IMG/VR virus record: IMGVR_UViG_3300025000_000055
Length of the DNA stretch: 64,000 nt
Direction: 5' to 3' (one strand)
DNA from: a virus
Lineage: Duplodnaviria > Caudoviricetes
The notes below the pieces were generated by a model that made no database searches, was not told where the DNA came from, and worked only from the letters and a program-made list of their open reading frames with translations. A program made the translations under genes and the position numbers. Positions within the stretch are counted from its first letter, which is position 1; the number at the start of each line of letters is the position of its first letter. Of this stretch, positions 1 to 64,000 are shown in pieces.

Positions 1-241
1 TTCTAGAAATTATGATTTTGAAACCCATTTAACAAAATAAAGTTCAACGACTATCCCATTGGTACTGAAATGGTACAATAGGAGTAGGGCTCAAGTGAGT
101 GGGTGAAATTCCCTTAAATCGAAATAGGAAACTCCATTATACTGATTATATAATGGATGAAGATATAGTCTAGTATCCTAATGAAAGTTAGGGAAGTTCA
201 TAAGAGAACTGCATAGATTAACGACCTATGTGAATATATCG
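1..241 (+). mobile_element. Group I intron A (3' part only) in the terminase large subunit gene
   Basis: R element GTTCAACGACTA (42-53), S element AAGATATAGTCT, and the family 3' tail ...GACCTATGTGAATATATCG ending in G241. The downstream frame resumes STQPVHLYDEVEF. Confidence 0.9.
2..40 (+). CDS. Probable C-terminal end of an intron-encoded HNH endonuclease (truncated by the window edge)
   Basis: Frame reads SRNYDFETHLTK* and stops immediately before AAAGTTCAACGAC. The HNH ORFs in introns F and K end at this same position, with similar tails (HISKDYTY*, HISKKYKIMIKK*). Confidence 0.45.
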   Translation, partial: SRNYDFETHLTK

Positions 242-1660
242 AGTACACAACCTGTGCATTTATACGACGAAGTTGAGTTTACATCCTATATTAAAACTAT
301 CATTGAGGCAGCGGCAATGGCGTTTAAAACAGCTTCTAAAAATGCAAAAAGAAATAATGCCCCTTATTGCCGTTCGTTCCTGAGCACACCTGGAGATCTC
401 GATACTAAAGCTGGACAAGAATGTATGGATATAATTAGTAAGACATATAGATGGACTGAAAAATTTTATGATATGAATATAGATGATGTTAAAGAAATTA
501 TAATAAATAATTCAGAAAATAGAATAGTTTATATTGAATACGATTATAAACAATTAGGAGAAGGTGAAGAATGGTTTAATGAATCTTGTGCAGTAATAGG
601 TAATAATCCATTAAAAATTAAGAGAGAATTATTATTACAAAGAATGAGAGGTTCTTCTAATTCTCCATTTGAACCAGAAGATTTAGAACTTATTAGAGAA
701 AAACAAGGTAAAATAATTGAAGAAATATTTATTAATAAATTATTTAGATTGGACATATATAAACCTTTAGTAAGAGATAGAATTTATTTTATATGTGTTG
801 ACGTTTCAAAAGGTTATGGTCAAGATAATTCAGCTGTAGTAATATTAGATCCATATGAACTCAAGCCCGTTGCAGAATTTGAATCACCGTATATAGGTGT
901 AACTCAATTAAAGAATTTTTTATATACACTTGTTAAGAAATATTTACCTAGAAGTATTTTATGTATTGAAAGAAATGAGAATGGTGAATCTATATTAGAT
1001 GGGTTAAGATATACTGATATAATGCATAATTTATATTTTGATAAAGATAAAGACCCTATTGCTTCACAATTAGATGATAGAATGGATAGTCAAGGATTTT
1101 TAAAACAAGAAGCTTTGAAACGTAAATTATATGGTGTATGGACTGGAACTAAATCAAGACAAGTAATGTTTAGTTTATTGGAAACACATATCGCAGAATA
1201 TAAAGATAATTTTATTTGTGCAAATATTATTAATGATTTATTTAAATTAGTCATGAAAAAGAATGGTAAGATTGAAGCTGAAAGTGGATTCCATGATGAT
1301 TCTATTATGGCATATTTAATAGGATTATATGTTTATTATCATGGTAATAATCTACATTATTTTGGTTTTGTTAAAGGTGAATTACCTGATGAAAAAACCC
1401 GAAATAAAGGATTATCGACATATGATGAAATAATGGAAGAAATGCCTGATGAAGAAAAACGATTTTTTGATGAGAGTTTTGGTTCTAAGACTATAGATGA
1501 TTATCAAAATCATGTAATAGAAGAACTAAAAAGAGTTCAAAGAGAACAAACTAATATGACTAATGCAAGTGGGATGTTTAAACCAACAACCTATGCTGAA
1601 CAATATGAAGATAATGAAATTGAAATACCATTAGACTTCTTTGATGAATTAAATAGTTAG
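242..1660 (+). CDS. terL: Terminase large subunit, 3' exon
   Basis: Walker B-like YDEVEF, STPG coupling motif, RNase H-like nuclease motifs CVDVSKGYGQDNSA and HDDSIMA. Lies upstream of the sheath and tube genes. Confidence 0.88.
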   Translation, partial: STQPVHLYDEVEFTSYIKTIIEAAAMAFKTASKNAKRNNAPYCRSFLSTPGDLDTKAGQECMDIISKTYRWTEKFYDMNIDDVKEIIINNSENRIVYIEYDYKQLGEGEEWFNESCAVIGNNPLKIKRELLLQRMRGSSNSPFEPEDLELIREKQGKIIEEIFINKLFRLDIYKPLVRDRIYFICVDVSKGYGQDNSAVVILDPYELKPVAEFESPYIGVTQLKNFLYTLVKKYLPRSILCIERNENGESILDGLRYTDIMHNLYFDKDKDPIASQLDDRMDSQGFLKQEALKRKLYGVWTGTKSRQVMFSLLETHIAEYKDNFICANIINDLFKLVMKKNGKIEAESGFHDDSIMAYLIGLYVYYHGNNLHYFGFVKGELPDEKTRNKGLSTYDEIMEEMPDEEKRFFDESFGSKTIDDYQNHVIEELKRVQREQTNMTNASGMFKPTTYAEQYEDNEIEIPLDFFDELNS

Positions 1661-1750
1661 TTATAAAATAATATAATGTATATTAATATACATTATATTA
1701 TTTTTTTACTATTATACTAACAATGTTTTAATTATGAATAAAAAAGGAGA

Positions 1751-2533
1751 GTGAAAAAGTTGCTATTTGATGATGAAGAATATATGAGAACTAGTGATTT
1801 AGATATAGAATTACTATTAGCAGAATTACCGTTTAATTTAACAAGAGAAAATATAATTGAACAAATAAATGACCCAATTTCAATTCAAGTTAATTATATA
1901 ACTACGTTATTGGATAAATGTGATATTGTTAAAAATCAATTTGTTGATAACTCTGAAGTTATTAAAGAAATTGATACAAATTTGCGTTCAATATTCGAAC
2001 TTATTTTAAGAGAAATGAATGAAAAATTTAGATTGGGTGTAAGTGTAAATGAAAGTGATGATGATATTATTAAATTGGGTGAAGCCTTATACACATATTT
2101 AATTTTAAGATATAAAAAAAATGTTAGTCGATTTATATATAGATACATTTTAAAAAATAAAAAAGAGTTTATTGAAAAATTTGATACAACTAAGAAAAAA
2201 GATATTACATCATTGGCATTAAAGAAACAATTTAAAAATAAAGATGATATAATTCTAATCACATCATTACCTAAAATTATAAAACATATTATGGGTCTTG
2301 ATATAGAACCAATAGATTTTTTAGATATTATTTCAAAAGGTGAACACTATGAGGCTTCTATTATTAAGGAAGCTATTTTATCAGGACAGATTATAGGTAA
2401 TTTTATACCAAGATATTTTTATTTAATGATTGACGAATATGAACATGTTATGGATGAGATTCAAACAGATATAAAATTAAAGTTAATAAATAAAATAAAA
2501 AGTAATGAAGGGAAGAGGATGAAAAATGAATAA
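1751..2533 (+). CDS. Hypothetical protein (late gene)
   Basis: 260-aa ORF with AAGGAG RBS and an AACA-N6-TA motif at 1719-1730. Confidence 0.75.
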   Translation: MKKLLFDDEEYMRTSDLDIELLLAELPFNLTRENIIEQINDPISIQVNYITTLLDKCDIVKNQFVDNSEVIKEIDTNLRSIFELILREMNEKFRLGVSVNESDDDIIKLGEALYTYLILRYKKNVSRFIYRYILKNKKEFIEKFDTTKKKDITSLALKKQFKNKDDIILITSLPKIIKHIMGLDIEPIDFLDIISKGEHYEASIIKEAILSGQIIGNFIPRYFYLMIDEYEHVMDEIQTDIKLKLINKIKSNEGKRMKNE

Positions 2534-3497
2534 TCCAGTACAAAAAATTAATCAATTAGAATGTGGTGTTGATGATATTATGTTTACTAAGAATAATGAA
2601 TTTGGTAATGACGGTAAAATTTTAAAAATGTTAAGAATAAAATCTAAATTAGAAGAAGTTACTAATATGAAAAATAAAATTAATGAGCAGCAAAATAAAT
2701 TTATTGATAATGAAGATGTGATAAATATTTTAGATGAGCGTACTAAAAATATAACTGTCTTTGGAATAAAAAGATTAACAAATAAACAAATAGAAGAAAT
2801 TTATACTATTAATAATGAAAAAGTTGAATTGCTTATTGAAACTGATAGTGAAGAAAGAAAGATTAGTTTCATGAGGGACTTTTTAATATTCAAAAAAGAA
2901 AGTTCTGTCGCATTAAAACAAATAGATGATTCTATGGAAAAATTAGAAAAAGAGTTAAAAGAAAATGAAAAGCAACTTAATAAGATTATTGAAGAATGCG
3001 GTGATATTAACTCACTTATTAAAAATCGTCTTATTAATAATATTAATAATTCAGCTAATGAAAATATTAAAAAACGTAACACTGAAATTCTTAAAAATTT
3101 TAATGATGCATTGACATTAAATATAATTTTTGAACACTATAGAAACCAAAATATTTTAAATACTTTGCATGATTATAAAATGAGATCCGAAGCTATATAT
3201 AAAAATTATGTTAAAACTTGTAAACAACTAGGTATTAAATCAGATATAACTGTTTTTGATGGTTTAGAAAAATTCTTACCTGAAAAATATCATACTTATC
3301 CCAATTTATTCTTATTTTCAATTATTAAGTATTTTGCTTATAAGAAGAACAATTGTGATAAACATATTGAAGGTATTTTCTTATCTCAATTCCTAGTAAA
3401 TGTACAAAATCTTTTCTGTGACAAATTTAAAGATAAAGGAGAAAAACAAATATTTATTGAAGCTATTATGAAAGTACTAGATTTATTTTATTCATAA
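2526..3497 (+). CDS. Hypothetical coiled-coil-rich protein
   Basis: 323-aa ORF overlapping the upstream stop codon. Confidence 0.75.
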   Translation: MNNPVQKINQLECGVDDIMFTKNNEFGNDGKILKMLRIKSKLEEVTNMKNKINEQQNKFIDNEDVINILDERTKNITVFGIKRLTNKQIEEIYTINNEKVELLIETDSEERKISFMRDFLIFKKESSVALKQIDDSMEKLEKELKENEKQLNKIIEECGDINSLIKNRLINNINNSANENIKKRNTEILKNFNDALTLNIIFEHYRNQNILNTLHDYKMRSEAIYKNYVKTCKQLGIKSDITVFDGLEKFLPEKYHTYPNLFLFSIIKYFAYKKNNCDKHIEGIFLSQFLVNVQNLFCDKFKDKGEKQIFIEAIMKVLDLFYS

Positions 3498-3575
3498 AAA
3501 CATTAGGATAAGGTTGTGAATTTTAAATTCACTTCCTTATCCTAATTTTATTTTTTAAAGGTAGGTGTAAATAAA

Positions 3576-4310
3576 TTGATTGAAAATTTTTTAAGTGATA
3601 ATGGTACAGACATAATATTTAATGGGGAACAATTAGAAGCTTACATACCAGAATTTTATTTTAAAAATAATAAATTAGGTGAGCAATTAGGTTCATCTTT
3701 AAAAGTTTTTGGTTTATTCAACATTAGAATGATTAATAAAGGTAAACCGTCTAAACTTGAGACTTTTATTCTACCATCAATGATTATGGTGTTCCCTTCA
3801 ACAATTGAATATAAGAAATTAAAATTAATAGATGAACAGGAAGAAGAAGAATGTTATATGGTATTAAATTTCTTTAAAGGTGGAAAGATTACACCTAATA
3901 GTGTTTCACAAGATGCAACTAATGTGGAATTATTTTTAGATCTTATATGTGGTGGGAAATTACCAGAAACTATTCCTTATAACCAAATAATTCAAATATG
4001 GCAAAAGAATTTAAATCTGAATAATATTAATTTGAACGTAACATCAACTGTATTAGAAGTTATTGTAAGCGAAATTTATCGTAATAAAAAAAAACCAGAA
4101 GAAACATTTGCTAAATTATGGGGAAGAAATCCTAATATATCGCAATATGAATATAAACGAGCGAATATTAGAGAAATTTGTGCTAGAAATTCTACTTTTG
4201 CTGCATTAACATATGAGGATATGGATGCTATGATAACATCTTCTCTTAACATTAGGAACTATAATAGGGAAGAAACTGAATCTCCTATAGAAAAAATAAT
4301 AAAGATGTAA
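3576..4310 (+). CDS. Hypothetical protein, probably virion-associated
   Basis: 244-aa ORF with RBS and late-promoter motif at 3499-3510, directly upstream of the tail sheath gene. Confidence 0.7.
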   Translation: MIENFLSDNGTDIIFNGEQLEAYIPEFYFKNNKLGEQLGSSLKVFGLFNIRMINKGKPSKLETFILPSMIMVFPSTIEYKKLKLIDEQEEEECYMVLNFFKGGKITPNSVSQDATNVELFLDLICGGKLPETIPYNQIIQIWQKNLNLNNINLNVTSTVLEVIVSEIYRNKKKPEETFAKLWGRNPNISQYEYKRANIREICARNSTFAALTYEDMDAMITSSLNIRNYNREETESPIEKIIKM

Positions 4311-4321
4311 TAATCAATGAG

Positions 4322-4333
4322 AACAATTAAATA
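4322..4333 (+). promoter_or_regulatory. AR9-type late promoter motif AACA-N6-TA (representative copy)
   Basis: Upstream of the sheath gene. Also on + at 1719, 3499, 12999, 55637, 60036 and 62441, and on - at 12929, 34035, 46836, 49760, 52335, 55621 and 59953. Confidence 0.65.
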
Positions 4334-4360
4334 AAAAAATTCACAAGGAGGTTGAATACA

Positions 4361-6202
4361 TTGCCTGCAATCGGACAAATCATTCCTAAATATACACATC
4401 CTCATTCCGAAACATATATAAATGATAATACTATATTTGAGGAAATAGTTTCCGAACCAGAAAGTGGTGTGCGTTTTATTAACGTATTCACCTCGTCCAA
4501 AGGACGAGATGGTGTTGTTTTAAAAAAAACAAAACACACTGATTTTATTGAAGAATATGGTAATCCAAATTATAAACTATTTGCTCAACCCGGTTATATG
4601 CCATATGCAGCATTAAAAACGTTTCAGGCTGAATGTCATTGCATGAGAGTGATGCCGGATGATGCATCTTATTCTAATGCTATAATTATAGCTAAGATTA
4701 AAGTTGATACGACTGTGGTTGGTAGTCCTAAATTACTTATTAGACACCAATCTGTATTTCTTACAAACTTTACAGATAAGACTGAATTTTCAGTTAATGT
4801 TGAGTTATTAAAAGATACTGACCCGGATGAAGATGGATGGTTAACATTTCCTTTATTCGGTGCATATGTGTTGGGTAGAGGTATTTATGGTGACACAACA
4901 AGACTAAGACTGAGTGCATCACCACAAGCTGATTTAGAAAATGGATATAAAAATTATCGTTTTGAGGTTCTTGATAGTGAAGGTGGATTAACACGTAAAG
5001 AACTTTTTACTGGTAGTTTATATACTGATGCTATTATTAGTTCAAATACTCTTTATATTGAGGAATTAATCAATGACTCTGACGGTAGTACTAAAATTGG
5101 TTTTTATGTATCTGAAAATTCTCTTAATGAAATTCTTACTATTTATAATGAACAAGTTGCAGATGAAGATGCTCAATTAACATTACAAACATTTGATATT
5201 ATTACAGCTCGTAGTATGATAGCCACTACTTTAACTGATATTGTGATTTCAAATACTGCCAGCGATGTTTCTTTAGATAGAGTTGAGGGTATTTTATTTT
5301 CTGGTGGAAACGATGGTTCCTTTTCAGTTAGTGGTGATGCTGGTGTAAGAGAAACGGCTATTGATACTGCTTACATCAAAGCATTCACGGAAGATAAAGT
5401 TCTTTTAAGTAAGAGAAGAACTCCGGCAGATTTAATTCTTGATGCAGGTTATTCTGATGATGTTAAACGTGCTCTTATCAGTTTTATTACTAATAGATAT
5501 GATGCATATGGTTTTATTGATGGTGGTATACTTGAAACACCATCTGATGCTATCACATGGGCTGAATCTATGACATCTTTAGCAGATAGAGTATTTTCTA
5601 AAGAATGTAACCATTACTATATAAAAGATCCATTTTCTGGTAAATCTATACCTATGACGATAACATATTTCTATGCCGGACAGTTACCACTTCACTTTAA
5701 AACTAATGGAAACAACACTCCATTTCAAGGTGAAACATATGCTAAACTTACTGGCTTTGTTAAGAATTCTTTGAAACCAATTATTGATGCTGACGATAAT
5801 GATATTAAAGAAACGCTTTATAATCTTAGAGTAAATTATTTTGAGTGTATTGCAGAAAATACATTTATAAGGGGGGTTCAAGGCACATCGCAAAATGTTT
5901 GGTCTGATTTATCAGAAGAACACAACATGCATGTGCTATTGGAACTAAAAAGAAAAGTTGAGGCGTTAGTCGCATCAAAATCATATAATTTTGCTGAAAA
6001 AGAAGACAGGATTGAATTTACAGAAACAGCTGAACGTATTTTTGGACCATATCGTGGGAAAAAAGTAAGAGAAATTTCAGTGTATTTTGATATGAGTCCA
6101 TTTGAAGAAGAAAGAAGTATTTTACATTGTTACATGGAGATTATATATAAGACAATAGCTAAGCGGGGCATTATTGAAATTGATATTAATAAACGTGTTT
6201 AA
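4361..6202 (+). CDS. Contractile tail sheath protein
   Basis: About 613 aa. GGNDG motif and a sheath-like C-terminal domain (LYNLRVNYF...LSEEHNMHVLLELKR...IIEIDINKRV). Followed by the tube gene. TTG 4361 chosen as start from AAGGAGG spacing (ORF track starts at 4352). Confidence 0.85.
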   Translation: MPAIGQIIPKYTHPHSETYINDNTIFEEIVSEPESGVRFINVFTSSKGRDGVVLKKTKHTDFIEEYGNPNYKLFAQPGYMPYAALKTFQAECHCMRVMPDDASYSNAIIIAKIKVDTTVVGSPKLLIRHQSVFLTNFTDKTEFSVNVELLKDTDPDEDGWLTFPLFGAYVLGRGIYGDTTRLRLSASPQADLENGYKNYRFEVLDSEGGLTRKELFTGSLYTDAIISSNTLYIEELINDSDGSTKIGFYVSENSLNEILTIYNEQVADEDAQLTLQTFDIITARSMIATTLTDIVISNTASDVSLDRVEGILFSGGNDGSFSVSGDAGVRETAIDTAYIKAFTEDKVLLSKRRTPADLILDAGYSDDVKRALISFITNRYDAYGFIDGGILETPSDAITWAESMTSLADRVFSKECNHYYIKDPFSGKSIPMTITYFYAGQLPLHFKTNGNNTPFQGETYAKLTGFVKNSLKPIIDADDNDIKETLYNLRVNYFECIAENTFIRGVQGTSQNVWSDLSEEHNMHVLLELKRKVEALVASKSYNFAEKEDRIEFTETAERIFGPYRGKKVREISVYFDMSPFEEERSILHCYMEIIYKTIAKRGIIEIDINKRV

Positions 6203-6236
6203 AAAATAATAAAAAATAACAAGGGAGTGATTATAT

Positions 6237-7058
6237 ATGGCCGATGTTAGTACTCTTCAATCCAATATTAAAAGCAATACTAAAGATATGACCCTATATT
6301 CCCTATTTTTAGGTGGATTAAATGTAACTTCTAAAGCATTAGCGCAGTACGATCCATTAAAAACTGGTTATGCTAGAATATTTTTTACAAAAATGCCACC
6401 TTTTATGAAAACTATTGTACCTGAAAAAACGAAACAATTTAAACATTTACTCGAATATGGTTTTGTTGGGGTTGATGGTCTGCAAAACATTACTTTAGAA
6501 TTTGAACAAGTTGGTGGTGGATATGCCGGTAGACAATTCGAAATTCCAACAGTAGCTAAAGATGAAACTAACAGTCTTACTGTTAAAGTTTATGAAATGG
6601 CAGGTTCACCTGTTCGAGATTATGTTGATATGTGGATTTCAGGTATTTCAGATCCATATACTGGCCTTGGTCATTATCACGGAGCATTAGATATAGCTAA
6701 TGCAGGTCTATCATATTCTCAAGTAAACCATTCAGCGGAAGCATTTTATGTTGAAACTGATCCAACTGGTCGTAGTACTGGTATTGAGTATGCTTGCCTT
6801 TTAACCAATTTGGTTCCTAAAGTTGTAAAACTTGATCATTTTAATTACGAGGCCGGTAATCATCCAATTGTTCAAACAGATATTGAATTTACTGCAACTA
6901 AATATCAATCACCACAGATTAATGATATTGCGGTAGCATTAATTGCTAAATATAAAATTCTTAGAGATTACCTTAAATTTGATTCTCAGTATACCACTAC
7001 TGATATTGACAATATGACAGTACCAAATATTAGTGATTGGGGTTCTTCTGCAACTTAA
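6237..7058 (+). CDS. Tail tube protein
   Basis: 273 aa, immediately after the sheath gene. Tube-like pattern (YEMAGSPVRDYVDMWISGISDPYTG...HFNYEAG). Confidence 0.7.
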   Translation: MADVSTLQSNIKSNTKDMTLYSLFLGGLNVTSKALAQYDPLKTGYARIFFTKMPPFMKTIVPEKTKQFKHLLEYGFVGVDGLQNITLEFEQVGGGYAGRQFEIPTVAKDETNSLTVKVYEMAGSPVRDYVDMWISGISDPYTGLGHYHGALDIANAGLSYSQVNHSAEAFYVETDPTGRSTGIEYACLLTNLVPKVVKLDHFNYEAGNHPIVQTDIEFTATKYQSPQINDIAVALIAKYKILRDYLKFDSQYTTTDIDNMTVPNISDWGSSAT

Positions 7059-7065
7059 AAATAAA

Positions 7066-7099
7066 TATGTCTATACTGATTAATTTCAGTATAGACATA
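7066..7099. terminator. Bidirectional intrinsic terminator
   Basis: 14-bp perfect stem TATGTCTATACTGA/TCAGTATAGACATA between the convergent tube and portal genes. Confidence 0.75.
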
Positions 7100-7102
7100 A
7101 AT

Positions 7103-9729
7103 TTATTGTTCAGTTGAACTATCATCAGGATTTTCTGTTAAAATTTTCTGATATTCTAATTTAGCATCTTCTACAGCTGTATCAAACATCCTCCAAGGTA
7201 ACATTGGTAAAATTTCTCTAGTTGCCTTATTCATAATTAAATCTTTAATTTTATTATCCTTATCTGTTGGAGAAGCATTTTCTCCCGATACTATTTTAAG
7301 CATAAATGCTAGCAATTGATCTGCATTTGAAATTAAATCACTCATATTCATAGTATTTAGTGCTTTAGGTAAATTTAAACTATATACAAATGTTTCAATT
7401 ATTTCTTTAGGTATTTCTGTACCAGAAAATTTCATTATTTTTTTATAGAATTCAGTTATATTAGGGTTAAAATCAAGTTGATCACTTACAACTCTCCCTG
7501 TAAATTTGGCATTAGCCATGACAAGAGTCTTTGCATACGGTATATTCACATAGGTCGTTAATCTATGCAGTTCTCTTATGAACTTCCCTAACTTTCATTA
7601 GGATACTAGACTATATCTTCATCTTTTATTAAGTTAATTAATCCTAATAAAAGAGCTCTCCATTTCGATTTAAGGGATTTTCACCCACCTACTTAGGCCC
7701 TACTCCTATTGATCATTTCAGATCCAAAGGGATAGTCGTTGAACTTTATTCCTTATTATATAAGGAATCTTAGCTGCGGATCACCTAATCTTAAACATTA
7801 TTACCTTACTCAGGTTAATTACTCCTGACCACTATATCATTGCTAATATAGTTTGGTAGTTTAAGATTTAAAGACTTCCCCGACAATTAAAAGAGAATTG
7901 GTATTATAGATCACTCTATAACCTGACTAATAATTATCAGCTTCATTGATATAATTCATTATTACAGATGGGACACCAGTACCATTAATGTAAGATGTTT
8001 TTAACATCTCCATTAAATCAGTATTTAATTGTATATCCTGACCTGCCAATATATCAAACTCTATTCCTTTTTCACCAGTTCTACCTACAGGTACAAAAAC
8101 ACCTTTAGCATGACCAATTTTAGATACCATTGTATTATAATTTAATAAATCCATAAAATTTATATCTCTTTCTTTAAGAGTTCTAGCTACATCTTGTAAT
8201 TTATTAATAATATTTGTATCTATACCAGAATTTTTAATATAATTAATTCTAGTATCGTTAGATTTACTAATAATAGAAACCATCTTAAATATTAAAAGAG
8301 CTAAATATAATTTAGCATAAAATAATGACTTCATTAGTATACTAGTTCCTTCACCATCTTCATTTTCATTAACAGTGAATTCAGTTATATAATCAACTGG
8401 TATAAATTGAAATTTTATTTTCTTTTTATATAGTTCATTATAAGATAAGCAATTGAATATTAATTCTTTAAATTTAATATTTTCTTCTAAGTATTTTTTA
8501 TTAAATGATTTAACGATTTTTTCAGTTAGTTTAGTTAAAAACATATTTTCAAGTTCGGGTGTATTAAGATTAACAGTATTAATTCGTATTGTATTAATAA
8601 ATGGGGATTTACTAATAGGTGAAGCTTCATGTATATAATAGTATCCTATAACATGATCCATTATTTTAACAGGTATGATCTTTTTAGGACTAATTAATTT
8701 AATAAAACAATCCGTTATATTATCAAAATTATTAGTCTTATCTTTTTCTGTAGATATAGTTGCATCATTAAAAAATGTTGAAAATGAATTAGTTTTATTT
8801 TTAGATTTATTACTATTTTTAATAGCATCTTCAACATCTTTTTTAAATTTTTCATCAGTAATAAGTTCCGATACATCAACACCTTCTAGTATAGGTATAT
8901 GTACAATATCATTTTCGACTTCAATATCTTTAACTAAATCTTTTATTTCTTTTTTTAATATTGAGGAAACCGATTTAATTTGCCCGTCATCTTTTAATTC
9001 TCTTATAAAATTATCATCAATATTTTCAGTTATAGAAATTGTTTTTAATTCTCTTACCTTTTTATCATAGAAATTTTCAAATAATTTTGAATAAGGTACA
9101 GTGTAAACATAATATTTACCGTATTGAAGAGTTTTCGGTATAATATGATTTTTCAATTTACTTGATAATTTAAATTTAGTCTCTAAATTTTCTATTAATG
9201 ATATATAACTCTGTTTATCTTCTTCACTACAATTAGAACTTTTAAATTGTAAATTTCTTGATATAGATTGAGTAACATCATCAGCTGTTACTATCGCATC
9301 TCTAGTTGCATTAACAGCTTCTTCTAGCTCAAATAGATGACTACAAATTAAATCAAGGTCTTCATACAAAAGATTTTGATTTCTATATCTTTCATTAAAA
9401 AATTGAAATACAGCATTGTCTTCTGATGAAAATATATCTTCAATTTTTTTTATATTTGAAAATTGTTGACTCTCATAATCATTAAATAGTTTTACTAGAA
9501 AAGTTGATATGTCATCTCCACCAAAATCAGTTAATTTTTTTATCTCCTGAAAAATAACATCATCAACCTGATCTGATAATTTTTTAATTTCTTTCTCTCT
9601 TTTAGTATCACTTGCATTAGTATTAAAAGAAATTTTATCCAATACATCATTAAATAAAGCATTTAATTTTATCAACGGTCTTTCTATTTTTTTAACAATT
9701 ACTCTTTTAGTTTGTTTCTCAGCACTCAT
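7103..9729 (-). CDS. Portal protein, spliced (exons 9729-7936 and 7537-7103)
   Basis: Removing intron B joins ...NYINEAD|YAKTLVMANAKF... in frame (about 742 aa). Size, GVPSV motif and position near the head/tail genes fit a jumbo-phage portal. Confidence 0.7.
7538..7935 (-). mobile_element. Group I intron B (398 nt, no ORF)
   Basis: P (AATTGTCGGGAAG), Q (GATCCGCAGC), R (GTTCAACGACTA) and S (AAGATATAGTCT) elements. P1 is CTGAT|...GTCAG with a U.G pair. Terminal G at 7538. Confidence 0.92.
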
Positions 9730-9787
9730 TTATATTATTCACTTCCTTCGGTATTTTTTATTTAAAAAATACTAGAATAATAATATT

Positions 9788-10435
9788 CTAGTATTTAATA
9801 CACATGTATCTGTGAAATAAATTAAAGTATTCGGTTTCAAAAATTATTAAACTTTCAAATAAATTACTATTATTTATATCTTTAAAACTAATACTGATAT
9901 TATTACTTTTTTTCAATAACGGTATTAGTTTATTTGCTAATCTTACTTTATAATCATTCATTGAAAAAGTAACAATATTTTTAGCATTTAGCTTTTCTAT
10001 TATATCATATGATATTATCTTTTTATCAATATTATCAAAATCATTTATTTTATTTATAGCTAATTTATACAGATCATATAATTCTTTTGTTATAGACTTA
10101 ATATTAATTATTCTACCTATTTGAAAGCTATTTTCATCTTTATCATCTGTTAAAAATAAAGTATTATTTAAATAATTTATATGTTTTATACTCTTTTTAT
10201 TCTTACTAATAACTTTAAATACATCATTGGAACTTATACAAAATATTTGATCATTTTCAATATTAAATATAGGTGTAAATACTTTACCAAAATGTTCTCC
10301 ATAACTCAAATGTTTGTTATCGATAGTGAATATTATAGTACCATCAGAAAATAAAAGATATTCTGTAGATAATTTTTTAGCCAATTGATTAAAATCATTT
10401 AATTTTTTTACTTCAAATTTATACATATATTTCAT
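9788..10435 (-). CDS. Hypothetical protein
   Basis: 215-aa ORF between the DNA polymerase and portal genes, with AAGG RBS. Confidence 0.7.
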   Translation of the reverse strand: MKYMYKFEVKKLNDFNQLAKKLSTEYLLFSDGTIIFTIDNKHLSYGEHFGKVFTPIFNIENDQIFCISSNDVFKVISKNKKSIKHINYLNNTLFLTDDKDENSFQIGRIINIKSITKELYDLYKLAINKINDFDNIDKKIISYDIIEKLNAKNIVTFSMNDYKVRLANKLIPLLKKSNNISISFKDINNSNLFESLIIFETEYFNLFHRYMCIKY

Positions 10436-10438
10436 CCT

Positions 10439-12910
10439 TTACACTATAATTTTATTAACATAATAATTATTAACATCATTAATATCAATAATTAGTTTCT
10501 TGTTCTTTTTAATATTTAACTTTTCTTTTATAACAGAATCTATTTCTTCTAATTTGGGAAGATTAAAAAAATCATGACCTAAACTATTTAAATCACCTAT
10601 TAACATATTATCTATAAAGATTTTACCTATATCTTCTTTTTTATCTTTATCATCAATATCTTCAATATAATTTGGCAATTCCTTATTATTTTCTATAATT
10701 AATTTACCGATCATGGAATTAGGTTCAATATTAAAACAAATAATAATACTTGGATACATACTGGAAAACGTAATATTCACATAGATCGTTATTCTATGCA
10801 GTTCTCTTATGAACTTCCTTAGCTTTCACTAAGATACTAGACTATATCTTCATCCATTATATAATCGGTATAATGGAGCCTCCTATTTCGATTTAAGGGA
10901 TTTTCACCCACCTACTTAGGCCCTACTCCTAATGACCATTTCAGATCCAAAGGGATAGTCGTTGAACTTTATTCCTATAACTAGGAATCTTAGCTGCGGA
11001 TTACTCAATCTTTTTATTATAAATAAAAAGCTCTAAGAGCTTCCCCGACAATTAAAGAAGTTATTCAACATACATTACTATATGAGGGAACAAATTCATC
11101 CATATCAATAACATTGTCAAATATAAATTGACTTTTTTTACCTAAAATTTCAATACCAACATGAGAATTTAATAATGGGTTGGCAACTAAAGCTCCTGCA
11201 AATTTTTCATCTTCATCATCTTCGTTATTCTTGATTGTTTCTACACCATACTGAATATTAATGTTATTAGCTATTATTAACCCTTGCTTATAAAATTCTA
11301 TATATGCACGATTTTTTAAAAACGTTAAGTTCACATAGATCATTAGTCTATGCAGTTCTCTTATGAACTTCCCTAAGCTTTCCTTAGGATACCAGACTAT
11401 ATCATCATCTCATAGAGATGCTTCCTATTTCGATTTAAGGGATTCTCACCCACCTACTTAGGCCCTACTCCTAATGACCATTTCAGATCCAAAGGGATAG
11501 TCGTTGAACTTTATTCCTATAACTAGGAATCTTAGCTGCGGATTACTCAATCTTTTTATTATAAATAAAAAGCTCTAAGAGCTTCCCCGACAATTAAAGA
11601 AGTTTACAATACATATTACTATGTAAAGGGTCTAATTATTAAACCGTTTGTCTAAATACTTTTTTATAAGTTGTAGCATTAGTATATGAACGTTGATATA
11701 CATTATCAATATCATTAACTTTTCTTTCAATACCTAATTGAAGTAAGACGTCTTTAATATTATACATAACAAATTTTTTATAATTTCTATATGGTAAAGT
11801 TTTAATATTACCATCTTCACTATAATCTAATTTAGTATCACTAATTTCTTTTTCTGCAACATAAGTAAGAGCATTAGAACGTAATTCCGAAGCTCCTTTT
11901 CTTAAAGCACTGTATACTATCATTTGATCTAAAAAAACTGTATAAGATGATATTTTAAAATAATCACCTTTATTTGCTACTTTAAAATTTCTCATATCTT
12001 TTACAAACATTAATTCTTTTATATTAAAATCAGGATGACACATTATTTCTTTTGGATCTAAATTTAACTCTTTCATACGAGCTATTAAATATGGGACATC
12101 AAATCCGATATTCCAAATCATTAAGAAATCACGTTTAAGAGTATTTATTAATTTAAATGTATCTATCAACATTTCACTTTCATCTTCATACATATAAATA
12201 TTATATTTTAATACCCCATATGATTCATCAAATACTTTATGAAGCTCTTCTACAAAATTATCTATATCTTTTTTAAACTTTTCTATTTGAGGATTATTTT
12301 CATTTTCTAAAAGAAAAGTAAAACATGTGTTACTAGTTTCATCAATTAAAGTAATTGCATTAACTGGACATTCACCATCTTTAGGAAATCCAATTACTTC
12401 TATTGAATCAACTTCAATATCAAGATATGTCTTAGTTATAGGTTTAGGTTTATCATTATGATAATTTAATAACCATTGTATTCTATACCAATTTTCAATA
12501 TTATAATCTGAACCAAATACATATCTATATTTATGCAAATTATTAATAGCATACCTATTTCTAGTTTCCAACTTTTGTTTAATATAAGTTAAATATTCTT
12601 CACCTGCTTGTTTAGCTATATAAAAAGGTAAATCTTTATATTTAGTTCGGTGACACTCAGTTTCACTTAAAGGACTAAATGATTTATTATGTTGAAAATT
12701 TCTAAATTCTTCTTTTGTAAAATAAATATCCATCTCAGGTTCATCTATAGTTAATATGTGTTTTTCACCAGTATTTAAATCTTTATAAATAATATCGAGA
12801 CTATCTTTATACTTTCTTTCTTTATTAGGAAAATGGTAAATTGTTTCTAAAAACATTATGTTATCACTTTTCATCTTTCCAAGAAACTTCATTCTATAAA
12901 TCACCACCAA
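10439..12910 (-). CDS. Family B DNA polymerase, N-terminal subunit of a split enzyme, spliced (exons 12910-11642, 11322-11098, 10768-10439)
   Basis: Exonuclease motifs YLDIEVD, WNIGFDVPY and YNIKDV. Splicing restores RQTV|FLKNR and motif A VIDMD|FSSMYPSII. The product (about 607 aa) ends without motifs B and C. Confidence 0.9.
10769..11097 (-). mobile_element. Group I intron C (329 nt, no ORF) in DNA polymerase motif A
   Basis: Family P/Q/R/S core and tail GTGAATATTACG. Excision restores DMDFSSMYPS. Confidence 0.92.
11323..11641 (-). mobile_element. Group I intron D (319 nt, no ORF) in DNA polymerase
   Basis: Family core, P1 GGTT|...GACC, tail GTGAACTTAACG. The join is in frame. Confidence 0.92.
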
Positions 12911-13024
12911 TTGAAATATTTTTTTATTTAAAAATTTGTTATTAGAATAATTGAAAACTATATCAAAGCCTATTTATACTATATGAAATAATTAACAAAA
13001 CACAATAATAAAGGGGGTAATAAT

Positions 13025-14134
13025 ATGAATGATAAAAAATTATTTAATGTAAATATTAACTTACCAATAAAAGATAGTGAATTACTAGAAGGAATTCGTT
13101 CTTTAACCACATCAATACAACAAAAGAATGAAAAAAATAATTCATTTACTTTATCTTCAATAAATAATACTAAGAAAGAGAAGAAGAAAAAAAAGAATAA
13201 ATTACATGATATAGAATTAATGGATGGTGGAGAAATAAAAAATATATCAGATAATGAATCTAATGAAAGAAATGAAGAAACTAATTTAATAGATTTAGAT
13301 GAATTACTTAGGGATGACGACGATGATGATATAGGAAATATAATTATTAGTGAACAAGGGAGAAATTATAAGAAATTAAAAGAAAAGGAAGATTATAAGA
13401 AAGAATTTGCTGAAGAATTGACTCTATTATATAAATTATTAGATGAAACTAATGTATTTGGTAAAGAATTAGAAAAAAAATATAAAAGTTTAGATGGGAC
13501 TAAAGTTAGAGGTATTAATAAATTCGTTTTTGATTTAGGCTTATTAGTATTAAACTCTAAACAAAGTAAATTAAATATATTAAAAGAAATTTCATCAGTG
13601 AAAAAATCTATTATTGATCTTAAAATTAAAGCTGATGGTAAAAAGGATGCTATCCAAAATACTTTATCATCAGAACATTTAGCCTCAGCTTATCTTAAAA
13701 ATGTTGTTAATTTTGGACGTTCTGATTTTATAAAAGAATTGAATAATAAAGATACTTATAGTGGAATAGTAGAATCAATAAATTCAGATGATAATCATAT
13801 AGAAGGTTATAATGAAAATGAATTTAAAACTTATAATGATTATATTGCTTCTAGATTAGAAAATGAAAATAATCCTTTTAGAAGTAGTGATGGTAGTAAA
13901 TATATTGAATATGAAAATTTAGAAGTAAAACTTCATATAAAAAAATGTGTTGATACTGGGGAATGGGAATTCATTGCATTAGATAAGGATAAACAACAAA
14001 TATTTGATTATCCAGTACCAACTAAAAGAGATGTAGGTAAGATGAAATTTAGTCCTGATGGGTCATATGCAACTGATTCAAGAGGAAGGAGTTATAGAGT
14101 AACAGAGTATTTTTCTAATATGAATGAAGATTAA
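13025..14134 (+). CDS. Hypothetical protein (late-promoter driven)
   Basis: 369-aa ORF with GGGGG RBS and AACA-N6-TA at 12999-13010. Confidence 0.75.
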   Translation: MNDKKLFNVNINLPIKDSELLEGIRSLTTSIQQKNEKNNSFTLSSINNTKKEKKKKKNKLHDIELMDGGEIKNISDNESNERNEETNLIDLDELLRDDDDDDIGNIIISEQGRNYKKLKEKEDYKKEFAEELTLLYKLLDETNVFGKELEKKYKSLDGTKVRGINKFVFDLGLLVLNSKQSKLNILKEISSVKKSIIDLKIKADGKKDAIQNTLSSEHLASAYLKNVVNFGRSDFIKELNNKDTYSGIVESINSDDNHIEGYNENEFKTYNDYIASRLENENNPFRSSDGSKYIEYENLEVKLHIKKCVDTGEWEFIALDKDKQQIFDYPVPTKRDVGKMKFSPDGSYATDSRGRSYRVTEYFSNMNED

Positions 14135-14137
14135 AAA

Positions 14138-14179
14138 AATAAGATAACTGTGATGACTTATCATCACAGTTATCTTATT
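14138..14179. terminator. Bidirectional terminator
   Basis: 19-bp inverted repeat AATAAGATAACTGTGATGA/TCATCACAGTTATCTTATT between convergent genes. Confidence 0.7.
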
Positions 14180-14201
14180 TACTTATATAATAAATAAACT
14201 T

Positions 14202-15098
14202 TTATTTATTCATTTTTTCTAATAAATCAAGTAGGTGATTTTCACATAAAACTTGTTCACAATTATCACCACCATTATTATAGAAAACTTCTACGAATGC
14301 ATTATTATCACAAAATGAATCATTATTACAAACCCAACATTTTGGATTACTTTCATTAACCTTCAGAATTTTACTTAATAATAAAAATTTATTAGTATTA
14401 GGTACCATTATTCTAATAGGCCAATTAGCAGTTGGTTCTTTTTTTATATATTTTATTATGCATTTATTACATAAATCCCAACATTTTTTAGTCGTTGACA
14501 TTACACTTTTTATTGGTTGTAAACAACAAGATCTACAAACAACAGTAGATTTATTAGTTTCAATAGATTTAGGATTATTCTCAATAAAAGCTTCTAATAA
14601 TTGACCGGAATTTTCTCGTATATAATTATTTACATTAAAATATATATCTTCAATAAAACCATTATCAAGACTCCTAAAACCAGTCCTTATTGGATAGACA
14701 TTGGAGGTATTATCACCTTTTTTAATAAAAGTAAATTTCCACCCAAATGTGAGAATAAATAAATTTAACCAATCAAATAAACCGAGTTTAATAAATTGGT
14801 CCCAATATTTACATGAATCTTTATCCATATCTAAACTTCTTTTATCATATATAAAACTTATTTTTAATTTAGTATATTCTTGATTTAAAAATCTAGTAAC
14901 TTTCTCATAACCTTTAGTGTTACTTTCTTCACTAAATCCCCTGTATTTAACTCTCTGTGGATATACTTTTGTTATCTTTTTGTCATCATTAACATTAACA
15001 ACAATAGCCCAACCAAATACATGAAGATTCATATTAGTATACCAAAGTAATCCACTATCTCTAAATTCCTGCCAAGCATTTTGAACTTGTTTATCCAT
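14202..15098 (-). CDS. Hypothetical protein with two copies of a W..F...GL...FGW domain plus Cys-rich Zn-finger-like motifs
   Basis: Internal repeat visible in the translation. C-terminal CRSC, CNKC and CWVC motifs. Confidence 0.7.
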   Translation of the reverse strand: MDKQVQNAWQEFRDSGLLWYTNMNLHVFGWAIVVNVNDDKKITKVYPQRVKYRGFSEESNTKGYEKVTRFLNQEYTKLKISFIYDKRSLDMDKDSCKYWDQFIKLGLFDWLNLFILTFGWKFTFIKKGDNTSNVYPIRTGFRSLDNGFIEDIYFNVNNYIRENSGQLLEAFIENNPKSIETNKSTVVCRSCCLQPIKSVMSTTKKCWDLCNKCIIKYIKKEPTANWPIRIMVPNTNKFLLLSKILKVNESNPKCWVCNNDSFCDNNAFVEVFYNNGGDNCEQVLCENHLLDLLEKMNK

Positions 15099-15113
15099 TA
15101 TTAATAACCCCCC

Positions 15114-15707
15114 TTATTTATAATAAATATTAAGTTTTACATTTTTTGGATTAACTGGGTAATTATATAATAATTTTAATGAAGTTAACCAATTATTCAT
15201 TTTCTTTTCGTTAATTTCATTGATAATATCCCTAAGATTATCATCAATAAAATAGTAATTAAGTCCATATGTCTTAATTCTAATTGGTATAAACAAAATA
15301 TTATCTTTATTATAATAAATAAGTTCCCAACCAAAAGTTTTTAATATTGTATTAATATAATTTAGAGTTCCATCAAAAATAAAACTATACCAATAGTCCT
15401 TATCATCTAATTTTGACTTTTTCTTGGTTACGAAAACTTCAAATAAATTTTTATTCCATTTATATTTTAATTCATAATTAAAAATATTTTTATTTACTAT
15501 TTGTAACATATTATTTTCTATGAATTCATCCCAAAGAGTATTAATTGTTAGATTATCATATTTTGTTTTTTCATAAACTTTACATACATATTCTGGTGAT
15601 TTAAATTCATTAAACTTTTTTATTATGGAGTTATACCATAATTTATTATATTTTTTAAGTGACTTAATTTCACATGTTTCTGTTCGTTTATAAAATTGTA
15701 GTCCCAT
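15114..15707 (-). CDS. Hypothetical protein (FGW-domain paralog)
   Basis: Contains YWYSFIFDGTLNYINTILKTFGWELIY, similar to the repeats in the neighbouring gene. Confidence 0.65.
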   Translation of the reverse strand: MGLQFYKRTETCEIKSLKKYNKLWYNSIIKKFNEFKSPEYVCKVYEKTKYDNLTINTLWDEFIENNMLQIVNKNIFNYELKYKWNKNLFEVFVTKKKSKLDDKDYWYSFIFDGTLNYINTILKTFGWELIYYNKDNILFIPIRIKTYGLNYYFIDDNLRDIINEINEKKMNNWLTSLKLLYNYPVNPKNVKLNIYYK

Positions 15708-15727
15708 AATAAATCACACCCCTCCCA

Positions 15728-16141
15728 TTATTCCAAAGTCTTTAAAAAATCAATTAATTCATTAGTATATTCACCTCTTGTATAAATCATTAATTGACCA
15801 GTTTCATCATTTCTAAGCCAAATATATCCTTTTTTACCTATTATTCTAGATAATGTATCATAATATTCTTGACATTTATTAAGCATTTCAATCTGTACAT
15901 CTTTCATATTATTCATTTTCTCATTTACATTAAGATTTGGTTCGTGGAAGTATAAAGTATCATTTTCTCTACAATACCCACATATACACCCCCATGGTTT
16001 TTCTGTTAAATTTATTATTGACGATTTATATTTTATAGGTAAATGTAAATTAGGTCCTATTCCACCATAACAAATATTATCAATATCTTGTTTATGAACT
16101 AAAACGGTGTTTTCATTTGTTGAAACCAATTCATAATTCAT
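15728..16141 (-). CDS. Hypothetical protein with KPWGCICGYC motif
   Basis: 137-aa ORF sharing a ~55-bp segment with the upstream gene. Confidence 0.65.
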   Translation of the reverse strand: MNYELVSTNENTVLVHKQDIDNICYGGIGPNLHLPIKYKSSIINLTEKPWGCICGYCRENDTLYFHEPNLNVNEKMNNMKDVQIEMLNKCQEYYDTLSRIIGKKGYIWLRNDETGQLMIYTRGEYTNELIDFLKTLE

Positions 16142-16145
16142 GTTT

Positions 16146-16537
16146 TTACCTTCTTTTATAATTTATTTTTATATCATCAGTTATTTTTCCAAGATAATTT
16201 CCTAACTCTTCAACACTCATATTTGAAATAGATATTTTATCTAATTCATCTTGTATTATTTTTATTACTTGAGAGAGATTAAAACCTTCATGAAAATATA
16301 AAGTATCATTTTCTCTACAATACCCACATATACACCCCATGGTTTTTCCGTTAGAAATATGGGGAATGAAGTAGATTTATTATTATTATTTATTCCTATT
16401 AATAAATCTTCATCTTTTTTAGATAGTAAATCAGTATTCTTAACTTTAAATTTTATTAATTGTTCATTAATATCTGTCGATTTCTTTTCAATCTCAACTG
16501 CATAAATTTGATTTTCTGGTATTTTAAAATAATTCAT
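16146..16537 (-). pseudogene. Frameshifted paralog (ORFs 16265-16537 and 16146-16340 form one gene)
   Basis: The C4 run at 16335-16338 is C5 in the paralogous copy (15989-15993). Adding one base gives FLTEKPWGCICGYCRENDTLYFHE in frame. May be a sequencing error. Confidence 0.6.
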
Positions 16538-16926
16538 AATAAAACAAACCTCCTTTATATTTTTTATCTACTTCTATAATATATATTTATTTTTATTTAG
16601 AGAAATAACCACCGCATTTTATACATTTATAAATATTTATATTACCATAACTTTTATGTTCTTTTTTAATGATATTATGAATTTACGAAATTTTGAACAT
16701 TCACACTGATTAAAATTTTTCAGTAATTGTAATTCTTTTTTATAGAATTTTAAACGGTCTTCTTCTCTCATAATCAGATCAATTCCTGAATCTGTTATAT
16801 GACACCAAGGATAACTAGATATTCTATAGTGAGCATTTAATGAACCCCCTGAGTTATTTTAAGTTTATTATCAAATATACTAATAATTTTATTCAGTTAA
16901 TAAAACCCCCTATCACTAAAATTTTA

Positions 16927-19587
16927 TTATTTAAAAATTATGTTTTTATTCTTATAATTATCTAATTCAACATCAGATGTTAATATTAAATCAACTGGAT
17001 AACTATCAAACATGTTATTATGTGTTATCATGAATATTTGTTTAGCATTTATAGTATCAAGTTGTTTCTCCAATATATTAAGAAACATAATTCTATTTTT
17101 TTGATCTAAAGTAGCATCAATTTCATCTAATAACATAATATTATATTTCTTTATAGATTGCTCAATTAAAGCAAAAGATAAAGCTACTGAAACAAAACTT
17201 CTTTCACCCTGAGATGTATATATAATATCATTAATTCTCATACTATTTTTAATATAAGGAATCTTAAATTCCTTTTCATTAATTTCAAAATCATCTATTT
17301 CTAATTCACCCTTATAAACTATATCTAATAGATTATTAACAATCAATTTAGTATTCTTTAAATATAATTGAATGAATAATAAAGGTATACCTTTATTAGA
17401 TGATAACGATTCTTTAATTATTGAAATTTCATCAAATTGTTCCTCAAGAATATTTCTTTCTTTATTTAATGATTTAAATTCTCTTAATTTAAACTTAGTA
17501 TTGTTGATTTCATCTTCTATCTTTTTTATCTGTTTATCATATTCAATTATCTCTCTTTTATAAGCATTTATCTTATTAAAATAAACTTCAGTTTCTTGAA
17601 GTTTATTTCTTTTATCTGTAACATATTTATTAATATCAGTATATCTATTTTCTAATATTACTAATCCAGTATTTAATCTATCATAAGATATAAATAATTC
17701 CTTACTTATATTATATCTTTCAATATTATTATTCAATTGAATATTTCTATCTTTTAAATTATTTATTTGATTATCTAATAAAAAAATTTCTTCATTAATC
17801 TTATTTATTTCTTCTTGTAAAACTTTTAATGATTTAGAATTCTTTTCTATAAATATCATTTCTCTTTTAATTTCTTTAATTTTATCATTAATAGATAAAT
17901 ATTCTTCATAGTCTTCTAATACACTAATATATTCAGTAATTTTCTCTTCATTATAAAATGTAACATACTCTTTAATACAATTAAGAAGATTGTTAATATT
18001 AAAAAATTCTTCTGGTAATTTATCTAATAAATCTTTATTAGTTTTAATTAATAAATAAATATAATTCATATTCTTACCAACAGCATCCATAGCTAGATAA
18101 TACTCTCTTCTAGTTTCAAGTTTAATATTTTCTTGATTAATTTTTTCTATAGGTGTTTCTGTCTTAGATGAATATCTATTATAAAAATTGATATAAGAAC
18201 ATTCTTTATTTTTACAACCAGGAACTTTAAACATAATAAATAATCCCTTATTAGTTAAACCATTTTCATTAAGACTTATGAGTTTAATATTATTTTTAGT
18301 CATTTTATCATCAATTCTAAGAATATTTTCTTTAACTATAACATCTAAATTACTTTTATTTATTATATAATTAATTACTTCAATTACAGCATTAGAGTTA
18401 AAAGTATATATATTAGAAATAATATTATTAATTTCTTGCATTAGTCTTAAAGCTCTTAATAATTCTTCTTTAGTACATTTAGGTTTAAAACCTTTAAATA
18501 TTTTTTCATATTTAATTTGTTTATTATTTAACTCTATATAAAAATCATTTAACTTAATATATTCAACTTCAGATATAAGATATTTTAATTCATTATTAAA
18601 GTCTTCTCTTTTTAAATAAAGTTTATCCAATTGAGTAATATAAAAACTAATCATATTTTTATTAGATTCAACTTCATTATTAGATTTAGATATTTTATTA
18701 TCTAAATCTTTTATATTATCAGAAATATCTCCTATTATAATAAGATTAATTTTATTCTTTTTCTTTTGAATAGATTGAATTTCACTATATATATCTTTTA
18801 ATAAATTAATATGATAATTTAAATCATCATTAAATAAATCTATAGAATCTGGTATTATAGATTCTATTATAGTATTATATTTCCATACTAACCCTATATT
18901 ATTCTCTCTACGTTCCTTTAACTTATTTAGTTCTAATTCTAACTTATTTATTTCATCCTTTAAATCACTAATGTCAATAACTCTTAGTTTATCTATTTTA
19001 TCAACAACTGACTTTAACATAATTCTTAATATTTTACTATCTTCATTTATCTTCTTAAAGAATTGAGAATATATATCAATATCAGATAATAACTCTGATG
19101 TAAATCCTTTTCTTTCAGTTGCTTTCATATCAATAAAATTAGTTACATTAGAACCTAATCTAATTAACTTTAAGAAATCTAATTCTAATAAAAACTCCAT
19201 TAAAATATATTCTTTAAATGAATTAATATTACCGTTAGGATTTAATTCAATACCATTTTTAGAAATAAAACTTTTAACACTAATTCCATTTTTAGAATTA
19301 ATATAGTGGTGTTTAATTATATATAAAATATTATCATCTTCTATATGAATTTCTTTATAACCATTTTCACCTTCTATTATTAAATTACTATTATTTCTAA
19401 CATCCATATTACCAGGATATGGAAAAGGATGTAAATGACTTATTAAAGAGGTTTTACCTGAACCATTATTACCAACTAAAAGAATAACTCTATTTTTTGA
19501 TTTAGATAAATCAATTTCAATAGTCTTTCTTTTCATAGCAGAATAAATACTAGCCATATTTTTTAAACATAAATAAACTATTCTCAT
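16927..19587 (-). CDS. sbcC: SbcC/Rad50-like SMC-family ATPase
   Basis: Walker A GNNGSGKT, long coiled coil with a central CxxxxC hook-like motif, signature SQGE, Walker B LLDEID, and ITH motif. Confidence 0.9.
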   Translation of the reverse strand: MRIVYLCLKNMASIYSAMKRKTIEIDLSKSKNRVILLVGNNGSGKTSLISHLHPFPYPGNMDVRNNSNLIIEGENGYKEIHIEDDNILYIIKHHYINSKNGISVKSFISKNGIELNPNGNINSFKEYILMEFLLELDFLKLIRLGSNVTNFIDMKATERKGFTSELLSDIDIYSQFFKKINEDSKILRIMLKSVVDKIDKLRVIDISDLKDEINKLELELNKLKERRENNIGLVWKYNTIIESIIPDSIDLFNDDLNYHINLLKDIYSEIQSIQKKKNKINLIIIGDISDNIKDLDNKISKSNNEVESNKNMISFYITQLDKLYLKREDFNNELKYLISEVEYIKLNDFYIELNNKQIKYEKIFKGFKPKCTKEELLRALRLMQEINNIISNIYTFNSNAVIEVINYIINKSNLDVIVKENILRIDDKMTKNNIKLISLNENGLTNKGLFIMFKVPGCKNKECSYINFYNRYSSKTETPIEKINQENIKLETRREYYLAMDAVGKNMNYIYLLIKTNKDLLDKLPEEFFNINNLLNCIKEYVTFYNEEKITEYISVLEDYEEYLSINDKIKEIKREMIFIEKNSKSLKVLQEEINKINEEIFLLDNQINNLKDRNIQLNNNIERYNISKELFISYDRLNTGLVILENRYTDINKYVTDKRNKLQETEVYFNKINAYKREIIEYDKQIKKIEDEINNTKFKLREFKSLNKERNILEEQFDEISIIKESLSSNKGIPLLFIQLYLKNTKLIVNNLLDIVYKGELEIDDFEINEKEFKIPYIKNSMRINDIIYTSQGERSFVSVALSFALIEQSIKKYNIMLLDEIDATLDQKNRIMFLNILEKQLDTINAKQIFMITHNNMFDSYPVDLILTSDVELDNYKNKNIIFK

Positions 19588-19661
19588 AAGTTCACCTCCA
19601 AAAAGATAAAAAAATAATAAACTAATAAAATTAGTCTATTATTTTGTTAATTTAGTAATAA

Positions 19662-20636
19662 TTATTTAATTCTTTTTACTCCAGATTCTATAAATATACC
19701 TGTTATTATATTATTAGGTTTTTCTTTTGCTTTAATATATCCGTATTCTTTCTTTTCAGAAATTTTATGATTAAGTCCAGCATAAATACCATAATCATTT
19801 CCAGATTTAATAATACCTTTAGAATCTATAAATCCACCAGATTTAATAAAATTCTGTGCTATGATATTACCAAATGAAATTATATTTTGTTCGGTAACAA
19901 TACTTTCTTCAGCTTCAATAAAATCATTAGCTTTTATAAAACATTGCGAATAAATACCCCCTTCAGTAGTTCTAATAAAACCAGTAGATAAAATTGCTCC
20001 CTTTATAGTTCTAATTCCTTCATCTGCTTCAATATTATTACACATAATATCATAATTTACATCTATATCTAATTCAGATTTTATATTCTTTTTAGAAAAA
20101 AGAGTGCCTCCACATTTAATATCAATAGATTCAATATTACCAAATGAAATTATATTATTGCTAACATTGAGTTCATCAAGACACATAATATTACCTAAAG
20201 CAAATACTGTCCCTTTACAAATAATTTTTTCTGCAATAATATTTCCAGTAACAAAAATATTTTTAGATACATTAATTTCATCAATAACATTTAAATTCCC
20301 ATTAACAAAAATATTATTATCAGTTATTAAATTTTGTAGTTTATTATTTCCATTATTATTAGTAATAACATCTTTAAAATCATACATAAGTTTTATAAAA
20401 CAATCTAATGGATCTATTAATTGATGTTCTTCTTTAAATAAAATATTAAATATATCAGAAAGTTGACCACCTTCAGGAAATCTATCCATAAACCATGAAA
20501 GAAAATTATTATATATTTGAACATGTTGTAAAACACCAAATATTTCATTTTCTTTATTAAATCGTATTTTTATAAAATATTTAAGAAAATCATCATACTC
20601 AGTTTTTTCTTTTAACATATCAATTGTAATTTTCAT
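19662..20636 (-). CDS. Beta-helix repeat protein (bactofilin/polymer-forming-like)
   Basis: Periodic GNI/I.A.G.I repeats over about 200 aa. Confidence 0.55.
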   Translation of the reverse strand: MKITIDMLKEKTEYDDFLKYFIKIRFNKENEIFGVLQHVQIYNNFLSWFMDRFPEGGQLSDIFNILFKEEHQLIDPLDCFIKLMYDFKDVITNNNGNNKLQNLITDNNIFVNGNLNVIDEINVSKNIFVTGNIIAEKIICKGTVFALGNIMCLDELNVSNNIISFGNIESIDIKCGGTLFSKKNIKSELDIDVNYDIMCNNIEADEGIRTIKGAILSTGFIRTTEGGIYSQCFIKANDFIEAEESIVTEQNIISFGNIIAQNFIKSGGFIDSKGIIKSGNDYGIYAGLNHKISEKKEYGYIKAKEKPNNIITGIFIESGVKRIK

Positions 20637-20662
20637 TTTAATTTAAAACCCCCATATATAAA

Positions 20663-20941
20663 TTATTCAATTGGAATCAAAATTATGGCAGGTATACCTC
20701 TAGGTTTATCGGGACATAAATCTTTTTCAGAGAATCCTTGCGCTATTAATTTATCAGATAATTTCCTGATATAAGTTTGACCTGCACGTTTATTATGAGG
20801 ATGTGCTAAATAGACACATTTCTTTATTTTCCCTAATGGTTTTTTATCACCAGTACCATCAGAATCTTTCTGTAATACAATGATGTCATTATCATTATAC
20901 GGTTTCAATAATTTAATTAAATCTTTTTTTCTTATATACAT
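20663..20941 (-). CDS. Hypothetical protein
   Basis: ATG 20941 follows a GGAGG RBS (ORF track start 20983). Confidence 0.6.
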   Translation of the reverse strand: MYIRKKDLIKLLKPYNDNDIIVLQKDSDGTGDKKPLGKIKKCVYLAHPHNKRAGQTYIRKLSDKLIAQGFSEKDLCPDKPRGIPAIILIPIE

Positions 20942-20963
20942 TAAAAAGAATCCCTCCATAAAT

Positions 20964-21257
20964 TTATTTTTTATATATGTCAAATTTATTAATCAAATCT
21001 CTTGCAATTTTATTAACTGTAGGAGAATTAATTCTATTACAATTAAATTCAATGTTATATTCATCGGCAATTGGTTTTTCTGTAATATAATAATATCTAC
21101 AAATTTCATAAATAGGACACACTTTATATATTTTATTCTTATAAAAATAAACTATTAATTCTTTTTTACAACGTGGACAATATATAGAATTATTTGGAAT
21201 TCTTGCACTTGGTTTATCATTTTTAATAATACTGAATAAATTTATAAATCGTCCCAC
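20964..21257 (-). CDS. Small Zn-ribbon protein
   Basis: CPRC...CPIYEIC motif. GTG start. Confidence 0.55.
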   Translation of the reverse strand: MGRFINLFSIIKNDKPSARIPNNSIYCPRCKKELIVYFYKNKIYKVCPIYEICRYYYITEKPIADEYNIEFNCNRINSPTVNKIARDLINKFDIYKK

Positions 21258-21276
21258 CTTATCTTAAATATGTTAT

Positions 21277-21429
21277 TTATATTTTAATATCAATAGTTAA
21301 ACCACCACTACTATTTCCAGGTGATTTTTTATCTTTTTTCTTACCTTTTTTTTCTACTTTCTTTTGAAACTTTTCTAACATACTAAATACATCATCAATA
21401 CAAAAATTATCAATGTCTATTTTAGCCAT
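21277..21429 (-). CDS. Small hypothetical protein (50 aa, below the ORF-track cutoff)
   Basis: AAGGAG RBS, ATG 21429, MAKIDIDNFCIDDVF...LTIDIKI*. Early motif just upstream at 21461. Confidence 0.5.
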   Translation of the reverse strand: MAKIDIDNFCIDDVFSMLEKFQKKVEKKGKKKDKKSPGNSSGGLTIDIKI

Positions 21430-21543
21430 ATAAAACACTCCTTTTTTATTTTATTTAAATAATAATATATATTTATATATGATTTTGTTGTTGAAATAAT
21501 AAAAAATAAATCTAAGAAATCATTCTTAGATTTATTAAATTAA

Positions 21544-22038
21544 TTATTTGTTATTTAAAATCCGTAGTAGATATAAAATCACATTAGCAGTAAGTTCAGG
21601 ATCTTCAATATTGAATTCAGTAAATAATTCTACTGTTTGCATAGGATTTTTAAAATAGAAATATTCTAAGAATTTAATAGCTTTCTTAGTAAATTCCTCA
21701 TCATTTAATTTAGTTACATTTTTCCAATTACAAATAATGTTTTCAGCATTACGTTCAAATTGAAGGAGAACATCGTTCTCGTCTTCTATTTCAAAATTAA
21801 TATATGTTTTTGAAGTTAAAAAAGCTACAAATCTAGCGAATGAAATAATTTTAATATTTTTAATTCCAGGATATTTTGTAATTAAATAATAAATTGCATT
21901 GTTAAAAACATCACCATATTTTTTATAATTAGTAACAGTAACATTAAAATACCCCTTACTTTTTATTAGATCTATTATTTTACTTTCATCATCAGGATTA
22001 TTGAAATATTTTAAAACAATTTGTTTATTTAATATCAT
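21544..22038 (-). CDS. Hypothetical protein
   Basis: 164-aa ORF with GAGGGG RBS. Confidence 0.65.
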   Translation of the reverse strand: MILNKQIVLKYFNNPDDESKIIDLIKSKGYFNVTVTNYKKYGDVFNNAIYYLITKYPGIKNIKIISFARFVAFLTSKTYINFEIEDENDVLLQFERNAENIICNWKNVTKLNDEEFTKKAIKFLEYFYFKNPMQTVELFTEFNIEDPELTANVILYLLRILNNK

Positions 22039-22060
22039 TATAAAAACCCCTCTTTTTATT

Positions 22061-22399
22061 TTAAAATAATTTTAATTTCTTTAATAAATTTTCAACATCA
22101 CATACTATATCCTGTTTCAATTTATTAAAAGCACTGTTACGACCTAGGTTATACATATGTAATAATTCGGCTATAACTTTGAGTTTATTTAAATGGTTTT
22201 CACTATTTAAATTTTTAATAGATGTTTCTAAACTTAAAAATAATTCTTCATATTCTGGATTATTTTTAGCTGTTATTTCAATAAAAATATCCTTATTTAA
22301 TTTCCAAATAGCCCCATCTAAGTCATATTCATAAGGAATATAAACATATAAGTATTCGTCAATCCCATCAATTTCTTTATACAATATTAATTCGTCCAT
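22061..22399 (-). CDS. Hypothetical protein
   Basis: 112-aa ORF with GGGG RBS. Confidence 0.6.
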   Translation of the reverse strand: MDELILYKEIDGIDEYLYVYIPYEYDLDGAIWKLNKDIFIEITAKNNPEYEELFLSLETSIKNLNSENHLNKLKVIAELLHMYNLGRNSAFNKLKQDIVCDVENLLKKLKLF

Positions 22400-22536
22400 A
22401 CTTTAACCCCCTATACTTTTATCTAATAACATTAATAAATTCCCTTTCTTCTTTATTTAATGATATATATTTATAATTAAACTTATTTATTATAAAAAAA
22501 TAGGGTGGATAAAATTAATCCACCCAAAAAAGTATT

Positions 22537-23475
22537 TTATTTTAAAACATGTTCTCTAATTTTTTTGTTATAAATAACTTTTATCCCCTCATTCCCCATG
22601 ATTTTTCTGATTTTTGGAATAGTCCATTTCCAAAAATCCTTATCAGCATTGGTTAACCAAGCGTTGGTATCTTTTTCTTTCTTATATTCATTTAGAAGTT
22701 TTCCTATTATTGACATAGGAAAACTTCTTCCCTCTACTGCACAAATTGATCTATAACCACTACCAATAAATGGAGTTGTTTCACCCCAACTACCTTCTAT
22801 AGTAGGAAGAAGTGCATTATCATATGTTACAGTGTTGAGTTTTATTTCCATTTCATTTAACCATTCTTGGTTGAAAAGAACAATATCTTTTTCAAAATAA
22901 TAGATTAAATTGTTATCAACGTATGTCCAAATAACTTTATTTGAATTGAAAATATGTTCTTGATATTCATCAGGAACAGAATTTAAATTCCAAGGTTTAG
23001 AATTTTTTTTAGTAAGAAATTCTTTGTAATTAAAATAATTACTTTCACCTTCTCCAACCACAAGATTACCTTGCTCTCCTTTCAATGAGGCGAGCTGAAA
23101 AGAAGCATTCATTATTTTATCTGATAGTCCCGATGCTTTAACAGGACTATACATATACATATTATTTGGAAAAATGTGAATTGATAATGGTCTAAAATTC
23201 CAAATTTTGTTTTCTAGTATTGCGGACACGGTTTCAGTTTTCTGTAATTCATGAGGAAAAAATTTCATAGTATTTCCCTCAGATGACCTAGCAAAATAAT
23301 TATTCCTTGTAACAGCAATATGAAAATCTTTGCTGTCAAAATCTTTTAGACTATTAATACAACCAAAGTTTCCAGCATGTCTTAAAACTAATTGGTTGTG
23401 TATATTTTTAGTACATCCATATGCTGCAATGTGAAGATTTCTAGAAGTTGTATCAATCAATAAAATATTAGACAA
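22537..23475 (-). CDS. Hypothetical early protein
   Basis: 312 aa, AAGGAGG RBS with TTG start, preceded by the early motif and leader hairpin. Confidence 0.7.
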   Translation of the reverse strand: MSNILLIDTTSRNLHIAAYGCTKNIHNQLVLRHAGNFGCINSLKDFDSKDFHIAVTRNNYFARSSEGNTMKFFPHELQKTETVSAILENKIWNFRPLSIHIFPNNMYMYSPVKASGLSDKIMNASFQLASLKGEQGNLVVGEGESNYFNYKEFLTKKNSKPWNLNSVPDEYQEHIFNSNKVIWTYVDNNLIYYFEKDIVLFNQEWLNEMEIKLNTVTYDNALLPTIEGSWGETTPFIGSGYRSICAVEGRSFPMSIIGKLLNEYKKEKDTNAWLTNADKDFWKWTIPKIRKIMGNEGIKVIYNKKIREHVLK

Positions 23476-23667
23476 GTTTCCTCCTTAAAATAAATCACTA
23501 ATGATTTAATCCAATAAGTACATTTATTTCCCCTTATTGGTGGGAATATTATTTAATTCTACTATAATAATATATACTTGAATATAAGGAATATACCATT
23601 TCATCATAATTTAATTAAAGTCTTTTTACCAGTACCAATATAATCAATTTTACAATTTATTTGACTT

Positions 23668-23865
23668 TCAAATATTTTTATATTCTGATTCTTTATATCT
23701 TCTATCATCATCTTGATATCTTATACCAAAATAAGGTTTTCCTTCTCTCTCAGCTTTATCCTTTTCCATTTCATTTTTTAAATCTAATAATTTGAATCTA
23801 TTTTGTTTCTCATTTTCAGTTTCAATATCAACAAAAGATTTTAAAAAGTTTAACAAAAGTTCCAC
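23668..23865 (-). CDS. Hypothetical protein
   Basis: 65-aa ORF with GAGG RBS. Confidence 0.5.
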   Translation of the reverse strand: MELLLNFLKSFVDIETENEKQNRFKLLDLKNEMEKDKAEREGKPYFGIRYQDDDRRYKESEYKNI

Positions 23866-23871
23866 CTCACA

Positions 23872-24522
23872 TTACATTTTTATTTCCCTCAAAAGAGATG
23901 ATATCGGAGGGTTTGGAGGATTATTTTTATTACAATTTTCTTCACAATATTCATTTTTCTTGTAAAGTGGTAAAACTTGTTTCAATAAAAAATTTTCAAT
24001 AATGTGTTGATAAGTATAAGTATATAAATTTTTACTTATCAACACATGTTTTTGACTATTTGTAAAATGGAATTTAGTTTTTTCTTTTCTACAATTTCCA
24101 GCACATTCTTTATCAATATCATTATAACCCTTACTAATAATTACACTAATTGTTCCATTGTTACCAATAGTATCTAAATTTGTACATAATAAATATTTGA
24201 ATTCTCTTTTAAAATAAATTGGCGATATAAATTTATTAATAAGTACACCAAAATCTATATCTTCCATATTTTGAGGAATTACTTTATTAATAACAAAGTA
24301 GTTTCCTTTAATATATTCTAATAATCGTTTAAAAATATTCTTTTTACATTCAATATAATATTGACCAGGTGTTGTCCTATCTAAATGATAAAAAGATACA
24401 CCATATTTTTTAAAAGGCCATCTGAAAAATATTCCTTTTTCAATACCCTCTTCTGTTATAATATGAAACCCATTTTCTACCGTACTATTAAAACCTTGTG
24501 TTTCTTTACTAAAAGTTATCAT
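23872..24522 (-). CDS. Hypothetical protein
   Basis: 216-aa ORF with AAGGAG RBS. Confidence 0.65.
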   Translation of the reverse strand: MITFSKETQGFNSTVENGFHIITEEGIEKGIFFRWPFKKYGVSFYHLDRTTPGQYYIECKKNIFKRLLEYIKGNYFVINKVIPQNMEDIDFGVLINKFISPIYFKREFKYLLCTNLDTIGNNGTISVIISKGYNDIDKECAGNCRKEKTKFHFTNSQKHVLISKNLYTYTYQHIIENFLLKQVLPLYKKNEYCEENCNKNNPPNPPISSLLREIKM

Positions 24523-24544
24523 TATTTCTCCTCCTTATAATTTT

Positions 24545-24916
24545 TCAATATTCTTTATTTTTAAAACCTTTTATACATTCAGAAAATAAATTTATAACTT
24601 TATTAATATCATTTTCATCATAAATTAAAAATTTAATATCTTCTTCATATAAACCATCTCTATAAGAACTTTCCATGTCTAATTCAAAATTAAAATTAGA
24701 ATCCTGTTCAGCTTGTTTAAATACTTCTAAACATTCTTCATAATTATTACAATTAATAGGTTCTGGTTGTGTTAAACATAAGTATGACCAATCATTATCT
24801 CCGATAGTTTCATTTTTAATACACAGACTTTCTTTTACCCCTTCATTTAATTTATATTTAGAATATAGTATACCTTTAGGTAATTTTAAAAATTCTATTC
24901 TATTAACGATTCTCAT
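24545..24916 (-). CDS. Hypothetical protein
   Basis: 123-aa ORF with GGAGG RBS. Confidence 0.65.
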   Translation of the reverse strand: MRIVNRIEFLKLPKGILYSKYKLNEGVKESLCIKNETIGDNDWSYLCLTQPEPINCNNYEECLEVFKQAEQDSNFNFELDMESSYRDGLYEEDIKFLIYDENDINKVINLFSECIKGFKNKEY

Positions 24917-24931
24917 TTTTTATAAAACCTC

Positions 24932-25534
24932 CTAATCAGTAACTCTAAAATCATAAAACATAAGATATTTATCGGTATAATTTATATAGTCATTTTTAAT
25001 ATTCATACCATATGACCATTCTAAACTAACATATTTACCTATTTCAATAAAACCTTTTACTTTACAAATAATATGACCTAAATATCTAATTAAATCATTA
25101 AAAAGAGCTACTGGGATATTAGGAAAAAATGTTTTAGGTACTAACATAGTTCCAATAAATTTTTTTACCACTAAAGTAATATTAAAATTATCATTAGGAA
25201 AATGAACAGAAAAGAATGGGTGGTATTGATATTCTGTCCCATTAATAATTATTAAGTTAGACATAATATCTATAGTTCCATTAAAAAGAGTTTTAAAATA
25301 TGGATAATAAATAATTTTAATATTTAGATTTTTAGAGAATTCCAAATATTTTAATTTTACTTCATCAGAAGTTAAAGCAATATCTAAATTAATATATTGG
25401 TTTTTTTCATTAACACATTTTACAGTATATAGAAGATTATCTTCTAATATAGTGTCTTCTGTCATATATTTCATTGAAACATATGGTAAACCCAACTCTT
25501 TAATTATACTAACATCTGATTGAAAATTATACAT
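24932..25534 (-). CDS. Hypothetical protein
   Basis: 200-aa ORF in a tightly packed operon. Confidence 0.6.
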   Translation of the reverse strand: MYNFQSDVSIIKELGLPYVSMKYMTEDTILEDNLLYTVKCVNEKNQYINLDIALTSDEVKLKYLEFSKNLNIKIIYYPYFKTLFNGTIDIMSNLIIINGTEYQYHPFFSVHFPNDNFNITLVVKKFIGTMLVPKTFFPNIPVALFNDLIRYLGHIICKVKGFIEIGKYVSLEWSYGMNIKNDYINYTDKYLMFYDFRVTD

Positions 25535-25909
25535 TTATATCCACTCCTCATTAATATTAATCTTTTCTGTAATTTGTTCAAATACAATACCAGTTCCGGT
25601 TATTTTAATAACAAATAAACTAAAAATTCTGTTACCAAATTGGATTCTAATTACATCTTTAACATCTAATTTACCTGCTTTTCTAATAGAAGTAATAAAG
25701 GTAGGATTAAATATTTCTTGCATTTCCTCATCATCTCTTTTAACAAATAAAAGTTTATCTTTAAAATCTAATTCTTTAACTTCTTCATAAAAATCTATTA
25801 CTCGTATACAACCCCCACCAATACAACTATTTCTACATGCTTCAGAAATAGTTATACCTCTAATCATCTCCACTTTACCATCTTTCCAATGTAACCTATA
25901 AATATTCAT
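25535..25909 (-). CDS. Hypothetical protein
   Basis: 124-aa ORF in the same operon. Confidence 0.6.
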   Translation of the reverse strand: MNIYRLHWKDGKVEMIRGITISEACRNSCIGGGCIRVIDFYEEVKELDFKDKLLFVKRDDEEMQEIFNPTFITSIRKAGKLDVKDVIRIQFGNRIFSLFVIKITGTGIVFEQITEKININEEWI

Positions 25910-25925
25910 TCAATTAACCTCATTT

Positions 25926-26192
25926 CTAAAATATTTTTACTGAGATATATGTGTTTCTAAAATTCCTTTTATCTTTATACCAATCTTTTTTTCTTAGAAA
26001 TCTTTTATCAATTAGAGCTGAATTAAACTTAAGTTTATCAGCACATGTTTTATTATCAATCTCCAATTGATGACAATTACAATGTTCGTAACATCTATTC
26101 ATTGTCCATGGTTGACCATTTTCATCTAATCCTAAAAACATTGTACCTTCATCAGTGTACAATAAAACTCCAGTTGATTCCTTTATAGTCAC
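25926..26192 (-). CDS. Hypothetical protein
   Basis: 88-aa ORF with GGAGG RBS. Confidence 0.55.
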   Translation of the reverse strand: MTIKESTGVLLYTDEGTMFLGLDENGQPWTMNRCYEHCNCHQLEIDNKTCADKLKFNSALIDKRFLRKKDWYKDKRNFRNTYISVKIF

Positions 26193-26227
26193 AGTAATAA
26201 CCTCCGCTTTATTTTATTTTTTATATA

Positions 26228-26875
26228 TTAAAAATCTTTACTATCAATAATTATACTTTCTTTTAGTGGATTCATTTTATCTGCCCCACTATCAAATATC
26301 TCCAACCTCCAATCTATACCTAAAACTTCACACCATATCTTAAAATTAGATACTGACATTTTAGTATTATTATTTAATCCAGATTTTCTATTATTGAGAG
26401 CATAATTATCTAAAAATTTACTCTTATAATTTTTTAAATTTATTTTCTTTTCAGTAATAATCTTTTTAACAGCAACTTTTAAAAAATCATCCGTTGGTCT
26501 AATTGTTGGTGTGTATGTTTCTGTATTATTATTAATAATTTCAACATCTTCAGGGTTAGTAAAAGCTTCTTTATTTTCTTTTACTTTATCAAACAGCCAA
26601 TCAATATTTAATTCAGTAATATTATCTATATTATAAATCTTTCTTTCTTTCTTACTTGGTTCAATAAATTTATATGTTCCGTTTTCAATATAAATACCTG
26701 GTTCTAATTTACTTTTAAGATTATTAATTTTACCATGAAATATATAAACTAAATCACCTTTTATATAAGCAAACCCAATTTTCAATTTACTATCATTAAA
26801 AAATGGTTTAACCTCATGTATTTCATCATCTTTTGTAAAGATACATCTTCCTAAAAATACTTTTACTTTAGACAT
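26228..26875 (-). CDS. Hypothetical early protein
   Basis: 215-aa ORF with AGGGG RBS and early motif at 26908. Confidence 0.7.
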   Translation of the reverse strand: MSKVKVFLGRCIFTKDDEIHEVKPFFNDSKLKIGFAYIKGDLVYIFHGKINNLKSKLEPGIYIENGTYKFIEPSKKERKIYNIDNITELNIDWLFDKVKENKEAFTNPEDVEIINNNTETYTPTIRPTDDFLKVAVKKIITEKKINLKNYKSKFLDNYALNNRKSGLNNNTKMSVSNFKIWCEVLGIDWRLEIFDSGADKMNPLKESIIIDSKDF

Positions 26876-26989
26876 GTTAACAACCCCTTGTAGATTTTTA
26901 TTATATAAATAATATATATTTATATAATTAATTATTATAAAAAAATAAAAGGAATAATATAAACAATCCTTTTATTATATATCTTCCCA

Positions 26990-27625
26990 TTATTTACTTT
27001 CTTCATAAGTAAGGGCATTTCTCACAATACGTTTTTTAAAATCAAATATTGGTACCTCACCATATCCATCTGGATGTGATCCCTGAAATAACCAAATCCC
27101 ATTTTTAATTGCTCCTTGAAGTCTTTTAATACCAATTCCTTCGGGCATTGTATCACATATTGGAGTGCCTACTTTTCCACTAGCTATACCACATGAACCA
27201 GCACATGAATAACCTCTCCAAGCAGCACAATCAGCACATCTTGGATAAATAAATTCATCATTATTATTACTAAATATTTTTATTCCCTGAACCAATATCT
27301 TAAAACGATTTTCTAATTCAGGTCTATTTTTATAAGCTCCCCGAATAAGATTTTCCTGTATTTTAATACGAGTAATTTCTTCCGAACTCTTTTCAATACA
27401 ACCATTTTCAAAAGGTGATGCTTCAGGACCTTCTAGATTCATCAATGGATATGGTATATTACCACTGGGGAATTTAACCAACCAGTAGTATGATGCACCC
27501 TCTGGTGATTTAAATTCTACTGTATCTTCATCGGTGATAATTTTCTCTACTATACATATTGGTAATTCATTTGCTAAAATAGTTTTCATTCTTTCTAATA
27601 TTTTTTCAAAATTTATAATTTTCAT
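26990..27625 (-). CDS. Hypothetical protein with Cys cluster (CADCAAW...SCAGSC)
   Basis: 211-aa ORF with early motif at 27655. Confidence 0.65.
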   Translation of the reverse strand: MKIINFEKILERMKTILANELPICIVEKIITDEDTVEFKSPEGASYYWLVKFPSGNIPYPLMNLEGPEASPFENGCIEKSSEEITRIKIQENLIRGAYKNRPELENRFKILVQGIKIFSNNNDEFIYPRCADCAAWRGYSCAGSCGIASGKVGTPICDTMPEGIGIKRLQGAIKNGIWLFQGSHPDGYGEVPIFDFKKRIVRNALTYEESK

Positions 27626-27733
27626 CTCCCTATAAATTTATTTATTTCTAAGATAATAATATATAAATATAGATTACAAATATACTAAAAAAATAAAAGG
27701 GTTATTTTATTAACCCTTTTATAAAATATTAAA

Positions 27734-27928
27734 TTAAAAATCTGTTTTCATTATTGTTTCTCTAAGCCAAAGCACAGTTTCATCTAATTTTGTAATAGTT
27801 ATTGATTTCTCTCTAGAGTTTGGTAATTCATTAAGCTTTTCATACAACTCAACTAAAACCTCATCAAATTCATCTAACTTATGGTTTATAGAAGCATTAG
27901 TTGTGCAACCATTATTCAATCTCGGCAT
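27734..27928 (-). CDS. Small hypothetical protein
   Basis: 64-aa ORF with GGGGG RBS, containing SREKSITITKLDETVLW. Confidence 0.6.
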   Translation of the reverse strand: MPRLNNGCTTNASINHKLDEFDEVLVELYEKLNELPNSREKSITITKLDETVLWLRETIMKTDF

Positions 27929-28067
27929 TTTTTTATCCCCCCTTTATTTATTATTCATTTTAATAATATATAATTATATTTTTGATTAAAAATTAAAAAT
28001 ATAAATTTTACTCTTTTAATTTTTTTGTAATATATGTAAACATTCATTAATATCATCTGTATTAAAA

Positions 28068-28286
28068 TTATAAAATACGACTAGCTAATTCCCAAAAATT
28101 ACAATCTGTTAAAATATTCTTAGACTTAAGAAATTGGGAAAATTCATTAGAAATACCATATAATTTTATTTCTTCTCTAAGAGTCGATAAATCACAACCA
28201 GAACATTGTCCTGGAAAATTAATACTATAGTTACGAATTACATGATCACACCAATTATAAAGATTTTTACTCATAAATAATATCAT
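28068..28286 (-). CDS. Small hypothetical protein
   Basis: 72-aa ORF with AGGA RBS. Confidence 0.5.
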   Translation of the reverse strand: MILFMSKNLYNWCDHVIRNYSINFPGQCSGCDLSTLREEIKLYGISNEFSQFLKSKNILTDCNFWELASRIL

Positions 28287-28313
28287 CCTATTTTTTATAT
28301 TTAAAAATACTAA

Positions 28314-29039
28314 TCAAAAATTAAAAATTTCTTTATTTGATTTTGGTTTAAATATAAAACCTTTAACTTCTTCTTTATCCTTATCATTAACATCTGAAAT
28401 AGGATGATATTTTTTAATGCTAACATTAATATCTTTTAAATCACCATCTTTATCTAAACAACTCACATAATAATTTAATAATTGTTGTGAATATGTATAT
28501 ATGTCAATTTTACTTAATGTATAAAATAATGATTCAAAAGCATCAATAGGTAATTCAATAAAATTATCACTATTATTTATATACATAATAACACCTTCAT
28601 ATGAAACTTCATTTTCATCATATACAATTGCAGGTTTTATTATCATTCTTTGATTTAAACCTAGATTATAAATCTTTAATGTATATTTAACTATCATATC
28701 AGAATATATTACAATTTCACCTTTAGAATTTATTGCAAATATTTCATCTCCATATAAGTTAGTTAACATAGTTTTAAAATTCTTTATTAACTGATATATA
28801 TTACGTTGGGTGATCATAATAGATCTACTCTTATCCCATTCTTCTTCTTTATTATTAATATCTAATGACAAATAAACTGATGGGTTTAAAGTAAGATATT
28901 TTACCTTATTAAATTCAAATTCTTTATGATAACTTTCTAACTTATTATTTTTCTCTTGATATAATTTAACATTAATTTTTAAATTAAGATTTTTAACTGG
29001 TTGTAAAATAATTCTACTAATTCTTTGTACTTTATTCAT
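28314..29039 (-). CDS. Hypothetical protein
   Basis: 241-aa ORF with AGGGTG RBS. Confidence 0.7.
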   Translation of the reverse strand: MNKVQRISRIILQPVKNLNLKINVKLYQEKNNKLESYHKEFEFNKVKYLTLNPSVYLSLDINNKEEEWDKSRSIMITQRNIYQLIKNFKTMLTNLYGDEIFAINSKGEIVIYSDMIVKYTLKIYNLGLNQRMIIKPAIVYDENEVSYEGVIMYINNSDNFIELPIDAFESLFYTLSKIDIYTYSQQLLNYYVSCLDKDGDLKDINVSIKKYHPISDVNDKDKEEVKGFIFKPKSNKEIFNF

Positions 29040-29142
29040 TTTATCACCCTAACAAATAAAATGCTTTATTATTAAGTTGAATGGGAAATAAAAAAATAAT
29101 AAAGTGATAAATATAAATAATTTATCACTTTATTACTTAATA

Positions 29143-29604
29143 TTATTTAGTTGAAATAGGTGGGTATATTGAAGTAATTGGTGTATTATAAAAATAAAAA
29201 TAATTTGCTAATTCAGGTGAAAGTTCATAAATTTTTTCTATTATTTTTTCGCATACTTCAATATTTTCATCAGAATTAGCAGATACTCCAATAATACGCC
29301 GTTTTTTATTTTCAGTGATAAAAATAGTGTTATTAATTTTTTTGTTGAAAACTATACTAATTCTTAATTCACCCAAAACCCAACTGTAAGATATTATAGG
29401 AACGTCTTTAAAATTACCATTTTCCTGTTTAGATGTATAAAAATCATTTAAGTCACATTTAATTAATTTATCCCAATCAGGTAAATCAATAACATTCTGA
29501 ATACAAGTATAATATTGTTTTAAGATATTATTATAATCATCATCAGATATTTCATCACTAATTATAGGTCCATTTAAAAAGTTAAATTGTTTTTTATTTG
29601 CCAT
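29143..29604 (-). CDS. Hypothetical early protein
   Basis: 153-aa ORF with GGAGG RBS and early motif at 29641. Confidence 0.65.
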   Translation of the reverse strand: MANKKQFNFLNGPIISDEISDDDYNNILKQYYTCIQNVIDLPDWDKLIKCDLNDFYTSKQENGNFKDVPIISYSWVLGELRISIVFNKKINNTIFITENKKRRIIGVSANSDENIEVCEKIIEKIYELSPELANYFYFYNTPITSIYPPISTK

Positions 29605-29695
29605 TATAAAACCTCCAAATAAATTTATTTATTTCTAATTAATAATATATATTTAGTATGTGTAATGTTTTTATTACACATACTAAATTATCATA

Positions 29696-32600
29696 TTAAA
29701 TATCTTCTTCTATACCATTCATTTTAATTTTAATATAAAAAAGATTTGTATTTTCATTCTCTTTCCTTTTAACTTGGAATTTATTATTAATTTCTCTTAT
29801 AGTATTAATTCTATCTAAATATTCTTCTTCATTATCATAGTCAATTGAAACAAAACAACTATTAGGTTCATCTTCCTTACAATATTTAAATAAATCTTTC
29901 TCAAATAAACATTTAAAACTTTCTGGTTCTCTTGAATCATCAAAGAATAAACCATGAGTTTTACAAAAAGGAGTTATAATACCACTAGTGCCTGGATCTG
30001 TTATGTTCACATAGGTCGTTAATCTATGCAGTTCTCTTAAGAACTTCCCTAAGATTTCCCTAGGATACCAGACTATATCATTAACCTAAATTTATTAGGT
30101 TACTTCCCACTTCGATTTAAGGGATTCTCACCCACCTACTTAGGCCCTACTCCTATTGCTTATTTCAAAGCCAAAAGGGATAGTCGTTGAACTTTATTGT
30201 TATAATTAATAAGTGTAATCTTTTGATATGTGTACCCATGAAGTTCTTTTTCTTAAATGTTTAACCAAACCCCTATAAGATTCATTTTGTTTTTTGTCTT
30301 TAACTATCATATTCATCTCCTTTCTTATCTCATATTCAGAATAACCTTTTTCTAATAAAATACATATCCCACGAATTAATGTTTCTGAATATTTATTACA
30401 TCCATGTCTTTCACCTTTAACTGGTTTTTGTAACCCTTCTCTCCATGAATGATCAATATTTTCTTTAGGAGTACTCCATTCTAAATTTTTATAAAAATTA
30501 TTAGTTTTATTAGTATCTTTATGATTTATATGAATATATTTTTCATTAAAAAACACTTTTAATGGTAGAAAATAATATCCGACTAATCTATGTATATAAA
30601 ATTTTCTTTGTTTTTTGTATCCTTTTAGCGTACATCTTAAATAACCATCCTTATCAGTAAAAGGACTTAAAAATCTACCAGTTAATTTATTTCTAACCTT
30701 ACCATAATTACTAATTTCGTATATATTTTTAACATTATATTCTATAATATCTTTCCATTCTTCTTCATGGGGTTTAATAAATATTATCATTTAATACACA
30801 CCTCTTAACATATAACAATCTTAGCTGCGGATTACTCAATCCTAAAACCTTGTTACCATACCTTAGTTGATTAGACTAAGCCACTATATTGTTTCCGATA
30901 TAGTTTGGTAGTTTTAGGCTATAAGAGATTTCCCGACAATTAAAGAAGTTTTCATCATAAGTTACCCTATAATGCTCCAATCCAGTAGAGTTACCGCATA
31001 CGTTAATATCGAGCTTCCCAATGTAAGATGGATGAATATCACGATATTTTTTTGATATCCTATTGTCATTCTTACCACCCAAACTATTCGGACCTTTAAT
31101 AGTATATCTTAGTTTACTAAAAAAATCCATATCATTTATTTTATCCGTTGTGTTCACATTACTCGTCAAATAATGCAGTTCTCTTATGAACTTCCCTAAG
31201 TTTCCCTAGGATACCAGACTATATCTTCATCCTTAATTAAGTTAATTACTCTCATTTAAGGAGCTCCCCGTTTTAACTCACCATTATAGACTTGTGAGAT
31301 TACTCTACTTCATATGTTAATTTCTATAACATATTTTTCGATAGTCTTTGAACTTTCACCTTTATATAATTTTTTCCAAGATCTCCCTGATTTGATATTA
31401 CTCATTAAAGTATAAAGATTTCTAATTTCCCTTTTTGATAAATTATTTAAACCTAGTTTATCAATTATCTTTTTATGTTTTAATCCTTGTTTCATAAACT
31501 TAATTATATTTCTTATTAATTCTTCATCATATCTTTTTTGTTTACATTTATTCAAATCAATATTTTCGGTTAAATAAATTCGTGTTCTTTTAGCTCTTAA
31601 ATCATTTATAAATGTACGTATATTTTTTTTATTTTCTAAATTTAATTCATAAATTATAATATCAGTACTTTTATTTTCTTGTAATAAAGATACTATTTGT
31701 TTAGATAATTTATCCGAGAATTTACTTAAAGGATGTTTTTCTCCAATAGGTTTATTTCCTTCCTTATATGAATACGCAATATTTTCTTTCTGAGTACATT
31801 TTTCTAAAAGATCTAATTTATTAAATTTATTTATACTATCTTTATGATGAATTATCATTGATTTATCAGATATATTAAAATCTGACATAAAATAATAAGC
31901 TAATAATCTATGAATTAAAAAATTTCTAAATTTACCATCTATACATGATAATTGAATATATTCGTATTCTTTAGTATTTTTAGAATTTTTTAAAATCCTA
32001 TTAAATTTATCATTTCTAATAAATCCATCAGAATTTATAGAATAATTCTTTTTAACTTGGGGCAAATCTATTTTTACCCAATCTTCTTTTTTCATATCTT
32101 TCTCTTTTCTTTATATAATTTTTATTTTTCTTGGAAAATATATCTTTATAAAGGTTATTAGCTGCGGATTGTCCAATCCTTACTGTTATTACTATACCAG
32201 GTTAATTACTCCTGCCACTATAATATCACTATTATAGATTAGTAAGTAAGGCCCTAAGGAGTTCCCCGACAATTAAAGAAGATTCTTTACAATATTACTA
32301 CTGTAAAGGACAGTATCTATCAAATCTTAATAATCCTGAATCATGTAAATTCTGAATTAGCATATCTCCAGGAAATTTAAATATTTCTTCAATATTTTCT
32401 AAAGTCATTTTTTTACCTAAACTAATAACTCTATTCATTCTTTTACTAAATGCTTTAGTTAATAAAGAAGCAATATATTCATTACATCTTAATCTTTTAT
32501 TATCTATAGACATATTATCTTTCTTTCTTAATTCATCAAAATTTTGAATCATCCATCTGATAACAGAATAAACATTCTTTCGATGTTCATAATCTATCTT

Positions 32601-33551
32601 TAATATATTCTTAGTTGTTTCATCTATTAATCTATCAAAGAAGATTAAAGTATTTAATCCTTTCTCATAGTAGTTATAAGCCATAGTAGCACTTAAACTT
32701 CCAATACGACCAATCCAATATTCAATATCATTTAAAAATTCAAAACTTAATCTATTATTAGAAACATTCATAATCATGAAAACTATACTCTGCACATATA
32801 GATATTTGTTAAAGAAGAATCTATTTACTTTTATTAACATTTTCTTATTAATACGAAAATATATATATTTGTCTAAATCTGTTTCATTTTCTGTAAATTC
32901 TATAATAGAATCAACTGAAAAATATTTAAGTGTTTTTTCAACACCCATTTTAGCAAAATAAAATAAAAGTACATCGACTTCTTTTCTAAACACAAATACC
33001 CCATAAGTATTAGCAATATAAGTTTCTCCCTGAGTATCTGGATATTCCTTTTTGTTTCTTTTTAACGACAATGGCATTAATGATTTTAAAATTAAATTTT
33101 GTTTGGTTGTATAAGTTGAACTATCAACAAGTTGATATATTAAGAAGTATTTTTTACCTTTAATAGTGTAATATCCATTTTCATCTGGAATTGGTACTAA
33201 TAATTTCTTAGTATATAATTTGCTTTTATTTTTACAATTTAGATTAAATTTTAATTTTAGTTCACCATAGCGACTATCTTGTAAATACATATATTTTTCT
33301 GTAACTTTTTTATTATCAGCATCCTTAGTCTGTTTAACTTTTTGTCTTGTTGATATATAGTCATTAATATCAATTTTAGATTCATCATCAATGAATTCAT
33401 ATCCAAGAAACTTAATATTTTTAAGAATTTCTAATGACTTACAACTATTGACGATATAATTAATCAAATTATCATCATGAGTATGATTAATTATATCATA
33501 GTTGATTCTTTCTTCATTAGGATTCCTATAATGTTTTATAAACTTTTTCAT
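29696..33551 (-). CDS. rpoB: Multisubunit RNA polymerase beta-like subunit, N-terminal part (probably non-virion RNAP), spliced (exons 33551-32319, 31145-30987, 29998-29696)
   Basis: Splicing gives LLRFD|DKINDMDFFSKLRYTIKGPNSLGG...RDIHPSYIGKLDINVCGNS|DPGTSGIITPF, matching the RpoB region RDVHxSHYGRxCPxETPEG. About 564 aa. Confidence 0.85.
29999..30986 (-). mobile_element. Group I intron F (988 nt) with an HNH ORF; terminal nucleotide is A
   Basis: P1 CTCT|...GGAG, P10 TGGATT pairing with GATCCA, family core, tail GTGAACATAACA. Confidence 0.88.
30206..30790 (-). CDS. Intron-encoded NUMOD4-HNH homing endonuclease
   Basis: YEISNYGKVRN, IHRLV and INHKDTNKTNN...NLEWSTPKEN motifs. Located between the Q and R elements (P6 loop). 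Confidence 0.88.
   Translation of the reverse strand: MIIFIKPHEEEWKDIIEYNVKNIYEISNYGKVRNKLTGRFLSPFTDKDGYLRCTLKGYKKQRKFYIHRLVGYYFLPLKVFFNEKYIHINHKDTNKTNNFYKNLEWSTPKENIDHSWREGLQKPVKGERHGCNKYSETLIRGICILLEKGYSEYEIRKEMNMIVKDKKQNESYRGLVKHLRKRTSWVHISKDYTY
31146..32318 (-). mobile_element. Group I intron E (1173 nt) with an HNH ORF
   Basis: P1 GAT|...GTC, P/Q elements, R variant GTTCAAAGACTA, S element, tail GTGAACACAACG. Confidence 0.88.
31310..32095 (-). CDS. Intron-encoded HNH endonuclease (motif partly degenerate)
   Basis: YSINSDG, IHRLLA and IHHKD...LEKCTQKEN motifs. The 3' end overlaps the intron R element. Confidence 0.82.
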   Translation of the reverse strand: MKKEDWVKIDLPQVKKNYSINSDGFIRNDKFNRILKNSKNTKEYEYIQLSCIDGKFRNFLIHRLLAYYFMSDFNISDKSMIIHHKDSINKFNKLDLLEKCTQKENIAYSYKEGNKPIGEKHPLSKFSDKLSKQIVSLLQENKSTDIIIYELNLENKKNIRTFINDLRAKRTRIYLTENIDLNKCKQKRYDEELIRNIIKFMKQGLKHKKIIDKLGLNNLSKREIRNLYTLMSNIKSGRSWKKLYKGESSKTIEKYVIEINI

Positions 33552-33594
33552 ATAATACCACCTTTCTAGAAAAATATAATACTTTAAACATTAT

Positions 33595-33634
33595 ATATCC
33601 AATAGGAAACCAATTAAGGTTTCCTATTGGATAT
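33595..33634 (-). terminator. Intrinsic terminator
   Basis: Stem ATATCCAATAGGAAACC/GGTTTCCTATTGGATAT. Confidence 0.65.
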
Positions 33635-33644
33635 TATATATTTT

Positions 33645-34004
33645 CTATTCTTCTTCGTCTTCTGTTACTCCATCATCCTTGACCATAAGCTTAAATTCTT
33701 GACCAGGGATTAAAAACGGTGTAAAATTACCTACTTTCTCACCTTCATCGTTTTCCCTGTATGAAATACCCATGTCAAAAAGCTGCATCAAGTTGATAGA
33801 AATATCTTCACCAGCAGTTTTCTTTTCGTTTAAATAAGCAATTGCTTGCTGTAAGAAACGATAAGAAATTGTTGCAATTGCCGGTGCATGTGTAACATTA
33901 ATATTGTGCTCACTGATAAGAGCTTTATTTGCTCTGTCACAAATCTTAGCAATTTCCTTCTGATTCTCTCTGATTTCCAAAAATACTGCGTCTTCTTTAG
34001 CCAT
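33645..34004 (-). CDS. Small acidic protein, possibly HU/IHF-like
   Basis: C-terminal PFLIPGQEFKLMVK resembles the HU arm motif PxFxPGxxFK. GGAGG RBS and late motif at 34035-34046. Confidence 0.45.
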   Translation of the reverse strand: MAKEDAVFLEIRENQKEIAKICDRANKALISEHNINVTHAPAIATISYRFLQQAIAYLNEKKTAGEDISINLMQLFDMGISYRENDEGEKVGNFTPFLIPGQEFKLMVKDDGVTEDEEE

Positions 34005-34062
34005 AATAATTTAACCTCCCTTATTTTTTAATACTAATATTTTGTTATTAGCATATTAGTTT

Positions 34063-36216
34063 TTAATTATTTTTTTCATACTTAAATATCTTATAGGCAT
34101 TTTCTAATGTAACTATACGTATGTTATCTTTTTTAGCTTTTTCAACTTTAGATGATTGAACATCTAATTCTCTTACAATTAATAAAGAAATATCTTTATT
34201 GTAATCAGAAACTAATATTCCTTTACTATCAAGGAACTTTTCAAATTCCCTATCACGAACTTTTGTAAAACATACCTTACCGATATATTTACGTAAATCT
34301 TCTTGTATATCTAGCTCGGAACATAAGAAATTTATAAGTTCAATATTACTATTTACTCCTTTAATTATCTTTTCAGCTGTTTTATTTTTTATTCCCCCTA
34401 TCATAGTTAATTTTTTTACATCATTATCTAAACAAATGTCTTTTAATTCATTTAAATAATATATATTTAAAATCTTTTTAAATATTTTTCTCCCTATATC
34501 TGGTATTCCTAAAGAACCTAATACCTCATAATTATAAACTTTCTTACGACTTTTAATACTTTCAATTATTTTATCAACTATTTTTTTACCAAAACCTTTA
34601 AATAATAAAATATCCTTTATTCGATCTTTAATAAAATATAAGTCTTTAATACTTTTTAAAACATTGAGTTTATATAGTACTGTAATAATACCAACAGAAA
34701 TATTAGGTATAGACATTTTTTCAACATAATTAATTATTTTACCTATTTGTCTAGAATCACAATTTTCATTAATACATTTTAATATGGGGTCTTTAACTAA
34801 TAATTCTTTACAATATTCACAAGTAGTTGGTGTTTTAAATATCTTACCTTTTTCATTTCTTTTACAAGTTTCATTTATAATCAAATAAGGTATTATATCA
34901 TATTTGATTATAACTTCATCACCTTGTCTCAATCCAATTTCTTCAAATCTATCTATAGAACCTAAAGAAATATTAGTTATAGTGTTTCCATTTATTTTAA
35001 CAGGTTCAATTATTACTACAGGAGTTATTGAACCTAAAATCCCAGTTGACATTATAACATCTTTAACTATAGTTCTTTTTTGTTCAGGTGGTAATTTATA
35101 CGCAACTTCAAATTTATTAATACTATTCTCTCTCCCAAGTTGTTTAATGGTATTTTCATTTGCAAGTGTTATAACAACTCCGTCAATCGGGATACCATCT
35201 TTTCTAACTGAACGAACCATAGTTTCAATAACTCGTTCAATATAATCGAAGTCGGTAATATCTTCAATTAAACTAAATCCTATTTTACTATTTAAAATTG
35301 ATGTAGCAAATTCATCATTTACTTTCTGATATTGAAGTGGTACTATTGTTAGATATTTTAAAAGATTTTTATTTATATCTTTACTTGTATTAAGAATTGA
35401 AGAAACAGCACTTCTTGAATTTTTTAGTATTCTTTCATTTTTACAAAATTTTTCAAAATCAAAATCTTTCATAATAATTTCTGTTTTTACACCATAATCC
35501 TCATTAAATATCATAAATTCGTATTTATTATCATCACACATCATAACCTCTTTATAATATGTAATATCTACAAGACCGAAATTAAATTCGATTCCACTAA
35601 ATAAATCAGTTATATCTATTGCCTCATTATTATCAACGTCACCTCTGGTTAAAACTTTATCAGCTATTTTTAAATTAGATTTAAATTCAAAAATACCAGA
35701 TATACCATCATATTTTGGTGTCATTCTAGCAACTTTCTCAACATTATTTAACTTTCGCCCCAATTTATTTTCAACACTTTTTATCCATTCTTCTAATGAT
35801 TTTCTATTATCTTTCCCTTTATCCTCTTTTCTAAGAAAATGAACTTTATCTAAAGTTCCTCTTAAAGCTGGATATCTATGATATCCTATTTTTCTATCTT
35901 TAACTTTATTAATTGGAGCACCAACAATATCTTTCATCTGTAAATCTTTATTTAATTCATATAGTCTATCATAGTCTTCATCTGTAACAGGAGAAATAAC
36001 TTCACTATTATTATAAATATCTTGTAAAATTCTTATTATTAATTCAATTATAACTAAATCATCTGAATCATAATTTTCAGTTCCACTTAATAAAATATTA
36101 ATAATTCTATTAATACCAATTACATTTAATTTTTCTACAACTACTTCATAGTCATCAGTTAATCTTTCAACAAAAATAACTGATAAAGAATCAATAATAT
36201 TTTTTTTATCCATCAA
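34063..36216 (-). CDS. ligA: NAD-dependent DNA ligase
   Basis: KYDG adenylation motif, LTRGD, DGVVI, AYK, OB fold, Cys Zn finger, HhH repeats and a BRCT-like C-terminus. Confidence 0.93.
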   Translation of the reverse strand: MMDKKNIIDSLSVIFVERLTDDYEVVVEKLNVIGINRIINILLSGTENYDSDDLVIIELIIRILQDIYNNSEVISPVTDEDYDRLYELNKDLQMKDIVGAPINKVKDRKIGYHRYPALRGTLDKVHFLRKEDKGKDNRKSLEEWIKSVENKLGRKLNNVEKVARMTPKYDGISGIFEFKSNLKIADKVLTRGDVDNNEAIDITDLFSGIEFNFGLVDITYYKEVMMCDDNKYEFMIFNEDYGVKTEIIMKDFDFEKFCKNERILKNSRSAVSSILNTSKDINKNLLKYLTIVPLQYQKVNDEFATSILNSKIGFSLIEDITDFDYIERVIETMVRSVRKDGIPIDGVVITLANENTIKQLGRENSINKFEVAYKLPPEQKRTIVKDVIMSTGILGSITPVVIIEPVKINGNTITNISLGSIDRFEEIGLRQGDEVIIKYDIIPYLIINETCKRNEKGKIFKTPTTCEYCKELLVKDPILKCINENCDSRQIGKIINYVEKMSIPNISVGIITVLYKLNVLKSIKDLYFIKDRIKDILLFKGFGKKIVDKIIESIKSRKKVYNYEVLGSLGIPDIGRKIFKKILNIYYLNELKDICLDNDVKKLTMIGGIKNKTAEKIIKGVNSNIELINFLCSELDIQEDLRKYIGKVCFTKVRDREFEKFLDSKGILVSDYNKDISLLIVRELDVQSSKVEKAKKDNIRIVTLENAYKIFKYEKNN

Positions 36217-36312
36217 TTTAATACATCCTCCTAATATTTTTTATAATATACATAAGTATATAATATATAAATAAAAAATAAAGATTATTATCAATCTCTA
36301 TTTTTTATGTTT

Positions 36313-37356
36313 TTAATATCCTCGATACCCATCTTCAATTTTTTCTATAAATTTAATCTCATATTTATTAAGTTTAAAGGTTTTTATACCCATCCATGAA
36401 GAATATGTTGGTTGAATTTCTTTTTTATATTCCATCGCAGGAAATCTAAAACCTGTTTTAGTTATACAAGTTAATAACTTACTATTTCTTTTTATAGATT
36501 CTTCTTTAATATTAGGATATCCACCTTCAAATAGAGAAAACCCATCAACTACAATATAATTTCTATATTGTAGTTGTTTTGTAGTATAATAAACTCTCAT
36601 TAATAAACCTGGAACTAATTTAGATTTAGGGGAAGATTTATATCTATCATAATAAAACTCTCTGGTTTTTCTATGAAGAATAAGTTTCTTTCCATTATCC
36701 ATAAAAGAAACAAACTCTCCATTTTCAAGTACAAATAATCTAATTTCATATTTTCTAGATGGATTTATAGTAAACTTTGGAGTTGAACCTGAAATAATAT
36801 GTGTGTTTATAATCTTTCTATTAATAAAATCTAAAACAAAATCATATCTACCATATTTTTTATTACAATTAAAATCAAATTTTGCAATGTTAGTTAAAGT
36901 AACTTTACATGTTTTATTAGCATAAAACATAAAACGATCTGCTGAATTACTGACAGAATCAATTCTATGAATAAAAACTTGTGGATGTTTATTTAAATCA
37001 CTAGTTCTAGTTATTAATGTTTCATAATATTTAAAAATTATTATATGATAACCTGGTTTAATCATAACTTTAGCTTGTTCGAATTGATTAAAAGATTTTG
37101 TATTAACATCTTTATATTCAATATCAGAATATCCATCACGAGTTATACCAATTGGCCTATTAAACTTTTCGTCTGTTATTACCATAACATATTCATTTGG
37201 TATCACAAATTCAGATAAAAAACAATTCTTTAAATTTTTATTCTCAAAATAAATATTATACTTTTTACCAACTTCTGTTGTATCAAGTTCATATGACTTA
37301 AAATCTGTAGGTTCAAACGCATCGACTTCATTCCTAACTACAATCATAAAAAACAA
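36313..37356 (-). CDS. Hypothetical early protein
   Basis: 347-aa ORF with GAGGAG RBS and early motif at 37421. Confidence 0.65.
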   Translation of the reverse strand: MFFMIVVRNEVDAFEPTDFKSYELDTTEVGKKYNIYFENKNLKNCFLSEFVIPNEYVMVITDEKFNRPIGITRDGYSDIEYKDVNTKSFNQFEQAKVMIKPGYHIIIFKYYETLITRTSDLNKHPQVFIHRIDSVSNSADRFMFYANKTCKVTLTNIAKFDFNCNKKYGRYDFVLDFINRKIINTHIISGSTPKFTINPSRKYEIRLFVLENGEFVSFMDNGKKLILHRKTREFYYDRYKSSPKSKLVPGLLMRVYYTTKQLQYRNYIVVDGFSLFEGGYPNIKEESIKRNSKLLTCITKTGFRFPAMEYKKEIQPTYSSWMGIKTFKLNKYEIKFIEKIEDGYRGY

Positions 37357-37473
37357 CTCCTCTAAATTATAAATATTCTTATATAATATAAACTTTTCAA
37401 AAATGTTTATTTGTTAATACAATAATATATAAATGAAAAAAAATGAGGAATAAATATTTCCTCATTAAATTTA

Positions 37474-38664
37474 TTAAAATCTTGCACCTTTATATAATTT
37501 TCTTAAATATTCATCTGAAACAAATACATCACCATTGTCTTTTATTTTCTTATCACCATTTTCCTTTTTATCTATTATATCTTGTTGTTTAGGAGGATTG
37601 GAAACAACTATCAATTTCTTATTTTCAACTTCTTTCTTTTTAAACTTTTCATACTCAACTATAAATATAGCTGGTAAACCTGAAATACAGGTATCATTGA
37701 ACTTAGTTCTAACTGTAGCGTACCAGGCCAATGCATCACCATGTAGAGTTTGGATACTACTATTAAATAAATTATCATTTACTTTAAAGAAATTTAATAG
37801 TTGTAATCGGTCAGATTCTTTTGAATTACTTAGAAAATCATTTATGGATTTTTTAAGTAATTTTACACTACCAACATTACAAACAATTAGTGAATTATTT
37901 TGTTTCTTAGAAGAAATAACATCTTCAAGAATAACCCTTTTCATAATCATTATAATTGGTTCTTCCGATAACCCATCAAGCAATTTTCTTATATCTTCAT
38001 CTTCTTTCATAATATCATCACTAAATGAACTAAGCTTATTATTAACTGTTTTAATAACTTCATCATCATTCAATAAGGATAACGTTTTTATTAAATCAGT
38101 GTATTTAGCACCAAGCTCAATCTTGAGCTCTACTCCTATATTTCTAATACAAAAAGTTATCAGCTGGTCTTTTACTAAATCTAACGAGCAATTATTTAAA
38201 AGCTCATTTTCAATAAGACCAATTTGAATTTCCGGATTAATATTAACTTTTCTATCTTCTGTATTATCTGGGGCTGGAGAAGTTGTTGATCTTTCTTCTA
38301 GCACTTCCTTTAATACTTTTTTACTGTTTTTTGATAACAAAAATTCATTAGATATATCATTAATGAATTTATCTGTATCGATAACTAAACCATTAGCATG
38401 TTCGTTAACAAGTTCACTCATATTTTTGAATTCATCAATAACATTGTTGTCAGTGCTGCTTTCTTCATCTAGAAAATTTTCTTTAAGAAATTCTACGACA
38501 TTATCTTTTTCCCATATTCCTCCAGGAACATGAATATCAATAAGATAAGATTCATGTTCTTCAATATATTTTTTGAATTCTTCCCTGGTATTAACATTTG
38601 TCGGGAGATTGTCAAAAAGTTCTTTTAAAATCTCCATTTTTTTCTTACCTAAATCCCCAGCCAT
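37474..38664 (-). CDS. Hypothetical early protein
   Basis: 396-aa ORF with GGGGG RBS and early motif at 38751. Confidence 0.7.
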   Translation of the reverse strand: MAGDLGKKKMEILKELFDNLPTNVNTREEFKKYIEEHESYLIDIHVPGGIWEKDNVVEFLKENFLDEESSTDNNVIDEFKNMSELVNEHANGLVIDTDKFINDISNEFLLSKNSKKVLKEVLEERSTTSPAPDNTEDRKVNINPEIQIGLIENELLNNCSLDLVKDQLITFCIRNIGVELKIELGAKYTDLIKTLSLLNDDEVIKTVNNKLSSFSDDIMKEDEDIRKLLDGLSEEPIIMIMKRVILEDVISSKKQNNSLIVCNVGSVKLLKKSINDFLSNSKESDRLQLLNFFKVNDNLFNSSIQTLHGDALAWYATVRTKFNDTCISGLPAIFIVEYEKFKKKEVENKKLIVVSNPPKQQDIIDKKENGDKKIKDNGDVFVSDEYLRKLYKGARF

Positions 38665-38750
38665 CGTACTACCCCCTAAATTTCATATTTTTTTTTACAT
38701 AATAATTACAAGGAACATAGATAAAATTAAATCTTTTATTTATCTATTAT

Positions 38751-38766
38751 AATAATATATATTTAT
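38751..38766 (-). promoter_or_regulatory. Early promoter motif ATAAATATATATTATT (representative copy)
   Basis: Exact copies at 21461, 26908, 38751, 46911 and 58214. Near copies at 16576, 23566, 27655, 27962, 29641, 37421, 41765, 57296 and 59063. All lie upstream of minus-strand genes. Confidence 0.65.
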
Positions 38767-38788
38767 AATGCTAAAAATACTAAAAATG

Positions 38789-38820
38789 AATATACCGACA
38801 TATTAATATGTCGGTATATT
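38789..38820. terminator. Perfect 32-bp palindrome, terminator after the RNAP gene
   Basis: AATATACCGACATATT|AATATGTCGGTATATT with flanking T/A tracts. Confidence 0.65.
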
Positions 38821-38828
38821 TTTATTAA

Positions 38829-41715
38829 TCATACTTTAATATCAATAACGAACATTTCTTCTTTAATTCTTCGTCTCTCAACTTCTTCATCTAAAAGTTT
38901 TTCGAAATCTTTTGTAGTACCAACAAATACTTTATTTTCCTTATATTCATTAATAATGTCTATTCGTCTTTTAATATCTTTAAATTCTTCATTATTACTT
39001 ATAAAGAATTTTCCATCATAAAATTTACCTTCAAGAAACCCAGTATTAATATCTATATCAAATAATTCATTATTAAATTCAATTTTTAAACCCATAGATT
39101 TCAAAAAGGCTCCTAATATTTCAATATTTCTATTTTTAAAATTTGGTTTATATTTAAAATCTTTTATAGGGTTTAATCTTGTCATTAAATTTTCACCTAA
39201 ATTACGTCTACCTATAACAGATGACCTATAAAATAAATGTAGTTGAGCTATTAGTTCAGTTGGAACACCTATATTAGTATTAAGATTTTCATCAATACCA
39301 ATTCTTATAGGAGTCTTAGAATATAATTCCTGATGAGTTTTAGCCTTATTAGATTTTTCAGGTAAACCTTTTCTAGATAAAGTTCCAGTTGATCTAGCTG
39401 AAAAACCTTTCTTAGCTGTTTGCATTAATTTCATTACATACATATCACCAACTACTAACTTTTTCATCATTTTAATTTTCCTACCAAATCTATTTGTATA
39501 AACATCATATTGTTCAATCCAATCATGTTCTTCATATAATTGAATAAGTTTATCAAATAAAAATTCTTCTTCCCATAAAGGAGGTATATGAATAAATACA
39601 CCTTCTTCAACTAAATTATTAAAAAATTCTTCTTTACTAATAACACTTAATCTCTTTAAATATTGTCTTAATTTTTCTTCTTGGTCTTTATTAAAATAAC
39701 TTATTATATTAAGAAATAAATCTTCCTTTTCTTTTATGTCAGTCATTGTTTGAATACGTTCTACAGTTCTATTACAAATAAAAGTAATTGATTGTTCAAA
39801 AAGCTGGTATGAGTTTACAATTGTTTTAGACCATATCTTCATCTCAAATGAGATGCCTCCCGTTTCGGGTTTCCCCTACTCTACTTACTTCTTCAGTTAT
39901 AAGTAAATTATAACCTATGCTTTCGATGGTCGTTGAGCATATTTCAAATATTAATATTTGAAACTTCGCTGCGGATTATTCAATCTTAAACCTTTTTACC
40001 ATACCTGAGTAATTACTTCAGCCCTTATCTATATGTCACCATGATAAGTTGGTAGATTAAGATTAGCGAACTTTCCCGCAATTAGAGAGGTTTTAAATCG
40101 CCTAAACCTTACCAGTCCAGCGATTGATCACAGATAAACTGTTAAACAGAAGGTCTACACGTTCTCCAGTTTCTAAAAATGGCATCTCATCATCAGGTAA
40201 TATCTTTGATATAACACCTTTGTTACCATATCTCGTTGTATTCACATAGAACGTTAATCTATGCAGTTCTCTCATGAACTTCCCTAGTTTTCACTAAGAT
40301 ACTAGACTATATCATTAACCTAAATAAATTAGGTTACTTCCTATTTCGATTTAAGGGATTCTCACCCACCTACTTAGGCCCTACTCCTATTGTACATTGC
40401 AGTACCTAAGGGATAGTCGTTGAACTTTATTCCTTATATAAGGAATCTTAGCTGCGGATTACTCAATCTTTTAATAATATAAATATTATTAAAAGCTCTA
40501 AGAGCCTCCCCGACAATTAAAGAAGTTTTCTATATATGTCACCACATATAGGGGCTAAGCTATGTAACCCGTTACTTTCTGACCCACTTCTAAATAGGCA
40601 TCTTTTTCAACTAAAAATTCTATTACTATATTGGAAAATACTGAGTTATTTTCTTCTCTCCATTTATATTTTTCGTCTAATATATTTTTTGCTTTTCTCA
40701 TATAAAAACTTATTTCTCTAGAATATTTAGAACCAGAATCAATTATCTGTTTACATCTTTTAAATATTCTTTCATAATAAACTAATTGCATTTTATAATA
40801 TTTCATTATCTGTCTATTAAAATCATTCTCTTCCAATTCATCTAAAGTTTTATTACAATATATATCTATATCAATAATTTTACCTTTACCTTCAATAAAG
40901 AATAATACATCAGAAGTAAAATCAATCTTTCTAAGATTAGATTTCTTTAAATCATATAATAATTGATTATTATGAATTCTCCTCTTAGCACAAATTATTT
41001 TATCCTTAACATATTCGTTTATATCAGGAAATGTCTTATAATTATTACCATTCCCATATATATTACAAAAGATATCATTATCATTTAATGAAACTTTAAC
41101 TCTCTCAACTTCTGTTGAAACCATTCTTCTTGATAATGATTCTGAACATACAATAGCATCTTCAATAGTATTATTCTCTAAAAGATACATAAACTTAACA
41201 TTAGCACCATAACAATAATTCATATCTTCATCATAAGAAGAACTCTTATAAAGAACTTCTCCTTTATATATTGAAGTCCCAACTTCTTTATTATCAATAT
41301 TATCAGTATTATATTTGAAACCATATCTTTCTGTTAAATCTTCAACGTTTTTCTTTTCTATAATATCATATTGGTCATTTTCTTTATCATATATGAATAA
41401 TAAATATATTTGTTCTTCATTTTCACCATCTGTAAACTTACTAATTTTATCAATAATAACACAATCATTTTTAACTTTTTTATAACCAGTTGAATTCTTA
41501 CCAACTATATTTTCATAATTAGTAAAAATTCTTGGAAATTCGGGATTATTTAGAGTAACACATTGCTTCAAGTGAGCTGTAAACATAATATTTCTTGATG
41601 AACTAATATAACCTGGATTTGTTAAAAGAGTCATCCCAAATATATCATCTTTACCTTTAAACTCCTTTTCTTTTTCTTGTAATATTTCTTTCAATGACAT
41701 TGTAGTTTTATACAA
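38829..41715 (-). CDS. rpoB: Multisubunit RNA polymerase beta-like subunit, C-terminal part (probably non-virion RNAP), spliced (exons 41715-40567, 40233-40119, 39817-38829)
   Basis: Splicing restores GQKVTG|[11 protein letters not shown]...MPF...SVINR(T|TA=L)NSYQLFE, equivalent to the RpoB GDKxxGRHGNKG and SRMN motifs. EDAIV and [17 protein letters not shown] are also present. About 750 aa. Confidence 0.9.
39818..40118 (-). mobile_element. Group I intron H (301 nt, divergent, lacks P9)
   Basis: P AATTGCGGGAA, Q AATCCGCAGC, P7 GACCA/TGGTC. 7-bp P1 AATCGCT|...GGCGATT and 6-bp P10 GGTTTA/TAAACT. Confidence 0.88.
40234..40566 (-). mobile_element. Group I intron G (333 nt, no ORF)
   Basis: Family core, P1 GGGT|...GCCC, tail GTGAATACAACG. 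Excision restores TG|RYGNKG. Confidence 0.92.
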
Positions 41716-41806
41716 ATCTGTGTACCCCCTTATTTAGAAATTATTATTGAGAATGTATATTCATATAATATATAAATACACATTCTCTAGTTTTTATTAT
41801 AAAAAA

Positions 41807-43763
41807 TTATATAGCTTTTTGAAATTGTTTTTCTTGTGATTTTTCTAACCTATCACATAATTCAAAAATATTTAATAATTGACCATTTTCTTCTGGTTCA
41901 ACATGCGATAGTTGTTTTTCTAATATAGGTAATGACCTATTAAATAATTCGTATCTTAATTTTTCATTAGTAAGAAATTCTTTTCTAAATTTTCTACTAT
42001 CAAATTTAATATCTTTTACACCTTCAATATATTTATAAGGATTACGACCAGCAATTAATTCATTATCTTCAGCAAATCTTAGTTGAGTTAAAATAGGGTC
42101 AAAACCAGTGGATTGGTCATAAATAAGATTTACAAATTGACCAGCTTTATTTGTTCTAGATTTTAGAAACTCAGCTCTTACACCAAATCCATCAAAACCA
42201 TTTTCTTCTTTCTTAAATTTTTCTGAACCTAAAGCTATAAAATTAACTAATAAATTAGCATAATAGATCGATTTATTCACATTGGTTGTCAGTCAATGCA
42301 GTTCTCTTATGAACTTCCCTAATTTTCATTAGGATACTAGACTATATCTTCATCCTTAATAAATTTTATTAAGGAGTTACCCATTTCGTAAAGAACTCTG
42401 AAAAGTTCACCTCACCATTATTGACTTGTGAGTCTACTCCTACTTTACTTTTATTAAAAGTAACGTCATCAGATAGTCGTTGAACTTTATTCCTTATTAA
42501 TTAATTAAGGAATCTTAGCTGCGGATTACTCAATCTTTTTATTATATAATAAAAAGCTCTAAGAGCTTCCCCGACAATTAAAGTAATGCTAACATAATAT
42601 TACTATTATGCCACCCTAAATTTAGGTGCATTCCCACCCGTTAAGTTCACATAGTTCGTCAAACTATGCAGTTCTCTTATGAACTTCCCTAAGCTTTCCT
42701 TAGGATACCAGACTATATCATTAACCTAATAAGAATTATTAGGTTACTTCCTATTTCGATTTAAGGGAATTTCACCCACCTACTTAGGCCCTACTCCTAT
42801 TGATCATTTCAGATCCAATGGGATAGTCGTTGAACTTTATTCCTTATTAATTAATAATAAGGAATCTTAGCTGCGGATTACTCAATCTCTTAATAATATT
42901 AATGTATTAAAAGCTCTAAGAGCTTCCCCGACAATTAAAGAAGTTATTCAACATACATTACTGTATGAGGCCCCACAAATCTCGAGTTTAGGGATACTCT
43001 GATCCATCTTCATATATAATAATTGTGGTTGCGTTTTATGCATAGGGTTAATTTCAATTTTTTGATTAATATGATTTATAGCAATAACATTTATGTTATA
43101 GGCTTTTATAATTGGCATTAGTCTCTTATAAAATTGGGCCAAAGCTTTAGCAACTCTGTTAGCATAAGTCCCACCTTCCATTTCATTAGAAGCATCTTTT
43201 GAAGCAACAGTTGGAATTGAATCTATAATCATAACTGTTGGAACAAAGGTTTTAATGGGTCTATTAAATTCATCAACTAATCCTGTATCATAAGTATAAT
43301 CTTTTCTATTAACTTCTTTCTCTTGAGCTATTTCAACTATACTATTAAATATATCTTCAATATAATTTTTTTCTTGTTTCAATAAATATTTATCATCAAG
43401 TTCTTGCTGAGTCATAGATGTTACATTTTTTATTCTGGTATAAGATAATACTTGTTCTAAGTCGTAATGTTGAACAAATGCATTATCAACAAATTTTCTA
43501 ACAATATTGGCTGCAATTTGAATAGCAAAAGTAGTTTTAGCAGTACCAGCCTTACCTATAATTGTCATAAACGTACCACCAACTATACCAATAGAAGAAT
43601 AAGTAGTTATAAGTTTCTCATCTAAATCTCTAACTTCCACCATATACCCATTTCTATAATCAAATGGTACAAAACCTGTTGGATAACAAATGGATGTTTG
43701 TGTTGGACTAAATAAACCCTTTTTATCTTTTTCTCTTAATCTTGAGAGCATTTTATTAGCCAT
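41807..43763 (-). CDS. recA: RecA/UvsX-like recombinase, spliced (exons 43763-42990, 42638-42624, 42268-41807)
   Basis: Walker A GKAGTAKT, Walker B MIIDSI and INHI motifs. Splicing gives DQSIP|GGNAP|IYYAN, equivalent to RecA L2 TTPGGNALKFYA. About 416 aa. Confidence 0.9.
42269..42623 (-). mobile_element. Group I intron J (355 nt, no ORF)
   Basis: P1 CACCT|...GGGTG, P/Q/R/S elements, tail GTGAATAAATCG. Confidence 0.9.
42639..42989 (-). mobile_element. Group I intron I (351 nt, no ORF)
   Basis: P1 CCCT|...GGGG, family core, tail GTGAACTTAACG. Confidence 0.92.
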
Positions 43764-43896
43764 TTTTATTTTTCATCTCCTTATAAAATTTTATTGACTT
43801 TCTTTATATGATAGTTGTTCTAAAGATAGAATTCTAAAAAATATAAAAAAAATAAAGAATGGAATTAACCATTCTTTATTTTATTAAAAGTATATT

Positions 43897-44832
43897 TTAA
43901 TATTTCTGTTTTATGATTTGACCATTATTCAACATAATGAAGAATACTTTAAAATGATGTTCTAGCTGAGATAGGGCATTTGAATAAGTCCTCTTAACCC
44001 TATTATTATAATACTCTGAATTAACAAATAATGTTACTGCATTAAATCTTTGTGCCTTTAGTTCTTCAATAACATACTGCAATTCAACATTGTTAAATTC
44101 AACGATGTTGAAAGCATTAGTATTACTATATTTTTGATGCAAACTTTTTAGTATACTAACTTCCGAACGCATTGACAAAATAGTATGAGTTGGTCTATTA
44201 GGTCTATAATTTGATATAATGTATGGTGTATATTTATCACCATTTTTAGATTCTACAATTTTTTTAGAAAATAGAAGTCTATTTATTTTATTAGTAATTT
44301 CTATTTCATCCCCGTTAGATTTATCTACATCCGTACTAATTAAACTATCCTCAATAATAGTGAATGTATAATCAATATCTGATTTAGTATACTTATCGTA
44401 CAATTTAATCTCTAAAGGATTATCTTTTTTATTTATACTTGCAATAATCGTTAATTCACCTTCAAGTGAATAATTCTCTAGTAAACAAATAAATTGTTTA
44501 CTAATATTGACAAGCATTCTTTTACCAATATTTAATGTAATTAGCATGATATCAGTATTATGCTCATTTTTACTTTCAACTATAAATGGGTTAAAGTCTT
44601 TCTTCCCATAAATAATACTTGTTGGTGTACTGGTAAGAATACCAGGTTCTTTCATTTTAATAAATTTTAACAAACCATCATTATCCAATGGCGGAATTAT
44701 ATTCCCCATACATCTAATGAAACAATTCACAACAATTACAGGGGAATCTTTTCTTTTAAAAAAGGCACTAGTCTTACTATTAAGAGTATTAATCTCCCAC
44801 GGTCTTGGACTTTCGTTAAAAATTCCTATCAT
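43897..44832 (-). CDS. Hypothetical protein (paralog 1 of a tandem pair)
   Basis: Shares FNE..PWEI, DxNPFIV and RPxRPT motifs with 44881-45789. Confidence 0.7.
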   Translation of the reverse strand: MIGIFNESPRPWEINTLNSKTSAFFKRKDSPVIVVNCFIRCMGNIIPPLDNDGLLKFIKMKEPGILTSTPTSIIYGKKDFNPFIVESKNEHNTDIMLITLNIGKRMLVNISKQFICLLENYSLEGELTIIASINKKDNPLEIKLYDKYTKSDIDYTFTIIEDSLISTDVDKSNGDEIEITNKINRLLFSKKIVESKNGDKYTPYIISNYRPNRPTHTILSMRSEVSILKSLHQKYSNTNAFNIVEFNNVELQYVIEELKAQRFNAVTLFVNSEYYNNRVKRTYSNALSQLEHHFKVFFIMLNNGQIIKQKY

Positions 44833-44880
44833 AATAAATCTCCCCCTATTTTATTATTTTTATTTTATAAATACAATTTT

Positions 44881-45789
44881 TTAATACTTATATTGTATTA
44901 TAGAACCATTGTTCAATAAAATAAACACCGCTTTAAATTTTGATGTAAGTTCTTGTAATATTACTTTATATTTATCTTCTAATCGTTCAATTGATTCATT
45001 AGAATCAACAAATAGAGTTATAACACTGTATCTATTACTCTTTAATTCCCCAATAAGGTCTTTAAGATTTTCCTCACTAAAATAAGTAAACAAATTATGG
45101 TATTGTAAGTTATTCTTAACAACCTTTTCCATAGTCCGTTCCATTTTTGAATACACATCATTGGAACATATAACTATTTGTGTAGGTCTTTTCGGCCTGT
45201 TATTCTTTATTTTTATAACAACAGGTTCAAATAGTTTATTTAATTTCTGTATAGATTTTTTACATCTTAAATTAAAATTTTGATTATACATAATTTTATA
45301 TTGAGTTATCTCTTTGTCTTTTTCATTATAAAGAGAGATATAACAATAAGAATCTGTATTTGCTTCCATCGAGATTACTATATTTAACTCATTTTTATTA
45401 AGACTATTGTCAATAATAAAATTTCTATCCATCTGAATATCAAATAAGATTTTATCTCTAACATCCAAACTTAATAGTATAACGTTTCTGTTATTTCCAC
45501 TTCTTGATTGTACAATAAATGGATTCAAATCTTTATATCCAAATAAAACATTTGTATCAACATCACATATCTTAACAACATCTATGGTTTTACCAATGTT
45601 ATTAACAGTTGTTTTAATTTTATTTATAAAATCTTCTTCCGGGGATGTTAAATAAATCCCACAATTATAAGTACGAATTTTCTCTTCATCTTCTTTGAAA
45701 AAATCATACTTTTTAGAAATCTGTAAATATTTACTACCCTCCCTTGATATTTCCCAAGGCTTTTCTGTTTCATTAAATAAATAAATCAT
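44881..45789 (-). CDS. Hypothetical protein (paralog 2 of a tandem pair)
   Basis: Same shared motifs, with GGAGG RBS. Confidence 0.7.
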   Translation of the reverse strand: MIYLFNETEKPWEISREGSKYLQISKKYDFFKEDEEKIRTYNCGIYLTSPEEDFINKIKTTVNNIGKTIDVVKICDVDTNVLFGYKDLNPFIVQSRSGNNRNVILLSLDVRDKILFDIQMDRNFIIDNSLNKNELNIVISMEANTDSYCYISLYNEKDKEITQYKIMYNQNFNLRCKKSIQKLNKLFEPVVIKIKNNRPKRPTQIVICSNDVYSKMERTMEKVVKNNLQYHNLFTYFSEENLKDLIGELKSNRYSVITLFVDSNESIERLEDKYKVILQELTSKFKAVFILLNNGSIIQYKY

Positions 45790-45951
45790 AACCCGACCTC
45801 CTATCTCTATATCTCATCTTTTCTATTTAATATTTCTGTTTATTTCCAAATTATTTTTAATTAATCATAATTTTCCATTTCCTATCATTCCTTTAAATAA
45901 ATTAATATAAAGTTGATTTAATAAATCAACTTTATATTATTTTTATTAATT

Positions 45952-46824
45952 TTATAAAAATTTTTTATTTTTCATATCAGAAATAACATCTGATACTTTA
46001 GGATATGTTTCAGCACTTACCTGTGTAAATTGAATCCGACGAGCACTATCTTTACCTCGTTTATCATCTCTTTCACGACGGTCAATAAAATAGGCTAGTC
46101 TTTCTTTAATTTCTTTCTTCTTACCTTCTTCAAGATAAGATAAAACAAAGTTAGTTAAAATATTCCAGATTATCATCTGTTTGTCATCTAAATGACGGAT
46201 GATATCTTTTCTTTCAAGGGCGATTTCCATAATAACTGCATTCAAAAAATCTTCATTAAATAAAGACATAAAAAGTTTCTTTAAAATTTTATTGTCTAGT
46301 TTTAATTCAGATTCTTTACTCAAAGCATAAAGTTTACGAATAAGTCTCTGCACATAAATTCCAATTATCCTCTCATTTTCAATCATAGATTTATCAGGTA
46401 TAATAGCTAGTAATTCCTTAATTGTACTTTCATCTAAATCAACTTTTTTCTTAATTTTCTTGACTTTCTTTTTAAGCAATTCATCAATAATACCACAGTA
46501 TATATCATTAACATCAGTTTCAATCTTATCATGATTTCTTTCTAAAAAGTTATAAAGTAAAACAACCAATGCGGGGTCGTTGTTTTCTTTATTTTCTTTA
46601 ACAACCTTCTTCAGAGTTTTAGCAAATTTTAAATCCATCATTTTTTCAAATATAACAGTTACAATGTCCTGCTCCTTAAAACCTCTGCGAATATAAAAGG
46701 TTGTAAGGTCTGAAAGGTTATCTGAAATCACACGAAGCCTTTCATCTTTATTCATTTTCTTAGGTTTCCATTCTTTTAATAATTCTTTTACTGACATTAA
46801 AAATTCCTCCTTTAAAATATACAA
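45952..46824 (-). CDS. Hypothetical protein
   Basis: About 281-290 aa. GGAGG RBS before MSVKELL. Confidence 0.7.
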   Translation of the reverse strand: MYILKEEFLMSVKELLKEWKPKKMNKDERLRVISDNLSDLTTFYIRRGFKEQDIVTVIFEKMMDLKFAKTLKKVVKENKENNDPALVVLLYNFLERNHDKIETDVNDIYCGIIDELLKKKVKKIKKKVDLDESTIKELLAIIPDKSMIENERIIGIYVQRLIRKLYALSKESELKLDNKILKKLFMSLFNEDFLNAVIMEIALERKDIIRHLDDKQMIIWNILTNFVLSYLEEGKKKEIKERLAYFIDRRERDDKRGKDSARRIQFTQVSAETYPKVSDVISDMKNKKFL

Positions 46825-47001
46825 TAAGTTTCTAATATTAATTTGTTGTTTATTTACAAATTAATTTTTATAATTCTCAACTCCTTAAAATTTAATCTTT
46901 ATACTTTAAAAATAATATATATTTATAAAGTAAATATAATTTTTTATATAATAATAAAAAATAAACATAGATAATACACTATCTATGTTTATTTGCCATC
47001 A

Positions 47002-47721
47002 CTAATTAAAACAATCTAAAGTATAAATTCCATCTTTATCTGGACTATTAAATATTATTGATGTTTCATCAGATATATTTAGAGCTGGACGAACACCAAA
47101 TATCATATTAATAAAACATGATCTATACGTCACCCCTAAATAATTAACATAGGTGGGTGATGGTATAAGAAATGATCTACTTCGTAACCACCACATCCAC
47201 CCATGATTTCTTTCTCTTTTTTTCTTATTAATTTTAATATTATCATTATAACATTCTTTTGATAAAGTTGTTATACGTTTTTCAATATTCCCAACAAAAA
47301 TAGGCAAAATATCAGAACCTTCAATATTATTAACTTCTGCTCCAACTTCCACTAATGATAAAAGAAACACTTTATCTATTAAGTCATCAGTTAATTTGGT
47401 GTCATGTTCATTTTTTATAACCTTAATATTAGTATCTAAAATCTTAGAAAATTCATTAGTAGTAAAGTGACTTAAAAATCCTGAAACTGTATTTAACCAG
47501 TAACGTATATCGGAAGTACCATATGATTTTATTTTATCTTTTGAAAAAGGGTGTAAATCAATAATTTCATCTGTCAATAAAGTAACAGAATTCTCAGGAT
47601 AACCCGGATGGTTCTTAGCAACTATTCTCCAAATAACAGGTGTTATTTCATTGTCACCAACTTTATAACTACCAAATCTAACTTTGTCACTAATATTTAA
47701 TTCTTTAATTAATTTAGACAT
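47002..47721 (-). CDS. DUF6273-like domain protein
   Basis: WRIV, SDIRYWLN, DKVFLLS, WWLRS and GVRPAL motifs. ATG 47721 follows an AGGAG RBS. Confidence 0.7.
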   Translation of the reverse strand: MSKLIKELNISDKVRFGSYKVGDNEITPVIWRIVAKNHPGYPENSVTLLTDEIIDLHPFSKDKIKSYGTSDIRYWLNTVSGFLSHFTTNEFSKILDTNIKVIKNEHDTKLTDDLIDKVFLLSLVEVGAEVNNIEGSDILPIFVGNIEKRITTLSKECYNDNIKINKKKRERNHGWMWWLRSRSFLIPSPTYVNYLGVTYRSCFINMIFGVRPALNISDETSIIFNSPDKDGIYTLDCFN

Positions 47722-48018
47722 ATCACCACTCCTTTTATATTTTTTATTTAAATATAATATATAAATATAATCTTTTATATTTGTTTCTAGATATATAAAT
47801 ATATAATAAGATGTGTTTATTAAACACATCTTATTATATATTATTTACTTAAATTATCTAAATTAGTTTTTACAGATGACTCAATTAATGTCTCTAAATC
47901 ATCCTTTTTTTTAATCTTTTTCTTTGTTGGGTCCTCAATATCTAATTCCCCAAATACACCAACTTCAGTTAGTAAACATAGTTCTTCATTATTTTCTAAC
48001 ATATTTTTCAACCTCCTA

Positions 48019-49728
48019 TTATTTTAAAGATTTTTTAACTAGTAAACCCTTTGTAACTAAGTCACTATTTATACCCATACTCGTCAAATGCACATCAATT
48101 AAATTTAATGTTACTTTATTTTCAACATTATTAGTCAAACTATTTAGAGAAACAAATCCTTTTTGTGCTATAGATGCATACATTTCATTCTTCATAACCA
48201 TATCATCGGCTCTCGGCGATAAGTTCATATTGTTCGTTAGACAATACAGTTCTCTTATGAACTTCCCTAGGGTTTCCCTAGGATACCAGACTATATCACT
48301 AACCTAAAAATATTAGGTTACTTCCTATTTCGATTTAAGGGATTCTCACCCACTCACTTGAGCCCTACTCCTATTGCTTATTTCAAAGCCTAAAGGGATA
48401 GTCGTTGAACTTTATTCTTATTTTTTAATCATAATTTTATATTTTTTCGAAATATGACCCCATTTACCATATTTTATACCATCTATTAAACTATAAAAAC
48501 TATTATTGTTCTTTCTTTTTTTATAACCATATATATGCATTATTTGCATTTGAGTAAGCCCCTTCTCAAGATATTCGCATATTTCAGTAACTAACGCTTC
48601 TGAATATTTAGCATAATAATTTAAACTACCATTACAACCAAATCTACTTTTACCATGAATTAAACTAAAGTCATTATTTTCTTTAGTTGTAACCCATTCA
48701 AGATTTTCGTAATAATTATTAAATGAACATGTATCTTTATGATTCACATTGATTATACATTGTTCTTTATTATAACCATTAATAAATTCCCAAGCAACAA
48801 GTCTATGTATTGCAACATTTTTAATTTCTTTATTTTCACCCATTAATCTTAAATGTAAATATCCTTTTTTATCATGAAAACATTTTAAAAATCTATCAGT
48901 TTTTATATTTTTTATTTTACCATAGTTACTTATTAAATAAGTATTCTTTTTAATAGATGGATATGTAATATTTCGAAAAATTTCTTTATCTTTTTTAATA
49001 ACTATATACATTTTTTATCATCCTTTTAAAATAAATTAAAAAAATGTATAATAAGATATTAAAAAATAATATAACTTATAAATAAGAATCTTAGCTGCGG
49101 ATTACTCAATCTTTTTATTTATATAAATAAAAAGCTCTAAGAGCTTCCCCGACAATTAAAGAAGTTTTCTATATATGTTACCAATATATAGGGGCTAAGC
49201 TATGTAACCCATTAGCTCTCTTAGTGCATCATTGGCTCCAACAGATAATAATGAAAAGTTTTCTTGATCTGATTCTCTAGCGTTTTTATCTTCACCAACG
49301 ACCTGACCAGTCATTGCAGAACGACTTGAACTTTTTGTTGATAAAGTATTTTTTTTACTCAATAATTGTTGCATTCTTTTAATATGAACATAACCAACAG
49401 GTACTTCGTATTTAGTAACAACGGGATTATCAATATTATTATTAACAAAAGGTACTACTATTTTTTCGAATAAAGGTATATCTAATACTTTAGCCGCTTT
49501 TTCTATATTGTCAATATTTAAATCTCTCTCATAATCAACCATATCTAAAATAAGATATTGGTCATCATCTTTAAAAAATTCTTTAAAAAAAATATCGAAT
49601 TGTTTATCACTCATTGGTTGAAATAGTTCTTTATATTTTTTAGTGTTTATACTTGTTGGGTCTAAAGCATCAAACGTATCATAAATTAGTTTTTCCATCT
49701 TTTTTCTTTTATTTTTAATAAGATTCAT
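48019..49728 (-). CDS. C-terminal fragment of an RNAP beta-like subunit (probably virion RNAP), spliced (exons 49728-49207, 48216-48019)
   Basis: VPVGYVHIKRMQQ...RSAMTGQVVGEDKNARESDQE resembles the RpoB C-terminus. Splicing joins LRELMG|PRADD (about 239 aa). Late motif at 49760-49771. Confidence 0.72.
48217..49206 (-). mobile_element. Group I intron K (990 nt) with an HNH ORF
   Basis: P1 GGGT|...GCCC, family core, tail ATGAACTTATCG. Confidence 0.9.
48418..49011 (-). CDS. Intron-encoded NUMOD4-HNH homing endonuclease
   Basis: YLISNYGK, IHRLVA and VNHKDTCSFNNYYENLEWVTTKEN motifs, located in the P6 loop. Confidence 0.88.
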   Translation of the reverse strand: MYIVIKKDKEIFRNITYPSIKKNTYLISNYGKIKNIKTDRFLKCFHDKKGYLHLRLMGENKEIKNVAIHRLVAWEFINGYNKEQCIINVNHKDTCSFNNYYENLEWVTTKENNDFSLIHGKSRFGCNGSLNYYAKYSEALVTEICEYLEKGLTQMQIMHIYGYKKRKNNNSFYSLIDGIKYGKWGHISKKYKIMIKK

Positions 49729-49825
49729 CCTCCTTTACTAAAAATATATACATCTTTCTTAAAAATTTGTTCTGTAAATATGAAAAAACAATTATTTAAA
49801 ATAAAAAGGAGGTTGATTTTTTATT

Positions 49826-50257
49826 ATGGAAAAAAATATTCTTATTATTAAAAGAGAGCTTAATATAATAAAAATAGATTATTTAGATAAAAATAAAAAT
49901 ACTATAGACAAAGTATCTTACCAAATAAAGAATATGGGATATGAAGCATTTGATGATTTCAAAAATACAGTTGTCCCTTTCTTTAAAAAATATTTTAAAG
50001 AATCTCAAATAATTTTTTTAAATGAACGCCATTTATTAACTTTATTTGTAAAACTATTAAAAATTTGTATTAAAGATGATAAAATCCCTCCAATTAGAGC
50101 TAATATTAATGAGAAAAAAAGACATTACATTATAAATATATTTAAAGAGATTGATGATTCAAAAATTGAATCAAATAGAAATATGACATTTAATTTATTT
50201 AAATATTTTGATTATTTAGTATTAAATTATTGCTGGTTGGATATAGGAAGGAAATGA
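49826..50257 (+). CDS. Hypothetical protein
   Basis: 143-aa ORF with AGGAGG RBS. Confidence 0.65.
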   Translation: MEKNILIIKRELNIIKIDYLDKNKNTIDKVSYQIKNMGYEAFDDFKNTVVPFFKKYFKESQIIFLNERHLLTLFVKLLKICIKDDKIPPIRANINEKKRHYIINIFKEIDDSKIESNRNMTFNLFKYFDYLVLNYCWLDIGRK

Positions 50258-50560
50258 TAAATATGATTTATACAATTGGCCATACAAAATCTTATTTACA
50301 AGGATTTAAAGAACACAAAAATAATCCTGAAAAATTTAGAAAATTGGGAAGAAAAGATAATTTTGAAGGTAAGTATTATCCTGGTGGAAGTGTATTTAAA
50401 ACATATGATGACGCAAATAAATATTTAACTGAACATAACAAAAAATAATTACTCAGTGTTTGGTGTATTAGCTGATTGGAAAAAAGATACAGAGTGGGAT
50501 GGTAAATTAGAATATAATGATTTATTAGTAAGTGCTCAATTAATTTTATTAAACGAATAA
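50230..50560 (+). pseudogene. Hypothetical gene with an apparent +1 frameshift in an A6 run
   Basis: Removing one A at 50440-50445 extends ...TEHNK into NNYSVFGVLADWKKDTEW...LLNE* (stop at 50558-50560). Confidence 0.5.
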
Positions 50561-50564
50561 ATAT

Positions 50565-50604
50565 AATTTTACTAATGTAGAATAATAACTACATTAGTAA
50601 AATT
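50565..50604. terminator. Bidirectional terminator
   Basis: 16-bp stem AATTTTACTAATGTAG/CTACATTAGTAAAATT between convergent genes. Confidence 0.7.
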
Positions 50605-50636
50605 ATTTTATGAAACTAACGCACAGAAACTGAATG

Positions 50637-51876
50637 TTAATTGTTAGCCAAAAACCAAGAAATATAGTCACCCATACGAGCAAATAATGCATTGGTTGGA
50701 TGTAAGTCATAAGTAACAGACTCAATATCACCTAAATAAATTGATTCGTTTAAGCTATTTATACCAATGTTGTTATACCAGTCACACACAGGACACCCAT
50801 ACAATTCACCAACAGTCTTAATCGCGTTTACATAGTCAACACTTAATTTACCTTCATTATTGTACGTTGCTGTCGTATCAAAATAATAACCCGGAATCGG
50901 TGTTACTAAATAAACCCTCATTGTCGGTTTAGTGGTTAGAATTTTTTCAATGCTGGCCTGTAATGCCCCATAAAATGTATTAGTATTAAACACTGAACCA
51001 ATTGGTTGTATTGTGCCTAAAGCAATTGCTTGTAAATGGTCATTTGCCCCCACTTGTTATTGTTACAGCATTACCATCGTAAATATGAGTATTTATTATT
51101 GCGTAAATTTCTGGCATAGTTTTACCACCAGAGCCTTTATTAAGGATGCTACAACCTAAAATTTCCCTCATATACGTTTGATATCCCTTTACTGATTGTC
51201 CTGATTCTATGTGTGTTGCTGCAAAAACACCACCATCATAAGCAGTAATAGAATCACCAAATGTTACGAAAGTTTTTCCTGCCCATTTACTTTTTGTTGA
51301 TGGGTCAACACTTTCACTACTCACATAACTTCCAGCTATACCTAAATACGGTATAAATTGACTAATGGGTGTTAACTCATGCCCTCCAATAATCAGGGTT
51401 CCTTCTCTGAAATACAGATTATAAAAATCTACCATATCATCAACCATTATATCAAGAAGAACATGTAGATACCTATAGTTATTGGGGTTGCTCCACTCAA
51501 CAGATACCAAAGCGTCTAACTGCTGTTTTACTCCTATATTGTATGTTCCATAGGAGATATACGGAGGGGTTAAGGCTTGACTGGTTCCTAATGTTCCAGC
51601 TACAGCGCTGCTTGTTAAATACAACTCAGCCAAAACAGTATTTATCCTTGGGTCACTACTATACATTTTTGCTTTATGTTGAATTGTTATTGTTCCACTT
51701 AATTCCTCCAAAACAGACGCTAAGTCATAGATAATAGTTACATAAACAGTAGTCCCACTAGATCGTTTTGTGTGTATAAAATCCCATGTAACAGAATTAT
51801 TTTCCAAGGCACTTACAGCGGTCTGAAGTATTTTTATGTTTTTTCTTGCTTTACTATCTACTGGTAGTATCAACAT
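50637..51876 (-). pseudogene. SGNH/GDSL hydrolase tail-associated protein split by a +1 frameshift (ORFs 51040-51876 and 50637-51053)
   Basis: Block I FGDSIT, block II NKGSGG and block V DLHPT. Removing one G from the G5 run (51047-51051) restores block III TSGANDH. Confidence 0.75.
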
Positions 51877-52308
51877 TTATACTGCCCCCTTCCAGTAAAC
51901 ACCTTCTCCATCATTATCGGCATCAATTTTGAGAGAGTTTAGGTTGGAAACTGACCAAACGGTTATATCATCGGCTAAAAGCGGCTTGGCATCTGTTTTT
52001 AATCCGTCCTTGGGATAAATGTAAATGTTCCCAGTGTTAGTTGACATTGCTTCAATTATTACTCCCTCACCACATCCTTGGTCTATTGCGAGTAATTCAG
52101 GTGTACCTGCTACTGTAACAGTTTTTATCCCAGCTATTGCAACTGTTCTACCAGTTAGTTTACTATTAGTTTCTAGTGTTCCATCACTACTATGTTTCTG
52201 AGGTATAATTAACCCAGAAGATAATACTGAATAAGGAATTTGTTTTATAGCCATACTATTAGCAGGATCTGTATAAAACACTTTCTTTGGTAAACCAAAC
52301 ATTAACAT
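51877..52308 (-). CDS. Constant-leader small tail-region protein, copy 1
   Basis: First 53 aa identical to 62482-62883. AAGGAG RBS and late motif at 52335-52346. Confidence 0.75.
   Translation of the reverse strand: MLMFGLPKKVFYTDPANSMAIKQIPYSVLSSGLIIPQKHSSDGTLETNSKLTGRTVAIAGIKTVTVAGTPELLAIDQGCGEGVIIEAMSTNTGNIYIYPKDGLKTDAKPLLADDITVWSVSNLNSLKIDADNDGEGVYWKGAV
52148..52308 (-). repeat. 161-bp repeat identical to 62482-62642, in inverted orientation
   Basis: Base-by-base comparison. A 59-bp core also occurs at 54252-54310. Confidence 0.92.
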
Positions 52309-52419
52309 ATATATCTCCTTTCTTCTTTCATATTTATTTATATGTTTTAATTGGATATTAGCTACAAAGAATGTAAATAAAGATGAATAAAAAATAAAGA
52401 TGGTGGCCCCTAATTAATT

Positions 52420-53850
52420 TTATAATAACAGATTACCCACAATTTTCCCCCTATGCTTAATTCTAGTCAATGCTATTTCTGGCATTTCCCATACACTATC
52501 AAAATCCCAATTTTCATAAGTTGATTGAGAATACATCTCTAATGTAGTTTTAGGAATACCTTTCATTGTATCATCTTGATAAGAGGTCTCCATATTATAA
52601 TAACAGTTTGTTACAATCCCTGTACCTACCCATGCTAAATATTGCCAACCAATAAGACCACCAACATTAATTCCAGAACCATTAACTTTACCTATTGAAT
52701 AGCAATTTTTTAATGCACAATCACCCATACCCATAAATCCGCCAACACTTTCATTAGTTTCACTTGTCACACTACCTAGAGCATAACAATCTTCTATAGG
52801 TGCTTCCCAACCAGTACCAGTAAAACCACCAACATATCTTTTTCCTGTAACATTACCAGTAGAAAAACATTGTTTTATATTAGAAGTATAATCAGTAAAA
52901 GCTATAAATCCTCCAGCATGTTCTGCATTTCCAGTTATATTCCCTCTTGCAAAAGACCTTAAAATAGGGCATTGTAAATAACAAACTAAACCAGCCGCAT
53001 ACCTACCATTGGACATTACAGCTCCAGTTGCATAGCAATCTTCAATACTTCCTTCAGTTCCAGTATGAACTATAAAACCACCAGCGGAAGCATTATCTAC
53101 AGTAGTACCAGTAGAAGTTACGTTACCTGTTGCATAACAATTTTTAATTGGTATAGATGAATAAGAGTTAGCTATAAAACCGCCAGCTTTATATTTAGCA
53201 GTAACATCACAATTAGAAAAACAATTATGAATATTACTATAGTTACCAACAACTAAACCACCAGCATCACCATTAGTTATATTTATACTTCCAATAGAAT
53301 TACAATATTTAATTTCAGCATAATTGTCTGTACAAATACCACCAGAGTTATATTCTGAAACTATATTCACATCCACAGTACAATAACATATCTCCCCATT
53401 TTCCCAGTTTCCTGGGGATATACAAGAATTACCACTTACATAGCAATTTATTATTTTACCTTCATGATATTGTTTAATAATAGCACCATTACCACCAGTA
53501 TCAGCATTTACTACTCTTAAATTTTTTATTATTCCAGTAGAATGAGTACCAGTAAATATTCCTTCACCAGTTAGACCAATAATTGCATAACCATTACCAT
53601 CATAAGTATTATCAATTAAACCATTTGGTGGTCCTACTAAAGCTGTCCATTCACCACTGTTGGTTAAATCTAAATCATTCATTTGAATATAGTTTCCAGC
53701 CATATTATTAGCTACTGCAAGTAAATCATCTAGATTATAAATTCCTATATACCCTTCAGGAACCTCTGTCAATAATATAACTTCTTTATAACCAATAAGA
53801 GAATTATCTATATTAAATAATTTTCTCCATTTTAAAAATGGGTATTTCAT
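52420..53850 (-). CDS. GLUG-repeat beta-helical adhesin / tail-fibre-like protein
   Basis: YIQMNDLDL...YDGNGYAI N-terminus followed by many (A)GG(F/L)xG...CYATGNVT repeats. Confidence 0.75.
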   Translation of the reverse strand: MKYPFLKWRKLFNIDNSLIGYKEVILLTEVPEGYIGIYNLDDLLAVANNMAGNYIQMNDLDLTNSGEWTALVGPPNGLIDNTYDGNGYAIIGLTGEGIFTGTHSTGIIKNLRVVNADTGGNGAIIKQYHEGKIINCYVSGNSCISPGNWENGEICYCTVDVNIVSEYNSGGICTDNYAEIKYCNSIGSINITNGDAGGLVVGNYSNIHNCFSNCDVTAKYKAGGFIANSYSSIPIKNCYATGNVTSTGTTVDNASAGGFIVHTGTEGSIEDCYATGAVMSNGRYAAGLVCYLQCPILRSFARGNITGNAEHAGGFIAFTDYTSNIKQCFSTGNVTGKRYVGGFTGTGWEAPIEDCYALGSVTSETNESVGGFMGMGDCALKNCYSIGKVNGSGINVGGLIGWQYLAWVGTGIVTNCYYNMETSYQDDTMKGIPKTTLEMYSQSTYENWDFDSVWEMPEIALTRIKHRGKIVGNLLL

Positions 53851-53887
53851 ATTTAAGTAGCTATTAATATTAACACCCTCTTCCTCT

Positions 53888-54409
53888 TTATAAACTATAC
53901 CCCCAAATATTTAATTCAGTAATTGTGTTAGAACCACCGGCAGATACAACAAGACTAATAGAAGTACTTATTGTTCCTTTTAAAATAGGAACAGAAGATA
54001 AAAGACCAACTCTTTCTCCCGATAATGAATCTTTTCCAATAATATCATAAAATTTTTCAATTATTCCATCTTTCAATTTAATAAATATGTCATTGACAGC
54101 TGTAGCATTACGTAAACACACAAGATAACCTAAAACATAATGAACTTTTTCTTCAATTGCGTCTATAATAGAAATTTGTTCTGAATCAATAGAGCTTGTT
54201 GTATGAGAAATGAAAGGAATTGCATTCAATGGTAATGGTATACTATTAGTTCCAGTTAGTTTACTATTAGTTTCTAGTGTTCCATCACTACTATGTTTCT
54301 GAGGTATAATAATACCTGATGGTAATATAACATGTGGTATTTGTTTTATAGCCATATTCATATTAGTATCCAAATGAAAAACCTTCTTTGGTAACCCAAA
54401 CATTAACAA
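53888..54409 (-). CDS. Constant-leader small tail-region protein, copy 2 (diverged leader)
   Basis: MLMFGLPKKVF...IIPQKHSSDGTLETNSKLTG leader with a different C-terminus. TTG start. Confidence 0.75.
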   Translation of the reverse strand: MLMFGLPKKVFHLDTNMNMAIKQIPHVILPSGIIIPQKHSSDGTLETNSKLTGTNSIPLPLNAIPFISHTTSSIDSEQISIIDAIEEKVHYVLGYLVCLRNATAVNDIFIKLKDGIIEKFYDIIGKDSLSGERVGLLSSVPILKGTISTSISLVVSAGGSNTITELNIWGYSL

Positions 54410-54436
54410 ATAGTATCACCTTCCTTTTATATTTAT

Positions 54437-55600
54437 TTAATTGTTTTGTTGAATACTAAGTACAAAAAATGTAAATAATGCCCTTCTAAAATTATTTATA
54501 GTAGCAAGTCTTTGAGTCTTTTTATATGTTCCTAATTCTTCTAACCAACCATCAAGAACTTTTTTAATTTTAATAATGTTTTTATCAGAAGTATTAGATT
54601 TTTTATATAGTTCTAGACAATAAACTAAGAATTCATTACTACCAATTTGTTGAATTGTATTTTGCGAATCAAATAAAAATAAAAATAATATACTATCAAC
54701 AATAGTTCTTATTTCATCCCTTTTTTCTTGTACTAACAAAGTTTCTATATAATTTCTTAATTCACTTACACTAACTTGACATAATTTAGCTGATAGTGTA
54801 ATTGAATTTATATTAGGTCCATTTACTATTAATTTAAGAACTACAGCATTAGTAATTCTTTCTATAGCATATATATTACTATCAGATTCATGATAATTAC
54901 CTTCTTCAAAATTATCACTTTCTAAATTCATATATTTTTTATCTTTTTGATTAATATAAAATTCATTACTAATTTTTCTCATTAACATATTTAAGCGAGT
55001 TTTTATAGCTTGAATATAATCAACTATTTCCTTATCACTACCATTAACTAATTCATCACTATACTTTCTATCACTAACAAAAGAAGTATCTATTAAAGCA
55101 TTATGAATTGTACCAGTTTGTTTAATCTTAAATTTATTAGATAAATTGTTAATAGTATAATTCATAATATTTTCATTAGGTTCAAATTTAAAAAATTTAT
55201 AATGTAATGAAGGATACATTGATAAAGTTAAATAAATTAAAACTATATCGGCCATATCATCAAGTTTTTTAATTTTAAAGTATCTAATAGCTAAACAACA
55301 AGCTGAATTAAATGGGTTATTCATTATTTGCCACTGAGTTTTAATGGTAGGTGAATTTTTAATAATTTCTTTAATCTTTAATGGATCAACCTCAATAGCT
55401 TTATATACTTCATTCATATCATCTTCTGAAAATATAGTTCTATGAATAGGACCAATTGTAGATAATTTATTACCATTTTTATCTATATATCTTCCAACTG
55501 CTTTTTTTAAATTTAAAACATTTTCTTTTTTTGATAATCCTCTTTCTATTAAAGGATAGAGTTCAGTAATCAATACTTTATCATTAGGCAAATTTATCAC
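54437..55600 (-). CDS. Hypothetical protein (late-promoter driven)
   Basis: 387-aa ORF with an AACA-N6-TA motif on the minus strand at 55621-55632. Confidence 0.75.
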   Translation of the reverse strand: MINLPNDKVLITELYPLIERGLSKKENVLNLKKAVGRYIDKNGNKLSTIGPIHRTIFSEDDMNEVYKAIEVDPLKIKEIIKNSPTIKTQWQIMNNPFNSACCLAIRYFKIKKLDDMADIVLIYLTLSMYPSLHYKFFKFEPNENIMNYTINNLSNKFKIKQTGTIHNALIDTSFVSDRKYSDELVNGSDKEIVDYIQAIKTRLNMLMRKISNEFYINQKDKKYMNLESDNFEEGNYHESDSNIYAIERITNAVVLKLIVNGPNINSITLSAKLCQVSVSELRNYIETLLVQEKRDEIRTIVDSILFLFLFDSQNTIQQIGSNEFLVYCLELYKKSNTSDKNIIKIKKVLDGWLEELGTYKKTQRLATINNFRRALFTFFVLSIQQNN

Positions 55601-55669
55601 AACCTTTATAATTTTATCATTAATATTATGTTAAAGAACAAAGTTATAATAGAAAAAAGAGGGGATTTG

Positions 55670-56863
55670 GTGGAAATGAGTATTTTATTTAATAAAAATA
55701 TTAAACAAGTTATACCCATTAAAGAAACTTATTATGGTAAATCTAAAGAATTTATTAAAATTGAAAATGAATTAAAAAAAATAATTGATATAGTAAGGGA
55801 TGATGAGAGTAAAAATATATTTAAAGCTAGGATTGATATAGATAATTCTTCACCTAATCAAAATATGCAAGAAATTTTTACAAAATATTTTCAAATAAAG
55901 GGTATAAAAATTCATTGGTCTGATAATGTACCTAATGCATATACTAGAATAGTATCATTACCAATTATGTATTTAGTTAATCAACAAAAATTACAAGAAA
56001 GTAAAAAATTTATAAATGATGAACTTAATATATATATCTTTTTATCAACAACTTTAATTTCAACTTGTGATTTAAATGAAAAAGAATTACTGGCTATAAT
56101 TCTTCATGAAATAGGACATAATTTTACAATAACACCATTTTATTTTTTATCTACACTTCCATTATTAGTAGTATCACCATTTATTTGGTTTTTTACACCA
56201 TTATTTCAAACTACCATATCTGAATTAATGGTGAATGTTGGTAATTTCTTCAAAAAATATTTACCATTTATATATAATTTCAAAAATATGTTAGAAAACT
56301 TTCTACATAGTATTTCTAGGTCATTAGCAGTAAACCCAGAAAAGTTATTTAGAATAATTCAATTTTTACCTGTTTATATGTTTGAAATGATTCCTGGGTA
56401 TTATGAAGAAAAATTTTCAGATACATTTGCAGCTTCTTATGGGTATGGTAAAGATTTATCTTCAGCTTTATATAAATTATCCAATCAAAAAAAATCATTA
56501 TATAATAAACTTATAGTTGAAACACCTATTATAAATTTAGTTGCCGATTTTTATAAAATTATGATTGATTGCGTCGTATCATTTATTGATCCACATCCAA
56601 ATGTTCAAACTAGAATTGTTATAATGATGGATAAACTAAAAAGAGATTTAGACGATCCTAATATACCCAAAGATTTAAAAATAGAATTAAAAAATAGTAT
56701 TAAATATATTGAAAATTATTATAATGAATTTTATTTAAATGACCCATATACTAAAAAACATAAAATATTTACTCAAATGACATTAGAGTTATATGACAAA
56801 ATATTAGGTACTAAAGATTGGAGAAGTGGTATGAGTAATTTATTTAAGAACTATGAAGCATAA
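55670..56863 (+). CDS. Zn-metallopeptidase-like protein
   Basis: LHEIGH (HExxH), downstream EEKFSDTFAASYGYG, and HP..QTRI, an M48-like pattern. GTG 55670 follows GAGGGG. Late motif at 55637. Confidence 0.7.
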   Translation: MEMSILFNKNIKQVIPIKETYYGKSKEFIKIENELKKIIDIVRDDESKNIFKARIDIDNSSPNQNMQEIFTKYFQIKGIKIHWSDNVPNAYTRIVSLPIMYLVNQQKLQESKKFINDELNIYIFLSTTLISTCDLNEKELLAIILHEIGHNFTITPFYFLSTLPLLVVSPFIWFFTPLFQTTISELMVNVGNFFKKYLPFIYNFKNMLENFLHSISRSLAVNPEKLFRIIQFLPVYMFEMIPGYYEEKFSDTFAASYGYGKDLSSALYKLSNQKKSLYNKLIVETPIINLVADFYKIMIDCVVSFIDPHPNVQTRIVIMMDKLKRDLDDPNIPKDLKIELKNSIKYIENYYNEFYLNDPYTKKHKIFTQMTLELYDKILGTKDWRSGMSNLFKNYEA

Positions 56864-56870
56864 AAAAATA

Positions 56871-56903
56871 AAAGTTACGTGGATTATTTCACGTAACTTT
56901 TAT
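56871..56903. repeat. 33-bp hairpin/terminator, identical copy at 57348-57380
   Basis: AAAGTTACGTGGATTATTTCACGTAACTTTTAT at both positions. Confidence 0.85.
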
Positions 56904-56911
56904 TTTATATA

Positions 56912-57259
56912 TTAAGCTGGTATATTTTCTTCAGAAAAACAAATTAAATCAATGACTATCTCTCTATTATTTTCATTAATAACCATATCAAATTTAACAA
57001 CATCCCCAACTTTCATTGACGGACAAATTAAATTCGAGTATGCATCAGGTAACTTACCTTGTTCTCTTTCAATAAAACCATGATTCTTCTTTATTAATTT
57101 AATAACACCGATACAATTTTCTTCTGATATTGTGCCCGGTAAATAATGAGTTTCTTGTTTAAAAACCTTATCAGTGATTTTAATACTGCTACTAGTCTTA
57201 CTTATAATACCTTCATTAAAAACCTTTTTTGACTTTCTATTATTTTTATTTCTTGACAT
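56912..57259 (-). CDS. Cold-shock/S1-like OB-fold protein
   Basis: GVIKLIKKNHGFIERE...KVGDVVKF resembles the CSD RNP1 pattern. ATG 57259 follows GGGGG. Confidence 0.5.
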   Translation of the reverse strand: MSRNKNNRKSKKVFNEGIISKTSSSIKITDKVFKQETHYLPGTISEENCIGVIKLIKKNHGFIEREQGKLPDAYSNLICPSMKVGDVVKFDMVINENNREIVIDLICFSEENIPA

Positions 57260-57379
57260 TAAAAAACCCCCCTTAAAATATTGTATTATCAATTTAATAA
57301 TATATACATATAACTTTCTTTAAAAATTATGATAAATATATGGAATGAAAGTTACGTGGATTATTTCACGTAACTTTTA

Positions 57380-57634
57380 TTATAATTCATGAATATGAAT
57401 AAATACCGGCCACCAACCACCACTAATGACTGATTTTTCACCAACTACAGATTTTGTAGATTTAATATAAATTAATTCTAACTTAAAACCACATTCTTTT
57501 ATTTTTTCAACAACTTCATTTTCTGTCATTTTTTCCATGTCTATTGTTTTACATAATTTATATATAAAACAATCAGAAGTGTTACACAATTCTTGAAATT
57601 GTATACAAGACCTACCAAAAACAAGTATTAACAA
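57380..57634 (-). CDS. Hypothetical protein
   Basis: 84-aa ORF. Confidence 0.5.
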   Translation of the reverse strand: MLILVFGRSCIQFQELCNTSDCFIYKLCKTIDMEKMTENEVVEKIKECGFKLELIYIKSTKSVVGEKSVISGGWWPVFIHIHEL

Positions 57635-57672
57635 TATCTAAAAACATAAATAAAACCCCCTTCTTTTATATA

Positions 57673-58140
57673 TTAAAAATCATCACCCAATAATCTCATC
57701 ATATCATTTTCATATTGTTCATCCATTTCTTTTGCAACATCGTTCCAATATTGACTTGAATATTCCTCATTATTTTTTCTCTCATATTCAAGTCTTTGTT
57801 GTTCTTTTTTTGTCATACTCTTTATTTTTACAATTTTCATTCCACCACTAGGGGTTTTTATTTTTATTTCTGAATTTGTAGTCCACTCAAATTTGTCACC
57901 TTCATAAAATACCATTGCGGAACTACCATTAAAAGTAACGAATATCATTGGTTTCTTTTTACTAAAAAGTTTAGAACCAATTAAATGATGTCTTGATACT
58001 TTTGCCCGTAATTCATTTCTTAAAAATATTTCTTTTCCTTCATGAATTTTATATCTACCAAAATGTGATAATTCCATCACATTTCTCAATGCAGTTAAAA
58101 CAGAATTTAAGGTTAATATATTCAATGTCACTTTAATCAT
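57673..58140 (-). CDS. Hypothetical early protein
   Basis: 155-aa ORF with GGAGG RBS, early motif and leader hairpin. Confidence 0.65.
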   Translation of the reverse strand: MIKVTLNILTLNSVLTALRNVMELSHFGRYKIHEGKEIFLRNELRAKVSRHHLIGSKLFSKKKPMIFVTFNGSSAMVFYEGDKFEWTTNSEIKIKTPSGGMKIVKIKSMTKKEQQRLEYERKNNEEYSSQYWNDVAKEMDEQYENDMMRLLGDDF

Positions 58141-58295
58141 AATAAACCTCCTTAATAATCTAATAAGTATATTTATTTCCCCTTATTAGTGGGAATAATA
58201 TTTTATTCAATTAAATAATATATATTTATTTTAAATAAATATACTAAAAAAATAATATCTATGCAATTAAGGAACATAGATATTATTTAAATATT

Positions 58296-58997
58296 TTAAC
58301 TTATATTCATATTAATTTGTTGTTTATTTTGAGGTAATTTTTTAATAATCATATCTTTGTTTGTAATATCAACTTCTAACTGTTCAATATTGTTTGAAAT
58401 AATAGTAGAATTCATTAATACTTTTTCGATTTCAATAAAACTAACATATTCACACAATTCATCACCTTCACATATAAATATAAAGTTATCTTTTATATTA
58501 TCATATCGTAATCTATACATACTACACATTATACAATCTTTTTTAGAACCCGTAAAACAACATACTGATTGAAATGAATTAGTCCAATATTTTTTATACC
58601 ATATTTCTTCTTTATCAGATAATATTAAGTCATAACCTCTTTGTTCATTCACTTTTCCTCTATAGTTTATTACTCTTATTTTCTTTATATATCCTTGTGG
58701 TATTACAATTTCTTTATTTGATGATTGAGATGTTATATACGTAAAATTTATTATTAAATTATTTGAAGTACGAAATGTTGGATATATTGTTGACACTCTA
58801 TGTATTGCTTCAATAATACTAAAAATATTAGTTAATATTGGAATATAAGAAGAATCACTATTTATAAATATAGATGAAAATAATGGTATAAAATAAAATT
58901 TATAATTCACATTCATTGATAAATCTAATTCGCCTATTTTATAGGCCCAACCACTAACTACTTTAGACATAATTCCCTCCTTTGATAATATATCCAT
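58296..58997 (-). CDS. Hypothetical early protein
   Basis: About 225-233 aa. GGAGG RBS before MSKVVSG, with early motif and leader hairpin. Confidence 0.6.
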   Translation of the reverse strand: MDILSKEGIMSKVVSGWAYKIGELDLSMNVNYKFYFIPLFSSIFINSDSSYIPILTNIFSIIEAIHRVSTIYPTFRTSNNLIINFTYITSQSSNKEIVIPQGYIKKIRVINYRGKVNEQRGYDLILSDKEEIWYKKYWTNSFQSVCCFTGSKKDCIMCSMYRLRYDNIKDNFIFICEGDELCEYVSFIEIEKVLMNSTIISNNIEQLEVDITNKDMIIKKLPQNKQQINMNIS

Positions 58998-59102
58998 AAA
59001 GGATATTTACCCAACAGTATTTTTATTTCCCCTATTGGTGGGAATATTATTTATTTCCTCATAATAATATATATGTGAATATTTTAATTATATTAAATAA
59101 AA

Positions 59103-59140
59103 AATATATAGATGGAGTCATATGACTCCATCTATATATT
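59103..59140. terminator. Perfect 38-bp palindrome, terminator
   Basis: AATATATAGATGGAGTCAT|ATGACTCCATCTATATATT. Confidence 0.65.
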
Positions 59141-59151
59141 TATGAAATAAT

Positions 59152-59463
59152 TTAGTTCATATATAAAATAAAATTAATAAGTAAATGTAATGATTGACCA
59201 ATGAATAAATAACCTTTTGGATTTTTATATCCATTTTTAGCTTTATCATAGTCTATTATCATATGTGATATAATTAAAATTGGCACTTTCCATAAAGCAA
59301 ATATACCTAAAAATTTGAAACATAAAGAAAGTATTAAACCATAAATTATACTATGTGCTAATAAACTAGAAAAATGTTTATCTTTAGTTTGTGTAAGGAA
59401 ATCTCCTTGTAATGGATAATCTGCAAGATAATGAGCTAATATAACCCATAATAAATTTTCCAT
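59152..59463 (-). CDS. DUF3307-like membrane protein
   Basis: AHYLADYPLQ, AHS, SHMIIDY.K and QSLH motifs with hydrophobic segments. Confidence 0.75.
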   Translation of the reverse strand: MENLLWVILAHYLADYPLQGDFLTQTKDKHFSSLLAHSIIYGLILSLCFKFLGIFALWKVPILIISHMIIDYDKAKNGYKNPKGYLFIGQSLHLLINFILYMN

Positions 59464-59510
59464 AAATTTATCACCCTCTATTTACTATTATATGGATAAA
59501 TTATCCATAT

Positions 59511-59918
59511 TTATTTTAATGAAAAAAAATCTTGAGCCAAATCTTTTAATTGTTCAATAGATATACAAATAATCTTTTGTACAGGATTATTTATATCAAT
59601 TTTTTCTTTATTTAAATCTTTTTCATAATTTACTAAAAACTCATCAATCCATTTTAATAATAATTCAGTTGTTATATATCCGTTATGTTCAGAACTTTTT
59701 TTACCTGTTATAGTATTTAAAAAGTTTCTCATATTTTCTTGATATGTATCATGAATAAATTTCTTTTCTCTACATTCTCTAAGAATTCTATAATAACTGG
59801 TTTTACTAATTTCCATGTTCTCACATATATTAATCTTAATATCACTAAGTTTTCTATTTTTATTTTTTAATTCATTATATAAAATAGAAAACTTATTAAG
59901 TATACCAACATCATACAT
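59511..59918 (-). CDS. Hypothetical protein, possible HTH
   Basis: ICENMEISKTSYYRILREC. GGAGG RBS. Confidence 0.55.
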   Translation of the reverse strand: MYDVGILNKFSILYNELKNKNRKLSDIKINICENMEISKTSYYRILRECREKKFIHDTYQENMRNFLNTITGKKSSEHNGYITTELLLKWIDEFLVNYEKDLNKEKIDINNPVQKIICISIEQLKDLAQDFFSLK

Positions 59919-60077
59919 TATGAAACCACCTCCTTTTCAAATATTTAATTATTATTTAATTGTTTAATTAACTATAATAAATTAATTTTATTACTTAAAT
60001 AAGTAAATTCTTTTACTTAAACATTTTTTTAAATAAACAATTAAATAAAAAATACTTATTTAAGGAGGCGTATAAAA

Positions 60078-60419
60078 ATGTTAACTAAACCAAAAGTTAT
60101 ATATCGTGGTCAGCCTGGCGCTGTAGAAGCAAAAATATATACTGTTCCTGAAGGAAATGGGAATCCAATACTGGTAAAAGAAATTATTATTACCAATACA
60201 ACGGCGGTGGCTGCTACAATAACATTGTCTGTAGTTCCTGCTGGTGGTACTGCCGGAGTAACTAACCGTATAAAAGTTGCTGAAGAGATTGCAGCTAGTA
60301 AATCAGAAACAATTGAAGTTGAGATTCCGATGCAAATTGGTGATTTCATTAGTGCAGTACAGGGAACTGCCGGTTCACTAACTCTAACTATTTCAGGTGA
60401 AGAAATTTTAGCATATTAA
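60078..60419 (+). CDS. Small beta-rich tail-region protein (paralog A)
   Basis: Similar to 62109-62438 (PKVxYRG...YTVP...LSVVP...GDFIS.xQGT). AGGAGG RBS and late motif at 60036. Confidence 0.7.
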   Translation: MLTKPKVIYRGQPGAVEAKIYTVPEGNGNPILVKEIIITNTTAVAATITLSVVPAGGTAGVTNRIKVAEEIAASKSETIEVEIPMQIGDFISAVQGTAGSLTLTISGEEILAY

Positions 60420-60450
60420 GTATTAAAAAATTGAAAGGTGTGTTAAATTA

Positions 60451-61719
60451 ATGAGCTACTTGATTATAAATCAGAATGACACTGTTATTAATTCAGAGGT
60501 TGTTAATCCAATTCTATCTAAGAGTGATGTTGGGATTGAAGTCAACGGCACCAATGTTAAACTAAAAATAGGTGACGGTATTAGTAGATATAGTTTATTA
60601 AATGTAATGTGGTCAGGTACTATTACAGAATTTCAAAATACTTTTATTGGAATAAATAAAAGGATAGAAGATTTAATAGACACTAATACTAGTATTGATG
60701 TAATCATACAAGATATTGTAAGTCTTAATGAAATAGTTGAAACTTTGAAAGTAGAACCAAGTAACTATATATATGTTGGTAAAAATGGTAACGATACAAC
60801 TGGTAATGGTAGTGCAGGTACACCATATCTAACAGTTAGTAAAGCAATTAATGAAGCTTCATCTGGAACTACAATATTTATATTTCCTGGAACATACATT
60901 GAAAATTTAACATTAAAAGCAGGGGTTAATTTAGTTGCACCTTCTAAATATTCAACATATATCAGAGGAAAAGTAACTGTAGATATAACAGGTACTGTGT
61001 ATTTAGAAAAAATCATATTCCAAAATAATTTAGATATTGTAATTGATTTTAAAGGTACTAATGTTCAGAATGTACAAATGTTAATGTGTAATGTTGAAAG
61101 CTTAACAGATAATGATGGAAATGCTATTAATTATACTAATACTAATGCTAACAGTAAATTATCAATTGCTGATGGTGTATTAACAGTATATACAAGTACT
61201 GGTGGGGCAAGAGCTTTTTCTAGTGCAGCTACAGCTTTGGGAACAGTTTTATTAGATAAAACAACATGTCAAATATTAGATGATATTGATAATATTTGTC
61301 TAGATATTGCAGGTGGTGTTTCATTTATACACACACAAGACCAAGTTAAAGGTCAAATAGTAGTATCTGATACTGCTAGTACCACTTTTGCTATTTTGTC
61401 AATGTATACTACAACAGTGCCAGTATTAATTACAAATTCGACTGGTATTTCCACATTATCTCAAATTATGGCTGTGACTACTTCCACTCCATGTTTTTCT
61501 GGTACTGGTGTATTCATATTCTTTGCAATTGGATATGGGAGTACAGGAGTTGGTGGGGCTGCTACATTAAATGGTAATGCCGGAGCAATTGCTCTTGAAA
61601 TGGCTCCAATAAAATTTAGGGCATCAGCATTATATGCTACAGTTCAAGATGGTCTTTTGGAATATGATGGAACACATCTATATTTTACTATAGGTGAAAC
61701 AAGAAACACACTAATATAA
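60451..61719 (+). CDS. Tail fibre/depolymerase-like protein with an Mtd-N-like anchor and pectin-lyase-like beta-helix
   Basis: NPILSK..VGIE...KLKIGDG N-terminus, then YVGKNGNDTTGNGS..PYLTVSKAI...IFIFPGTY. Confidence 0.7.
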   Translation: MSYLIINQNDTVINSEVVNPILSKSDVGIEVNGTNVKLKIGDGISRYSLLNVMWSGTITEFQNTFIGINKRIEDLIDTNTSIDVIIQDIVSLNEIVETLKVEPSNYIYVGKNGNDTTGNGSAGTPYLTVSKAINEASSGTTIFIFPGTYIENLTLKAGVNLVAPSKYSTYIRGKVTVDITGTVYLEKIIFQNNLDIVIDFKGTNVQNVQMLMCNVESLTDNDGNAINYTNTNANSKLSIADGVLTVYTSTGGARAFSSAATALGTVLLDKTTCQILDDIDNICLDIAGGVSFIHTQDQVKGQIVVSDTASTTFAILSMYTTTVPVLITNSTGISTLSQIMAVTTSTPCFSGTGVFIFFAIGYGSTGVGGAATLNGNAGAIALEMAPIKFRASALYATVQDGLLEYDGTHLYFTIGETRNTLI

Positions 61720-61770
61720 TATTTAATAATAAAATTATTTTTTATAATTATCAAAAAGGTGTGATAAAAA

Positions 61771-62109
61771 ATGAGTTATTTAGTTATAAACGAAAATGAA
61801 ATTATTGTTAATTGGGAAAATATCAATCCTATTCTATCTAATGGAAATGTAGGAATTGATATTGTTAATGATAATGTGAGTATTAGAATTGGTAATGGTG
61901 TTAGCATATACAGTGAATTATCTAAAATATGGTCAGGTACTAATATAGAGTTTCAAAATATTTTTATTTTTATAAGTAAAAAAATACAAAATATAATAGA
62001 TACCCATATATCAACTGAAGCAGCATTAAAAAATGTTACAGATATCGAAACACAAACAAATAAATTTAATGATTATCAAATAAGACAATTAATGGGGGTT
62101 AATTGGTAA
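61771..62109 (+). CDS. Short Mtd-N-like anchor protein (paralog of the 60451 N-terminus)
   Basis: NPILSNGNVGID...IRIGNG..YSEL..IWSGT. Confidence 0.65.
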   Translation: MSYLVINENEIIVNWENINPILSNGNVGIDIVNDNVSIRIGNGVSIYSELSKIWSGTNIEFQNIFIFISKKIQNIIDTHISTEAALKNVTDIETQTNKFNDYQIRQLMGVNW

Positions 62110-62438
62110 TGGTAACTACACCTAAAGTATTATATAGAGGGAGAATAAATACAGCTGAACAAACTGTATATACGGTACCAGTTAATAAAATAGCTATAAT
62201 TACAGGAATTACTTTATGTAATAATGGTGTTGATATGAGTACATTAACATTATCAGTAGTACCTAATGGTGATGTAGCTAGTTTGGATAATCGTATAATG
62301 AATATGGAAGAATTTGATTTCAAATCATCTATAAGTCTTAAATACAATATACCTATGCAATCAGGAGACTTTATCAGTGGTTTACAAGGAACTGAAAATG
62401 CAATAACTATCACTATATCTGGTGTAGAGATAGAATAA
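62109..62438 (+). CDS. Small beta-rich tail-region protein (paralog A')
   Basis: ATG overlaps the upstream TAA. Similar to 60078-60419. Confidence 0.7.
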   Translation: MVTTPKVLYRGRINTAEQTVYTVPVNKIAIITGITLCNNGVDMSTLTLSVVPNGDVASLDNRIMNMEEFDFKSSISLKYNIPMQSGDFISGLQGTENAITITISGVEIE

Positions 62439-62481
62439 ACAACATATAAATAAATATAAAAGAAGAAAGGAGATTTATGAT

Positions 62482-62883
62482 ATGTTAATGTTTGGTTTAC
62501 CAAAGAAAGTGTTTTATACAGATCCTGCTAATAGTATGGCTATAAAACAAATTCCTTATTCAGTATTATCTTCTGGGTTAATTATACCTCAGAAACATAG
62601 TAGTGATGGAACACTAGAAACTAATAGTAAACTAACTGGTAGTACACTTCAGGAAGAAAAAACGCAGGCAAATGCTACCGCAGGCGTAGTCACTTTTTCC
62701 GCAAACATTACAACTATTGAAATTTTAAATACAGATACAGTTAATACAGGTGTTTTTACTGTTAACGAAATACCTATTACAGTACCTCCTACTGGTATAT
62801 GGAAAGATGGAGTTGGTGGAACTCCAGGTGCAACAGTCACCGTTGCTGGTTCAACCGCTTACATCTTACATAGATTTTCGTAG
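62482..62883 (+). CDS. Constant-leader small tail-region protein, copy 3
   Basis: Leader identical to 51877-52308, with a different C-terminus. Late motif at 62441-62452. Confidence 0.75.
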   Translation: MLMFGLPKKVFYTDPANSMAIKQIPYSVLSSGLIIPQKHSSDGTLETNSKLTGSTLQEEKTQANATAGVVTFSANITTIEILNTDTVNTGVFTVNEIPITVPPTGIWKDGVGGTPGATVTVAGSTAYILHRFS

Positions 62884-62896
62884 GAGGTGATAGATA

Positions 62897-64000
62897 ATGG
62901 GATATAAGCAAATAGGAATAGCAACCAACACAATAGACAGTAGTAAATTAACTACCGCATCCGTCACACCAGATAAAACAGATTTCATCAAAGAAGTTAA
63001 AAATTTATTTGACCATACGGATGCAAAAGTACTTAACCACAGAATTTTAGTGGAAACAGGTGGCACAGACGGTACTGCATACAGTGATACACATATGACT
63101 ACAGGCTATATTCCGGTTAGACCGGGAGATAACTTAATATGTTCATATTTGAACACCTCCGGGGTAGTAAGTACAGTTGTTTATTATATCGTAGCAGCTT
63201 ACGACAAGAATCAAAAACGAATAGTTTTTACGACTGTAACCAGTTCGACATATGTTGTACCTGCAAATGCTGAATATGTGCGTTTCTCTTTCAATACCAC
63301 CTACTATGCCAGAAAAGCATATGTTCAAGTGGCTGTTGGAACTGAAATCAGTCTTCCAACAAAATACAAAAAAAGAATGGATATATCACTCTTAAATAAG
63401 CCATACAAGTCTATTAAAGATACAATGGCCGAATTGGTGCAAAATAGTTTAATGTTAACTGGTACAAGCACAGTTAACATTAAACTTGTTGGCGATAGTA
63501 TCACTCATGGTGTGGGTGGTACTGGATTTATAGAAGACGGGGATTTAATTATCTCTGGATTTAACCGTAACCCTAATGGTTATTGTTGGGCTAATCTTTT
63601 TAAATCCTATATGGAAGCTAAATTTAATTGTGTGGTAACAAATAACGCCTGTCGTGGCACACACTCAGGGTATTTGAGACAATATTGGGATACTCTAGTC
63701 AGTCCTACTGATAATATTATCATATGTATGTATGGAACAAATGACCGGGGATCAGGTGCCTACAGTGCATTATTAGAAAATTTACAGCTTTTTCTAGACA
63801 GAGTAGATATAGATAATCAAAAAATAATCTTGATGAGTAGTATTCAAGCATCTGTAACAAATGATGCAACTTATACCTTTCATATGGAAGATGTTGACAA
63901 TGCAATAATGTCAATAGCAGCCGCAAACAACGTAGAATATATTTCTTTATTTAAGTTGTTTAGAGATTATATTGATGCGAGAGGTATTAGTTTTGATACA
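62897..64000 (+). CDS. SGNH/GDSL hydrolase tail-associated protein (runs off the window; absent from the ORF track)
   Basis: GGAGG RBS, ATG 62897 (MGYKQIG...), open to the window end. Block I VGDSITHG, block II NNACRG, block III MYGTND. Confidence 0.8.
   Translation, partial: MGYKQIGIATNTIDSSKLTTASVTPDKTDFIKEVKNLFDHTDAKVLNHRILVETGGTDGTAYSDTHMTTGYIPVRPGDNLICSYLNTSGVVSTVVYYIVAAYDKNQKRIVFTTVTSSTYVVPANAEYVRFSFNTTYYARKAYVQVAVGTEISLPTKYKKRMDISLLNKPYKSIKDTMAELVQNSLMLTGTSTVNIKLVGDSITHGVGGTGFIEDGDLIISGFNRNPNGYCWANLFKSYMEAKFNCVVTNNACRGTHSGYLRQYWDTLVSPTDNIIICMYGTNDRGSGAYSALLENLQLFLDRVDIDNQKIILMSSIQASVTNDATYTFHMEDVDNAIMSIAAANNVEYISLFKLFRDYIDARGISFDT

What the first reader, a model, noticed from the sequence alone, without database searches (positions are those of the whole stretch)
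51877..62883. Constant-leader / variable-tail cassette system in the receptor-binding region, with a 161-bp perfect inverted repeat
Seen: three genes begin with the same 53-aa leader (MLMFGLPKKVF...HSSDGTLETNSKLTG) and diverge abruptly after it. Copies 1 (52148-52308, -) and 3 (62482-62642, +) are 100% identical, and their promoter and RBS are nearly so. Copy 2 shares an identical 59-bp core (54252-54310). Each gene heads a different payload: SGNH esterase (50637-51876), GLUG adhesin (52420-53850), and a second SGNH esterase (62897 onward). Inference: the leader is both a virion-docking peptide and a recombination handle. It would allow payload exchange between phages, inversion of an 8-10 kb segment (copies 1/2 versus 3), or deletion or amplification of the GLUG cassette (copies 1 and 2, direct). 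Caveats: no site-specific invertase is visible, and a copy 1/3 inversion changes operon context rather than protein sequence.
Basis: partly seen in the sequence, partly recalled or inferred. Interest (0 to 1): 0.72.

Follow-up and report, generated by a model that had tools for sequence, protein, structure and literature searches.

The report
Shared leader on swappable phage cassettes
Four late genes of an uncultured giant groundwater phage start with the same short protein piece and then switch, at one fixed 13-base DNA joint shared with many unrelated phages, to different imported modules, so this looks like a plug-in point for exchanging virion surface enzymes between phages.

Summary
Three leader copies lie in the window. 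A fourth lies 4.3 kb upstream of it, beside a broken Xer-type recombinase. The copies form two types (A = 1 and 3; B = 2 and 4). Each type is a 100% identical inverted pair that starts at an AR9-type late promoter.

Every leader ends at the in-frame string AACTAACTGG (followed by TAG in three of the four copies), which encodes LTG. The 13-base form of that string, in the same frame, joins unrelated front and back halves in at least 15 other phage genes from the same aquifer. There it lies 0.5-2.2 kb upstream of a palindromic site whose left arm it matches.

From the first base of the joint, copy 3 and its esterase are 93% identical to a cassette in an unrelated 63-kb phage contig. Related jumbo phages carry this leader on other payloads. 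One tail is YomS/XepA-like.

My reading: the leader is the resident, lineage-specific half of a split virion protein, and the joint is the exchange point. Leader identity is kept by gene conversion.

The palindromic site and the recombinase were already flagged by this scan on neighbouring DNA. The in-frame 5' joint is what this report adds.

The parts
52148..52346 (-). Leader unit copy 1 (type A). Late-promoter motif AACATATAAATA at 52335-52346, RBS, leader codons at 52150-52308, in-frame joint AACTAACTGGTAG at 52148-52160.
51877..52308 (-). Gene 1 (P0002, 143 aa): leader plus tail 1. The tail is a beta-sandwich in the ESM Atlas model and has 41% GC.
50637..51876 (-). Payload 1: SGNH esterase, a paralogue of the intact 407-aa esterase behind copy 4. 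It is split into 278 + 138 aa by one extra G in the G5 run at 51047-51051.
50614..50624 (-). Half-site remnant, GTGCGTTAGTT on the minus strand. It matches the spacer end plus right arm of the palindromic cassette-end site and lies 14 nt after the stop codon of payload 1.
52420..53850 (-). Payload 2: GLUG-motif protein, 476 aa.
53888..54409 (-). Gene 2 (P0005; 171 aa from the ATG at 54403): type B leader plus tail 2. The tail is 42% identical to the C-terminal half of a 201-aa protein in loci L054 and L057.
54249..54445 (-). Leader unit copy 2 (type B). Late-promoter motif AACAATTAAATA at 54434-54445. Joint variant AACTAACTGGAAC at 54249-54261.
62441..62642 (+). Leader unit copy 3 (type A). 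Late-promoter motif at 62441-62452, leader codons at 62482-62640, joint AACTAACTGGTAG at 62630-62642.
62482..62883 (+). Gene 3 (P0003, 133 aa): leader plus tail 3.
62630..64000 (+). Imported cassette 3: tail 3 plus SGNH esterase 2 (62897 onward, running off the window). It is 92.9% identical in DNA to L081:10169-11539, from an unrelated 63-kb phage contig. Homology starts at the first base of the joint.
60078..62438 (+). Resident fibre-type genes upstream of copy 3. They are a 113-aa and a 111-aa paralogue pair, a 422-aa protein (Mtd_N-like start plus a beta-helix of tailspike or pectate-lyase type) and a 112-aa protein with the same start. The order is shared with sister phage L010.

Best explanation
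The leader is the resident, lineage-specific front half of a two-part late virion protein. It comes with its own AR9-type late promoter and RBS and encodes about 51-53 aa.

Each leader ends at a fixed in-frame DNA joint, AACTAACTGG followed by TAG in three copies and AAC in copy 2, encoding Leu-Thr-Gly plus Arg, Ser or Thr. Downstream of the joint sit imported, higher-GC cassettes. Each cassette has a small beta-sandwich tail (YomS/XepA-like in at least one case) and is followed by an enzyme gene (SGNH esterase or GLUG protein).

Cassettes move between phages of this aquifer by crossovers at two fixed points. One is the joint at the 5' end. The other is a palindromic site at the 3' end whose left arm has the same bases as the joint. 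A Xer-type tyrosine recombinase is encoded next to that site in many phages and is present here as a frameshifted copy behind leader copy 4.

Inside this genome the promoter-plus-leader unit now exists four times. Gene conversion keeps the copies alike, giving two 100% identical inverted pairs.

Shown: the anatomy, the cross-phage joint, the imported cassettes and the conversion patch.
Inferred: that the leader anchors the protein to the virion; that the tail carries the downstream enzyme, by analogy with the HFTV1 turret base and head; and that the recombinase rather than homologous recombination makes the crossovers.
For: 1. Four leader genes form two identical inverted pairs, and identity starts at the motif AACA-N6-TA. 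That motif is the AR9 late-promoter consensus (PMC5312081).

2. The leader is confined to this phage lineage. A profile search of 1.84 billion proteins found, besides the four copies here and two very long (916 and 4171 aa) proteins matched only by short stretches and not followed up, only P0006 and P0007. tblastn added P0015.

3. Relatives have other cassettes at the same two positions.

4. The tail of P0004 matches YomS (6i5o, E 3.8e-6) and the XepA C-domain (6i56, E 1.2e-3). The same tail, at 76-86% identity, follows three unrelated N-termini. DNA homology runs only from the joint to a few codons past the stop.

5. The 13-mer joint occurs 42 times, in 19 distinct contexts, in 866 kb of fetched loci, where about 0.03 would be expected. 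In 18 of the 19 contexts it is in frame. It lies 540-2205 nt upstream of the palindromic site on the same strand.

6. The residue after LTG is Arg or Ser, written AGA or AGT, so the DNA is kept where the residue is not. CTA supplies only 9-13% of Leu codons.

7. The left arm of the site (ta.c.AACTAAC) matches the joint and its upstream bases (Ta..cAACTAAC).

8. Window 62630-64000 is 92.9% identical to L081, starting at the first base of the joint.

9. Cassettes have 35-41% GC against 25% for the window.

10. Recombinase homologues (56-82% identity) follow the site in at least 10 IMG/VR loci. Homology between those loci covers the recombinase and not the cassette.

11. Gene conversion is seen directly. 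In L017, a strain variant of copy 4, a type B leader carries a 10-28 nt type A patch. Types A and B differ at 27 of the first 100 nt and at none of the next 58 (P about 9e-9).

12. In the archaeal virus HFTV1, a turret base protein with an XepA-like fold carries a deacetylase-like head encoded by the next gene (PMC12494034). In SPbeta, yomS directly precedes the fibre-type gene yomR.
Against: - No recombination product was seen. No N-module was found joined directly to the right half of the palindrome, which would be an empty platform.
- In a scan that started from the joint, none of 111 new loci had the full palindromic site within reach. Many of those hits are probably chance 14-mers, but the joint may be more widespread than the site.
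- The motif LTG(R/S) is also conserved as protein. Several joint-like positions use other codons. Shared descent plus ordinary homologous recombination at a conserved linker could therefore explain much of the pattern.
- The recombinase in this phage is broken.
- Only one of the four tails is detectably YomS-like by sequence.
- Virion location and the anchoring role are untested.
- XepA itself was described as a lysis-associated cytotoxic protein, and the authors refer to its absence from the mature phage (PMC6834076).
Confidence: 0.6

Rival explanations
1. This is ordinary modular evolution with no site-specific step. The LTG linker is a conserved structural hinge of one wide family of fibre or adaptor proteins. 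Modules are swapped by phage homologous recombination at the short conserved linker, and the nearby palindromic site and recombinase belong to a separate system that only marks 3' ends.
For: - LTG(R/S) is conserved as protein, and some joint-like positions have drifted to other codons.
- No hybrid or empty sites were found.
- The joint occurs in many loci that lack the full site.
- This phage has a RecA-like gene, and its introns show rampant gene conversion (earlier notes; a leader conversion patch was seen here).
Against: - The shared stretches are only 13-23 nt, with unrelated DNA on both sides, for example copy 1 against L031. That is short for RecA-type exchange.
- The codon string is identical across phages of different base composition, and AGA/AGT alternate after it.
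- The same 8-13 nt form the left arm of the palindrome.
- Joint, site and recombinase recur in one fixed order.
Confidence: 0.25
2. The inverted leader pairs work as a flip-flop switch. Homologous recombination between copies 1 and 3 (10.2 kb apart) or copies 2 and 4 (about 59 kb apart) inverts the segment between them and changes operon context or expression. Both isomers coexist in the population.
For: - The two pairs are perfect inverted repeats of 170 and 194 nt, which is long enough for recombination.
- Contig L006 joins the upstream context of copy 2 to the tail and esterase of copy 4. An inversion between copies 2 and 4 would create exactly that junction.
- Assemblers break at the repeats.
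Against: - An inversion changes no protein, because promoter and leader are identical on both arms.
- Every assembly that spans copy 1 has the reference order.
- L006 is a single 2-kb contig from a variant strain. It is equally well explained by a cassette swap at a position where relatives also differ, or by a chimeric assembly.
- Contigs break at any repeat longer than the k-mer.
Confidence: 0.1
3. The leader is a capsid-targeting propeptide like the T4 internal-protein targeting sequence. It would load the tails into the head and then be cut off by the prohead protease.
For: - A constant N-terminal peptide on otherwise unrelated small proteins resembles T4 IPI-III and Alt (from my own knowledge).
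- The phage has an S77-type prohead protease.
- Earlier notes report protease-site-punctuated cargo proteins in this genome.
Against: - The type A leader's only Glu (E46) sits in the context T-L-E, not the (L/I)-x-E pattern of T4-type proteases (sequence; the rule is from my own knowledge).
- In other phages the equivalent N-modules are 60-430 aa fibre-type domains.
- The genes lie among fibre-type genes, and each is coupled to an enzyme gene that has no leader.
Confidence: 0.04
4. The identical leader copy is an assembly or scaffolding artefact.
For: Metagenome assemblies can duplicate or mis-join repeats.
Against: Copy 1 with unique flanks on both sides is seen in two other assemblies. The first 95 nt of copy 3 joined to its own upstream gene is seen in a further one. 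These come from different samples and assemblers and are 99.97-100% identical to the window.
Confidence: 0.01

Closest known systems
Rin shufflon of Bifidobacterium prophages, and the Min, Gin and Cin tail-fibre inversion systems (Mavrich et al. 2018, PMC6109161)
   Same: A constant N-terminal part of a receptor-binding-type protein is joined to alternative C-terminal parts at a short asymmetric DNA site inside the reading frame. In Rin, a tyrosine recombinase gene sits at the edge of the variable region.
   Different: Those systems have one promoter and one constant part, with promoter-less variable segments that invert within a single genome (phase variation). Here each variable part has its own complete promoter-plus-leader copy, so all four can be made at once. 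The joint is shared by unrelated phages. Each cassette also carries a downstream enzyme gene and a separate palindromic 3' site. The local recombinase is broken. No inversion was seen.
Integrons (IntI, attI, attC-ended cassettes)
   Same: Variable cassettes sit between a fixed upstream point and a palindromic 3' site, next to a tyrosine recombinase. The same cassettes appear in unrelated genomes.
   Different: The upstream point lies inside a coding sequence and fuses the cassette in frame to a resident protein half. The recombinase lies downstream of the cassette. Most loci hold one cassette, not an array. The recombinase is Xer-like and not IntI. No circular cassette or attI x attC-type product was seen. 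This scan noted the 3' site and the recombinase before (e1-5379670, e1-5379663).
Conserved N-terminal anchor domains on interchangeable tailspikes and fibres (K1-5/SP6-type and CBA120-type phages; from my own knowledge; see also scan note e1-1938516)
   Same: One phage makes several receptor-binding or depolymerase proteins that share a short N-terminal docking part and differ afterwards. Exchange between phages happens at the boundary.
   Different: Here the shared part sits on a separate small protein of 130-170 aa, not on the enzyme itself. The boundary is one fixed DNA string shared by phages with unrelated anchors.
XepA (PBSX) and YomS (SPbeta), PDB 6i56 and 6i5o (Freitag-Pohl et al. 2019, PMC6834076)
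   Same: The tail of leader copy 4 aligns with all of YomS and with the XepA C-terminal beta-sandwich. Leader residues 37-55 align with the end of the XepA linker. Like yomS, the gene directly precedes a fibre-type or enzyme gene.
   Different: There is no XepA N-terminal domain; a 50-aa lineage-specific leader takes its place. The other three tails are not detectably related by sequence. The pentameric state is not known here.
HFTV1 capsid turret: base protein gp30 with an XepA-like fold, plus a deacetylase-like head gp31 (PMC12494034)
   Same: A small XepA-fold protein and a carbohydrate-esterase-type enzyme are encoded by neighbouring genes. The base plugs into the virion through a short stalk and carries the enzyme.
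   Different: HFTV1 is an archaeal virus. The likeness is by fold only, as reported in that paper, and was not tested here. Whether the proteins here sit on the capsid or on the tail is unknown.

Membership tests
XepA/YomS family (Pfam PF27453) | Sequence match to the YomS or XepA C-terminal beta-sandwich domain | tested here: met
   Met for P0004 (copy 4, outside the window): 6i5o E 3.8e-6 and 6i56 E 1.2e-3, with a precomputed PF27453 hit. Not met by sequence for copies 1-3. ESM Atlas models give beta-sandwich tails for copies 1 and 2.
XepA/YomS family (Pfam PF27453) | Pentameric disc assembly | not testable with these tools
   The single-sequence AlphaFold2 model of P0002 failed (pLDDT 31). 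No oligomer model was made.
Shufflon or invertible tail-fibre segment (Rin, Min, Gin, Cin, R64 Rci) | Short crossover sites inside the reading frame between the constant and variable parts | tested here: met
   The in-frame 13-nt joint lies at the constant/variable boundary of three of the four genes (10 nt, then AAC, in copy 2) and of at least 15 other phage genes.
Shufflon or invertible tail-fibre segment (Rin, Min, Gin, Cin, R64 Rci) | One expressed constant part, with promoter-less variable segments in both orientations | tested here: not met
   Each tail has its own promoter, RBS, start codon and leader.
Shufflon or invertible tail-fibre segment (Rin, Min, Gin, Cin, R64 Rci) | Coexisting inversion isomers within one population | tested here: inconclusive
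Assemblies show only the reference order at copy 1. One 2-kb contig (L006) has an alternative junction for copies 2 and 4.
Shufflon or invertible tail-fibre segment (Rin, Min, Gin, Cin, R64 Rci) | Intact dedicated recombinase in the same genome | tested here: not met
   The Xer-type gene behind copy 4 is split by a frameshift. Intact homologues exist in other phages.
Integron | IntI-type integrase with an adjacent attI and promoter upstream of the cassettes | tested here: not met
   The recombinase lies downstream of the cassette and its site. Pfam shows only generic Phage_integrase and SAM-like domains. The IntI-specific insertion was not examined.
Integron | Cassettes that each end in an imperfect palindromic recombination site | tested here: met
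   The site CTAACG-N6-CGTTAG lies 4-200 nt after the last gene of the cassette behind copy 4 and in the L020-L025 and L081 loci. A half-site follows payload 1. No site was found after the GLUG gene. The end of cassette 3 lies outside the window.
Integron | Cassette excision and integration products (circles, empty attI) | tested here: not met
   No N-module was found joined to the right half of the palindrome among 106 distinct sites. Circles cannot be seen in assemblies.
T4-type capsid-targeting sequence | N-terminal peptide ending in a prohead-protease site, (L/I)-x-E | tested here: not met
   The type A leader's only Glu (E46) is in the context T-L-E. The protease rule is from my own knowledge.

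The most novel reading that the evidence does not exclude
The 13-nt joint would be a true recombinase target lying inside a reading frame. A Xer-type tyrosine recombinase would then swap the back halves of virion proteins, together with their downstream enzyme genes, between unrelated phages. It would do so by paired crossovers at the in-frame joint and at the palindromic 3' site, which would make this a natural form of recombinase-mediated cassette exchange for host-recognition modules. This jumbo phage would have used it four times.
Probability: 0.4. Interest if true: 0.85.

Novelty: new variant of a known kind. Interest (0 to 1): 0.66.

Why it matters
Phage host range is set by surface proteins built from exchangeable parts, but how the parts are exchanged cleanly and in frame between unrelated phages is mostly unknown.

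Here the seam can be read in the DNA. One 13-base string, always in the same frame, joins unrelated front and back halves in many phages of one aquifer. It matches the arm of a recombinase site. A near-identical cassette sits behind that seam in a 233-kb jumbo phage and in an unrelated 63-kb phage.

If the recombinase acts on the seam, this is a testable natural system for in-frame module swapping, and a ready-made design rule for re-targeting phages in the laboratory.

It also gives the XepA/YomS family, whose role is unsettled, a concrete hypothesis: a small adaptor that carries an enzyme on the virion.

Tried and rejected
- Read-level test of inversion. No reads were examined.
- Complex prediction of P0004 with the 407-aa esterase gave no verdict (score 0.00, controls not run). 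This is not evidence either way.
- AlphaFold2 on P0002 without an alignment failed (pLDDT 31), so no fold search was run.
- Exact scans for the 53-nt leader core found nothing in IMG/VR or in the JGI metagenome contigs. The search for related loci with gene 1 found nothing.
- Look-ups of P0003, both full-length and from Met3, found nothing on record. What follows esterase 2 beyond the window end was therefore not seen.
- The whole genome is not held, and the L005 record is not searchable. Leader copies elsewhere in the 233-kb genome cannot be excluded, although protein searches found only four.
- No full palindromic site exists in the window, even allowing 2-3 mismatches.
- The search for empty platforms (an N-module running into the palindrome) found none.
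- The scan that started from the joint returned many probable chance 14-mers, and no new locus had a full site.
- The capsid-targeting-peptide reading and the artefact reading were considered and rated low; see the rival explanations.
- Both identical leader pairs are inverted. I considered this as a sign of selection against deletions, but it would arise by chance in 4 of 6 arrangements, so it carries no weight.

Full report
**What is there**

The window comes from an uncultured, AT-rich (25% GC) AR9-like jumbo phage from groundwater, on a 233-kb contig.

The reported repeat is real:
- The arms 52141-52310 and 62480-62649 are 170 nt long and 99% complementary, with 38 more bases at 95% just upstream.
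- Three ORFs share their first 53 residues and then lose all detectable similarity: 51877-52308 (-), 53888-54409 (-) and 62482-62883 (+).
- Each is followed by an enzyme-type gene. These are an SGNH esterase, a GLUG-motif protein and a second SGNH esterase.
- The first esterase is split by one extra G in a G5 run at 51047-51051. Four independent assemblies carry the same break.

**A fourth copy, and two leader types**

Locus L005 is a 177-kb scaffold from a sister sample. Its positions 14278-20492 are 100% identical to window 1-6215, so it shows the DNA just upstream of the window. An earlier scan note on the same genome describes the same block there.

That DNA holds a fourth leader gene, P0004 (163 aa). 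It is followed by an intact 407-aa SGNH esterase, a palindromic site, and a Xer-type tyrosine recombinase gene broken by a frameshift.

The four leaders fall into two types:
- Copies 1 and 3 (type A) are identical.
- Copies 2 and 4 (type B) are identical from -36 to +158.
- Both pairs are inverted.
- Types A and B differ at 27 of the first 100 coding bases and at none of the next 58. The chance of that under a uniform rate is about 9e-9.

In each copy, identity begins at an AACA-N6-TA motif. This is the late-promoter consensus of phage AR9 (PMC5312081). The repeated unit is therefore promoter, RBS and leader, about 200 nt in all.

The repeat is not an artefact. Other assemblies reproduce copy 1 with both flanks, or break at or just inside copy 1 or copy 3, as assemblers do at true repeats.

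**The copies exchange sequence**

L017 is a strain variant of the copy 4 locus from another sample. Its type B leader carries a type A patch of 10-28 nt. This is a gene-conversion tract caught in nature.

Earlier notes on this genome report the same behaviour for its group I introns.

In related phages the leader protein is conserved along its whole length, but the DNA has drifted at synonymous sites. The perfect identity of the last 58-59 nt across all four copies is therefore recent homogenisation and not a coding constraint.

**The leader belongs to this lineage and the tails do not**

A profile of the leader was searched against 1.84 billion proteins. Besides the four copies here, it found only P0006 and P0007, plus two very long (916 and 4171 aa) proteins matched only by short stretches, which I did not follow up. 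tblastn added P0015.

All three sit in related jumbo phages, at the same two genome positions as copies 2 and 3:
- A 299-aa leader protein follows the homologue of the 387-aa gene (the ORF at 54437-55600, just upstream of copy 2).
- A 167-aa leader protein has no enzyme gene after it.
- A 96-aa leader protein is followed by a collagen-like fibre.

Contig L006, from yet another sample, has the copy 4 tail and esterase at the copy 2 position.

Conversely, three of the four tails have relatives behind unrelated N-termini in other phages, and the fourth shares its first bases with one:
- Tail 4 is found at 76-86% identity behind three different N-termini. DNA homology runs only from the joint to a few codons past the stop.
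- Tail 2 is 42% identical to the back half of a 201-aa protein.
- Tail 3 and esterase 2 are 92.9% identical in DNA to a cassette in a 63-kb phage contig with an unrelated gene set. The homology starts at the first base of the joint.
- The start of tail 1 shares 23 nt with a 463-aa protein whose flanks are unrelated on both sides.

The cassettes have 35-41% GC, against 22-25% for resident genes.

**The joint**

All four leaders end with AACTAACTGG, followed by TAG in three of them.

I fetched 63 IMG/VR loci that contain the palindromic site CTAACGAA-NN-TGCGTTAG. In 866 kb of fetched DNA the 13-mer occurs 42 times, in 19 distinct contexts, where about 0.03 would be expected.
- In 18 of the 19 contexts it is in frame as Leu-Thr-Gly.
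- It lies 540-2205 nt upstream of the site on the same strand.
- It lies between N-modules and C-modules that are unrelated from one locus to the next.

Two observations point to conservation at the DNA level:
- The next residue is Arg or Ser, written AGA or AGT.
- CTA supplies only 9-13% of Leu codons in these phages.

As a control, 17 of 31 distinct LTG(R/S) sites in the same loci use other codons. Some of these look like decayed joints. The peptide is therefore also conserved in its own right.

The consensus left arm of the palindrome (ta.c.AACTAAC then G) equals the joint with its upstream bases (Ta..cAACTAAC then T).

Homologues of the recombinase, at 56-82% identity, follow the site in at least ten loci. 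Homology between those loci covers the recombinase and not the cassette.

Payload 1 in the window is followed by a right half-site, GTGCGTTAGTT, 14 nt after its stop codon. No full site lies in the window. By analogy with L081, the site for cassette 3 should lie near 64.3 kb, just outside the window.

**What the proteins may do**

The tail of P0004 is homologous to YomS and to the XepA C-terminal domain. Both form pentameric discs of beta-sandwiches. Their role is unsettled, and XepA was reported as cytotoxic (PMC6834076).

Leader residues 37-55 align with the end of the XepA linker.

In SPbeta, yomS directly precedes the fibre-type gene yomR.

In the archaeal virus HFTV1, a turret base protein whose only structural neighbour is XepA plugs into the capsid. 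It carries a deacetylase-like head encoded by the next gene (PMC12494034).

By analogy, I infer that the leader anchors these small proteins to the virion, that the tail holds the enzyme encoded downstream, and that the enzymes act on host surface polysaccharide. This step is inference. The one complex prediction gave no verdict, and no virion data exist.

**Inversion**

Inverted repeats of 170 and 194 perfect bases in a phage with its own recombinase should recombine. However, an inversion would change no protein.

Every assembly that spans copy 1 shows the reference order. The only alternative junction is L006, which is equally well a cassette swap. The read test could not be run. I leave inversion as possible and unproven.

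**Verdict**

The leader is the constant, resident half, and payloads are exchanged at its end.

The exchange point is a short joint shared across phages and tied to a recombinase site. Whether the recombinase or homologous recombination makes the crossover is open. I found no recombination products, and the joint is more widespread than the site.

The closest known systems are tail-fibre shufflons such as Rin (PMC6109161) and integrons. This system fails defining tests of both, so I class it as a new variant of a known kind.

The palindromic site and the recombinase were already reported by this scan on the neighbouring DNA (e1-5379670, e1-5379663). The in-frame 5' joint, the four-copy leader and the cross-phage cassette identity are what this report adds.

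Noticed in passing
window 51047-51051 (minus strand): One extra G in a G5 run splits SGNH esterase 1 at its GxND block. The same break is present in four assemblies from different samples. The gene is therefore either recently dead or read through by slippage.
   Followed up: partly
window 60451-61719 and 61771-62109: This is a second family with a constant start and a variable end. The 422-aa beta-helix protein and the 112-aa protein share an Mtd_N-like first 90 residues or so (DNA repeat 60553-60688 / 61873-62008, 74%). The sister phage L010 has only the short form.
   Followed up: partly
window 60078-60419 and 62103-62438: These are paralogous 113-aa and 111-aa proteins (phmmer E about 5e-26). 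They bracket the fibre-type genes. A 113-aa ORF also lies upstream of the XepA-like gene in an unrelated phage (L020), but its relation to these was not tested. No family or solved structure matches them.
   Followed up: partly
window 56867-56913 and 57335-57384: Two copies, 95% identical, of a 41-47 nt hairpin element (core GTTACGTGGATTATTTCACGTAAC) flank a single small ORF at 56912-57292. They look like paired terminators or the ends of a mini-cassette.
   Followed up: no
window 58172-58261 and 59021-59110: A 90-nt intergenic repeat (71% identical) containing a short CCCC...GGG hairpin lies upstream of two minus-strand genes. It is possibly a shared regulatory region.
   Followed up: no
L005:11724-11831 (about 2.5 kb upstream of window position 1): Directly after the 407-aa esterase comes a left arm plus spacer of the palindromic site. 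It is joined to an 80-nt orphan 3' end of another gene, and a full site follows. This looks like the scar of an earlier cassette replacement.
   Followed up: partly
L029 (Bacillus phage SPbeta, NC_001884, 40301-44393): In SPbeta, yomS is followed by yomR, yomQ, yomP, two small genes and then yomM, which is annotated as a site-specific integrase. The order (XepA-like gene, fibre genes, recombinase) is the same as in the groundwater loci.
   Followed up: no
L081 (IMG/VR contig 3300001242_000003), 2242-3199 and 10169-11864: An unrelated 63-kb phage carries two joint-to-palindrome cassettes 8 kb apart in the same orientation. One of them is the near-identical twin of the window's cassette 3.
   Followed up: partly
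payload N-termini: window 53850 (-), window 62897 (+), L005:10493, L022:1103, L027:3346, L011:394, L041: Most enzyme or fibre genes that follow a leader-type gene begin with a short helix-like MD..LLA motif, or have an (N/K)LF(N/D) motif within the first 40 residues, or both; esterase 1 (window 51876, -) shows neither clearly. The rest of each protein differs. The motifs may form a docking peptide.
   Followed up: no
window 55628-56863 and L005:7787-9025: Two diverged copies of an M48-like peptidase-type protein (411 and 412 aa) each sit near a leader cassette.
   Followed up: no
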